Below are positions 1-47,291 of a stretch of DNA of 47,291 bases, in pieces. Position numbers and translations under genes: made by a program. The notes under the pieces were generated by a model that was given only the letters and a program-made list of their open reading frames with translations, was not told where the DNA came from and made no database searches. This DNA is from Bacteroidota bacterium (GTDB taxonomy: Bacteria; Bacteroidota; Bacteroidia; Flavobacteriales_F; PHOS-HE28). Position 1 is the stretch's first letter. Every line of letters starts with the position of its first letter. The stretch covers positions 1-47,291 of the forward strand of contig JAFDZG010000106.1 in the NCBI GenBank assembly GCA_018267065.1. Reading direction: 5' to 3'.

Positions 1-144
1 CCGGAACAATGGTCGCTGTGGCTGGACGCTTGGGCTTTCAAGCGCAAGGCAAAGCCGGGCACGTGATTCCTTGCCCCAACGGCCCCCGATCGCATTACCT
101 TCGCGGCCCAAATCTTGAAAAAGGGCCTGTAAGCCCTCTCCATA

Positions 145-1194
145 ATGAAACTGAACGCATTCAAATTCGACGTGCCCAAGGAACTCATCGCCCTTTACCC
201 CACCAAGGACCGCGACGGTGCCAAGCTGATGGTGATGGACCGCAAAACGGGCAAGATCGAGCACAAGAAGTTCAAGAACATCCTGGATTACTTCAACGAA
301 GGCGACACCTTCGTGGTGAACGACACCAAGGTGTTCCCCGCCCGCATGTGGGGCAACAAAGAGAAGACCGGCGCCAAGATCGAGGTGTTCCTGCTGCGCG
401 AACTCAACCGCGACAGCCTGCTTTGGGACGTGGTGGTGGACCCCGCCCGCAAGATCCGCATCGGCAACAAGCTGTACTTCGGCAAGGACGATGAGCTCGT
501 GGCGGAAGTGATCGACAACACCACCAGCCGCGGCCGCACCCTGCGCTTCCTGTTCGACGGCAGCTACGAGGAATTCAAGCGCACCATCACCGAGATGGGC
601 GAAACCCCGCTGCCGCACTACATCAAGCGTGATTTGGAACCCAGCGATGCCGAGCGCTACCAGACCATTTTTGCCCAGCATGAAGGCGCCGTGGCGGCAC
701 CCACCGCAGGCATCCACTTCAGCCGCGAGATCATGAAACGCGCCGAGCTCAAGGGCATCAGCTTTGCGCCCGTAACCCTGCACGTGGGCTTAGGCACCTT
801 CCGCCCGGTGGAGGTGGAAGACCTCACCAAGCACAAAATGGACAGTGAGCAGGTGTTGATCGGCCAGGCCGCCTGCGACATCATCAATGCCAGCACCGAC
901 GCCAAGAAGCACGTATGCTGCGTGGGCACCACCACCATGCGCGCCATTGAGAGCAGCGTGAGCACGGATGACCACATCAAGCCCTACAACGGCTGGACCA
1001 ACAAGTTCATCTTCCCTCCCTACGAGTTCAATATTGCGGACCGCATGCTCACCAACTTCCACATGCCGGAGAGCACCCTGCTGATGATGGTGGCGGCGTT
1101 CGGGGGATACGACCACGTGTGGAACGCGTACAAGGTGGCCATCAAGGAGAAGTACCGCTTCTTCAGTTACGGGGACGCGATGCTGATCATCTGA
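145..1194 (+). CDS. queA: S-adenosylmethionine:tRNA ribosyltransferase-isomerase (queuosine biosynthesis)
   Basis: 349-aa ORF with an ATG start. N-terminus [19 protein letters not shown] and colinear QueA-like blocks ([32 protein letters not shown]). Confidence 0.92.
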
Positions 1195-1298
1195 GTGAAA
1201 GCGGAACAGCCGCATATGCGATAGGCCAAGAACACATCGGCGCGGGACCATGCCCCCGCGCCGCTTTTCTTTGCAGTGGCTGGTCCGGCCCGGATAGC

Positions 1299-1973
1299 AT
1301 GGAACGATCGGTGATCATTGTGGCTGGCGGCAGCGGCAAACGCATGGGCAGCACCCTGCCCAAACAGTTCCTGCTGCTGAAGGGAAGGCCGCTCCTGTTT
1401 TGGACCATCCGTGCATTTCACCGGTTCGATCCGGCCATGCAGTTGATCGTGGTGCTGCCCAAAGAACAGATGGAGGCGTGGGAGGCCCGGTGCGCGGCCC
1501 ACGATTTCCAGGTGCCGCACACCGTGGTGGCCGGCGGGCCGGAACGCTTTCATTCCGTAAAGGAGGGCCTGCGCGAAGTGCACCATAATGGCTTGGTGGC
1601 CGTGCATGACGGCGTGCGCCCGCTGGTTCCCGAAGAACTGATCGCCAACTGCCTTCGCGCCGCTGAACGGCACGGAGCAGCCATTCCCGTGGTACCCATG
1701 AGCTCGTCCGTGCGTGCCGTGGAAGGTGCCTCCTCCCACGCGGTGGACCGAACCGCCCTGCGCGTGGTGCAAACGCCGCAATGCTTCCAAGTGCCCATCC
1801 TGCGCACCGCTTTCGAACTGCCGTATGATCCCGCTTTCACCGATGAAGCCACGCTGGTGGAACGTACCGGAGCTGTGGTACACTTGGTGGAAGGAGCAGG
1901 GCAAAACATCAAGGTGACCACACCGGTGGACCTGGAGATCGCGGAAGTGCTGCTGAGGGGAGTGCCGCTTTAA
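1299..1973 (+). CDS. ispD: 2-C-methyl-D-erythritol 4-phosphate cytidylyltransferase
   Basis: Internal ATG of tracked ORF 1119-1973. N-terminus MERSVIIVAGGSGKRMGSTLPKQFLLLKGRPLL is the IspD nucleotide-binding signature; 224 aa. The upstream part of the ORF overlaps the queA 3' end. Confidence 0.88.
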   Translation: MERSVIIVAGGSGKRMGSTLPKQFLLLKGRPLLFWTIRAFHRFDPAMQLIVVLPKEQMEAWEARCAAHDFQVPHTVVAGGPERFHSVKEGLREVHHNGLVAVHDGVRPLVPEELIANCLRAAERHGAAIPVVPMSSSVRAVEGASSHAVDRTALRVVQTPQCFQVPILRTAFELPYDPAFTDEATLVERTGAVVHLVEGAGQNIKVTTPVDLEIAEVLLRGVPL

Positions 1974-2048
1974 TATGGAACGTGCCACTACCTTGTGCGG
2001 GCCTGGCAGGCCGGTATAGCCATCGGACTGCTTGCGCACCACGGCAGA

Positions 2049-3314
2049 ATGGGCGTTGAACAAATTGCACCTCCCAGTGCCCACCTGCACAGGCCGGTGC
2101 CCCCGTTCGTTTTCACGGTGCTCATCCTGCCCATGGGTGTTTCCAGCGGGTATGTAACGGTGACGCTCGGTTTTCTGCTCTCCCAGGCCGGGGTCTCCGT
2201 GGAGAAAATCGCAGGGCTGGTGGCGGCCTCCCTGCTTCCCCACATCTTCAAGTTCCTATGGGCACCGTTGGTGGATTCCACCCTCACCTACAAACGCTGG
2301 TACCGGCTGGCAAGCGTGGCCGGGTTCACCGGTATCGTGGCCACGGGGGTTGTGCCGTTCAAGGTATCCAGCATCCCGCACCTCACCGTGCTCGTGTTCC
2401 TGTGGAGCTTGGCCATCACCTTTCTGTGCATGGCCACGGAAGGCTTGATGGCCTACGATGTGCCCGAAGAAGCCAAGGGCCGCACCGGCGGGTTCATGCA
2501 AGCGGGCAACTTGGGCGGTGCCGGCATTGGCGGCGGCATCGGCCTGATCTTGGCGCAGCATCTGCCGGCGGCGTGGATGTCCCCGGTGATCATGGGCGCG
2601 GTTTGCATCGCCTGTTGCCTGCCCTTGGCACTTTTCAAAGATCGCCGTACCACGGTGCGGGCGGAGAAATTGCGCCAGACCTATGTGAACATCGGCAAGG
2701 ATGTTTGGGGCACCATCAAAACCAGGAGCGGACTGCTGGGGCTGCTGCTTTGCATGCTCACGCTGGGCACTGGCGCCGCCGGAAACTTGTGGTCCTCCAT
2801 TGCGAAAGATTGGCGTGCAACCGCCGAAGTGGTGGCTTTGGTGACCGGGGTCGCCGGGGGCCTGTTGGCGGCGCTGGGCTGCATGATCGGCGGTTGGGCC
2901 TGCGACCGGATGAACAGCAGGAATGCCTACTTGCTTTTCGGGCTGGCAGGTGCAGCCTGCGCGGTGGCCATGGGCTTTGCCCCGCGCACCGAACGGATGT
3001 TCATCGGGTTCACCTCGCTCTATGCGGTCATTACGGGCCTCAGCTACGCGGGCTTTACGGCATTCACCCTGGATGTGATCGGGAAAGGCGCCGCTGCCAC
3101 CAAGTACAACATCTTCGCGGCCCTGTCCAATTCCCCGATCTACCTGATGACGTGGGTGGTTGGCGTGGCCTACGCGCACTTCGGGCCGCAGGGCATGTTG
3201 AACACCGAAGCCGCCTTTGCGGCGGGGGCCGTCCTGCTTTTCCTGTTCGTGCAAAAGCTGATCTGCCGGAAACAAGGCGCAGTTCCGGCCGGAACCGCCC
3301 AGGCTGAACGTTGA
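2049..3314 (+). CDS. AmpG-like (PAT family) MFS transporter
   Basis: Polytopic membrane protein with the motif PHIFKFLWAPLVDS, resembling the AmpG signature, and about 12 hydrophobic segments. Start is uncertain: the tracked ORF begins at GTG 1995, and ATG 2049 lies about 20 aa before the first TM. Confidence 0.7.
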   Translation: MGVEQIAPPSAHLHRPVPPFVFTVLILPMGVSSGYVTVTLGFLLSQAGVSVEKIAGLVAASLLPHIFKFLWAPLVDSTLTYKRWYRLASVAGFTGIVATGVVPFKVSSIPHLTVLVFLWSLAITFLCMATEGLMAYDVPEEAKGRTGGFMQAGNLGGAGIGGGIGLILAQHLPAAWMSPVIMGAVCIACCLPLALFKDRRTTVRAEKLRQTYVNIGKDVWGTIKTRSGLLGLLLCMLTLGTGAAGNLWSSIAKDWRATAEVVALVTGVAGGLLAALGCMIGGWACDRMNSRNAYLLFGLAGAACAVAMGFAPRTERMFIGFTSLYAVITGLSYAGFTAFTLDVIGKGAAATKYNIFAALSNSPIYLMTWVVGVAYAHFGPQGMLNTEAAFAAGAVLLFLFVQKLICRKQGAVPAGTAQAER

Positions 3315-3318
3315 TCGT

Positions 3319-3344
3319 CCCTGGCAGGGCCGGGATTGCCAGGG
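3319..3344 (+). terminator. Candidate stem-loop just after the MFS gene stop (8-bp stem ccctggca/tgccaggg, 10-nt loop)
   Basis: Inverted repeat read directly, 5 nt after the stop at 3312-3314. No U-tract follows. Confidence 0.3.
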
Positions 3345-3413
3345 CAAACGCATCTAAATCGCTGTAATTACCTGAAGCTTGTACAAGGAATTGCTCATAG
3401 GCTCTTGTTGAAT

Positions 3414-3494
3414 GGGGCTTCGGCTCCGCTCAGCCCAGTGTGCACACTAACGACAATTGAAAAGAGAAACTGGGCTGAGCGGAGCCGAAGCCCC
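3414..3494. repeat. Perfect 24-bp inverted repeat (ggggcttcggctccgctcagccca / tgggctgagcggagccgaagcccc) with a 33-nt loop
   Basis: Arms at 3414-3437 and 3471-3494 are exact reverse complements. The loop starts with the 10-nt palindrome gtgtgcacac. It lies in a 304-bp locally AT-richer intergenic region between the MFS gene and rlmN. Confidence 0.85.
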
Positions 3495-3618
3495 AACGAT
3501 GATCACTCACAAGCCGCTTGCAGAAACAGTTCTCCACGACACTGGTGGCCTACAATTTTGATGTGTTTGCCCTGCCGGGATTGCGGCGGCTTTCCGCCGG
3601 AAGCGCGACCTTTGCACC

Positions 3619-4713
3619 ATGAACGCCAAGCCCGTTGACCTCCGTGAGCTCAGCAAGGAGGAAGTGGCCGCCCTGGTAGCGGAGCTGGGTGAAAAGCCTT
3701 ACCGCGCCAAGCAAGTGTGGGAATGGCTGTGGAAGACGCATGCCCCTTCCATCGAAGCCATGAGCAACCTCTCCAAGGAATTGCGCGCGGGCCTGGCCGA
3801 ACGGGCCGTGCTGCGGCCCTTGGTGGTGGCCGAGCAGCAGCGCAGTGATGACGGCACGGTGAAATGCGCGTTCCGAAGCTGGGACGGCCATGTGGTAGAG
3901 GGTGTGCTGATCCCAACTGAGAAGCGCATCACGGCATGCGTCAGTTGCCAAGTGGGCTGCAGCCTGGATTGTGCGTTCTGCGCCACCGGGCGGCTCAAGC
4001 GGTTGCGCAACCTCAGCGCCGGCGAAATCGTGGACCAAGTGACCGGTATTGCCAAGCTTTCCATGGAGCTGTACCAACGGCCGCTTACGAACATTGTGTA
4101 CATGGGCATGGGCGAGCCGCTGCTGAACTATGCCGCCATCATGCGGAGCACGGAGCGCATCAACGCGGAGGACGGCTTGGGCATGAGCTACCGCCGCATC
4201 ACGGTGAGCACCGCCGGCATCGCCAAGATGATCCGCCAGCTCGGTGATGACGGCGCCAAGTTCAACCTGGCCCTCTCGCTGCATGCCGCCACGGACGAAA
4301 AGCGCAGCAGCATGATGCCGATCAACGACTCCAACAGCCTGGATGAGTTGATGTCCGCGCTGCGCCATTACACCCGGCTCACCCGTAAGGATGTCACCTT
4401 TGAGTACATCCTGTTCCGCGACATCAACGATTCGCCGGAGGATGCGCGCAACTTGGTGCGCCTCTGCAGCCAGGTGAACGCAAAAGTGAACCTGATCGAG
4501 TACAACGCCACGGACGACGGGCGTTTCCAGCGCACCCCGATCGAGCAGGCGCTCAAATTCCAGAACTATCTGGAGAGCAAGGGAATCACCGCGCGCATCC
4601 GTAGAAGCCGCGGCCGCGACATTGATGCGGCCTGCGGGCAACTGGCCAACAAGAACGAGCCGGCGCTCAAGGAAGGTGAACGGGTGTTGAAGCCGCTGCG
4701 CACCGCGCACTAG
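3619..4713 (+). CDS. rlmN: 23S rRNA/tRNA adenine-C2 methyltransferase, radical SAM
   Basis: 364 aa with the radical-SAM cluster motif CQVGCSLDCAFCATG, plus GMGEPLLN and the C-terminal DIDAACGQL block typical of RlmN. Confidence 0.92.
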   Translation: MNAKPVDLRELSKEEVAALVAELGEKPYRAKQVWEWLWKTHAPSIEAMSNLSKELRAGLAERAVLRPLVVAEQQRSDDGTVKCAFRSWDGHVVEGVLIPTEKRITACVSCQVGCSLDCAFCATGRLKRLRNLSAGEIVDQVTGIAKLSMELYQRPLTNIVYMGMGEPLLNYAAIMRSTERINAEDGLGMSYRRITVSTAGIAKMIRQLGDDGAKFNLALSLHAATDEKRSSMMPINDSNSLDELMSALRHYTRLTRKDVTFEYILFRDINDSPEDARNLVRLCSQVNAKVNLIEYNATDDGRFQRTPIEQALKFQNYLESKGITARIRRSRGRDIDAACGQLANKNEPALKEGERVLKPLRTAH

Positions 4714-5420
4714 AACCCGTAGCCGATCTTTATTCCCAGGAAAAAGGCCGGCACGTTGTCGTGCTTCTCTTCCGTGGAATAGCTCCAGGTCCTTTCCGTA
4801 AGGTCAAAGTGCTCATCCACCTTTTTGAGCGAGCGGTTGCGCAGGCCGATGCCGCCGTAAAGATCAAGGAGCCAATTGCTTGTTCCGGACAGCCGCTGGT
4901 ACCCGAAGTAGAGGCGCACATCGTTGTACAGGCGCTGATCGCGGAGCGTAATGTCCGTGAAACCACCGGTGCTGTCCCTCACGGAAATGTCCTTGCTGTG
5001 GTCCACATAGGAAAATCCGCCCTGCAGGTATACACCCTCCGGTTCCAGGTCGTCGGTGAGGTAATAGCGGAAGCCCAGGTGGTACGAGGGCTTGGTAATG
5101 ATGTGCGTGCCGGCGCTGAAGTCATCGGCGTCATCCCCGGCAAGGTCGCCGCCGATGTAGTTGCGAAACGTTACGCCAACGGCCAGCTCCGCGCTGATGC
5201 GGGGGGAAAGGGCGCGCTCGTAGTACAGGGGCGCTTCCCCGCGAAGGAACAACAGCGGGTTCAATTTCAGCACGTTCTTCACGCATTTCACCGTGTCCCA
5301 TTGCGCGGCGATCCGGTCCTTGTACAGCACCACCTTGGTGTCCTTCCGGTTCCCTTGTGCCAATGCGCAGCCACTGCCCAACAACAGCATTGCGGAAATC
5401 AGCAGGGGCCGGCGTGCCAT
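4710..5420 (-). CDS. Outer-membrane beta-barrel protein (hypothetical)
   Basis: Internal ATG of ORF 4710-5558 gives the signal peptide MARRPLLISAMLLLGSGCALAQ. Alternating beta-strand-like sequence and a C-terminal ...GIKIGYGF (terminal Phe OMP signature). Confidence 0.65.
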   Translation of the reverse strand: MARRPLLISAMLLLGSGCALAQGNRKDTKVVLYKDRIAAQWDTVKCVKNVLKLNPLLFLRGEAPLYYERALSPRISAELAVGVTFRNYIGGDLAGDDADDFSAGTHIITKPSYHLGFRYYLTDDLEPEGVYLQGGFSYVDHSKDISVRDSTGGFTDITLRDQRLYNDVRLYFGYQRLSGTSNWLLDLYGGIGLRNRSLKKVDEHFDLTERTWSYSTEEKHDNVPAFFLGIKIGYGF

Positions 5421-5530
5421 GTGACGAATGTAAGCGGAGGAAGGCTCCGGCCAAGCCGGGCCCCAAAGAATGGCCCCAATGCTCCGCTCCGAACGCCCCG
5501 GTATCCGCCCGTGCTGCGCATCTTTGCACA

Positions 5531-6541
5531 ATGGCCTCCATGCCGGTAGCCCAGGCACCAGCCGTTCCGCGCACCTTGGCGGAGATCCGCCGCCCCGTTC
5601 AGGCGGAAATGGACCTGTTCGAGGTGCGCTTCCGCGAGGCCATGCGCAGCAAGGTACCCCTGCTGGACCGCGTGATGCACTACATCGTGCAGCGCAAGGG
5701 CAAACAGATGCGGCCCCTGTTCACCCTGCTCAGTGCACGGCAGTTCGGCCCGGTGAACGAGGCTGGCTACACGGCGGCCTCCCTCATCGAGCTGCTGCAC
5801 ACCGCCACACTGGTGCATGATGACGTGGTGGACGACAGCAACATGCGACGCGGGTTTTTCAGCATCAACGCCCTGTGGAAGAACAAGGTGGCCGTGCTGG
5901 TGGGCGACTACCTCCTGAGCAAGGGCCTGCTGCTGGCCGTTGAGCATGAACAGTTCGAATTGCTGCGCATCGTGAGCACCGCCGTGCGCGAAATGAGCGA
6001 GGGCGAGCTGCTGCAGATGGAAAAGGCGCGCGGGCTCAATTTCAGCGAAGAAGTGTACTTCGACATCATCCGGAAGAAAACGGCCAGCCTCATCGCGGCG
6101 TGTTGCGCCAGCGGGGCGTTCGCGGGCGGGGCCGATCCGGCACAGGTGGAACTGATGCGCCGCTTCGGCATACACGCCGGCATTGCCTTCCAGATCAAGG
6201 ACGACCTCTTTGACTACGGCGCCGGAAAGAACGTGGGCAAGCCCACCGGCATCGACATCAAGGAAGGCAAGCTCACCCTGCCGTTGATCCATGCCTTGCG
6301 CGTGGTGGGAGCCGGGGACCGCCGTTGGATGGTGCGCACCGTAAAGCATGAAAGCGGCAATGGCAAGGCGGTGGCGCGCTTGGTGGCCAAGGTGGTGGAA
6401 GCCGGGGGCATTGAGCACGCACGCAAGTGCATGTACACGCACCGCGACCTGGCCATGGAGGAGCTGCGCCAGCTACCGGCCACCGATGCCCGTCTTGCCT
6501 TGGAAGGATTGCTGGAAATGACCGTGGAGCGGAACAAATGA
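5531..6541 (+). CDS. Polyprenyl diphosphate synthase (IspB/octaprenyl-type)
   Basis: Internal ATG of ORF 5357-6541. Both aspartate-rich motifs are present (LVHDDVVDDS and FQIKDDLFDY); 336 aa. Confidence 0.88.
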   Translation: MASMPVAQAPAVPRTLAEIRRPVQAEMDLFEVRFREAMRSKVPLLDRVMHYIVQRKGKQMRPLFTLLSARQFGPVNEAGYTAASLIELLHTATLVHDDVVDDSNMRRGFFSINALWKNKVAVLVGDYLLSKGLLLAVEHEQFELLRIVSTAVREMSEGELLQMEKARGLNFSEEVYFDIIRKKTASLIAACCASGAFAGGADPAQVELMRRFGIHAGIAFQIKDDLFDYGAGKNVGKPTGIDIKEGKLTLPLIHALRVVGAGDRRWMVRTVKHESGNGKAVARLVAKVVEAGGIEHARKCMYTHRDLAMEELRQLPATDARLALEGLLEMTVERNK

Positions 6542-7005
6542 AGATCGGACCGATTGCCTGCTTCTCCCTGTTTTCCGTGCTGGTGGCTGCCTGCCACGGA
6601 ACCGCGAATGATGCCAAGCCAGCTGCCATGCCGGTGGAAGCAAAAGACAGCACCCACGCCGCAAAGCCGGACACCGCGATGGTGCACGACGGGCACATGC
6701 GCCTGGTGGGCCCCGACGGGCACCTGCAGATGGAAGGCGACATGGCCGGCGGCAAGCGTTCCGGCCTGTGGACCAGCTACACCCGCGATGGCCGCGTGAA
6801 AAGCCGGAGTGAATACAAGGATGGGCTGCCGGAAGGCATCTCCACGGTGTTCCGCGATGACGGTACACTGTTCTACACCGGTAACCAACGAAGGGGCAAG
6901 CAAATTGGCGAATGGCGGTACTACAACGCCGAAGGCCAGTTGGAAAGAACCGTGGTGTATGACACCAGCGGTGCAGTTATCAACGATCATGGGCAGGGGC
7001 GGTGA
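6538..7005 (+). CDS. MORN-repeat (YwqK-like) lipoprotein
   Basis: ATG overlaps the upstream stop (ATGA). Lipobox-type signal MKIGPIACFSLFSVLVAAC. Repeated G-x-W-x-x-Y-x-x-G units (GKRSGLWTSYTRDG, GKQIGEWRYYNAEG). Confidence 0.7.
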   Translation: MKIGPIACFSLFSVLVAACHGTANDAKPAAMPVEAKDSTHAAKPDTAMVHDGHMRLVGPDGHLQMEGDMAGGKRSGLWTSYTRDGRVKSRSEYKDGLPEGISTVFRDDGTLFYTGNQRRGKQIGEWRYYNAEGQLERTVVYDTSGAVINDHGQGR

Positions 7006-7044
7006 GGCTGCGGTAAATTCGCGGTCCCCAAAAACCGGGCCCGC

Positions 7045-8997
7045 GTGATCACGCCGCAATCCATACAGCAGGTAAAGGATGCCGTCCGCATTGAGGAGGT
7101 GCTGGGCGATTTTGTGCAGTTGAAGCGCAAGGGGCCGCGCTACCTGGGGCTGTGCCCGTTCCACAACGAGAAGACACCGTCGTTCAATGTGAGCCCGCAG
7201 CTCGGCATCTTCAAGTGCTTCGGCTGCGGGGAAAAGGGCGATGCCATCGGCTTCCTCCAGAAGCACGAGCATCTCACATTCGTGGAGGCTGTGCGTTGGT
7301 TGGCCAAGCGCTACCAGATCGAGCTGGAGGAAGAACAGCAGTCCGAGGAACAGCAGTTGGAACAGGGCGAACGCGAGAGCCTCTCCGTGGTGCAGCAGTG
7401 GGCGTTGGACTGGAGCGTGGACCAGCTTTGGAACACGGACGAGGGCAAGCGCATCGGGCTTTCCTACTTCCACGAGCGCGGCTTCCGCGAGGACACCATC
7501 AAGGAATTCCAACTGGGCTATGTGCCGGAGAAAGGAAATGCCTTTGCAACGGCGGCACTGGCGCACGGCTTCAACCCCGAAGTACTGGAGAAGGCCGGGT
7601 GGGTCAAGCGCCGGGAGGACGGCACGCCGTGGGATTTCTTCCAGGGCCGCGTCACCTTTCCCATCCACGGGCTTACCGGCCAACCCATCGCCTTCGGGGC
7701 GCGCACGCTGAAGAGCGACAAGAAGCTACCCAAGTACTTCAACAGCCCGGAGAGCGTGCTCTACGTGAAGAGCCGTTCACTCTACGGCATCACCTTGGCG
7801 AAGAAAGCCATCGTGGAACAGCAGCAATGCCTGCTGGTGGAGGGCTATACCGATGTGATCAGCCTGCACCAGGCCGGCGTGCACAACGTGGTGGCCAGCA
7901 GCGGCACCAGCCTTACCGTGGAGCAGGTGCGGCTCATCAAGCGCTATGCACCGGCCGTGGTGATCCTGTATGACGGCGATGCCGCAGGCATCAAGGCATC
8001 GCTGCGCGGCATTGACCTGGTGATTGCCGAGGGCCTCAACGTAAAGATCGTGGCCTTCCCGGACGGGGATGATCCGGACAGCTTTGCCCGCAAGCATTCC
8101 AGCACGGAAATCGCGGACTTCATCCAGCATGCCGCCAAGGATTTCCTGGTCTTCAAGGCAGACCTGCTGGTGGCCGAAGCGGGCAATGACCCCGTGAAAA
8201 AAGCCGCTGCCATCCATGAACTGGTGGAAAGCATTGCGCTTGTGCCGGACCATGTGCTGCGCTCGCTCTACGTGAAGCAGTGCGCCCATCTGCTGGACAT
8301 CCCGGAACAGGCGCTGGTGAGCGAACTGAACAAGGTGTTGCGCCGGGCATTCCGCAAGCGATTGGGCGATGATGCGCCGGTGCTTGGGGAGATCATGCCG
8401 GGCCCCCAGGCGCCCCCGCAGCCGGTACAAGAGGAAGTGGGCTTCACGCCGCAGGAACGCGAACTGCTGCGCATGCTGATCAAATACGGCCATGAGCGGA
8501 TCATCGTGCCCATGCAGGAAGAGGACGGATCATCCTCGGAAGAAGAACTCTCCGTGGCCGAGCTCATGTTCCAATCATTGGCCTACGACGAGATCGACTT
8601 CAGCGACCCGTTGTTCGCAACGATGTACAGGGATTACAGCTTCGCGCACAAAACCGGCACCGAGGTGCGGCCGGCCCGCTACATCGGCAATGAAAACGAG
8701 GAATGGCGGAAGCTGACCATCGACCTGCTCACGGATGCCTATGTGCTGAGCCCGAATTGGAAGACCAAGCACAAGATCCACGTGGTGCAGGAGCACGACC
8801 AGTTGTTGGACGCCGTGGAACATGCCATGAACGTGCTCAAGGAACGTCATCTGGACCGCATGTTGCGCGAAACCCAGGAAAAACTGAAGACCGTGGAAAG
8901 TGACGCCGAAATGGAGTCGGTGATGCACGAACTGATCCGCCTGCAGGACACCAAGGTGGCCTTTGCAAAGGTTACCGGAAGGCAGGTGGTGGGGTAG
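7045..8997 (+). CDS. dnaG: DNA primase
   Basis: 650 aa with a GTG start. CHC2 zinc ribbon CPFHNEKTPSFNVSPQLGIFKCFGCGEKGD and TOPRIM motifs (EGYTDVISLHQAG, LYDGDAAG). Confidence 0.92.
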   Translation: MITPQSIQQVKDAVRIEEVLGDFVQLKRKGPRYLGLCPFHNEKTPSFNVSPQLGIFKCFGCGEKGDAIGFLQKHEHLTFVEAVRWLAKRYQIELEEEQQSEEQQLEQGERESLSVVQQWALDWSVDQLWNTDEGKRIGLSYFHERGFREDTIKEFQLGYVPEKGNAFATAALAHGFNPEVLEKAGWVKRREDGTPWDFFQGRVTFPIHGLTGQPIAFGARTLKSDKKLPKYFNSPESVLYVKSRSLYGITLAKKAIVEQQQCLLVEGYTDVISLHQAGVHNVVASSGTSLTVEQVRLIKRYAPAVVILYDGDAAGIKASLRGIDLVIAEGLNVKIVAFPDGDDPDSFARKHSSTEIADFIQHAAKDFLVFKADLLVAEAGNDPVKKAAAIHELVESIALVPDHVLRSLYVKQCAHLLDIPEQALVSELNKVLRRAFRKRLGDDAPVLGEIMPGPQAPPQPVQEEVGFTPQERELLRMLIKYGHERIIVPMQEEDGSSSEEELSVAELMFQSLAYDEIDFSDPLFATMYRDYSFAHKTGTEVRPARYIGNENEEWRKLTIDLLTDAYVLSPNWKTKHKIHVVQEHDQLLDAVEHAMNVLKERHLDRMLRETQEKLKTVESDAEMESVMHELIRLQDTKVAFAKVTGRQVVG

Positions 8998-9018
8998 GTC
9001 CTTGTCTACTTTCGCGCC

Positions 9019-9939
9019 ATGGCGCACGATCACGGGCATCACCACGCGCACGAAGGTCATGGCCATGAAGGCCACGACCATTCGCGCGGTTCGCGCAACA
9101 TCCGGTTCGCTTTTTTCTTCAACCTGGCCTTCACGCTCATCGAGGTGGCCGGCGGCTTCTGGACACAGAGCATGGCCGTGCTCAGCGACGCCATGCACGA
9201 CATGGGCGACTCGCTGGTGCTGGGTGCCGCGTGGTACCTGAGCAACCTGGCCGTGCGGGGCCGCGACGGAAAGTACAGCTACGGCTACGGTCGGTACAGC
9301 ATGCTGGGGGGCTGGCTCACGGCCCTGGTGCTGGCCATTGGCTCATTGGTGCTGATGGTGTTCACGCTTTCAAAGATCAATGAACCCCATGAGCCCCATG
9401 CGGTGGGCATGATGGTGCTGGCCGCCTTCGGTTTGGCCATGAACGGACTGGCCGCCTGGAAGCTGCATGGGGGGAGCTCGCTGAACGAACAAGGCGCATT
9501 CCTGCATCTGTTGGAGGATGTGCTCGGTTGGGCCGCCGTGCTTGTGGGCGCGGTGATCATCCACTTCACGGGGCTTGGCATCGTGGACCCTTTGCTTTCC
9601 ATCGCCATCAACTTGTTCGTGCTGTTCAACGCGGTGAAAACCTTGCGCAAGGGAACGGGCATCCTGATGCAGCGCCTTCCGGAAGGCTTTGATGAAGTGA
9701 AGATCACCGATGCCTTGCGCGCATTGCCCCATGTGGTGGGCTCGCACGACCAGCATGCATGGACGTTGGATGGTGATTACATCGTCCTTACCGTGCACCT
9801 GGAAGTGGACACCAGCGATGCAGCGGAACGCTCCCAATTGACCAAGGCCGCGCGTGAGTTGTTGCAGGGCATGGGCGTGCACCACGCCACCATTGAACTG
9901 GAACTTCCACAGGACGAATGCTCCCTAGCGCACCACTGA
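9019..9939 (+). CDS. Cation diffusion facilitator (CzcD/ZitB-like) metal efflux transporter
   Basis: 306 aa with a His-rich N-terminus MAHDHGHHHAHEGHGHEGHDH, six hydrophobic segments, a CDF-like HLLEDVLGW block and a C-terminal cytoplasmic domain. Confidence 0.88.
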   Translation: MAHDHGHHHAHEGHGHEGHDHSRGSRNIRFAFFFNLAFTLIEVAGGFWTQSMAVLSDAMHDMGDSLVLGAAWYLSNLAVRGRDGKYSYGYGRYSMLGGWLTALVLAIGSLVLMVFTLSKINEPHEPHAVGMMVLAAFGLAMNGLAAWKLHGGSSLNEQGAFLHLLEDVLGWAAVLVGAVIIHFTGLGIVDPLLSIAINLFVLFNAVKTLRKGTGILMQRLPEGFDEVKITDALRALPHVVGSHDQHAWTLDGDYIVLTVHLEVDTSDAAERSQLTKAARELLQGMGVHHATIELELPQDECSLAHH

Positions 9940-9944
9940 GAACA

Positions 9945-10094
9945 ATGGACCTTCGCAAACGTGCCTTCCGCCTGCTGGCCGAACTGAACAAGGCCGTGCT
10001 GCCCAAGCAATGGAACAGGGACCTCACCCGGCTCAGCAAGCCGCGTAAGCTGCTGGCGGCCTACCGCTACTGGGTAACGCGCAACGCGCTGTGA
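9945..10094 (+). CDS. Small basic hypothetical protein (49 aa)
   Basis: Not in the ORF track (<60 aa). Sequence MDLRKRAFRLLAELNKAVLPKQWNRDLTRLSKPRKLLAAYRYWVTRNAL. By my manual count about 41 of 48 codons after the start codon end in G/C, matching local coding bias. It fills an otherwise empty 160-bp gap. No family recognised. Confidence 0.4.
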   Translation: MDLRKRAFRLLAELNKAVLPKQWNRDLTRLSKPRKLLAAYRYWVTRNAL

Positions 10095-10101
10095 TCACCG
10101 C

Positions 10102-11487
10102 CTATTCCACCAACAGGCGGCCTGTCACAATGCCCTGCCCGCCGGTATACTTCAGCACATACGCGCCGGGCGCCAACTTGGAGATATCCAAGGTTTTCCG
10201 GACGGTGCCCCCGGTGGTGGTCAACGGCTCACGCATCAACAGCTTGCCGTCCGTGCCGCTAACTTCCAGATACTGGCTGCCGCCCATCCGGCTTTGGCCA
10301 AGCACCACGGTGACCAGGTCCTTCGCCGGGTTTGGAAGCACCTGCATGGCCTCCGTTTCAGCAGTAGCCTCCGTAACGCCGATGGTGCACGGCGGTCCTA
10401 CCAGCGTTACCAGCACGAAACTGGTGTCGGCCGGGCAAGGTGCGGCAGTGACCACGTAGGCATAATTGCCCGGGCCGTACAAGGTCAAGTTGATCGGGAC
10501 CCCGTAGGTGTCGATGCCATAACCCTGCGGGCTGAACCAAACGCCCGCCGTGCTTTCACCGGTGACGTAATTGTTGAGGTTGGCGGCGGTTTCATCATAG
10601 CAGAACTCGGCACTGCCCCCCACGCCGGGATTGGAGGCAGGGGCACCGGTGACAGTTACGGTGGCCGTGGGGTCCGGGCAAGGGGCAATGCCCCCCACAT
10701 GGTACACATAAGCTCCGGGGGTGCTGGTGCCCGGGGTAAAGATCCCCGTGGTGTTCCCGCCCGGGCCGGTCCATGTTCCACCGGCAAGCGGGGTGCCGCC
10801 CAACTGGGTGAACAGGTCCACGGGCGGTGCACCTGCCGCAGTACACAGGCTTACCGTGGTGTTGGTGCCGGCTGAATTGTTCGGCATGTAAAGCACCGTG
10901 AGGTATTGGTAGTCGGGCTGGCAGGGTGGTGGCACAGGGAAGTAATACAGGTAAACTCCTTCGGGGCTGGTGCCGGGAATGAAGGTGCCGTTGGGCACGT
11001 TCTGCAATTGGGGGTTCGTCCAAGAGCCTCCCGGGTCCGGCGTGCCGCCCAATTGGGAGATCAGCTGGAACGGAGGCGCATTGGGGCAAATGTTGATGGT
11101 GTTCATTTCGCCCAGGTCATGGACAATGGCAGGCAATACGGTGAGGCTGCCCGTCCACGTGGAGGTGATGGTGCCGTTGTATTGCAGGCTGACGCTCATG
11201 GAGTAGGTGCCCGCATCGAACGGGCCGTAAGGGCCCATGGGGTTGTTGAAGGAGGATGAACCGGAACCAGGCCCTTCCGCCTGGATCACCAAGGTGATGC
11301 TGTTGGTGGTGATGTTGTTCTGCACGAAGGTGAAGCTCATGCCCGGAGGGGCCGTACCCATGATGTGCAAGGTGGCTTCCTGGCAGGCATGGAGCGGGTT
11401 GGGGGTCACCGTGACATTGGTGATGGTTTGCGCGGAAGCTGCGGAAGCCGTCAATAACAAGGATAGAAGGGGTAGGGTTAGGCGCAT
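10102..11487 (-). CDS. Secreted repeat protein with a T9SS C-terminal sorting domain
   Basis: Internal ATG of ORF 10102-11547 gives the signal peptide MRLTLPLLSLLLTASAASAQ. Three internal GGTP..GG.W..P....G.F.PG.S..G.Y.Y......C..D repeats. C-terminal LPNPAKDLVTV...LAPGAYVLKY...RLLVE resembles a Por secretion tail. Confidence 0.8.
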   Translation of the reverse strand: MRLTLPLLSLLLTASAASAQTITNVTVTPNPLHACQEATLHIMGTAPPGMSFTFVQNNITTNSITLVIQAEGPGSGSSSFNNPMGPYGPFDAGTYSMSVSLQYNGTITSTWTGSLTVLPAIVHDLGEMNTINICPNAPPFQLISQLGGTPDPGGSWTNPQLQNVPNGTFIPGTSPEGVYLYYFPVPPPCQPDYQYLTVLYMPNNSAGTNTTVSLCTAAGAPPVDLFTQLGGTPLAGGTWTGPGGNTTGIFTPGTSTPGAYVYHVGGIAPCPDPTATVTVTGAPASNPGVGGSAEFCYDETAANLNNYVTGESTAGVWFSPQGYGIDTYGVPINLTLYGPGNYAYVVTAAPCPADTSFVLVTLVGPPCTIGVTEATAETEAMQVLPNPAKDLVTVVLGQSRMGGSQYLEVSGTDGKLLMREPLTTTGGTVRKTLDISKLAPGAYVLKYTGGQGIVTGRLLVE

Positions 11488-11504
11488 GGGCAATGGTTGT
11501 GAGC

Positions 11505-11512
11505 CAAATTTA
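11505..11512 (-). promoter_or_regulatory. Bacteroidota-type -7 box (TAAATTTG, matches TAnnTTTG)
   Basis: The reverse complement of caaattta lies 17 nt upstream of the ATG at 11487. Confidence 0.35.
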
Positions 11513-11546
11513 ACGGTATTCTCCTTGCACCTTCTAATTTGCGGCA

Positions 11547-13595
11547 ATGCGCCGCTGGATGGTTCCCTTGTTTGCCTGCACTGCTGTTGCCCTGTCGGCG
11601 CAAGTGCGGATCAACGAGGTGAAGTGCACGCGGACCGCGGGCAGCAATGGCCAGGGTGCGGACGGCGATTGGCTGGAACTTTACAATTCCGGGCAAAAGG
11701 AAGTGGACCTTGGTGGGTATGTCCTGGCCTTGGACGGACAATTGCATCCGCTGCCGGCAGGCTTAACGATAGGCCCGGGCAAATGGCAAGTGCTCTGGTG
11801 CGGCCAAGCTGGCGAAACCGCCCCTGACCAGCTTGCCTTCAGCCTGCCGCGAAAGGGAGGTACGCTTTTGCTGGTGGCCCCGGACCGGACCACCGTGCTG
11901 GACATCTTCCACTGGCCGGCCCTTCCGCCCGGCATTTCCATTGGAAGGAGCACGGACGGTGCCAATGGCTGGGGATATTTCACGCATCCGACCCCCGGTA
12001 GCGCCAATCAAGGCGCGGTTCCCAAGCTGATGCGAGCGCCGTCCATCACACCTGTGGAGGGGCGCATGGCCATGAACGCACATGGTGAAGGTACCATCAG
12101 GTACACCCTGGACGCCACGATGCCCGATGAACGATCGCCGGCATACAAAGAACCGTTGGCAGTGGATCGGGGCACCGTGATCACGGCTCGGACATTTGCC
12201 CCGGATGCCGTGCCAAGCCCATGCACCGTGTTCACCTCCGGATTGCCGGATCCAGCTTGGGCGCTGGCCATTGCACCAGCGGATTTTTCCGGACCGGCCG
12301 GCATAGGCGATGTTCCTTCCGGAAACCATGCCCGCAAAGGGCGTGCATGGCAGCGGCAAGCTTGGTTACAGGCCCAAGGCGGCATCTTGCCCATCGGCAT
12401 GGCCATCGCAGGCAATGGTTCGCGCAGCCTGCCCAAGCGCAACTTCAAGCTGCTTTGCCGCGACCGCTTTGGCAGTTCCTCCCCGGTCAAGCTCCCGGAC
12501 GGCAGTGCGTGGCATGAGGTGCTCTTGAGGGCTGATGGCACGCCGAACGCATTTCTGCGCAACCTGATCATGGAAGCCTTGGTGCGCCGCAGCGGTGGCA
12601 GGTTGGACGCGCAGCCCAGTTTTCCGCTGCCGCTTTACCTGAACGGGATGCCGCAAGGCCTGTACCGCGCCATGCCCGCCAAGGGAAAGGAATGGGCGCG
12701 GAGCTTGAACGGGGGGGCGCCCGTTGACCTGGTGGAAGGACCCGGGGCACGCGCAGTAAGCGGCGATGCCATGCCTTATCGGCGCATGTTGAAGGCCATT
12801 GCCGCAGGGCGGCCGCTGGACAGCCTGATGGGCGAGATGGATGCTTCCAGTTTGGTGGAACTGGCCTGTTTTGACCTGTGGACCGGAAGGGCAGACCACG
12901 AGCTCAACGTGCGTTGCTGGCGATCGCAAGCGGCCGGAAGCCGATGGCGGTGGGTGCTCTTTGACATGGACCAGTGGGCCCCCGTGGAGGACCGCACCGT
13001 GCAACGCATGTGTTCCAGTGCATTGCCCGAAACACCTTTCCTGGGGCAGATCCTGGCTGCTGACGAGTTCAAGAACACGTTCCTTGCGCGGATCGCAGCG
13101 CTGATGGCCACCACCCTTAGCCCAGGCCAAACCATCCCCTTGGCGGATTCCTTGTTTTCCCGCTACCACGTGGCCATGGCTTCCGATCAACGTATTTGGA
13201 AGGAGCGCATGGAGGTTCCCTCCCCGCAGGAGGCACATGCCAACCTGCTGGCGCACTTGCAGGGCAGGAACCGGAACATCCAACGCCAATTGGCCGCGTA
13301 CACCGGCCGGGAAATTCGTGCACTTGCCATTGGTGTGGAGCCTGCCCTGGCGGGTCAAGTGTTCGTGGAAGAGTTGCCTTTCACCTCCACCGAAAATGAA
13401 ATGAACGTATTCTCAGGGGTGCCGATGCACCTGCGGGCGGTGCCGGCCCCAGGCATGGAGTTCGCCGGTTGGAAAGGCGCCGAGGGCAATGCCGACAGGC
13501 TTGCCATCTCCATGTTGCGCAATAAGCGCATCACGGCTTTGTTCCGGCCGGTGGGGGTATCAAGCAAGGGCGGCCTGCAACAGCGACTGGAATAG
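11547..13595 (+). CDS. Secreted lamin-tail-domain + CotH family protein
   Basis: 682 aa with a signal peptide. LTD-like INEVKC...DGDWLELYNSGQKEVDLGGYVL, a chitobiase/Fn3-associated-like GTIRYTLDATMPDERSPAYKEPL, and CotH-like blocks (FKLLCRDRFG...LLRADG, PLYLNGMPQGLY, WRWVLFDMDQW). Confidence 0.8.
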   Translation: MRRWMVPLFACTAVALSAQVRINEVKCTRTAGSNGQGADGDWLELYNSGQKEVDLGGYVLALDGQLHPLPAGLTIGPGKWQVLWCGQAGETAPDQLAFSLPRKGGTLLLVAPDRTTVLDIFHWPALPPGISIGRSTDGANGWGYFTHPTPGSANQGAVPKLMRAPSITPVEGRMAMNAHGEGTIRYTLDATMPDERSPAYKEPLAVDRGTVITARTFAPDAVPSPCTVFTSGLPDPAWALAIAPADFSGPAGIGDVPSGNHARKGRAWQRQAWLQAQGGILPIGMAIAGNGSRSLPKRNFKLLCRDRFGSSSPVKLPDGSAWHEVLLRADGTPNAFLRNLIMEALVRRSGGRLDAQPSFPLPLYLNGMPQGLYRAMPAKGKEWARSLNGGAPVDLVEGPGARAVSGDAMPYRRMLKAIAAGRPLDSLMGEMDASSLVELACFDLWTGRADHELNVRCWRSQAAGSRWRWVLFDMDQWAPVEDRTVQRMCSSALPETPFLGQILAADEFKNTFLARIAALMATTLSPGQTIPLADSLFSRYHVAMASDQRIWKERMEVPSPQEAHANLLAHLQGRNRNIQRQLAAYTGREIRALAIGVEPALAGQVFVEELPFTSTENEMNVFSGVPMHLRAVPAPGMEFAGWKGAEGNADRLAISMLRNKRITALFRPVGVSSKGGLQQRLE

Positions 13596-14249
13596 TGCCC
13601 TGCCGTCGGTGTTGCCCAAACGCTCGTCCATGGCCCGCTCCGGGTGGGGCATCATGCCGAACACGTTGCGGCCGGCGTTGCACACGCCCGCAATGTTCTC
13701 CACGCTGCCATTGGGGTTGGCTTCCTCCTTCAACTTGCCTTCGGCGTCGCAGTAGTGGAACAGCACCTGGTCCCCGTCATTCAACGCTTTCAGCGTGGCG
13801 CTGTCCGCATAATAGCGGCCTTCCCCATGTGCTATCGGCACTTGCAGGGCCTTGGGCTTCAGGCCGGCGGTGATGGGCGTGTTCAGCGTGGCGGGCCGGA
13901 TCCACGTGTTCCGGCAAATGAACTTGCGGTCCTCGTTGCGCAACAATGCACCGGGCAGCAGCCCGGCTTCGCACAACACTTGGAAGCCGTTGCAAACACC
14001 GAACACAAGTCCTCCTTTTGCGGCATGCCGCGCCACTTCCTGCATGATCGGTGAAAAGCGGGCGATCGCACCGCTGCGCAGGTAGTCGCCGTAGGAAAAC
14101 CCGCCGGGCAGCAGTACCATGTCGCAGCCGCGCAGGTCATGTTCCTTGTGCCAGAGGCGTTCCACGGGCTGGTGCGTAAGGGATTCCACGGCCAAGGCCA
14201 TGTCATCATCGCAATTGGAGCCGGGAAAAGTGACCACGCCGAATTTCAT
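13560..14249 (-). CDS. purQ: Phosphoribosylformylglycinamidine synthase I (glutaminase subunit)
   Basis: Internal ATG of ORF 13560-14279. MKFGVVTFPGSNCDDDM, GGFSYGDYLR, nucleophile block VCNGFQVL, MMPHPER. Confidence 0.9.
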   Translation of the reverse strand: MKFGVVTFPGSNCDDDMALAVESLTHQPVERLWHKEHDLRGCDMVLLPGGFSYGDYLRSGAIARFSPIMQEVARHAAKGGLVFGVCNGFQVLCEAGLLPGALLRNEDRKFICRNTWIRPATLNTPITAGLKPKALQVPIAHGEGRYYADSATLKALNDGDQVLFHYCDAEGKLKEEANPNGSVENIAGVCNAGRNVFGMMPHPERAMDERLGNTDGRALFQSLLQAALA

Positions 14250-14297
14250 GGGGTTGAGGAATATGCGGCCGGGCCGCAAGATTGCTGCAAAGGTAGC

Positions 14298-15305
14298 TCA
14301 CCCCGCCCACCGCGCCCAGCAGGCCAGGAGCAACAAGCTCCAGGAGGCGGCCTCGTCCCACAGGGACCTGCGCACGGGAAGCAAGGGGTAAGTGAGCAGC
14401 AACGCTGCCGGCGTGGCCAACAGCACCGGTGGAATGCGGTGGTCCAGCAACCAGGCAAAGAGCGCCAACAGGCCCAATGCAAAGGTGAAGGCGAGGAGTG
14501 AGGCGCGGATGTTCTTCTCCCTCATTACGCTGTGCGTGTACACTTTGGCGAACGACAGTATGGTGCTGATGGACAAGATGGCAAGCACGGCGATCAGCAC
14601 CACCCCGTACATCCAGTGGGCTGGTTTTGGTGCTGGGGCATCCCCCGCGTAATGCATGGAGGCTGCCGGTTTCCACGCTTGCGGGTCGATGAAATGCACG
14701 GCGCCCCAGCAAAGCAGGAGCACCGCTGCCAAGCCGATGGCGGGAAGCACATATTCCCTCCAGCTCAAGGGGCGGGTCACGGCCAGTGAAGCCCAGATCA
14801 CCACGATGAGGAAGGCGTACGGCAGGTACAAGGCACTGGCGATGCCCAAGAGCATCCCGGCATCGAAAACGGCGGAAAGGATGCCTTTGTGCCCCACGGC
14901 GGTCCATGTGCGCCCCATGGCGAGGACCACGGCCCACATGCCGATAAAGGCAGGGTCCGGCACCAGTCCGAAGGGGAGCAAGGCCAGGAACAACGGCAGC
15001 AGAAGTACGGGCAAGTGGGTGCGCCGCCCAAAGAGCTCCGAGTCGTTGGCCATGCGGGTAAGGCCATGGGCAAGCCCGGTGAGCAACGCCAGGCTGAATG
15101 CCAAGGACATCCACGGGGAAATTTCCATCACCTTGCGCAGGGGGCTGTACAAGGGCATGCCCTCCGGGCCTTGCCGCAAGGCTTGCAGGCCGGCAGTATA
15201 GGGGCTGCCGCCCGCCGTGCCCGCGCCCGGCCATAACAGCAGCACCAAAACGGGAAGCAGCAGGTACACGGTGATGCGGTCCTGGCGGAAGAAGCGCGTC
15301 AGCAT
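14298..15305 (-). CDS. Polytopic integral membrane protein (hypothetical)
   Basis: 335 aa with about 9 hydrophobic segments (e.g. HLPVLLLPLFLALLPFGL, WMYGVVLIAVLAILSISTIL). The alternative frame 14206-15234 is Arg/Gly/Pro-rich shadow. Confidence 0.65.
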   Translation of the reverse strand: MLTRFFRQDRITVYLLLPVLVLLLWPGAGTAGGSPYTAGLQALRQGPEGMPLYSPLRKVMEISPWMSLAFSLALLTGLAHGLTRMANDSELFGRRTHLPVLLLPLFLALLPFGLVPDPAFIGMWAVVLAMGRTWTAVGHKGILSAVFDAGMLLGIASALYLPYAFLIVVIWASLAVTRPLSWREYVLPAIGLAAVLLLCWGAVHFIDPQAWKPAASMHYAGDAPAPKPAHWMYGVVLIAVLAILSISTILSFAKVYTHSVMREKNIRASLLAFTFALGLLALFAWLLDHRIPPVLLATPAALLLTYPLLPVRRSLWDEAASWSLLLLACWARWAG

Positions 15306-15344
15306 GGGGTGCTCATGCAGCTGTGCACTGTTGGCCCGTGCGTT

Positions 15345-15352
15345 TATATTTG
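15345..15352 (+). promoter_or_regulatory. Bacteroidota-type -7 box (TATATTTG)
   Basis: Exact TAnnTTTG match 24 nt upstream of the ATG at 15377. Confidence 0.4.
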
Positions 15353-15376
15353 CCGCTCCACAAAGCGCAGCGAACC

Positions 15377-15556
15377 ATGACGGATTTCTTCTTCGGCCTC
15401 GGCCATCTCATCCAATGGACCTTGCAGTTCATCGTTGCGGCAAACTGGACCATTCCGGTGATCATCATTGCGGTGCTCCTCTTCGGCATGGCCTACTGGC
15501 TCTATACGCAAACCGTGCTGACGCGGCGTGCCAAGGAGCGCAACGAATTCATTTGA
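15377..15556 (+). CDS. Small membrane protein (59 aa, hypothetical)
   Basis: Internal ATG of ORF 15323-15556. MTDFFFGLGHLIQW..., one clear TM (TIPVIIIAVLLFGMAYWLY) and a basic tail. A promoter-like box lies upstream. Confidence 0.5.
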   Translation: MTDFFFGLGHLIQWTLQFIVAANWTIPVIIIAVLLFGMAYWLYTQTVLTRRAKERNEFI

Positions 15557-16874
15557 CCCCCGCCTTTGCGCCGGGCGCACCGGCCCCTTTCGCCCCCATG
15601 GCGAGCAGGTCCTGCCCGATGTCCGTGCGGTGCGTTTTCCCATCATAGCTGATCAACGAGGCACTGGCGTAGGCATTCAGTATGGCGTGCTCGGCATCCT
15701 TGCCGAAGGCGGTTACGCTGAGCACCCGCCCGCCTGCCGTTACCAGTTCATCATTCTTAAGCGCCGTGCCCGATTGGAAGACGTGGGCCGCCTGCACCAG
15801 GTCCAATCCCACGATGTGCTTGCCGGTCTCATAATTGGCCGGGTACCCTTCCGATGCAAGCACCACCGTGACGCAAGTGCGGTCGTCCACGTCCACGTGC
15901 CTTTCGCTGAGTGTTCCGGTGGCAATGCCCTCGAAGAGGTCCATCAGGTCGCTTCGTAACCTGGGCAGGATGGCCTGCGCTTCCGGATCTCCGAGGCGTA
16001 CGTTGTACTCGATCACGTACGGCTCGCCACCAACGTTCATCAAGCCCATGAAGAGGAAGCCCTGGTAGGGAATGCCCTCGTTGCGCAGGCCGCGGATGGT
16101 GGGCATGGCGATGCGGTCATGCACTTTGCCCATGAAATCCTTGTCCGCGAATTGAACGGGGGACACGGCACCCATGCCACCGGTGTTCGGCCCGGTATCG
16201 CCGTCACCGATGCGTTTGTAGTCCTTGGCCACGGGCAACATCTTGAAGGCTTCGCCGTCCGTGATCAGGAATGCCGAGACTTCCATGCCATGCAGGAACT
16301 GCTCGATCAAAACCCGGTTGGCGGCAGCGCCGAGGCTGTTGCCGCCGAGCATGTCATTCAACGCCTTTTCCGCCTCCTTGCGGCCGGTGGCGATCACCAC
16401 GCCCTTGCCTTGGGCCAGGCCATCGGCCTTGATCACATAGGGGCCTTCCGCGCGGCTGATGTACTCCAAGGCTTCTTTGAGCTGGTCCTTGCCGAAGACG
16501 CGGAACTGCGCCGTGGGAATGTTGTGGCGCAGCATGAACTCCTTGGCGAATTCCTTGCTGCCTTCCAATTGCGCCCCGGCGGCTTTGGGGCCGATCACGG
16601 TGACTCCCTTGAGCTGGGGGTCCGCGGCGATGCGGTCGTGCAGCCCGTCCACCAAGGGGGCCTCAGGGCCCACCACCACCATGCGGATGCGCTTGTCAAT
16701 GATCAACTGGCGCAGTGCGCGCTGGTCCTTCAGGTTTACCTCCACATTGCGGCCATGGCGCACCGTTCCGGGATTGCCAGGGGTCACGTAGAGCTCGTCC
16801 AGCATGGAGCTTTGGGCCAATTTCCAGGCCATGGCGTGCTCACGCCCGCCGCCGCCGATCAACAAAACATTCAT
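15549..16874 (-). CDS. purD: Phosphoribosylamine-glycine ligase
   Basis: Internal ATG of ORF 15549-16919. MNVLLIGGGGREHAMAWKLAQS and ATP-grasp blocks (GPYVIKADGLAQGKGV, PYVIEYNVRLGDPE). It has a short Ala/Gly/Lys-rich C-terminal extension. Confidence 0.92.
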   Translation of the reverse strand: MNVLLIGGGGREHAMAWKLAQSSMLDELYVTPGNPGTVRHGRNVEVNLKDQRALRQLIIDKRIRMVVVGPEAPLVDGLHDRIAADPQLKGVTVIGPKAAGAQLEGSKEFAKEFMLRHNIPTAQFRVFGKDQLKEALEYISRAEGPYVIKADGLAQGKGVVIATGRKEAEKALNDMLGGNSLGAAANRVLIEQFLHGMEVSAFLITDGEAFKMLPVAKDYKRIGDGDTGPNTGGMGAVSPVQFADKDFMGKVHDRIAMPTIRGLRNEGIPYQGFLFMGLMNVGGEPYVIEYNVRLGDPEAQAILPRLRSDLMDLFEGIATGTLSERHVDVDDRTCVTVVLASEGYPANYETGKHIVGLDLVQAAHVFQSGTALKNDELVTAGGRVLSVTAFGKDAEHAILNAYASASLISYDGKTHRTDIGQDLLAMGAKGAGAPGAKAGVK

Positions 16875-16960
16875 GTGCCGCAAGCTTTTGCACAAAGGAA
16901 GGGAGCATCGGCGCGGCAATGAAATGAAGTTGCCAACAATTCAACAATTCCGGTGCAGCA

Positions 16961-17611
16961 TCATTTCACCAGCCCTGCCGCGACGGCCAGGCGCACAAGG
17001 CCGGCCACGTTGTGCACGCCCAGCTTCTTCATCAAGTTGCTGCGGTGCGTGTCCACCGTGCGGGCGGAGATGAAGAGCTTGTCGCCGATCTCCTTGTTGG
17101 ACAATCCTTCGGCCAAGGCTCCCAGGATCTCCAGCTCCCGTGCGGTAAGGCCCTCCAGCCCGGGGGAGCTGCCCGCCGCCGATGTGCGCTGTTGTGCGAG
17201 GCTTTCAGTGATGGCTGCCGAAAAATGCTTCTGCCCTTCGGCCACTGCGCGCACGGCACGCAGCAATTCATCACGGCCGCTGGTCTTCAGCAGGTAGCCA
17301 TCGGCGCCCTTGCCCAGCAGGTCCCGGATCACGGCGGCTTCGTCGTGCATGGTAAGGACGATGACCCGCATCCGGGGCCAGCGCTCCTTGATCTGCCGCA
17401 TCACTTCGGCGCCCCCCATGCCGGGCATGTCCAGGTCCAACAACACCACGTCCACCGCCACGTGCCCCAGCAGGAAGAGCAGGTCCCGCCCGTTTTCGGC
17501 AGTGCCCGCGCATTCCACGTCGGGTGCATCCGCCAGTAGGCGCACCAGGCCTTCGGTGATGATGCGATGGTCGTCGCAAAGAGCGATCTTGATAGACTTG
17601 GGGGAGGGCAT
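16961..17611 (-). CDS. NarL/FixJ (LuxR)-family response regulator
   Basis: Internal ATG of ORF 16961-17656. Receiver domain (IKIALCDDH..., [13 protein letters not shown]) and LuxR HTH ([44 protein letters not shown]). Confidence 0.88.
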
Positions 17612-17652
17612 GGAGCTTTTGGTGACGGTGCAAGATGGTGAAGCGCCGCGGA

Positions 17653-19659
17653 TCATTGCACCAATGGGACGCGCAGGGTGGCCACCACGCCGCTTAAATC
17701 GCCGTTGGTGATGTGGAAGTGGCCTTGCAGTGCGCGGGCACGCTCCCGAATGTTGCGAAGGCCGATGCCGTCGCGGCCCTCCGTTTCCCGGGCCAGGCCC
17801 TTGCCATCGTCCTCGTAGATCAGCACCAGGTGGCCCTTGTTCTTCAGCAATTGAAGGCCCACCCGTTGTGCCTGCGCATGCTTCATGGTGTTCTGCACCA
17901 GCTCCTGCGCAATGCGGTACACCCCGGTTTCCACCTCCTTGGGCAAACGGTCGTCCAGTCCGGCCTGGTCCAGGCCATGGTTGATGCCTGAGCCGCCAAA
18001 TGCAAGTTCCATCATGTCGGCAATGGCGGGCACGAGGCCCAGTTCGACCAACGCCTTGGGCATCATTGCGTGTGCAATGTGGCGCACTTCCTTTCCGGCC
18101 TCATCGGCCAAGGTGAGCGCTTCCCTCATGGATGCGGTGGCCAGGGGCTTGCCTGAATGCGCCGCAGCGGCCAATTCTTCCAGGCGGAAGCGCAGGCCGG
18201 TGATCTGCTGGCCCACGCCGTCATGCAGCTCACCCGCGATGCGCTTGCGTTCGGCTTCCGTGGCCGCCAGCACGCCGCGCAACCCCGCCTCACGCTCGCT
18301 GATGATGAGCGCATCGTGCCTGGCGCGCGTTCTCCGGCGCTGCACCTGCAGCAGCAGCAGGGCCGTAACGGTGATGAGGGCAACACCCCCCAGTGTGGTG
18401 ATCAGCCAGAACTTGCGTTGCTCGCTGCGCCGCTCCAGCACGGCGATCTCCGCACGCTGTTCCTGGATCCGGCGTTCCTTTTTTTCCGTCTCGAATTTTG
18501 TTTGTGCCCCGGCCAGCTGCGCGTTCAGGTCGTCGTTGAAGATGGAATCCTTCAATTGCGCGTATTGCTGGTGGTACAGGAAAGTGCTGTCGCCGTGGTT
18601 CAGGCGGGCATGCAGGCGGGACAGGTCCAGCAGCGCTTGGAGCTGCTCGCTCCGGGCACCCGCTGTTCGGCTCATGGCCAAGGCCTGCAGCAGGGTGTTG
18701 CGGGCTGGCCCGAGCCGGCCCTGCCGCAGCATTGTTCCGCCGAGGCCGATCAAGGAGGACGCGATGGCCTTGGGCTGCCCGGCATCCTTGCGGATGGCCA
18801 AGGCTTCGCCATATTGCTCGGCGGCATCGTCCAGCAGGCCCTGTGCCAGGCTGATGCCCGCGAGGTTGTTGAGCTGCACGGCCAGTTCGGGCTTCAGGCC
18901 ATGTTCCCTGAAATAGGCGATGGCCGCAAGGAGGTGTGCGGTGGCTGCGGCCGTGTCGCCCAGTTGGAGCTCCACATTGGCCATATTGCCCTGCGATTGC
19001 GCAAGGCCCTGCCCGTCGTTGATGCGTGCGCGTATGGCGGCTGCGCGGCGGTGGATGGCCAGCGCATCGGGCAAGCGCCTCAAGTTGAACTGCAGGATGC
19101 CGATGTTGTTGAGGATGGTGGCTTCGTGCGCGGGAGGACCGATGCGTTCGTAGATGCCCAGGGCCTTGAGGTCTTCCTCCAGTGCTTCCTCCAGCATGAA
19201 GCGCGATTGGAAAATGATGCCGCGTTTGTTGTGCACGGCGGCCATGCCGGCCGAATCCCGCAGTTGGGTGCGCAGGGCAAGTGCGCGCAAGAGCAGGCTG
19301 TCTGCACGGTTGTATGCGCCGCGGTCCAAGTAGATGATGGAGAGGTCGTTGCAGGCCTGTGCCTCGCCGCGTGGATACTGCAGCTTTCTTGCCAGGTGCA
19401 GCGCCGCATTGCCAAAGAGCATGGCAGAATCCGCATCCACCCTGCGGTAGGCGTAGCAGAGGTCGGAAAGTTTGTGGACCTTGTTGCTATCATCCGGCAA
19501 GGCCAAAACGGTAGCGGGGTTCGGTGCTTCCGATTGCGGTTCGGCAAGGACCGGCCTCCCCGCAAGCGCGCAAACTACCAATAAGGCAAAAGCAAACCCC
19601 GGTCGGCGGGCGCACAGGCACCCACGGACCGGCATGCGGCGGAGCATGCGGCGGAGCAT
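17653..19659 (-). CDS. TPR-repeat sensor histidine kinase (HisKA_3 type)
   Basis: Signal/TM segment, a long TPR-like region, a TM ([21 protein letters not shown]), the H-box [13 protein letters not shown], and an ATPase domain ([25 protein letters not shown]). Three in-frame ATGs (19659, 19647, 19635) make the start ambiguous. Confidence 0.85.
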
Positions 19660-19661
19660 GC
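19632..19661. repeat. 12-bp tandem repeat gcatgcggcgga x2.5
   Basis: Read directly. On the minus strand it encodes MLRRMLRRM and creates three in-frame start codons for the kinase gene. Confidence 0.85.
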
Positions 19662-19738
19662 AGCGAATGTAGCTCCGCGCAGAAAACGACAATGCCCGCA
19701 GGGCTTGTTCCCGGCGGGCATTGATGCACAAGTGCGGC

Positions 19739-20497
19739 TTATTGTATCGTGGCGCTCACCGTGCGGGTGGTCTGCTTGCCAAAGTAAAAGTCCTTGCCGC
19801 CGATCACCTCGTGGGAGTAGCTGTAGGGCGATACCTGGATCATGCTGGAACCGGCGACCACGCCGCCCAGCTCCGATGCGGTGAATGTGCAGCTGGTGCT
19901 TCCGGAGGGCAGGTACTTCACCACTCCGCCCACCATGAACACCACGGAATCACAGGGGCTGATACTGGACACGCTGAGCGTGTAGCCGCTGCTGCGCGTT
20001 ACCGTGGTGGAACTGGTAATGCTGCCCACATCGGGGAAGCTGAAGGAAGGGCTTTGGTCCACTGCGGGAATGCCGTTCGCACCGGCCACCACCCAGTGCG
20101 TGGTGCCACTGCTGAGGTCCACGCCCGAGGGGTTGGACGTGGAGGGTATGGTCATGTAGGTGTTGTTTGAGTTGCGCGTCAGGGCAATGTCATTGAGGGT
20201 TACCGCACCCGCATCCACCAGCACGGAAGCGTTGGCTTCCGAAGGGAAAGCGGCCGAGCCCAAGCCGGCCTCCACCTCGAAGGGCACCCCCGCAACGGTT
20301 TGCGTGCTGAAGGTGTTGATGGCCCATAGCACGCCATCAGCTCCGGCAAACGTGGGAGTGGAAGAGGGGGTGGAAGAAGTGCTTCCTCCTCCGTTGTTAT
20401 CGGAGGACGGGGCTTCAGCTTCATCCTTTTTGCATGCGCCCAGGCAAAGGGCGGTGGCAAGCATGGCAAATGAGATCTGACGGAATGTGGAATGCAT
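19739..20497 (-). CDS. Lipoprotein (hypothetical), Ser/Thr/Gly-rich linker
   Basis: 252 aa with lipobox signal MHSTFRQISFAMLATALCLGAC, then DNNGGGSTSSTPSSTPT and a beta-rich domain. No family recognised. Confidence 0.6.
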   Translation of the reverse strand: MHSTFRQISFAMLATALCLGACKKDEAEAPSSDNNGGGSTSSTPSSTPTFAGADGVLWAINTFSTQTVAGVPFEVEAGLGSAAFPSEANASVLVDAGAVTLNDIALTRNSNNTYMTIPSTSNPSGVDLSSGTTHWVVAGANGIPAVDQSPSFSFPDVGSITSSTTVTRSSGYTLSVSSISPCDSVVFMVGGVVKYLPSGSTSCTFTASELGGVVAGSSMIQVSPYSYSHEVIGGKDFYFGKQTTRTVSATIQ

Positions 20498-20620
20498 GTT
20501 GAACGTGTTTTTTCGTTTTGCGAATGTTCCCGTTTCAACAAGGAAGGGGCATCCGTAGGTTGCCGTAATCGCCTACGGTGATCCACGTAAATGCACTGCG
20601 GCGAACCTTCCGGTCCCTGC

Positions 20621-20792
20621 CTTAGAGCTTTTTTGGGATCTCTTGAATGATGGGCTCCGAGGCCATTTTTCGGCGAGGCGAACCCGGAAAAATTCCGCGT
20701 AGCGGTGTCTACGGGTAATTTTTCCGGTGAAGCATCGGTGGAAAGGGGTCCGGAGAACGCATTTGAAGAGATCCCAAACAGGCTCTTAGAGC
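20621..20792. repeat. MITE-like nested inverted-repeat element flanked by the 8-bp direct repeat cttagagc
   Basis: Outer imperfect arms about 25 nt long share the core gggatctctt/aagagatccc. The inner perfect 11-bp pair is ccggaaaaatt (20684-20694) / aatttttccgg (20717-20727), with a third related copy atttttcgg (20665-20673). The direct repeat cttagagc occurs at 20621-20628 and 20785-20792. Confidence 0.45.
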
Positions 20793-22333
20793 GGAATGTT
20801 GCCGTGCTTCTTGCGCGGAAGGCGCTTGGCCTTGTTGCGCAGCATGCGGAGCGATTCGATCACTTTGCGCCGCGTTTCCGAAGGCTGGATCACTTCATCA
20901 ATGTATCCTCGCGAAGCTGCTTCATACGGGTTCGCGAAGCGCTCCTTGTATTCGTTCTCCTTGGCGGCCAGCATGGCTTCCGGGTCGGTGGCATTCTTGA
21001 TCTCGTTGCGGAAGATGATCTCCGCCGCGCCCTTGGCGCCCATCACCGCGATCTCCGCGGCCGGCCAGGCGAAGTTCATGTCGCAGCCGATGTGCTTGCT
21101 GTTCATCACATCGTAGGCACCGCCGTATGCTTTGCGCGTGATCACCGTGACGCGGGGCACCGTGGCTTCGCTGAAGGCATAGAGCAGTTTGGCGCCATGG
21201 TCAATGATGCCACGCCATTCCTGGTCAGTGCCCGGCAGGAAGCCGGGCACGTCCACGAACACGAGCAGGGGGATGTTGAAGGCATCGCAGAAGCGCACGA
21301 AGCGTGCGGCCTTGATCGAGGCATCGATGTCCAGCACGCCGGCCAGCACGGAGGGCTGGTTGGCCACGCAGCCCACCACTTCGCCCGCCACGCGGGCAAA
21401 GCCGATCACCATGTTGCGGGCATAGTCCGCGTGCACCTCCATGCTGCTGTCCGGGTCGATCACGGCGTTCATCACCTGCCGGATGTCGTAAGGCTGGTTG
21501 GGATTTTCCGGAAGGATGGAATCCAGCTCGGGCCGCCGTTCATCGCCTGGCGCGTAGGTGAATGCCGGTGGACGTTCCTCGCAGTTGGCGGGCAGGAAGC
21601 CGATCAATTTGCGCAGTTGCCCGATGGCGTCCAGCTCGTGCGGCGCCGTAAAATGGGCCACGCCGCTTTTGGACGCGTGCGTGGATGCTCCGCCGAGTTC
21701 TTCGGAGGTGACGGTTTCGTGGGTCACTGTCTTCACCACGTTGGGGCCGGTGACGAACATGTAGCTGGTGTTCTCCACCATGAGCACGAAATCCGTGAGC
21801 GCCGGGCTGTACACCGCCCCGCCTGCGCATGGCCCCATGATGGCGCTTACCTGCGGCACAACGCCGCTGGCCATCACATTGCGGTGGAAGATGTCCGCAT
21901 AGCCGCCCAGGGAAACCACGCCTTCCTGGATGCGCGCGCCGCCGCTGTCGTTCAGGCCGATCACGGGCGCGCCGTTCTCCATGGCCAAGTCCATGATCCG
22001 GCAGATCTTGTTGGCATGTGCTTCCGCGAGCGATCCGCCCAATACGGTGAAGTCCTGCGAAAAGACGTAAACCTTGCGGCCGTTGATGGTTCCGTAGCCG
22101 GTTACCACGCCGTCCCCAAGGAACACTTGTTTGTCCAGCCCGAAACTGGTGCTGCGGTGGGTGACCAATTGGCCGATCTCCTGGAACGTGCCTTCATCAA
22201 GCAGCAGGTCAATGCGCTCCCGCGCGGTGAGCTTGCCCTTGCCATGCTGGGATGCAATGCGTTCCTGGCCGCCACCGGACCGTGCTTTCCGTTCCTTTTC
22301 CGCGAGCAGCTTGAATTTGGCATGCATGTCCAT
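20786..22333 (-). CDS. Acyl-CoA carboxylase carboxyltransferase (propionyl-CoA carboxylase beta / methylmalonyl-CoA carboxyltransferase family)
   Basis: Internal ATG of ORF 20786-22546. [54 protein letters not shown], then GGARIQEG and two crotonase-like halves; 515 aa. Confidence 0.9.
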
Positions 22334-22366
22334 CCGCTTGTGGCCCGTATTGGTGCTTGGCCCGGC

Positions 22367-22374
22367 CAAATGTA
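22367..22374 (-). promoter_or_regulatory. Bacteroidota-type -7 box (TACATTTG)
   Basis: The reverse complement of caaatgta lies 33 nt upstream of the carboxyltransferase ATG (22333). Confidence 0.35.
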
Positions 22375-22454
22375 GAGGCATTGGGTGCAATCGCCCTTTG
22401 GCACACCGCCACGGCGCTGGACCCGCAGGGCGGCAACAACTACTTTCGTGCCGC

Positions 22455-24371
22455 ATGACCTGGCGCTTCGCCGACCTTCCCATACGGACCAAGTTCCTCA
22501 TCACGCTGGGCATCCCGGTGCTGGGCTTGGTGCTCTTGATCGGCAAGCAGGTGGATTCCAGCCTGAAGCGGAGCGATGTGCTGGGTTACGTGTCCAAGCA
22601 GGCGCGAAACATCCGGGTGATCGGGGATGTGATGGACGGCCTGCAGAATGAAAGTGCGATCAGCGTGGCCACCTTGGAAGGCATTTTGCCCAACGGCAAT
22701 TCCCTGGACCTGGCACGTGTGCAAACCGATGCCTACATCACCCGGTTGAAGGACCCGAACCTGAGCATCGACCCCTTGCTGCGGCCTGCGGACGTGGTGC
22801 AACCCTTGGCCAGCTTCCGCCAACGCGTGAAGGACAGGAACATCTCCGCTGCCGATGCCGAAGCGGCATACCGGTCCATGGACAGTGAGATGCTGCGCAA
22901 CCTGGCGGAGGTCTCCAAGCAGGCCATGGACCCGGAGACGAACAACAAGCTCTTTGCGCACCAAAGCCTGCTCAATGCCAAGGCCGTGCTCAGCGACATC
23001 CGCAGCCGGATCCTGCGGGCCCTTGCCAGCGGCAATTTCACCAGTGCCGAGATCGGCGAGCTCAACGAGCGCATTGCGCTGTACGACACGAACATGCTGC
23101 TTTTTGAGCGGGATGCCACTCCGGACGTGCATGCATTCTTTCGAAGCACTTTCCAGGGGCCGGATGTGAGCTTGGTGCGCTCGATCATTGGCACCATCCA
23201 TGAAAACCGCTCCCTCAAAGACCTCGGCATGACCGCGCCCGAATGGTGGGAGATCAGCGGCAAGGCCATGGAACGGTTGCGACAGGTGGAGGACCGCTCC
23301 ATCAGTTCGATCATTGCGGCGAGCGAAGGAATTTCCGGGGCCGCCCAGCAGCGCCTCTTCCTGGTGCTGGTGGCCTTGCTGGGCGTGGTGGGGGCGGTGA
23401 CCATCATGGCCATCGTGATCATGCGCGGATTGCGCAACACCATCTCCGAGGTGACGCAAGCGGCTTCCGCGCTCGCCCAAGGCGATGTGCGCGCCGGCGT
23501 ACCGGTAACCTCCATGGATGAGGTGGGCCACATGGCCGGCTCCTTCAACGCCATGATCGAGGCGATCCGTTCGCTTTCCGCAAGTGCGGACGCCATTGGC
23601 AAAGGCAATTACAACACGCCCGTGATCGTGCGCGGGGAGCAGGACGTGCTTGGCCTTTCGCTCACGCGCATGCGTGACAACCTCAAGGCCGCCAAGGAGC
23701 GCGACATGCAGAACAATGAGGCCCTGCGCGGGGAAAAGAACAAGCTGGAGCAGGCCAATGCGCGCATCGAAACCCTGATCAAGGAGATCCATCACCGGGT
23801 GAAGAACAACCTCCAGGTGGTGGCCAGCATGCTGCGCCTGCAATCGGGCAACATCACGGATGCACACCTGCAGCATGTGTTTGCCCAGAGCCAAAGCCGC
23901 GTGGCCTCCATGGCTTTGATCCATGAGAAGCTATACAAGGGAAGTGACCTGGCCCAAGTGGACCTTTCCCAGTACATCAAGGACCTCTTTGCGGAACTGG
24001 TGCATTTGAACAAGGTGCAGGAGAACATCCGCTACCGGACCGCCATTGACCCGGACCTGGTGCTGGACCTGGACACCATGGTGCCTTTGGGGCTCATCCT
24101 CAATGAGCTCATCACCAACTCATTCAAACATGCCTTTGGCCCTGGGGGTGAGGGCTTCATCAACCTGCGGATCCACCGGGCAGAGGGCCAGCGCTTCGAC
24201 CTGTACTACGCTGACAACGGAAAGGGCATTGCACCGGAACGCGCCAACGGGGAAACAGGCACCTTGGGCCGCAGTTTGATAGATAGCTTGGTGGAGCAGC
24301 TCAATGGGTTCATCACCATGGAAAGCGATGCCACCGGAACCCGTTACCACATCCGGTTCCGCGCCAAGTGA
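22455..24371 (+). CDS. Sensor histidine kinase, NIT-like periplasmic domain + HAMP + HisKA_2
   Basis: Internal ATG of ORF 22131-24371. An N-terminal TM, a roughly 290-aa helical sensor domain with NIT-like [12 protein letters not shown], a second TM, HAMP ([15 protein letters not shown]), a coiled coil, the H-box [19 protein letters not shown], and an ATPase domain ([18 protein letters not shown]). Confidence 0.8.
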
Positions 24372-24416
24372 AGCACTTGGGGCCCCGGAAACGTTGGAAG
24401 CTGCCGTACCCGCCCA

Positions 24417-25175
24417 CTATGCAGGGCGCTGACGGACCTGCCAACTGCATCCTTGGTCCAATGCAGTGGTGCAAGTGGCATCAAACCCCATGAGGTTGCA
24501 CCTCCGTTCAATGCTACGCAGGCCTGCATGGGCCACCACGGTGGTTGGGTCAAAGCCCTTTCCGTTGTCCGTAATGGTGAACCCTGCCGGGTTGTTGTGG
24601 AACCTGACAGTTATGGTGCTTGCGCTGCCGTGCTTGATCGCGTTGGTGAGCACTTCCTGGCAAACGCGGTAAAGCACGGTGCCCACATCCCCCGGCAGTT
24701 GGAGCGGAAATTCATCCTGCACCACGTTCACCTTCAAATTTCCCGCACGGCTCAAACGATCCGCAAGGCGTATCACCGCTTCCTGCAACGTATTGGCCTT
24801 CCACATGTCCATGTTCAGCGTATGGCCCAGGTTGCGCACTTCGTTGATGCACTCGGCCAAGGCTTCGCGTGCCGGATTGAGCCGGGGGTCCGGGGCAATA
24901 TCCTGGCCCCAGTTCAGTCCGATATGGATCACCATCAACAGTTGCGATACGTTGTCATGCAGCTCCGAACCCACTTCGCGCAGTGTCTGTTGCACAGCCT
25001 CGCGTTCAGCGGCCATTTTCTCATGGGCATGTTTCAGGTGCATTTCCGCCAGTTCTGCGCGGTGCCGGTGCCTGCGGCTGGTGTTCACTGCCATCAACAC
25101 GCCCACTAAACCAATAAGGCCCAGTATGAAGACCGTGCCCACCACCACCACGAAGATGAACCCCTGGTCATTCAT
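24417..25175 (-). CDS. Small membrane-anchored histidine kinase (HisKA_3 type), no cognate regulator nearby
   Basis: Internal ATG of ORF 24417-25412. One TM (FIFVVVVGTVFILGLIGLVGVLMAV), the H-box ELHDNVSQLL, and an ATPase domain (VLTNAIKHG, DNGKGF). Confidence 0.8.
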   Translation of the reverse strand: MNDQGFIFVVVVGTVFILGLIGLVGVLMAVNTSRRHRHRAELAEMHLKHAHEKMAAEREAVQQTLREVGSELHDNVSQLLMVIHIGLNWGQDIAPDPRLNPAREALAECINEVRNLGHTLNMDMWKANTLQEAVIRLADRLSRAGNLKVNVVQDEFPLQLPGDVGTVLYRVCQEVLTNAIKHGSASTITVRFHNNPAGFTITDNGKGFDPTTVVAHAGLRSIERRCNLMGFDATCTTALDQGCSWQVRQRPA

Positions 25176-25821
25176 GCTGACGGCTCCCGGTGATACGCGC
25201 CTGCAACAAGCATGCGCCGGCAGTGCACAGGTAGCGGAGGATGCACAGCAAGGGCATGATAAAGGACAACTCCGCCGCCAACGCACTATTTTTTTGGAAG
25301 ACGAACCGTACCATGGCAATGTGGGGGACCAAGCCACCAAAATACACCAACAAGCCCATGAAAAGCCAGAATTCTGGCACCGACGGGAGCGGGGACTCAC
25401 TGGTTTTGGCAATGCTCCACAATGCCGCCACCAGCAAGGCGGTCAGGATCATGGAAATCACCACCACCGCTTCGGTCAGCACGAAAGCCGTTGGATCCCG
25501 CAACATGGCCGCAATGAACATGCTGGTGCAGCCAAGAAATGCTGCCGGCAACAATACCCGGCCCCACCGGGGCTTGAAACGGTACAGCAGCCAGAGCAGG
25601 ACCAGGAACTCCAGGGGTACGCATACATTGTACACGATGCTGTTCTCGAAGGAGAGCCATACGGCAGCCATGGCCGTTACCTCCGTGATGAGCCCCAGTG
25701 TAATTGATGCCAACAAAGGATTGCGCAGCACCCACGAGCGCACCGGCACCCGCCAGCAGGCCACCCATGCCAAGGACATGGCCGAGTAGATCAACAAGAA
25801 CCTGAAAATTATTGATCCCAT
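25168..25821 (-). CDS. Polytopic membrane protein (about 6 TM), translationally coupled to the kinase
   Basis: 217 aa and hydrophobic throughout. Its stop overlaps the kinase start by 8 nt (ATGAATGA). Confidence 0.65.
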   Translation of the reverse strand: MGSIIFRFLLIYSAMSLAWVACWRVPVRSWVLRNPLLASITLGLITEVTAMAAVWLSFENSIVYNVCVPLEFLVLLWLLYRFKPRWGRVLLPAAFLGCTSMFIAAMLRDPTAFVLTEAVVVISMILTALLVAALWSIAKTSESPLPSVPEFWLFMGLLVYFGGLVPHIAMVRFVFQKNSALAAELSFIMPLLCILRYLCTAGACLLQARITGSRQHE

Positions 25822-25863
25822 CCTGGTGCGGCCTTCATCCGTGCATGGTTCAAGGAAACGGGA

Positions 25864-26781
25864 TCAGGGCTTCTTTGGCGGGCATAGGGGTGGGCACATT
25901 CCCCCGAGGTCCATGGCGCGGTTTTGATAAACATTCGATGCATTCGCTTGATCATTCAACAGGTCCCTGCTGCCATCTGCCACGTGCAGGGCGATGAAGT
26001 GGCGGTATTCCGGGTCATCATCAAGAAATCCCAAGGCCCGGTAAGGAACTGGCTCACTGATGCAACTGAGCACAAGTACAGTGTCCGTTACTCCGGGGTT
26101 TTGTTGCAACAGGTAACGCACCTTGCATGGATAGGAGAACCAAGTAGCCGTGGGGTCCGGAAGGTCGTCGGAATCATTCGGGTCGTCCAATCGGAGCTTA
26201 TCCGGAGTTCCGCTCCCGTTGCGCAGAATGCGGATGTTGTTGCTATACGCATCCTCATACTTCGTTGGGTTGGTCTCAACGACCATTTTCCCGTTGGTGA
26301 AGGAAAACGCCTTTAGCGTGGATACTTGTTCATTCATGCCTCCGTTATCCAGGAACATGAACCGGAAGACCGGATGGAAGGCTGTACCATCCAAGCCATA
26401 GTTGATGTAGATCCCGATGGGATCCTTGCCTGCAGGCACTGCGGATTTCCCGGCTGCCGCCAAACTGCTCCAGGGGATGCGTAGCACCGTGTCGCTTACC
26501 GGTTTGTTGCTTGGGGCCACGGTGAAATGCTTGTTGAAAAGTGCTTTCGCGGAATCCAGTTCCGATTTTGTGAAATTGGCCTGGCGGTTCGTGCTGGAAA
26601 GGATGTTGTCGAACGTTTGAGGGCTGTCATGGGCCTGCGGTTCCCGAACCGTTGAGGAGTCCGTGCCAACCGGGGGTGGTGCGGCCTTGTTGTTTCCGCC
26701 CTGGCAGGCAGCGAACAACAAGGCAAGCAGCAGGAAGAAATGAATCACCAGAATGGTTCTGGAAGGGAAGAGGCGCTTCAT
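25864..26781 (-). CDS. Lipoprotein (hypothetical)
   Basis: 305 aa with lipobox signal MKRLFPSRTILVIHFFLLLALLFAAC. Sampled 60-nt stretches are 45-50% GC, lower than my impression of neighbouring genes. No family recognised. Confidence 0.6.
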   Translation of the reverse strand: MKRLFPSRTILVIHFFLLLALLFAACQGGNNKAAPPPVGTDSSTVREPQAHDSPQTFDNILSSTNRQANFTKSELDSAKALFNKHFTVAPSNKPVSDTVLRIPWSSLAAAGKSAVPAGKDPIGIYINYGLDGTAFHPVFRFMFLDNGGMNEQVSTLKAFSFTNGKMVVETNPTKYEDAYSNNIRILRNGSGTPDKLRLDDPNDSDDLPDPTATWFSYPCKVRYLLQQNPGVTDTVLVLSCISEPVPYRALGFLDDDPEYRHFIALHVADGSRDLLNDQANASNVYQNRAMDLGGMCPPLCPPKKP

Positions 26782-26958
26782 CGGTTCTTAAGGTGTTGGT
26801 GGAATTGGGTTGCAAGGGCTTGGTTCTTAGCCGCGATGAAGTTCGGTGGATCAACTTGGTTGAAACAATACCCATTTATAGGTGTTTTTGGCCGCGCCTG
26901 CCACCAAGGACCGGTTTTGGGGTGCGTGTAGGCCATTGAACCCACGTGGCGGCCATTG

Positions 26959-26966
26959 TAGTTTTG
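26959..26966 (+). promoter_or_regulatory. Bacteroidota-type -7 box (TAGTTTTG) with a TTG about 20 nt upstream
   Basis: Exact TAnnTTTG match 19 nt upstream of the ATG at 26985. A TTG at 26936-26938 has -33-like spacing. Confidence 0.4.
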
Positions 26967-26984
26967 TGCCACAACAAGTGCTTC

Positions 26985-27356
26985 ATGCCCCGGTACATTG
27001 CTGCCTTGCTCCTGCTTCTGCTGGCTGGGCCATTCAATTCCATGCGCGCCCAGTCATGCACGGCAACGGTGGAAACCGTGGCACGGCAGGTGGGTGAATC
27101 AGTGGTGTTCTGCGGCACACCTTCTGAGGTGCATGCGTCCAATCGCCCAGATGGTCCCGTACACGTGAACTTTGGCGGCACGTGGCCGGATGTTTCCTTC
27201 ACCGTGATCATCTTTCCGGATGTGGCCGGTGATGTCCCGGCCCTGGTGAAAAGGCTGGAGGGCAAATCAGTACAGGTGACCGGTTTGGTCAAGGACTACA
27301 AAGGGAAGCCCGAGATCGTGCTCAAGAAATTGAACGATCTGGTGGTGCAGGAGTGA
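26985..27356 (+). CDS. Small secreted protein, possibly OB-fold-like (hypothetical)
   Basis: Internal ATG of ORF 26946-27356. Signal peptide MPRYIAALLLLLLAGPFNSMRAQ, and a C-terminal GKSVQVTGLVKDYKGKPEIVL pattern seen in OB-fold-like proteins. Confidence 0.6.
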   Translation: MPRYIAALLLLLLAGPFNSMRAQSCTATVETVARQVGESVVFCGTPSEVHASNRPDGPVHVNFGGTWPDVSFTVIIFPDVAGDVPALVKRLEGKSVQVTGLVKDYKGKPEIVLKKLNDLVVQE

Positions 27357-28109
27357 TCAGCCTTCCGCCAACGCGGCCTCCACCTCCTCGCTCAGTTCCA
27401 TGTTGTGGTACACGGCGTTCACGTCGTCGTCCTCCTCCAACATGTCCACCAGCTTCATCACGTTGCGCGCCGTGGCCAGGTCCACGGGAATGGTGCTCAG
27501 CGGGAAGCGCTTCAGCTCAGCGCTTTTCGGCTCGATGCCCAGCTCGTCCAGCTTGTGCTGGATGTTGCCGAATTCGGTGAAAGGTGCGAGGATCACGAAG
27601 CCTTCGTCGTCGTGCACCAAGTCATCGGCACCGGCATCGATCAACGCCATTTCAAACTCGTCCGGGTCCATTTTCTTCAGTGAGTCGCCGGTTACCACAA
27701 ACTCGGCCTTGCGCTCAAACACATGCGAGAGCGAGCCGGAGTTGCCCAGGTTGCCATCGCACTTGTTGAAGAAGCTGCGCACGTTGCTGACGGTGCGCGT
27801 GGGGTTGTTCGTGGCCGTGTCCACGAAAATGGCCACGCCGCCCGGGGCGTAGCCTTCGTAGGTCATCTCGGTGTAATTCTCCTCGGTGCCGCCCGCGGCC
27901 TTCTTGATGGCCCTGTCGATGTTGTCCTTGGGCATGTTCATGCCCTTGGCATTTTGAATGGCCACCTTCAGGCGGTGATTGGCCTCGGGGCTGGGCCCGC
28001 CGGCCTTCACGGCCATGGAGATCTCCTTGCCGATGCGGGTGAAGAGCTTGCTGAGCTTGGCGTTGCGGGCGAAGATCTTGTGCTTGCGTTTCTCGAAAAT
28101 GCGGCCCAT
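27357..28109 (-). CDS. YebC/PmpR family DNA-binding transcriptional regulator
   Basis: Internal ATG of ORF 27357-28274. MGRIFEKRKHKIFARNAKLSKLFTRIGKEISMAVKAGGPSPEANHRLKVAIQNAKGMNMPKDNIDRAIKKA; 250 aa. Confidence 0.9.
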   Translation of the reverse strand: MGRIFEKRKHKIFARNAKLSKLFTRIGKEISMAVKAGGPSPEANHRLKVAIQNAKGMNMPKDNIDRAIKKAAGGTEENYTEMTYEGYAPGGVAIFVDTATNNPTRTVSNVRSFFNKCDGNLGNSGSLSHVFERKAEFVVTGDSLKKMDPDEFEMALIDAGADDLVHDDEGFVILAPFTEFGNIQHKLDELGIEPKSAELKRFPLSTIPVDLATARNVMKLVDMLEEDDDVNAVYHNMELSEEVEAALAEG

Positions 28110-28310
28110 GTGGAAGGATCGATTTGAAATGGAAATGCGGGAGGCCCCGCAGGGAGCGCGAAAATAGGGAGTTACGGACGGTCTCCCACCACTTCCCCTT
28201 ATGCGTGGCAATTGCGCTGCTGACACATGGGGCAGCGTGCCAATGAAAAAGCCTTCAATTGTGACGATCATCATTGTTTTTTGACTTTCTGCTTTTCACC
28301 ATTGCCTTAT

Positions 28311-30011
28311 ATGGCACCGAATGGGATTTTCCATGCGGTTTTCTTGGCGGGGGCCTGCATTGCGGCCCAAGCACAGGATATTGCCCAGGTTGGACAAAGC
28401 CCCGCTGTCCAGTTCAACGGGGTGTTGCAGGCTCGCTTCGGCCTGTACCATGCACAAGGGATCGATCCGCGGCACACACCGGGGTTTTGGTCCATCAGCG
28501 GATCACCCGTGCTCAGCGTGCTGGGCATTCAATTGCCGTTCATGCTGGTGCTCAGCGATCAGCAGCGTTCGTTCCAGCAGCCCTTCAACCAGTTCGGCCT
28601 CAGCCCGCGCTACAAATGGGCGAAGCTGCACCTGGGCTATCGCGACCTCACGTTCTCGAAATTCACGCTCGCCGGCCACAGGGCATTGATGGCGGGCGTG
28701 GAGCTCAACCCCGGCAAATTCCGGTTCGGCTTCATGTACGGGCGCTTCCAGAAGGCCGTGGCCGAGGATACCACCGCCGTGTACGACCCTTCAACGTTCA
28801 TCAGCGATGTGCCCGTACCGGCATACAAGCGCATGGGCTATGCGGTGAAGCTGGGCGTAGGCACCGAGGAACAGCATGTGGACCTGGTGGTGCTGCGTGT
28901 GCAGGATGATGTCCGCTCGATCCCCAACCCGGCCAAGGTGCAACTGGCACCGGCGGAGAACTTGGCCATTGGTCTTACGGGCCGTGTAAAATTGTCCGAG
29001 GTGCTGCGCTGGGAATTCGATGTGGCCGGCAGCTCCTATACCCGTGATGTGCGGGCGGAGCCGTTGGCGAATGAGGACCGGCCTTGGGTCCGGGCCGTGG
29101 ATCCCCTTTTCGCCGTGCGCACCAGCACGCAGGCACTGATGGCCGTGGAAACCGGCCTTGTGCTGAAGCGGAAACGCCTGCGCGGCAAGCTCACCTATCG
29201 CCGGGTGGACCCCGACTACAAGAGCATGGGCACCTATTACTTCCAAACGGATGTGGAACAGGTCACCGGCACGGCCAGTGGCAGCTTGTTCAAGAACCGG
29301 CTAAGCGCCAACGCCACCGTGGGTTGGCAGCACAACAACCTGAAGCGGCTGCGTGCCGCCACCGCCAAGCGCATCATGGCCAACCTGGGGTTGAGCTACG
29401 CGGGCGGAAAGGCGTTCGGTTGCGTGCTCAACTACTCCAACTTCGGCATCGTGCAGGACCCGCTGAGGCCGGTGGCAAACGACACTGCACGGTTCAGGCA
29501 AGTCAGCCAGAACCTGCTGTTGCAGCCGCGCGTGACATATTCCGCAAGCAATGGCAGCCACTTTGCCACGTGCACCATCAACTTCTTTGCCCTCAGCGAC
29601 CGTGGCGCGGAAGCCTTCAGCCGGGCCATGCTCACCGGTCTGCACACGGACCTGGCCTACACGCGGAACTGGAAGCAGGACCAGGCCCGCCTGGGCGGTG
29701 GGGCGATCTTCCGCAACACGGAGAGCGTCGTGGGGCGCACGATCAGCAAAGGCTTCCACGTGGAAGCGGGCCGTTCCTGGCTGAAGGAGGGCCGCTTGGG
29801 CACTGAACTGCGCGGCTCCTTCCTGGCCAATGCACTTCCCGCAAGCGGCAACGGATCCACCTGGCAATTGGACCTGCAAGGGAGCATGCAGGCCACCAAG
29901 CGCATCTCCTTCGTGCTCACGTTGAGCCATCAGGACAACCGCAGCAATGACCCGTCGGTCCCCGCCTTCACCGAAGATACCGGTGTCATCGGCGCGGACA
30001 TCCGCTTCTGA
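28311..30011 (+). CDS. 566-aa outer-membrane beta-barrel protein (hypothetical), first gene of the giant-protein cluster
   Basis: Internal ATG of ORF 28227-30011. Signal peptide MAPNGIFHAVFLAGACIAAQAQ, amphipathic beta-strand pattern throughout, C-terminal ...VIGADIRF (terminal Phe). Confidence 0.7.
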   Translation: MAPNGIFHAVFLAGACIAAQAQDIAQVGQSPAVQFNGVLQARFGLYHAQGIDPRHTPGFWSISGSPVLSVLGIQLPFMLVLSDQQRSFQQPFNQFGLSPRYKWAKLHLGYRDLTFSKFTLAGHRALMAGVELNPGKFRFGFMYGRFQKAVAEDTTAVYDPSTFISDVPVPAYKRMGYAVKLGVGTEEQHVDLVVLRVQDDVRSIPNPAKVQLAPAENLAIGLTGRVKLSEVLRWEFDVAGSSYTRDVRAEPLANEDRPWVRAVDPLFAVRTSTQALMAVETGLVLKRKRLRGKLTYRRVDPDYKSMGTYYFQTDVEQVTGTASGSLFKNRLSANATVGWQHNNLKRLRAATAKRIMANLGLSYAGGKAFGCVLNYSNFGIVQDPLRPVANDTARFRQVSQNLLLQPRVTYSASNGSHFATCTINFFALSDRGAEAFSRAMLTGLHTDLAYTRNWKQDQARLGGGAIFRNTESVVGRTISKGFHVEAGRSWLKEGRLGTELRGSFLANALPASGNGSTWQLDLQGSMQATKRISFVLTLSHQDNRSNDPSVPAFTEDTGVIGADIRF

Positions 30012-30032
30012 CACCATGATAAGCCCCGTGCC

Positions 30033-33000
30033 ATGAGAACCTTGCCCGCCTTGATGACCGCCGCGCTGGTCGCCATGACCGCCGCCGCGCAGGGACAGGT
30101 GGTGGTGACGCCCATCATCACGCCGCCGTACAGCATCCACCTCAGTGACTACCAAGGGGCGCTGATCGTCAACCTGCTCAATACCACCACCGCGCCGCGC
30201 CAGGTGAAGTTGGTGGGCACCATCACCGGCGACAACGGATACAGTGGCCGCACGCGCAGCAGCTACGCCCCGCAGTCGCCCATCGTGCTGGCGGGCTTAG
30301 AGAACAAGGTGATCCAGGCCAATTCCCAGGCCATGGCGTTCCTGGACCCGAACAACTTCCAAGTGAGCGCGCCCCAGCAGGTGGCCGATGCCGTGATGCA
30401 GACGGGGATCCTGCCGGAGGGCAACTATGAGCTGTGCGTGCAAGCCCTGGACTACAACACCAATGCGCCGCTCAGCGATGAGGCCCCGGCGGGCTGCCTG
30501 TTCTTCACCATCGCCATGGCACAACCGCCCGTGATCACTTTCCCGCTATGCGGCGAGGCCGTGGAAACGCAATGGCCGGTATTTACCTGGAGCCCGCCCG
30601 TGGGCAACTTCAACCTGGCCAATGTGCGCTATGACCTGTACATCCTGGAACTGCTTGCGGGACAGAACCCGGGCGATGCGATCACACTGGCCATGGACGG
30701 CGTGATGGGAAACCCCATTGTGCGCACCAACCTGGCCGCACCCACCTACCCTTGGCAACCCTACGACCCGAAATTGAACACCGGCGTGACCTACGTTGCC
30801 GCCGTGGTGGCCAAGGATGCAACCAACAGCATTCCATTCGAGAACAAGGGCCGCAGCGAGGCATGCACGTTCGAAATACAACCGGCACAGCCTCCGCCAC
30901 CGGCCTACACCGCCGGCGTGCAGACCATGCCCGCGAACATGCTGCCCATCGGCCCCATTGGGGATACGCGGATCCGGGGCCGACTGGTGTACCGGTTCAA
31001 GGACAGCGGCAGGCAAAGCTGCACACCGGATGTTCCCAGCGGTTCCTTGTACCTGGGAACACAGCCAGTGAACTTGTCCACAACGGGGGGGTATTTTGGG
31101 AATGGTGCGTTGGCGCCACAAGCCGGGGCTGTTTCTTCGGGATCGGGCGCTGCCTCGTACAACAGTGCGATCGGAGGCATGGTGCCCATCGGGGCCTTTG
31201 ATCAGGCCTCCGGGGCCACGGCCACCCTTGACCTTTCGTCCACTGTGATCGTTGGACCGAACCTGGGCTTTTCAATCTTCCCGGACTACAAGTGGAAAGA
31301 CCGCTTTCCCGTAAGCACATCGGGGGGGCATGCGCTGAAGAACATCCCGATCAGGCTGGTGGAGCGCGTGGTATTGGAAGGCGTGGAAACGCGAGACAAC
31401 CAAGGGAAAGTGAGCACGGCCGATCGCGTGGTGCTCGGCGTGGACCCGATCCCCGGCAGCGGGGGCATCCATCAACCGGAGTACGGCAGTGCCTGGCACT
31501 TCGGCCAGGTGGTCGCCACGGGCCACACCGGTGACAACGGTGAGTTCGAACTCTTCTTCCACCAGCCTTCCTGCACCGGGATCAATGTGCCGGGCAGCTT
31601 CGATAACTTTATGCCAACCGTCAACTACGGCCTGCCTGGCAAGCAATGGATAGGAAGCACCACCGCCACCAACGCCTACAAGGTGATGATGCTGGAGGTG
31701 GCGTCGCCCTACTACTGCAGCCCGGACCTGGAGATCTTCACGCAGCCCGGCGATGATGTGGACCTGCCGGAGCAAGCGTGCTACGTGCGCAGCTACGACC
31801 TGAAGGTGACCGTGGTACAGGGTGCCTGCAACCACCAGATGGGCGGCACCGGGAGCCCGATGGGCAATGTGCAGGTAAGCGTGCTCAGGCCCGCTGACCA
31901 CCATCCAGCGGAAATTCCGGGGATTGAAGGCCAGCACAAGGACGACGGCATGTCCATCCCGGGCATGGGCGAAGTGCCCCTGGTTTCCCAGTGCTACACC
32001 AAGTCTGCGGACGGCAGCGCCTTGTTCAACAACCTGGTGTTCCACAGTTCAGCGGACGGGTATGTGCTGGATTGCAGAACGAGCGATGAGCGCGGGTTGT
32101 ACAGCTATTACCGCCACACGGCGGCATACCCTGCCGGCCAAGGCCCCCTTCCCGTGGCGCCCCCGTCATCCTATGTGCGCAACAGCACGTTCCAGGTGCC
32201 GGAATACGACGTGGCCGTATCCATGGAACCCCGCGGTCCGCGCGTGATCGGCAGGGTGATGGCGGACGTTGCACAGCCCCTGCCGGACGCGATCGTGATG
32301 CTGCACCTGCGCTACGACAAAGCACCCGGGCAAGTGCCCCCGGTGGTCGTCGGTTGTACCAAAAGCACGGAGTCCGCGGACTTCACGGAGATGACGTACA
32401 CCACCAAAACCGGCCCGAACGGCTTCTTCGATTTCTCCGGCATACTGGTGAAGGGATCACAGGACGGCATGTTCTTCCTTGGCCCGCATGCGCGCATCAG
32501 CGTGGTAAAGCCGGGCTTCTGGCCGGCATCGCGGCCCCTGCCCGCAGGCAACGAACCCGGCATTCCGCCGGGGCAGTTCAACAACAGCAACCCGCAGGAA
32601 CCTGCGGTGGACCTGAAGATGGGGCTGCAGTGGGACATGACCAGCGGCATTCTGCTCAAGCCCTACGGCAAGGTGAAGGGCACGATACAGGACGAGGATG
32701 GAAAACCTGTGCGCTGCGATGTGCAGGTGGGCGATGGGCCGTGGGGAAGATCGGAAACTGTGCTGGTGCCCACGGGAAATGCAGGTGGCACGAGTGGCAC
32801 AGGTGGCCAATGGGCACCATCAGGATTGGTGCCCATGCAGATCACCGGTGGCGGCGGGCAGGGATCTCCGGCCTGGATGATGCAATTACCGGCCTATTCC
32901 GCAACAACGGGGGTAAACGCCACTTGGCAACCGGCGAGCGGCACAGGTGGTGTTTTGGCAACCGGTGCCTATCTGACCTACCAAGCCACCGAGCGCTTCG

Positions 33001-36000
33001 AAGTGCCTGCGCCGTCCGGCGTGCAACAGGTGAAATTGCTGCCATTGAGCGATCAGTACTTCCCGTTGAACGTGACGCGGGCAGTGCCCGTCAACAACGG
33101 TCCCGAGGCAAGTGACCTTGGCGTGTTCACGGTGAAGGAAAAGCGGCATCGCCTGCGCGTGGCGCTGAAGTCCTGGAACGGACCCGTGGCCGGTGCAACG
33201 GTTCGGCTGGACGAGCGGCAGCAGACCTCCGACCAGGCCGGCATGGTCTACTTCGAGTTCCTTTCCCCCGAAAGCGAGTTCCGGTTGAAGGTGTACCCGC
33301 CCGGCGACCTGATGCCCGTGAACCAGATCGTGGTGAATCCGGTTACCCCGGAACCGGTGACGCTGGAGGTGCAATTGGAAAAGGGCACCAGCTTGATCGG
33401 ACAGGTGATTTCCGACCCCGGCGGCACTCCTGTTGCGGGGGCCCGGGTTTGGGTGGAAACCGGCGCGGACCAGTATGGTGCACAGTTGAACCAGACCACC
33501 ACGGACGGCCAGGGCAATTTCACGCTCCACGGCGTGGTCATGGGGCCTATGACCGTGCATGCGGCCAAGGCGGACAGCCTGGTCAGTTACATCGGAACGG
33601 CGGTGGACGTGAACTATTTCATGGCACCGGGGCCACCGCCGGACTTCAAGATGATCCCGCATCTGCCCCATGTGGAGCTGGTGCTGCAGCGTGCCAGTGA
33701 CCTGGACCTCACCAAACTGCTGGGCTTCCCGGTGGAAGTGGAGAAGCGCGTGCAGAACAGCGACGGAACTTCCACCATCAGCGGCGCATTCATCAACCTT
33801 CCGGCCAACGCTAACTTCGGGTTGGAAGATCCCGGCCAACGCATCGCCTTCACCAATGTGAAGGTGCAGGCCGGGGCGATAGGACCGTTGGGCTTGTCGC
33901 AGGCGGTGCCCGCAAGCGGTTCCGTGGCAACGGACATGGCACAGGTGCCGCTTAAGCTGTACGGCGGACTGGACGCCACCTTGAAGGGCGTGCCCGTTTC
34001 TTTCTTCCCAGGGCTGGTGCAGGTACAGGGAACCGCCACCGGCGGGGTGGTGCGTGGCACGGTGAGCAGCGAGCTGTCCACCTTCAACTTCTCCTATGAT
34101 TTCACCGGACGGTTCTATCTGGGCGATGGCCCGGATCAACCGCAGCTGGACGTGTTCCGCAGCAACGGGGCGTATCCGCAGCGCACCTTCAACCTGATGA
34201 CGCTCAAGTTAGGCACCATGAGCCTGCAGTGGGAACCTTCCAACGCCGCATTCTCCCTGCGCGGCTTCCCGGCGCGAAGCGACCGCACGCGCTCCTTTGT
34301 GGAACCCGGGATCTTCCGCATTGCCACGGTGGTACAGGTGAAGGACGTGCCCGACATCACGCCAGCGCTCCTGGAGCTGGACGTGGGCGACATCCGCGTG
34401 ACCCCCGAGGCCATTGAAGGCATCATCGGCGGAGGCGATAAGCTCAACTTCAAGTTGAACGACTGGAGCTTCACCGCCAGTGCACCCTGGTCCTTCAACA
34501 ACGACCTGGCGGCGATCGTCATTCCGGAAGGCACCTTGGACATGGGGCTGGCCAAGGCCTCGATGACGCAGATCATGATCCGTCCCAACGGGCTGGAGAT
34601 GAACGCCGGCCAACTGGGTGAAGTGCGCCTCGGCGGCGTGGCACCGTTGCAGCCCGCGACCGGCGTACCCTGGACGTTTGGCTACGATCCGGGCTATGTG
34701 TACCAGGGCAAGGCTGGTGCATGGCGCTTTGGTGCCCTCACAACCGGCGCCGCCGAGGTGGCCACCGTGCAGGGCCCAGCGGAACTGGTGCCAAGCAAGG
34801 TGCAGTTCTCCAGCTTCTCCCTGTTCAGCCGGGGCCAGCCGCTTGCGGAAGTGCGTGCCATGAATTACCGCTACTTCAACATCATGGACATGACGCCGGT
34901 GGGCAGCATGCAGTTCACCCCGGACGGCGTGGACCTGCTGGTGAACTGCTCGCTTGCGATCCATGGGCTGCCACAGACCACGGGCTTCTTCAGCTTCTAC
35001 AAGGACGGCACCAAAACGGCCAGTCGCCTGAAGCCCTTGGGGGCCACCATCACCACCGGCCGCGGCAACGTGTACTTCAAGCTGGACGACCGCATGGCCT
35101 CACAAACGGTGAAGCCGGGGCAGTTCACTTGTTACGGCCAGTTCCGGATCGATCCCGAGGACGGTTCCTCCGGTGAACCGGTCTACGCGTACGGCTTCCT
35201 GGACCATACCGCGGCGAGCACCTACATCGACCTGATCCGCACCGATGCACAGCACTACAAGGGCAGCACGCGGCAAGAGGTCCGGTTCGGTGGATCGCCG
35301 AACAAGAAGATGCTCCTCAACAGCGGGCGCCAGACCATGGGGCCGGACCAATGGAACGATCTTTCCTTCAAGGGCAACCTGGTGAACTTGGCCGGGATCG
35401 ACGACAACCCGGCGAACGAACTCTCCTTTACCGTGAAGGGCGCCGTGGAACTGGGGCAAGGCAAGATCGGCATGTCGCAACTGGCCACGCCCTTCGGCAA
35501 CATGGCCATGAGCTACGATTTTGAACACGCCCGCTTAGTGGGCAGCTTAGGCCTGTCCAACAACAACTTCGGCGCGGTGAACATCGTGAATGCCCAGTTG
35601 GGCCTGCTCGTGGACAAGGACGGGTTCTTGGTGAGCTGTTACGATTCGCATGTGATCGTACCGCCGGTCCCTTGGCCGCTGCAAGACCATCACCCGGCAT
35701 TCATGATCGGCGCACATAACGCCATTCCGGACACGCTGCTTTCCAACCTGATGAGCGGGTACCGCTACAAATCACTGCCCGCCACCATGGCCGGCAAGAA
35801 GCTCAAAGGCTTGTTCCTGCAGGACAAGTTGAGCTTGATCGACTTCTCGGTGCCCAGCCTGAACTTGGGGGTGATGGGCGTGTCGGGCCATGCGAGCTGT
35901 GCGGTGGAGGGCCGCAACTGGGTGGACCTTTCCGGAAGCCTCGGCTTCGGCGGCATGGCCTATGCCGATGTGGGCCTGAGCTTCTGGCTGCTCAGCCCCA

Positions 36001-36218
36001 TTCCCGACTGCTCCAGCCTGGACCTTTCCGCAAGCGCGGAAGTGCTGTTCGAGGCCGCTCTCCAGGGAAGTACCTTCAGCTTGATCGCCTGCGGGTCCAC
36101 CAGTGTTGGCGCGAGCATCTGCGGTGTGAGCGACAGCTTCGGCCTTACGGTGAAGGGCAGCGTGAACTCCCAAGGGAATATCACTTTGGACCGCATCGAT
36201 GGATCATGCGGGCAATGA
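30033..36218 (+). CDS. 2061-aa secreted giant protein (hypothetical) with carboxypeptidase-regulatory-like repeats
   Basis: Uninterrupted 6.2-kb ORF with signal peptide MRTLPALMTAALVAMTAAAQGQ. Ig/CarboxypepD_reg-like segments (GKVKGTIQDEDGKPVRCDVQV; LIGQVISDPGGTPVAGARVWVE...DGQGNFTLHGV). No T9SS tail; the C-terminus is Cys-rich. Confidence 0.85.
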   Translation: MRTLPALMTAALVAMTAAAQGQVVVTPIITPPYSIHLSDYQGALIVNLLNTTTAPRQVKLVGTITGDNGYSGRTRSSYAPQSPIVLAGLENKVIQANSQAMAFLDPNNFQVSAPQQVADAVMQTGILPEGNYELCVQALDYNTNAPLSDEAPAGCLFFTIAMAQPPVITFPLCGEAVETQWPVFTWSPPVGNFNLANVRYDLYILELLAGQNPGDAITLAMDGVMGNPIVRTNLAAPTYPWQPYDPKLNTGVTYVAAVVAKDATNSIPFENKGRSEACTFEIQPAQPPPPAYTAGVQTMPANMLPIGPIGDTRIRGRLVYRFKDSGRQSCTPDVPSGSLYLGTQPVNLSTTGGYFGNGALAPQAGAVSSGSGAASYNSAIGGMVPIGAFDQASGATATLDLSSTVIVGPNLGFSIFPDYKWKDRFPVSTSGGHALKNIPIRLVERVVLEGVETRDNQGKVSTADRVVLGVDPIPGSGGIHQPEYGSAWHFGQVVATGHTGDNGEFELFFHQPSCTGINVPGSFDNFMPTVNYGLPGKQWIGSTTATNAYKVMMLEVASPYYCSPDLEIFTQPGDDVDLPEQACYVRSYDLKVTVVQGACNHQMGGTGSPMGNVQVSVLRPADHHPAEIPGIEGQHKDDGMSIPGMGEVPLVSQCYTKSADGSALFNNLVFHSSADGYVLDCRTSDERGLYSYYRHTAAYPAGQGPLPVAPPSSYVRNSTFQVPEYDVAVSMEPRGPRVIGRVMADVAQPLPDAIVMLHLRYDKAPGQVPPVVVGCTKSTESADFTEMTYTTKTGPNGFFDFSGILVKGSQDGMFFLGPHARISVVKPGFWPASRPLPAGNEPGIPPGQFNNSNPQEPAVDLKMGLQWDMTSGILLKPYGKVKGTIQDEDGKPVRCDVQVGDGPWGRSETVLVPTGNAGGTSGTGGQWAPSGLVPMQITGGGGQGSPAWMMQLPAYSATTGVNATWQPASGTGGVLATGAYLTYQATERFEVPAPSGVQQVKLLPLSDQYFPLNVTRAVPVNNGPEASDLGVFTVKEKRHRLRVALKSWNGPVAGATVRLDERQQTSDQAGMVYFEFLSPESEFRLKVYPPGDLMPVNQIVVNPVTPEPVTLEVQLEKGTSLIGQVISDPGGTPVAGARVWVETGADQYGAQLNQTTTDGQGNFTLHGVVMGPMTVHAAKADSLVSYIGTAVDVNYFMAPGPPPDFKMIPHLPHVELVLQRASDLDLTKLLGFPVEVEKRVQNSDGTSTISGAFINLPANANFGLEDPGQRIAFTNVKVQAGAIGPLGLSQAVPASGSVATDMAQVPLKLYGGLDATLKGVPVSFFPGLVQVQGTATGGVVRGTVSSELSTFNFSYDFTGRFYLGDGPDQPQLDVFRSNGAYPQRTFNLMTLKLGTMSLQWEPSNAAFSLRGFPARSDRTRSFVEPGIFRIATVVQVKDVPDITPALLELDVGDIRVTPEAIEGIIGGGDKLNFKLNDWSFTASAPWSFNNDLAAIVIPEGTLDMGLAKASMTQIMIRPNGLEMNAGQLGEVRLGGVAPLQPATGVPWTFGYDPGYVYQGKAGAWRFGALTTGAAEVATVQGPAELVPSKVQFSSFSLFSRGQPLAEVRAMNYRYFNIMDMTPVGSMQFTPDGVDLLVNCSLAIHGLPQTTGFFSFYKDGTKTASRLKPLGATITTGRGNVYFKLDDRMASQTVKPGQFTCYGQFRIDPEDGSSGEPVYAYGFLDHTAASTYIDLIRTDAQHYKGSTRQEVRFGGSPNKKMLLNSGRQTMGPDQWNDLSFKGNLVNLAGIDDNPANELSFTVKGAVELGQGKIGMSQLATPFGNMAMSYDFEHARLVGSLGLSNNNFGAVNIVNAQLGLLVDKDGFLVSCYDSHVIVPPVPWPLQDHHPAFMIGAHNAIPDTLLSNLMSGYRYKSLPATMAGKKLKGLFLQDKLSLIDFSVPSLNLGVMGVSGHASCAVEGRNWVDLSGSLGFGGMAYADVGLSFWLLSPIPDCSSLDLSASAEVLFEAALQGSTFSLIACGSTSVGASICGVSDSFGLTVKGSVNSQGNITLDRIDGSCGQ

Positions 36219-36227
36219 AAAACGGCC

Positions 36228-37778
36228 ATGACCATGCGCACATTCATCCTTCCTTTCCTGGTGCTTGCCTTGCCCTGCGCAGGCCAGCAGGCCGTCACGA
36301 CCAAGACAGCCCAAACGGCTTGCTTGTTCCAACCCGTGTCACAGGAAACCAACGGCGAGCGCATCCGCGTGGCTTGGGCTGCGCCGAAGTGCGTGCCTGC
36401 CGCAGTCCGCGTGTTCCGCAGGCGGCAGCATGTGGGCACCGAAGCGGAGATCCATCCGGTGATCGTCCAAGGCACGCGCAATGACACCACCACCGTGATC
36501 TGCTGGGACACGCTGTTCACCGAGCTCGGCATCTACGAATACCGCTTGGTACCGGTGGATTCCGCCGGCCGCGAAGGGCCATCTTCCCCCTGGGTCACCG
36601 CGAACAACCTCAATGCCGAGGCCCGGCCTTGGTTCGAGTACATCCGGGCCGGTGATGTGCCCGGCACGCGCGGCATTCAGTTGAGGTGGCGGTTGGGCAA
36701 TGCGGTGCGTACCAGGGGGATCGCCATTTTCCGGTCGGACCGCTTTGAGGGGCCCTATCGGCACAGGGCCGACGTGCCCGCGTCGGACACCACGTTCACG
36801 GACTTGGTCCAGCGTGTAAGGGAGACCTACTTCTACCGGCTGGAAGCGATCGATGTGGTGGGGCATTCCACCATGAGCATGCCGGTGCAGGGGTTGAGCA
36901 ACTACGCGCCGCCGGTGCCGGCACCCGCCTGGGTGCAGGCCGAAGCCGGTCCATCGGGCATCAGCTTGCATTGGCCCATGGGCGGGCCGGATATCCTGCA
37001 GTACAACGTGGAGCGCGGCACGCCCGCCGATACGCAGTTCGTACTGGTCGCATCGGGCATCCGGCCAAGTGCCGGTGCCGGCCCGCAGTGGACGGACAGT
37101 TCCGCGACGGACAACAGCGTATTGCGCTACCGGGTGCGGGCCGTGGGCATTGGCGGTACCATCAGCGGTCCGTCACCGGTGGCGGGCGTACAAGCCGCCG
37201 ATGCCCACATACCGGCCTCGCCAACGGATGTGGTGGTGCGCCGGGCGGACCGTGCGGTGGTCATCAGCTGGCGCGATCCGTGGTCCGGTGATCGCGGCAT
37301 CGCATGGACCCAGGTGGAGCGCGCCGCTGCCGATGGGTCCGATTTCCATCCGGTGAACAAACAACCGTTGGAGCCCGGCATCCTGGCCTATTTCGATTCC
37401 ACGGCCTTGCCGGACCAGCCCTACCGTTACCGGGTGGTGGGCGTTTCCCTTTCGGGCACGCGGGGCGTGCCTTCGCAGCCTGTAACGCTGGATGCCGGGC
37501 CCATGGGGGCCGATGCACCGCGCCTGCTGAACGCCACCCGCACCAAGGATGGGATCGGCCTTTCCTGGGACGGGCGGGAAAGGCACGGCCGCGGATTCAA
37601 GCTCTACCGGTCCGTGGGCGGGGCCAAACCCGAGTTGTTGAAGACGTTGCCCATCCAAACAAAAGAATACGTGGACACTGCACCGGTGCACGGGGCCTTG
37701 AACATGTACCTGCTGCGCATGGTGCTGCCGGACGGTACCGAAAGCAAGCCGAGCGAGCCAGCGGGCATGCGCTGGTAG
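36228..37778 (+). CDS. Secreted protein with five fibronectin-III-like repeats
   Basis: 516 aa with signal peptide MTMRTFILPFLVLALPCAGQQ. Five repeats each end in a Y.YR..AV...G..S.PS-like signature (YEYRLVPVDSAGREGPSSP, YFYRLEAIDVVGHS, LRYRVRAVGIGGTISGPSP, YRYRVVGVSLSGTRGVPSQP, MYLLRMVLPDGTESKPSEP). Confidence 0.8.
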   Translation: MTMRTFILPFLVLALPCAGQQAVTTKTAQTACLFQPVSQETNGERIRVAWAAPKCVPAAVRVFRRRQHVGTEAEIHPVIVQGTRNDTTTVICWDTLFTELGIYEYRLVPVDSAGREGPSSPWVTANNLNAEARPWFEYIRAGDVPGTRGIQLRWRLGNAVRTRGIAIFRSDRFEGPYRHRADVPASDTTFTDLVQRVRETYFYRLEAIDVVGHSTMSMPVQGLSNYAPPVPAPAWVQAEAGPSGISLHWPMGGPDILQYNVERGTPADTQFVLVASGIRPSAGAGPQWTDSSATDNSVLRYRVRAVGIGGTISGPSPVAGVQAADAHIPASPTDVVVRRADRAVVISWRDPWSGDRGIAWTQVERAAADGSDFHPVNKQPLEPGILAYFDSTALPDQPYRYRVVGVSLSGTRGVPSQPVTLDAGPMGADAPRLLNATRTKDGIGLSWDGRERHGRGFKLYRSVGGAKPELLKTLPIQTKEYVDTAPVHGALNMYLLRMVLPDGTESKPSEPAGMRW

Positions 37779-37818
37779 CAGGCGGCATAGGCCTGCTGCA
37801 TGTGGCTGGAACAAATAC

Positions 37819-37848
37819 AAAGGGCCGCCACTTGCGTGGCGGCCCTTT
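37819..37848. terminator. Bidirectional stem-loop terminator (12-bp stem aaagggccgcca/tggcggcccttt, 6-nt loop)
   Basis: Perfect inverted repeat between the convergent genes ending at 37778 (+) and 37900 (-). A/T runs flank both sides. Confidence 0.7.
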
Positions 37849-37899
37849 CCCGGGTGAAGCAAACTATAACCCCTCGTTGCAGCCCCGGCTTGCCGTTGA

Positions 37900-38886
37900 T
37901 CAATTAAATCCCACCAATGTCAGGCCCACGTTCAGTGCCCGCAGGTCGGGTGCAGTGCCTTCCTCGAAGATGGGCGTGAGCGCATACTCTGCAAAGAGGT
38001 TTAAGCCACCAAACCCGATCTGTGCGCGCGCCGCCAAGCGGTAGGGCAGCAGGTTGTAATCGTCCTTGCTACGGTTCTTTACATTGTGTCCGCCCTCGGT
38101 GTATTTCTGCTTGTACATGGTGTCGAAGTACCAACTGCCCACCACGCCAAAAGCCAAGTGGAAGTTGTCCTTGCGGCTGAAGGACCAGTCCGGTTTGCCC
38201 CGGAGCTCCTGTGCATCGGCCGGAAGCTTGGCGCGCTTGGTATTGAACTCCAACATCAGCGGCACGCGCAGGCCGATCTGGCGCAGCTTGTTCTTGCGCA
38301 GGTCCGGCGTGGCCATGGGCACGGCCCACGTGCTGTCGCCATTGGCCATCAACGTGTTGTTTTCGCTGAGCTTGTAATTGAGGAACTCCAGGCCCAGCCC
38401 GGTGAACAAACCGGCATGGTGGCTGCCGAACTCAACTTTCTCCTCCATGAAGTTGATGGCGAAAAAGCGGCTCCTGGCGTTGTTGAGTTGAAGAGGACCA
38501 CTTTCCGGTCCATCGCCCACGCGGCCGTCCGGCGCGATGAAGGTGTTGATGCCCAGCTCCACGCCGGCCCAGTAGGTGAAGAGGTTGCGGCGTTCCTGGC
38601 GCAAGTCGGCCAGGCGTTCCTTCAAGCTTTCCGCCGTGTCCATGTCATTGCGCGGCATGGTGATGATGCGGATGAGCTTTCTCCTGGTGGTGATGCGGAT
38701 GGTGTCCGGTCCGGCCTTCATGGTATCGGCCCGATCAACGCCCACGTGCATGCCGTCCGCGCCCGCACTGATCACCAATGCATGTTGTTTTTCCTGAACC
38801 TTCGCGCTATCGGCAACGGCACCGTCCTGCTGGGCGGAAGAAACCAAGGGCAACAGCAGCAGGGCGGTGAATCCAAGGGCTTTCAT
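37900..38886 (-). CDS. Outer-membrane beta-barrel protein (hypothetical), last gene of the ECF sigma operon
   Basis: 328 aa with signal peptide MKALGFTALLLLPLVSSAQQ, beta-strand pattern, C-terminal ...LNVGLTLVGFN. Confidence 0.7.
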   Translation of the reverse strand: MKALGFTALLLLPLVSSAQQDGAVADSAKVQEKQHALVISAGADGMHVGVDRADTMKAGPDTIRITTRRKLIRIITMPRNDMDTAESLKERLADLRQERRNLFTYWAGVELGINTFIAPDGRVGDGPESGPLQLNNARSRFFAINFMEEKVEFGSHHAGLFTGLGLEFLNYKLSENNTLMANGDSTWAVPMATPDLRKNKLRQIGLRVPLMLEFNTKRAKLPADAQELRGKPDWSFSRKDNFHLAFGVVGSWYFDTMYKQKYTEGGHNVKNRSKDDYNLLPYRLAARAQIGFGGLNLFAEYALTPIFEEGTAPDLRALNVGLTLVGFN

Positions 38887-38930
38887 GGTGTGGTCGTCTT
38901 TGAATGTGGGACGGCCTACGCCTGCTTAAG

Positions 38931-39314
38931 TTACAGTCCCGCCTGTTCAGGCTTGAAGGTGAAGCGTACGTGCGTGGTGTTCCACAGCCCGGAAGGGTTG
39001 GCGCCCACTTGCACCTTGGCCAGTTTGTGTACCACGTAGTCGCGCAGTTCACGGTTTTCAGAGCGGGCTTCCTTCACCACAAGACGGCCGTTCACATCCA
39101 CGGCAAAGGCCACGTCCACCGTGCCGCACATGGTGCCCTCTTCCGCGTCAAGCGGGAAGATCACGTGGTGGTTGATCTGGTGCATCACGGCGCGCTCCAT
39201 GGAGCGGCTGTTGGCGGTGGAAGGTACCGGTGCATCATCGCTGGTGGCGCGGACCTGGCCGGCGAAAAGCATGGTGCCCAGGAACAGCAGGAGGGAAAGA
39301 TGTGCGGTTTTCAT
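38931..39314 (-). CDS. Small secreted protein with a TonB C-terminal-like pattern (tentative)
   Basis: Internal ATG of ORF 38931-39356. Signal MKTAHLSLLLFLGTMLFAGQVRA. GTVDVAFAVDVNGRLVV...LRDYVVHKL resembles the TonB_C fold signature. Confidence 0.6.
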   Translation of the reverse strand: MKTAHLSLLLFLGTMLFAGQVRATSDDAPVPSTANSRSMERAVMHQINHHVIFPLDAEEGTMCGTVDVAFAVDVNGRLVVKEARSENRELRDYVVHKLAKVQVGANPSGLWNTTHVRFTFKPEQAGL

Positions 39315-39420
39315 GGTTGTGATGTGCTGGTTTTCGGACATAAGACGGCGGTGCAACGGATGTTGTTACAAGGCATATACGTTGTTGTGATGAACGGCAC
39401 GTATGCGGTGCGGGCGGGCC

Positions 39421-40716
39421 TTAACGGTCCCGGCTCGCGCTGATGGAGAATTTCCGGCCGAGGCTGAAACGGATCTTCTCGCGCGTGGCGCTGCGCTGCA
39501 CCTGCACACAGCCTGCCCCGTTGCTAACGGCGCCCACGGCACGGTCCGCCATGGCCAACAGATCATTGCCGTCCAATCCGCTGGAACGCTTGGGCGTGGC
39601 CAGCACGTCGCCGCGTAATTGGTTTGCTGCGAAAACCGCGAGGTCCTGGCCTTGTGAAACTGTTGATGAAGCCATCGGTACAGCTTTGCCCGCAGGTAAG
39701 GCAGGCGTAGTTTCTTGTGGCGCGGCAGGTGCTTCAGCCAATTCCGGCTCTTCCAACGGAGCCTCCACCGGAATGGGCACTGGTGCAACCCGCTGCGGGG
39801 ATTCCTGCCGCACCGCGGGGATGGCTTCGGACTTCCTTTGCTTGCCCACCCTTGAAGCGGCCGGCTGCGCGGGCTGTACCTGGGCAGGGCCGTTTGTTTG
39901 CGCGGCGGGCTTGGGTAGTTGCGGGTCCTCCTGGGCGGCAGACTTGGCAGGAAGCGGCGTTGCCGGTGCCAAGGGGCGGTTGCGCTGTGCCAATGATGCA
40001 TCATTCCGGTTGCTGCGGACCTGCACCCACAACCCCATGCCAATGCACAGCAGCACGCTCGCCGCGGCTGCCCAGCGTGTCCACAAAGGCAGCACACGCG
40101 TTTCGCGCTTCAGCATTTGCTTCTTCCACGGAAAAGCCACCGGCTCCGGTGGAATGCGCGCCATGGCCACCAACCGGTGTTCACGCTGCGTCTCCGGGTG
40201 GTCGTGCAGGTAGCGGCATAGCGCGGCATGCTGTTCCGGGCTGAGGTCGCCTTCCGCGTCGGCGATCAGGAAGTCTGTCAGGCGGTGGCTGTTCGGGAGG
40301 CCTTGTGGCGGGAAGTGTTTTTCCAGGTTGGCCTTTTGCATCAAAGGCACAGCTCCGGCTTTCACCTTGGTCTTGGCCATAAGGGCCGCATCCCGTGCGG
40401 CTTCCGGGTGCTCGTACAGGTAGCGTTCCAGCTCCAACTCCTGTTCAGGGGAAAGTTCTCCTTCAAGCCGTGCTGCTAAAAAATCAACTATCCGTGCCGC
40501 ATCCGGCATGCCGGTGGGAGGGAAGGTGCGCAGCAGCGATCCCTTTTCTTGGAAATGCTCCTCCGCCGCGTGGACCTTCGGCAGGTCACCAGCATGCACT
40601 GCAAGCTCGGGGTGCGCCTTCAGGAACGCATCCAAATGCTCCTCCTGTTCCGGGGTCAGCATACCCTCGGCGCGGTCCAGCAACCATGCTTCATATGTCG
40701 TGCGGTCCAACTTCAT
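39421..40716 (-). CDS. Anti-sigma-factor-like membrane protein with a triplicated N-terminal repeat
   Basis: 431 aa. Its start overlaps the sigma gene stop (ATGA). Three units of about 55-60 aa each carry EG.L(S/T)PEQ...L..(F/Y)L..HPE ... FPP.G(M/L)P, followed by a TM (VLPLWTRWAAAASVLLCIGMGLWV) and a Pro/Ala-rich extracytoplasmic region. Confidence 0.65.
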   Translation of the reverse strand: MKLDRTTYEAWLLDRAEGMLTPEQEEHLDAFLKAHPELAVHAGDLPKVHAAEEHFQEKGSLLRTFPPTGMPDAARIVDFLAARLEGELSPEQELELERYLYEHPEAARDAALMAKTKVKAGAVPLMQKANLEKHFPPQGLPNSHRLTDFLIADAEGDLSPEQHAALCRYLHDHPETQREHRLVAMARIPPEPVAFPWKKQMLKRETRVLPLWTRWAAAASVLLCIGMGLWVQVRSNRNDASLAQRNRPLAPATPLPAKSAAQEDPQLPKPAAQTNGPAQVQPAQPAASRVGKQRKSEAIPAVRQESPQRVAPVPIPVEAPLEEPELAEAPAAPQETTPALPAGKAVPMASSTVSQGQDLAVFAANQLRGDVLATPKRSSGLDGNDLLAMADRAVGAVSNGAGCVQVQRSATREKIRFSLGRKFSISASRDR

Positions 40717-41198
40717 AGCACGTTCTCCAGGCTGCCGATGTATTCCTTCAGCGCGGTGCGGCCCCGGTAGATGTACACTTTCACCTGGGTGACGTTCAGT
40801 TCGGTGAGCTCAGCGATCTCGTCGTAGCTGTATCCTTCCAGGTCGCGCAAAAGCACCACGCTGCGCTGCACTTCAGGTAATGTGGCCAAGGCGGCTTCCA
40901 GCACTTCCTTCAGGTCGGGCTGCTGTTGGTTGCCCCAGCGCAGGTCTTCATGCCGTTCCTCCATCCGCGTGCTTCTTGCATCCCGGCGTGCCGCGTCTAC
41001 CAGGAGGTGGTGCGCCGTGGTGAAGAGGTAGCTCTTGGCCTTGGCACCGTCCACGTCGTCCAGTTTTTGCCACAAGCGCGCGTAGGCTTCCTGTACCACG
41101 TCCTTGGCGTTGTCGCGGTCGCGCAGGTGCTTCACCGCAAAGCGGAAAATGCCGTCCGCATGGACTTGCACGGCGCTATTGTACTCGTGGAGGGTCAC
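40713..41198 (-). CDS. ECF-type RNA polymerase sigma-70 factor
   Basis: GTG start inside ORF 40713-41372 gives (M)TLHEYNSAVQVHADGIFRFAVKHL, a Bacteroidota ECF N-terminus. Region 2 (DVVQEAYARLW) and region 4 HTH (YSYDEIAELTELNVTQVKVYIYRGRTALK); 161 aa. Confidence 0.85.
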   Translation of the reverse strand: MTLHEYNSAVQVHADGIFRFAVKHLRDRDNAKDVVQEAYARLWQKLDDVDGAKAKSYLFTTAHHLLVDAARRDARSTRMEERHEDLRWGNQQQPDLKEVLEAALATLPEVQRSVVLLRDLEGYSYDEIAELTELNVTQVKVYIYRGRTALKEYIGSLENVL

Positions 41199-41383
41199 GG
41201 TGGGGGGATTACGGGTATGACGGGCACGCCCGGTGAAAGTTACAAGCAGGCGGAACACGCACGGATGGGCCTGCCACCATGGGAGTTCACGGCGTTGGAA
41301 GCCATTGTTTTCCGGGATGGTCCTTGATGCCTTCAGGCAACATCCATGGGGCAAGTACGCGTCATTGGACAAATACCACCCTG

Positions 41384-42685
41384 ATGAAGTACGTGAACCT
41401 GGTGCATTTGCTTGCTATGGCAGGGCTGATCAGCCTGGCCACACCTGCCTTGGCCACGGAATACTACGTGGAGCAGATCAATGTGCTTCCCGCATCACCA
41501 AGTGACCAGGATGCGGTGCAATTGGTGGTTTCGGGCTACCTGGCAAACACCCAATCCTACGTTTCCGGCATTACGGCAACGGTGGACGGGTTCAATGTTT
41601 TGGTTACCATCATTGCAAGCAACTTCGGGGGTATCAATATCCCGGTAACGGTGGCCCATGCGGACACCGTCGTATTGGGCACCTTGCCGGCAGGCACGTA
41701 CACCATCAATCTGAACGGAAACATGATCATGGATTCCGCACCCCAGGCACAGCACAGCTTCACGGTTTCCGGTGGGGCTGCCACCGTGTGTGATTCGCTG
41801 GTACTGGCCTCCGTCAGTTGGGCCCCGTTCAGCGATACCGCCTTGCTCGTGCATGTCTTTAACCCCACTTCCACCTTGTTCGACTATCCGGGATTCATCC
41901 TGCACGATGCCAATGGCGACACCCTTGCCAAGGAGACCGTGAACTTCTTCGGCATCGGGCAGGAAAGCTGGCACACACTGGCCATACAACCGGGTGCAAC
42001 CATTCCCCAAGGCCCTTTCAATGGCACCTTGGAGCTTTGGACGCTTTTCGGCCAAGAACTGGCGTGCAGCTGGAACCAGTCCTTCGACCTTTGCCCACCC
42101 GCACCCTGCGCACCCTTGAACGTGTTCCTGCAGAACACCGGCGGTGGAATGACGCTTGGGAGTTTCCACTACACCGTGCGCCAAATGGGCAATGAGGTGG
42201 CCGGCGGAACATTCGTGCTGTCACAGAATGCCCAATACGACAGTGATTCATTGTGCCTGCCGCCAGGTGCCTACCTGATGGAGGTAGTGCCGGACCAAGG
42301 TCCAACGGGAGGTCAACCCTTTTTCGGCGTGGGCCTTGGGAATGAGGTACAAGGACCCGGTGCACCCTTGGTGTTTACCACCCTGTCGGCCGTGGCATTC
42401 AACTTTTACGGTGCATGCTCCAATGGAACACAAGGCATTGCCGTGGCCGATCCCGCCAATTTGGTGCTGAACACGGGGAACGGTCGGGTTTCGGTGCGGC
42501 GTACGGATGGCCAGGCCTTGGGCGAGCTCCTGGTTTTCGATGCCCAAGGACGCATCGTGCTGGATGCGGTTGAAGCCGGGGCGCAACATGAATGGTCCAC
42601 TGCCGGGTGGGCTTCGGGGTTGTACTTGTTGCGTGAACAAGGGCTGCGCGGAAGTTTACTGACCCTGCGTTGGGTGGTGCCATAG
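41384..42685 (+). CDS. Secreted protein with a probable T9SS C-terminal sorting domain
   Basis: Internal ATG of ORF 41279-42685. Signal peptide MKYVNLVHLLAMAGLISLATPALA. The C-terminal roughly 80 aa (ELLVFDAQGRIVL...GLYLLREQG...LRWVVP) has a Por-tail-like pattern. Confidence 0.75.
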   Translation: MKYVNLVHLLAMAGLISLATPALATEYYVEQINVLPASPSDQDAVQLVVSGYLANTQSYVSGITATVDGFNVLVTIIASNFGGINIPVTVAHADTVVLGTLPAGTYTINLNGNMIMDSAPQAQHSFTVSGGAATVCDSLVLASVSWAPFSDTALLVHVFNPTSTLFDYPGFILHDANGDTLAKETVNFFGIGQESWHTLAIQPGATIPQGPFNGTLELWTLFGQELACSWNQSFDLCPPAPCAPLNVFLQNTGGGMTLGSFHYTVRQMGNEVAGGTFVLSQNAQYDSDSLCLPPGAYLMEVVPDQGPTGGQPFFGVGLGNEVQGPGAPLVFTTLSAVAFNFYGACSNGTQGIAVADPANLVLNTGNGRVSVRRTDGQALGELLVFDAQGRIVLDAVEAGAQHEWSTAGWASGLYLLREQGLRGSLLTLRWVVP

Positions 42686-42720
42686 GCCGGTATTGCCGGT
42701 AGCGCTTCGGATTGAACCAA

Positions 42721-42747
42721 CAAAGCCGCCCGGTTTGGGCGGCTTTG
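42721..42747. terminator. Bidirectional stem-loop terminator (11-bp stem caaagccgccc/gggcggctttg, 5-nt loop)
   Basis: Perfect inverted repeat between the convergent genes ending at 42685 (+) and 42771 (-). Confidence 0.7.
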
Positions 42748-42770
42748 CTGCGGTGTTCAGGATGTTCGGT

Positions 42771-43139
42771 TCACGGCTCCACGATCACCCTGCCCTTCAT
42801 CACGATGTGGATGCTGCAGAAGTAGTCCGTGGAAGCGGTCACTACCATCTTCTTGCTCGCGCCGGGTGCCAGCGGCCCGGTGGTCCAGGCACTGTCCGGG
42901 AGTGCGGTGGCATTGTGCTCCACCACGCCGTTGTTGGTGAACAGCAGGGTATCACCTGCATGGATGCGCACGGTGTCCGGCTGGAATTTCATCTGGGCGA
43001 TGTTCACCGTTACCGTTGTTGGCGCGGGCTTAGCGGGCGCAGGCTCTTGCTTGGGCTGTTCCGGTGAGCCGCAGGCGGCCAGCAGCACCAAGCCTGCCGC
43101 CAAACTCCCGGCGGCACACTTGAGAATGTTGCGGGTCAT
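42771..43139 (-). CDS. Cupredoxin (plastocyanin/azurin-like) copper-binding lipoprotein
   Basis: 122 aa with lipobox LLAAC. Type-1 copper ligand pattern VEHN ... YFCSIHIVMKG (H, C-x2-H-x2-M). Confidence 0.75.
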   Translation of the reverse strand: MTRNILKCAAGSLAAGLVLLAACGSPEQPKQEPAPAKPAPTTVTVNIAQMKFQPDTVRIHAGDTLLFTNNGVVEHNATALPDSAWTTGPLAPGASKKMVVTASTDYFCSIHIVMKGRVIVEP

Positions 43140-43687
43140 TTCTTGCTTGCGAATTCCTTCGCCACCATTTCGGCATGGGCCAAGTGCGAGTCAAGCACCG
43201 GCGAGATCGTCACGAACAGGTTCTTCAGCTCGGCATTCTGCGTTTGCGGGATCAGCACGGTCTTCACGGCATTGATCACAGCCTTGTGGTAGGCCACCTC
43301 ATTGTCGATGTAGGCCTTGTCAAAAGCCGCGCCGTTCAAGGCCTTCAGCTTCTTCATGGTAGTGGCTTCACCGGCGGTTAGCGACTTGCTCATGGCATTG
43401 TCCTTCGGGGTAACGCCCAGCTTGGCGGCCAGGTCGGAGGCTTGCTTGATCACGCCCTCGTGGTCCTTGATCATGGTTTCGGCGAAGTGGCGCACGTCCT
43501 TGTTCTTGGATTTCTCCAAGCACAGTTTTCCATAGTTCACGTCGATCTGGTTGGCCGTTACGCCCACATGGGCAATTTCGGGGTCGGTGAGCTTGGGCGG
43601 GTCCTGTGCAAAGGCTCCGGCATACAGGAAAGCGGAGAGCGCGAACAGCGTCGCGCCGCGTTGGATGGTAGTAGTCAGGTTTTTCAT
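43136..43687 (-). CDS. DUF4142-like periplasmic protein
   Basis: 183 aa with a signal peptide. Two helical half-repeats with (F)AE.MI.DH and DK.YID.EV..H patterns typical of DUF4142. Its stop overlaps the cupredoxin start (ATGA). Confidence 0.75.
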   Translation of the reverse strand: MKNLTTTIQRGATLFALSAFLYAGAFAQDPPKLTDPEIAHVGVTANQIDVNYGKLCLEKSKNKDVRHFAETMIKDHEGVIKQASDLAAKLGVTPKDNAMSKSLTAGEATTMKKLKALNGAAFDKAYIDNEVAYHKAVINAVKTVLIPQTQNAELKNLFVTISPVLDSHLAHAEMVAKEFASKK

Positions 43688-43708
43688 AGCGTTTTATCGC
43701 ATTGGTTG

Positions 43709-43728
43709 TCCAAGGAACAATCCTTGGA
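43709..43728. promoter_or_regulatory. Palindrome tccaagga-acaa-tccttgga in the leader/promoter of the DUF4142-cupredoxin operon
   Basis: 8-bp perfect arms, 22-41 nt upstream of the ATG at 43687. Confidence 0.3.
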
Positions 43729-43848
43729 TGCGATCCGTTCACGCAGGTTACAAGGAAACGGTGGATTGTTGCACGGCCAAGGCCGGTGTGTGGGCCGGCG
43801 GGGAAGCATACATCCGCCCAGAGCTTGCCCCTGTCGTTTAATACGGAT

Positions 43849-43864
43849 ATATGGTACACCATAT
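43849..43864. promoter_or_regulatory. 16-bp palindrome atatggt-ac-accatat, candidate antitoxin operator
   Basis: Perfect 7-bp arms, 29 nt upstream of the first vapB-like ATG and adjacent to a -7-like box. Confidence 0.4.
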
Positions 43865-43879
43865 CCCCATATCGAGCCC

Positions 43880-43887
43880 TATCTTTG
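43880..43887 (+). promoter_or_regulatory. Bacteroidota-type -7 box (TATCTTTG)
   Basis: Exact TAnnTTTG match only 5 nt upstream of the ATG at 43893, implying a leaderless or near-leaderless transcript. Confidence 0.35.
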
Positions 43888-43892
43888 CTGGG

Positions 43893-44069
43893 ATGAAAAC
43901 GACGGTTGAACTGCCCGATGAGCTTGTGCGCGCATTGAAGGTCCGGGCTGTACAGGAGGGTCGCACGATGAAGGACCTTTGGACGGAGCTGTTCACGAAG
44001 TTGCTGAAGGAACCCGTCAAACCGGGCAAGGGCGCACGGCGGCCGCCGGCAAAGCGCGGTAGCTTATAG
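43893..44069 (+). CDS. VapB-like antitoxin paralogue 1 (58 aa, short C-terminus)
   Basis: Internal ATG of ORF 43851-44069. MKTTVELPDELVRALKVRAVQEGRTMKDL parallels the N-terminus of the next gene. Confidence 0.6.
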   Translation: MKTTVELPDELVRALKVRAVQEGRTMKDLWTELFTKLLKEPVKPGKGARRPPAKRGSL

Positions 44070-44081
44070 CATTTGAAGCCG

Positions 44082-44336
44082 ATGAAAACAACCATTGAAC
44101 TGCCGGATGACTTGTACCGGAAGGCGAAGTTGCTCTCCGCAAGGCGCGGGGCCACCCTGAAGGAATTATTGACCGAGGCCATCCGTTCCTTGCTCCGAAC
44201 CAAGCCCGGTATCAAGCATGCCCATCGCTTGGGTTATGCGGAGATGCCCTTGTTGAAAGGGAGGCGGAAGGCTCCGGCAGGGAAGGAACTTACCCCTGAG
44301 CGCGTCCATGAGGTCTTGTATGGCAGTACCGAATGA
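44082..44336 (+). CDS. vapB: VapB-like antitoxin paralogue 2 (84 aa)
   Basis: ATG at 44082; the tracked ORF starts at TTG 44073. MKTTIELPDDLYRKAKLLSARRGATLKELL. Its stop overlaps the vapC start (ATGA). Confidence 0.7.
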   Translation: MKTTIELPDDLYRKAKLLSARRGATLKELLTEAIRSLLRTKPGIKHAHRLGYAEMPLLKGRRKAPAGKELTPERVHEVLYGSTE

Positions 44337-44773
44337 AGCAGTTCCTTCCCGATGTGAACGTGTGGTTTGCGCTTGCCCAAGTGCGGCACCAGCACCATCG
44401 CACCGCACAGGCATGGCTGCAAGGCATACAGGCCCCGGACAAGGTCGTCTTTTGCCGCCCCACCCAGCAAGGGCTTTTAAGGTTGTCCACCACGGCGGCG
44501 ATCATGGGACTGTACGGTACCCGCCCGATCACGAACGCTGCGGCATGGCGGAACTTTGGCGTATGGCTCACCGACCCGGTGATCGACTTTGAGGAAGAGC
44601 CTTTGCCCCTCGGTCCGGTCTGGGAAAAGTTCGGGGCAGTTCCCAGCGCATCCCCAAAACTTTGGATGGACGCTTACTTGGCTGCATTTGCCGTGACCGG
44701 CAACTTTACTTTGGTCACTACTGACAAGGCGTTCAGGCAGTTCAAGGGCTTGGATGTCCTGGTGCTGGGTTGA
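44333..44773 (+). CDS. vapC: PIN-domain ribonuclease toxin
   Basis: 146 aa. MKQFLPDVNVWFAL (first acidic residue), ...WMDAYLAAFAV..., LVTTDKAFRQF (PIN TxD). Confidence 0.85.
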   Translation: MKQFLPDVNVWFALAQVRHQHHRTAQAWLQGIQAPDKVVFCRPTQQGLLRLSTTAAIMGLYGTRPITNAAAWRNFGVWLTDPVIDFEEEPLPLGPVWEKFGAVPSASPKLWMDAYLAAFAVTGNFTLVTTDKAFRQFKGLDVLVLG

Positions 44774-44775
44774 AG

Positions 44776-44826
44776 GTCCCCGCAGCTCCACCGCCTCGGA
44801 TCCCTGCGCAGGGACTGTTTGTCAAC
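44776..44826. repeat. Terminator-like module, copy A (gtccccgcag ... ccaccgcctcg ... cctgcgcagggactgt..tcaa)
   Basis: Bulged 5+5-bp stem (44776-44785 / 44804-44815) between convergent vapC and the DUF5615 gene. It shares 11-nt and 16-nt identical strings with the module after lepA (45488-45546). Confidence 0.45.
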
Positions 44827-45176
44827 ATGCGCGTTGCCTCACCTTACCCTCTTCCACGGCGGTCAAATACCCTTCGAACATATATAAGCCGGAACGGAGC
44901 ATGATAACAAGCCGCTTTGCCACTTCCTCCGGCGTGGCAGGCTCATAGCGAAACAGGACTACCCCGAATGGGGCCCGATGTTTCTTATTGAACACCAACT
45001 CGCCAATATCCTGGTCGTGCGTGATAAGGGTGCGTTGTTCCGCCGTGGCAAATGTCAAAATGGTTGCATCGTCCGGTATTCGGATGTCGGTGCCAATACG
45101 CAGCCACATCATGGCCGATCATGCGCAAATGCAAGGCGGAGGCCTTTGCCACGCATTCATCGGCAAGGAATCTCAT
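44822..45176 (-). pseudogene. DUF5615-family (PIN-like) toxin gene, disrupted by a frameshift
   Basis: The frame from ATG 45176 gives MRFLADECVAKASALHLRMIGHDV (family-typical N-terminus) and then degenerates. The rest (WLRIGTDIRIPDDATILTFATAEQRTLITHDQDIGELVF...) continues in tracked ORF 44822-45112 in another frame. The junction is near 45101-45110 (gatgtggctg). Confidence 0.7.
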
Positions 45177-45412
45177 TTGGCTTCCCCAAGTGGCCGCGCA
45201 AAACGGCCCGCCGCAATGTTCTCGCTCATGAACCCGTAGATCGCCTTGATGTGGGTCGGCTTCAAGCGCTCATAATTCTCCAAAAGGGTTTGCTCGGTCC
45301 AGCCCTTGGCCATCAGGCCCAGGATGAACTCCACGGACAATCGCGTACCCTTTACCGTGGGCTTGCCTGAAAGGACTTTGGGATTGCTAACGATGTACTT
45401 GCGCCAATCCAT
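45173..45412 (-). CDS. DUF433-family antitoxin-like protein
   Basis: Internal ATG of ORF 45173-45472. MDWRKYIVSNPKVLSGKPTVKGTRLSVEFILGLMAKGWTEQTLLENYERLKPTHIKAIYGF matches the DUF433 pattern. Its stop overlaps the DUF5615 start (ATGA). Confidence 0.8.
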   Translation of the reverse strand: MDWRKYIVSNPKVLSGKPTVKGTRLSVEFILGLMAKGWTEQTLLENYERLKPTHIKAIYGFMSENIAAGRFARPLGEAK

Positions 45413-45487
45413 CACCCCAAGATAACGAAGCCAGATAGCCAGTCGTGCCAATTGAAGTCCTCGCCGGGCCACGAGTCCCCCCCTGGG

Positions 45488-45542
45488 CCACCGCCTCGAC
45501 GTTCCCGCAGGATTACCGCTTCGGGAGCCTGCGCAGGGACTG

Positions 45543-45546
<4 letters not shown>
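45488..45546. repeat. Terminator-like module, copy B, immediately after the lepA stop
   Basis: Contains ccaccgcctcg (45488-45498), gttcccgcag (45501-45510) and cctgcgcagggactgtcaa (45528-45546). The last string includes the lepA stop codon, just as copy A includes the DUF5615 stop. Confidence 0.5.

Positions 45547-47291
<1,745 letters not shown>

Follow-up and report, generated by a model that had tools for sequence, protein, structure and literature searches.

The locus described here raises the question of why a large outer-membrane barrel, a giant secreted protein, and a chain of Fn3-like repeats are encoded side by side, and by which route the giant protein might leave the cell. The genes lie in a 47,291-nucleotide stretch of a Bacteroidota contig (JAFDZG010000106.1), referred to below as the window. 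An earlier sequence-only reading of this DNA had proposed a candidate surface-assembly or export module. Synteny, an unnamed barrel family, and the absence of a T9SS C-terminal domain (CTD) support that proposal, in which we infer the export itself, and the checks that the earlier reading had put forward all came out in its favor.

Gene arrangement and conservation of the triad

Gene A (28311–30011, + strand) encodes a 566-aa outer-membrane β-barrel of an unnamed family, gene B (30033–36218, + strand) a 2061-aa Sec-exported giant of the TANFOR superfamily, and gene C (36228–37778, + strand) a 516-aa Sec-exported protein with five Fn3-like repeats. The coordinates confirm the tight, same-strand arrangement noted earlier, with 21 nt between A and B and 9 nt between B and C. 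The GC3 of the three genes (0.79–0.81) is like that of the neighboring genes. Two starts are possible for A, 28227 and 28311, both with the end at 30011; the longer form overlaps a divergent YebC-like gene, and 28311 is preferred because it fits the N-termini of the homologues, which have a common “AQAQD” motif. A perfect, GC-rich hairpin of 13 bp (37819–37848, no strand) separates C from a convergent downstream gene and likely marks the operon end. Sec signal peptides can be recognized by eye in all three products, as had been claimed, and SignalP calls are positive for the proteins that take the same places in published loci of similar layout (Jana et al. Suppl. Data 1, PMC7073777). The best reading of A, B, and C is that of one dedicated envelope module. 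A link between the triad and the TPR kinase and GerE regulator of the window was considered and dismissed as not specific, because the clustering had merged all histidine kinases.

The co-occurrence of the three genes extends far beyond the window. Among 61 loci retrieved via A alone and with enough downstream sequence, 60 keep the order A-B-C, and the same order is seen in loci found via B. Triad loci span the Flavobacteriales, Sphingobacteriales, Chitinophagales, Bacteroidales, and Ignavibacteria, and their flanking genes are unrelated and change between lineages. Judging from these comparisons, hundreds of Bacteroidota-group species have kept the trio; cultured carriers include Flavobacterium terrae, Pedobacter, Mucilaginibacter, and Paraflavitalea. 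In some lineages, fiber-type accessory genes (collagen repeats, Peptidase_S74, TIG) adjoin the triad.

Entire triads are also duplicated as a unit. In such tandem paralogous copies, A is 97% identical, the N-terminus of B 74–79%, the rest of B 33–66%, and C 64%, which is what one would expect if the machinery and a handle are conserved while an exposed payload diversifies and a partner keeps pace with it. It is hardly credible that the genes are coincidental neighbors, with A an ordinary diffusion porin and B and C unrelated secreted proteins: this would agree with the barrel being the sole domain of A and with the weak match of one A homologue to the putative porin family BBP2_2 (E 7.5e-4), but not with gaps this short, with an order kept across orders and phyla amid changing flanks, or with the duplication of whole triads.

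The barrel protein A and the Fn3 protein C

The AlphaFold2 model of A is a barrel of about 26 strands (pLDDT 83.9, pTM 0.74), in line with the β-barrel pattern and terminal Phe that had been read from the sequence. The strands span residues 33–565, and from residue 33 the protein is all barrel, with no plug, no POTRA, and no periplasmic domain. Foldseek places A in no characterized family; its best structural neighbors are generic 24–26-strand barrels (TM 0.43–0.47), with MtrB as the top match (E 1.7e-9, TM 0.47) and FimD as the second (TM 0.43).

Sequence searches of A against Pfam, NCBIfam, and the PDB, including a PDB profile search, return no match. Neither A nor 49 homologues match Omp85/POTRA (Bac_surface_Ag, ShlB) or Usher models in Pfam, or the HMMs of PorV, Toluene_X (FadL), and PorP_SprF. 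For A, B, and C alike, the HMM searches at E ≤ 1 are empty for POTRA- and usher-like signatures, which had not been visible by eye either, as well as for FadL and PorV/PorP. At 50% identity the family of A falls into 3332 clusters. It covers at least 579 species and has no Pfam model and no characterized member. To our knowledge, barrels in its size class (MtrB, FimD/PapC, and LptD) all house a protein partner.

In MtrCAB and LptDE, a 26-strand barrel is functional only when a protein sits in its lumen, and A is of a similar barrel class. However, both systems have a different cargo, A has no MtrB_PioB Pfam match, and the triad shows no LptD or LptE sequence signal. CXXCH heme motifs are absent from A, B, and C, which rules out an Mtr-like electron conduit. 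Chaperone–usher systems (FimD/PapC) likewise share with the triad a large barrel of the 24-strand class and an Ig-type periplasmic partner, and their folded or semi-folded Ig-like subunits pass through the barrel. In contrast, A has neither the plug nor the N- and C-terminal periplasmic domains of an usher, and no Usher or PapD Pfam match was found. C is a five-Fn3 chain rather than a two-domain PapD-like chaperone, and B is a single giant rather than a polymerizing pilin. The likeness of A to FimD is, at its TM score, generic only.

In C, the repeat alignment resolves five repeats of ~97 aa with a common W / D / YxYR / G / P signature, and the five Fn3-like repeats originally described thus hold. 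The window C itself has no Pfam match; PF00041 is matched by 9 of the 16 C homologues (best E 4e-20). The N-termini of the homologues are of the SPI type and not of the lipoprotein type. An assignment of C as a lipoprotein was rejected, since Cys17 in “LALPCAG” is limited to the clade of the window and the sites in other C proteins are of the plain AxA-Q kind.

The giant protein B and its TANFOR relatives

The TANFOR-like domain of B starts at residue ~23, after MRTLPALMTAALVAMTAAAQGQ, which by eye is a signal peptide. Residues 23–165 (30099–30527, + strand) form a divergent TANFOR (TIGR02542-like) domain with a conserved Cys135/Cys155 pair, as defined by BLASTP and alignment, and residues 166–290 (30528–30902, + strand) a second conserved N-terminal domain, as defined by profile matches and alignment. 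In BLASTP, residues 23–283 are 37% identical (E 7e-39) to WP_073307596.1 from F. terrae, the B protein of another triad locus (L029). The latter matches TIGR02542 (E 1.5e-9) and has been published as a TANFOR protein with its domain at residues 27–164 (PMC7073777). The N-terminus of B also matches P0020 of locus L090 (E 1e-42). The curated cut-off of TIGR02542 is 67 bits; the other triad B proteins score 15–43 bits (E 5.5e-11 to 0.018), all under this cut-off, and the window B does not match the model even at E ≤ 10. The TANFOR label that the sequence-only reading had put forward for checking is right at the level of the superfamily, of which B is a divergent member. Distant B proteins match the B profile solely at positions 1–295, and the TANFOR and second domains are the only part common to all B proteins.

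Farther along the chain, a CarboxypepD_reg (Ig-like) domain occupies residues 1123–1179 (33399–33569, + strand; PF13620, E 8.8e-10, 39.2 bits against a cut-off of 32.3). It alone in B passes the Pfam cut-off, so that the Ig/carboxypeptidase-regulatory-like character described earlier is upheld for one domain and the term “repeats” was too strong at the HMM level. A sub-threshold bMG3 match overlaps this domain, and the sole match in a PDB profile search of B is an Ig-like repeat of NOMO (E 8.6e-4). Residues 1200–2061 (33630–36215, + strand) are modeled by AF2 as an all-β region that has conserved cysteines and ends in long antiparallel strands (pLDDT 83.2, pTM 0.52). A Foldseek search of the PDB and BFVD finds no structural neighbor for this model (TM ≤ 0.15). 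The conserved cysteines of B fit an oxidizing compartment. Full-length relatives of B number 24 by word search.

Matches of the C-terminal model to LptD, ApoB, and porin reflect long antiparallel strands and not homology. In a periplasmic alternative, B would never leave this compartment; it would serve there as a scaffold or protease trap, or would span the periplasm from a tether beneath A, and C would be another periplasmic part of the complex. Weak matches (TM ≤ 0.15) to lipid-handling β-sheets such as those of LptD, ApoB, and MTP would fit this alternative. So would the finding of Sec signals only, and of no known outer-membrane export signal, in A, B, and C, along with the periplasmic CELLO prediction for the Tannerella forsythia homologue (PMC10682907). 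Such a fate is nevertheless improbable. B has no match above threshold to the TamB, LptD/LptD_N, or A2M/MG family HMMs, and no TamB/AsmA, alpha-2-macroglobulin, or LptD sequence signal accompanies it. An open 26-strand barrel would be an unusual mere tether, and the fast divergence of B and C beside a nearly invariant A in the tandem copies argues for selection from outside. The T. forsythia TANFOR protein has been detected in a vesicle proteome (PMC10682907), which counts for display or export, although this kind of data does not distinguish the lumen from the surface.

Jana, Salomon, and Bosis (2020) described TANFOR (TIGR02542, T_forsyth_147) proteins as Bacteroidetes polymorphic toxins with C-terminal nuclease or anti-eukaryotic toxin domains, leaving their export route open and tentatively ascribing it to the T9SS (PMC7073777). 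Since these relatives bear toxins, they must leave the cell, which also speaks against a periplasmic B. In a whole-word literature search for “TANFOR,” this paper alone deals with the domain, and no mention of a barrel partner was found in it or elsewhere in the literature. The triad B proteins of F. terrae, Mucilaginibacter, and T. forsythia appear in its table with a domain-less gene of ~535–572 aa upstream and a gene of ~640–690 aa downstream (PMC7073777), which suggests that T. forsythia has the same gene arrangement. Two toxin-bearing Chitinophaga TANFOR genes have a domain-less gene of 581 or 593 aa upstream and an immunity gene downstream, while most toxin-bearing TANFOR genes adjoin SprB/CTD (T9SS cargo) or PKD-lipoprotein genes and not a ~570-aa gene (PMC7073777). 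TANFOR proteins are therefore not always in need of an adjacent A.

B resembles the published TANFOR proteins in its large size, its Sec dependence, its homologous N-terminal domain, and the Fn3 proteins encoded nearby. In contrast to the published toxins, it is without a TIGR02542 match, a toxin domain, an immunity gene, or an SprB/CTD neighbor. B could in principle be a contact-dependent polymorphic toxin that brings an unrecognized C-terminal toxin to neighbors as CdiB–CdiA does, with immunity encoded elsewhere or provided by C; the definition of the TANFOR class (PMC7073777), a gene order that mimics cdiB-cdiA, and a C-terminal part that differs between lineages would all suit this role. 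It is highly doubtful, however, as no Pfam domain, toxin domains included, lies within the C-terminal 400 aa of the 59 triad B proteins examined (that of the window and 58 others), and no small immunity-like ORF follows B, where C begins after 9 nt and is followed by the terminator hairpin. Moreover, the ~860-aa C-terminal region is kept in Flavobacteriales, Pedobacter, Bacteroidales, and one Gemmatimonadetes MAG rather than being swapped cassette-wise. The B protein of the window resembles an adhesin or surface structure more than a toxin.

Candidate routes to the cell surface

No type-A (PF18962/TIGR04183) or type-B (TIGR04131) CTD is found in A, B, or C at E ≤ 1 with Pfam and NCBIfam HMMs, which agrees with the sequence-only reading, and the C-termini of the 59 B proteins match neither type at the HMM level. 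Of the two window proteins named earlier as CTD carriers for comparison, one (10105–11487) matches PF18962 (Por_Secre_tail, E 2e-7) and serves as a positive control; the other (41384–42682) has no Pfam match at E ≤ 0.01. The host of the window thus has T9SS cargo.

The T9SS could still carry B across, by an unrecognized signal or by piggy-back on a CTD protein, and A would then be only a surface anchor, like the PorP/SprF barrels that anchor type-B CTD cargo. Those systems, exemplified by SprB, are likewise found in Bacteroidota and place the gene of a giant surface protein beside that of an outer-membrane barrel. SprB repeats and Por_Secre_tail are enriched near TANFOR genes, and the T9SS is present in >95% of TANFOR genomes (PMC7073777). 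Locus L006 has an SprB-repeat gene just upstream of A, and at locus L008 an orphan TANFOR gene directly follows an SprB/CTD giant. However, the near-ubiquity of the T9SS in these phyla means that co-occurrence says little, most triad loci have no adjoining CTD gene, and neither type of CTD occurs in B or C. A is roughly double the size of PorP/SprF proteins and is unrelated to them by HMM, with no similarity to PorV either. Transport of B by the T9SS is, on balance, unlikely. A 573-aa gene downstream of the L008 orphan was tried as a divergent A and rejected (hhalign probability 0.2%).

Two-partner secretion and CDI (TpsB–TpsA, CdiB–CdiA–CdiI; type Vb) resemble the triad in having a barrel gene followed by a giant exoprotein and in using Sec export. 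As in type Vb, B has a conserved N-terminal module of ~250–300 aa followed by a variable remainder, and as in CDI, the TANFOR relatives have toxins at their C-termini and immunity genes downstream. In contrast to type Vb, A is a ~26-strand barrel without POTRA rather than a 16-strand Omp85, and the N-terminus of B is TANFOR, with no TPS or hemagglutination-activity domain (Pfam, NCBIfam, E ≤ 1). The triad also has a third conserved gene, that of the Fn3 protein, and bears no sequence relationship to type Vb.

The reading favored here, at about an even chance, is that of a dedicated module that displays or exports the TANFOR giant by means of a barrel, an analogue and not a homologue of two-partner secretion. 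Sec would move A, B, and C into the periplasm, from which A would enter the outer membrane and form an open barrel with about 26 strands. B would dock on A via its conserved N-terminal TANFOR and second-domain module, and the same module would plug the otherwise open pore. The variable remainder of B, envisaged as an Ig-like stalk and a ~860-aa all-β head, would be threaded to the outside, driven by its folding there, and would be displayed on the cell surface. C would co-evolve with the variable part of B and act either as an escort in the periplasm or as a partner at the surface. The logic would be that of two-partner secretion and inverse autotransporters, in which an N-terminal handle precedes a distal payload, implemented with unrelated parts. 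In this scheme we infer A–B contact and a crossing of the outer membrane by B with A as its conduit. As a counterpoint, passage of an unfolded 2061-aa B with about 21 cysteines through a barrel would be demanding; B ends in ...GSCGQ and has a C-terminal sheet of long strands.

A more specific proposal, held more tentatively and at somewhat under an even chance, is that the A family is the outer-membrane translocon of a hitherto unrecognized two-step secretion and display pathway in the Bacteroidota–Ignavibacteria group. In it, the TANFOR and second domains would form the N-terminal signal that targets the giant and plugs the barrel, and the multi-Fn3 protein would be the periplasmic escort. 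If so, the pathway would be the TANFOR export route left open in the 2020 paper (PMC7073777) and would be analogous in function to type V or usher secretion, though made from unrelated parts.

TANFOR is the only described polymorphic toxin class specific to Bacteroidota, and its exit from the cell is an explicit open question for which the sole proposal so far, the T9SS, rests on neighborhood enrichment. In a large subclass of TANFOR giants, the gene always lies between those of an unnamed ~26-strand barrel and a multi-Fn3 protein, and this triad may provide the route, so far missing, by which TANFOR proteins are exported or anchored. If the barrel is a conduit, it would constitute a new outer-membrane secretion route; if it is an anchor only, it would constitute a new way of attaching giant adhesins to the surface, in either case in a phylum that matters in gut, oral, soil, and aquatic habitats.

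The gene triad and its barrel protein

The triad consists of three plus-strand open reading frames: A (28227/28311–30011, with two possible starts), B (30033–36218, 2061 aa), and C (36228–37778, 516 aa). The intergenic gaps are 21 nt (A/B) and 9 nt (B/C), as the sequence-only reading had described. The ATG at 28311 yields a 566-aa protein A, the N-terminus of which (…CIAAQAQD…) is in register with its homologues; the longer ORF starting at 28227 would run into a divergent YebC-like gene (27357–28274). Past C, and ahead of the convergent gene on its downstream side, comes a 13-bp perfect hairpin (37819–37848). GC3 is 0.79–0.81 for the three genes and similar for those surrounding them. Judged by eye, A, B, and C all carry an N-terminal signal sequence of the basic-hydrophobic-AxA type, and SignalP is positive for the proteins in equivalent positions of similarly arranged published loci (Jana et al., PMC7073777).

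Protein A has no match in Pfam or NCBIfam at E ≤ 1. None of 50 family members matches the Omp85, POTRA, usher, FadL, PorV, or PorP models, and the family profile retrieves nothing from the PDB sequences. In the AlphaFold2 model (50-sequence alignment; pLDDT 83.9, pTM 0.74), residues 33–565 form about 26 beta-strands, plug and periplasmic domain are both absent, and the chain ends in Phe. The earlier assignment of A as a beta-barrel outer membrane protein with a terminal Phe and no POTRA or usher signature is therefore borne out. Foldseek relates A to the large-barrel class only, with MtrB (E 1.7e-9, TM 0.47), the FimD usher (TM 0.43), and TonB-dependent transporters as neighbors.

A word-indexed search detects more than 573 relatives of A, and an exhaustive profile search yields 3332 clusters at 50% identity for E ≤ 1e-3 and 1722 for E ≤ 1e-30. 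Among the matches listed, the length is almost always 550–600 aa. One homologue in the representative library (P0293) is 949 aa long and has a 418-aa N-terminal extension ahead of the barrel; the other members, among the matches listed, span about 415–600 aa. Judging by the open-access literature covered, this is a large, unnamed, uncharacterized, and so far undescribed family.

The TANFOR giant B and the Fn3-like protein C

The sole significant Pfam domain of B is CarboxypepD_reg (residues 1123–1179), and neither Pfam nor NCBIfam detects a T9SS C-terminal domain (CTD) in it. Full-length relatives detectable by word-indexed search number 24, nearly all of about 2000 aa. More distant B proteins, such as a 1513-aa Flavobacterium variant and proteins from Bacteroidales, Ignavibacteria, and Runella, match the B profile in the first ~295 residues only, beyond which B is lineage-specific. 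The N-terminal module aligns cleanly across 18 diverse sequences. It harbors a conserved pair of cysteines and such motifs as PPYS.YLSDY and LPEG.Y..C…GC, followed by a second domain with the motif F.W.PP…Y.L.I.E…NP. Residues 1200–2061 are modeled by AlphaFold2 as all beta (pLDDT 83.2), with the last six strands 14–21 residues long; Foldseek of this model against PDB and BFVD returns no structural neighbor (best TM 0.15).

The window B does not match the NCBIfam TANFOR model TIGR02542 (T_forsyth_147) even at E ≤ 10. The model is matched by 8 of 10 triad B N-termini (E 2.7e-10 to 0.018) and by the five most distant B proteins (E 5.5e-11 to 8.9e-6), in each case below the curated 67-bit cut-off. 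Residues 23–283 of the window B are 37% identical (E 7e-39) to a Flavobacterium terrae protein, WP_073307596.1, which Jana, Salomon and Bosis 2020 (PMC7073777) list as a TANFOR protein (domain 27–164) in their Supplemental Data 1. The same residues of B also align with P0020, from comparison locus L090, at E 1e-42. On the basis of this N-terminal homology and the triad matches to TIGR02542, sequence comparison places the window B in the TANFOR superfamily as a divergent member, and the label put forward tentatively in the sequence-only reading proves correct.

Protein C comprises five repeats of ~97 residues with the common signature W / D / YxYR / G / P. The window C has no Pfam match; 9 of 16 homologues match PF00041 (best E 4e-20), in agreement with the proposed five Fn3-like repeats. 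Its N-terminus is family-wide an SPI-type signal, and a lipobox is absent.

The TANFOR proteins identified by Jana et al. number 339, nearly all from Bacteroidetes and about 87% with Sec signals; many bear a toxin domain at the C-terminus (nuclease, deaminase, or anti-eukaryotic) together with immunity genes (PMC7073777). On the grounds that the neighborhoods of TANFOR genes are enriched in SprB repeats, Por_Secre_tail, PKD, and Fn3 domains, the authors speculate on export by T9SS (PMC7073777). Neither a barrel nor the upstream gene comes up in their text, which is understandable for a gene without a CDD domain. The triad pattern recurs in their table (PMC7073777). In F. terrae, a 1513-aa TANFOR protein is flanked by upstream and downstream products of 535 and 639 aa; the corresponding sizes are 2152, 572, and 668 aa (Fn3) in Mucilaginibacter sp. 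OK283, 2149, 564, and 668 aa in M. gossypii, and 2330, 551, and 696 aa in Olivibacter sitiensis. Tannerella forsythia has a 548-aa upstream product, a 3078-aa protein with four TANFOR copies, and downstream products of 143 and then 665 aa; its TANFOR protein is also listed in a vesicle proteome (PMC10682907).

Other architectures in the table are a SprB/CTD protein followed by a TANFOR toxin and immunity gene, and a 450-aa PKD lipoprotein followed by TANFOR and a ~790-aa unknown. Most toxin-bearing TANFOR genes lack a neighbor of ~570 aa, the exceptions being two Chitinophaga toxins, a deaminase and a BaCT toxin (WP_044218632.1, WP_149837613.1), with upstream genes of 581 and 593 aa, similar to A in size (PMC7073777). 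The SprB/CTD–TANFOR architecture is also found in comparison locus L008 (8001–17138), where a SprB/Por_Secre_tail gene of more than 2710 aa stands immediately ahead of an orphan TANFOR gene (P0024, 1376 aa), with neither A nor C adjoining. The TANFOR gene is succeeded by alternating family-less genes of 162, 573, 169, 385, and 167 aa, a series that looks like toxin/immunity cassettes. The literature searches returned no paper besides Jana et al. on TANFOR and none on the barrel of A. The window locus is a divergent member of the TANFOR class with the architecture barrel, TANFOR giant, multi-Fn3 protein.

Conservation and gene neighborhoods

With one genome scanned per GTDB species, relatives of A occur in at least 579 species, including Flavobacteriales, Flavobacterium, Pedobacter, Mucilaginibacter, Chitinophagaceae, Runella, Saprospiraceae, and Bacteroidales, as well as in Ignavibacteria and Kapaibacterium MAGs and one Gemmatimonadetes MAG. 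The ORFs of 78 loci retrieved via A alone were searched with A, B, and C profiles. In 61 of them the sequence extends at least 9 kb past A; 60 of these keep the order A-B-C on one strand, and the exception has a truncated B. Conversely, loci found via B have an A gene ahead of B (E 1e-162) and a C gene behind it (E 1e-47), and the genes flanking the triad vary between loci. The co-conservation raised as a check in the sequence-only reading is thereby established, and adjacency by coincidence is excluded for practical purposes. Among MAGs assigned outside Bacteroidota proper, complete triads are present in the Gemmatimonadetes (L054) and an Ignavibacteria (L046) MAG; a Kapaibacterium locus (L085) carries A and is too short to reach B and C.

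Two complete triads stand in tandem on contig JBEBYG010000005.1 of a Cryomorpha ignava MAG (L016, 223–9762; L003, 8292–17627). Their A copies are 97% identical, their C copies 64%, and their B copies 51% overall, with 74–79% in the N-terminal 300 aa and 33–66% in the remainder. At the sequence level, these values suggest gene conversion or purifying selection on A and diversification of B and C. The gradient fits a conserved machinery (A) and a conserved handle (the B N-terminus), with the remainder of B as an exposed payload that diversifies and C as a partner tracking it.

Directly upstream of A, 23 Pedobacter/Mucilaginibacter loci encode a ~600-aa collagen-triple-helix-repeat protein (e.g., L036, 8128–9933; L010, 8134–9993). 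Peptidase_S74 and SprB-repeat proteins occupy this position in L006 (3149–6048) and a TIG-domain protein in L007 (4702–6042). These fibre-type accessory genes of some lineages point towards a link between the triad and a surface appendage; the window has no such fibre-type or surface-type fourth gene upstream of A.

In roughly half of the loci (e.g., upstream in L001, L006, L007, L009, L010, and L011), two-component systems adjoin the triad, an association that may be unspecific given the coarse clustering. Their sensor kinases are of the TPR or Y_Y_Y type and their regulators of the LytTR or GerE type, and LytT regulators also appear in the published neighborhood table (PMC7073777). In the window, a TPR-HisKA_3 kinase and a GerE regulator (16961–19731, minus strand) lie 8.6 kb upstream of the triad, not adjoining it. 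A sensor kinase with NIT (nitrate/nitrite sensing), HAMP, and HisKA_2 domains (22131–24368, plus strand) apparently has no tie to the triad.

The convergent cluster at 37900–41372 (minus strand) comprises genes for a 327-aa protein that weakly matches OMP_b-brl_2, for two family-less proteins (140 and 430 aa), and for an ECF sigma factor; L003 has the same arrangement. Since relatives of its genes occur in only about four loci by BLAST clustering, it is probably a separate unit of an ECF sigma factor, a possible anti-sigma factor, and an outer membrane protein.

Two further window proteins had been taken as comparators with T9SS CTDs. The assignment stands for 10105–11487 (minus strand), which matches Por_Secre_tail (E 2e-7), and gains no support for 41384–42682 (plus strand), which has no Pfam match at E ≤ 0.01; the L003 homologue of the latter has only a 'faint' precomputed match. 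The window also encodes a 682-aa protein (11547–13592, plus strand) with lamin-tail, Fn3_assoc/CHB_HEX_C_1, and CotH kinase domains.

Proposed export and display of B

It is well established that the single-chain barrels of 24–26 strands in the PDB (usher, MtrB, and LptD) all work with a protein occupying the lumen. A, whose own barrel is empty, has two partners that are conserved throughout: the N-terminal module of B and protein C. Beyond three co-inherited envelope proteins, namely a big empty barrel, a TANFOR giant, and C, we infer the following: A would serve as an outer membrane conduit and/or anchor, the TANFOR module of B would dock on A and plug the barrel, the remainder of B would be displayed outside the cell, and C may escort or decorate B. 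This model is the most economical on account of the identity gradient in the tandem triads and the exported toxins of TANFOR relatives. The hedged earlier proposal of a dedicated surface-assembly or export module is supported by the constancy of the triad order in 60 of 61 loci and the lack of a T9SS CTD.

Less probably, B is exported by T9SS and A is merely its anchor. The SprB-repeat gene by the triad in L006, the orphan TANFOR gene behind a SprB/CTD giant in L008, and the published enrichment of SprB and Por_Secre_tail near TANFOR genes (PMC7073777) favor such a route; the lack of any CTD or PorP-like signal speaks against it. A purely periplasmic complex of A, B, and C, although compatible with the absence of known outer membrane signals, is at odds with both the diversification pattern and the toxins carried by the TANFOR family, and we regard it as improbable.

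A CDI-like toxin is unlikely in the window, where B has no recognizable toxin domain and a hairpin, not an immunity gene, lies behind C. The window B is more probably an adhesin or structural protein than a toxin, given that no toxin domain is recognizable in it, the locus has no immunity gene, and the C-terminal ~860 aa are conserved between orders and not cassette-like.

The TANFOR class is already published, and the barrel component is apparently undescribed in the open-access literature searched. The locus may represent a new outer membrane secretion or display route, a proposal that we advance tentatively and rate at somewhat short of an even chance.
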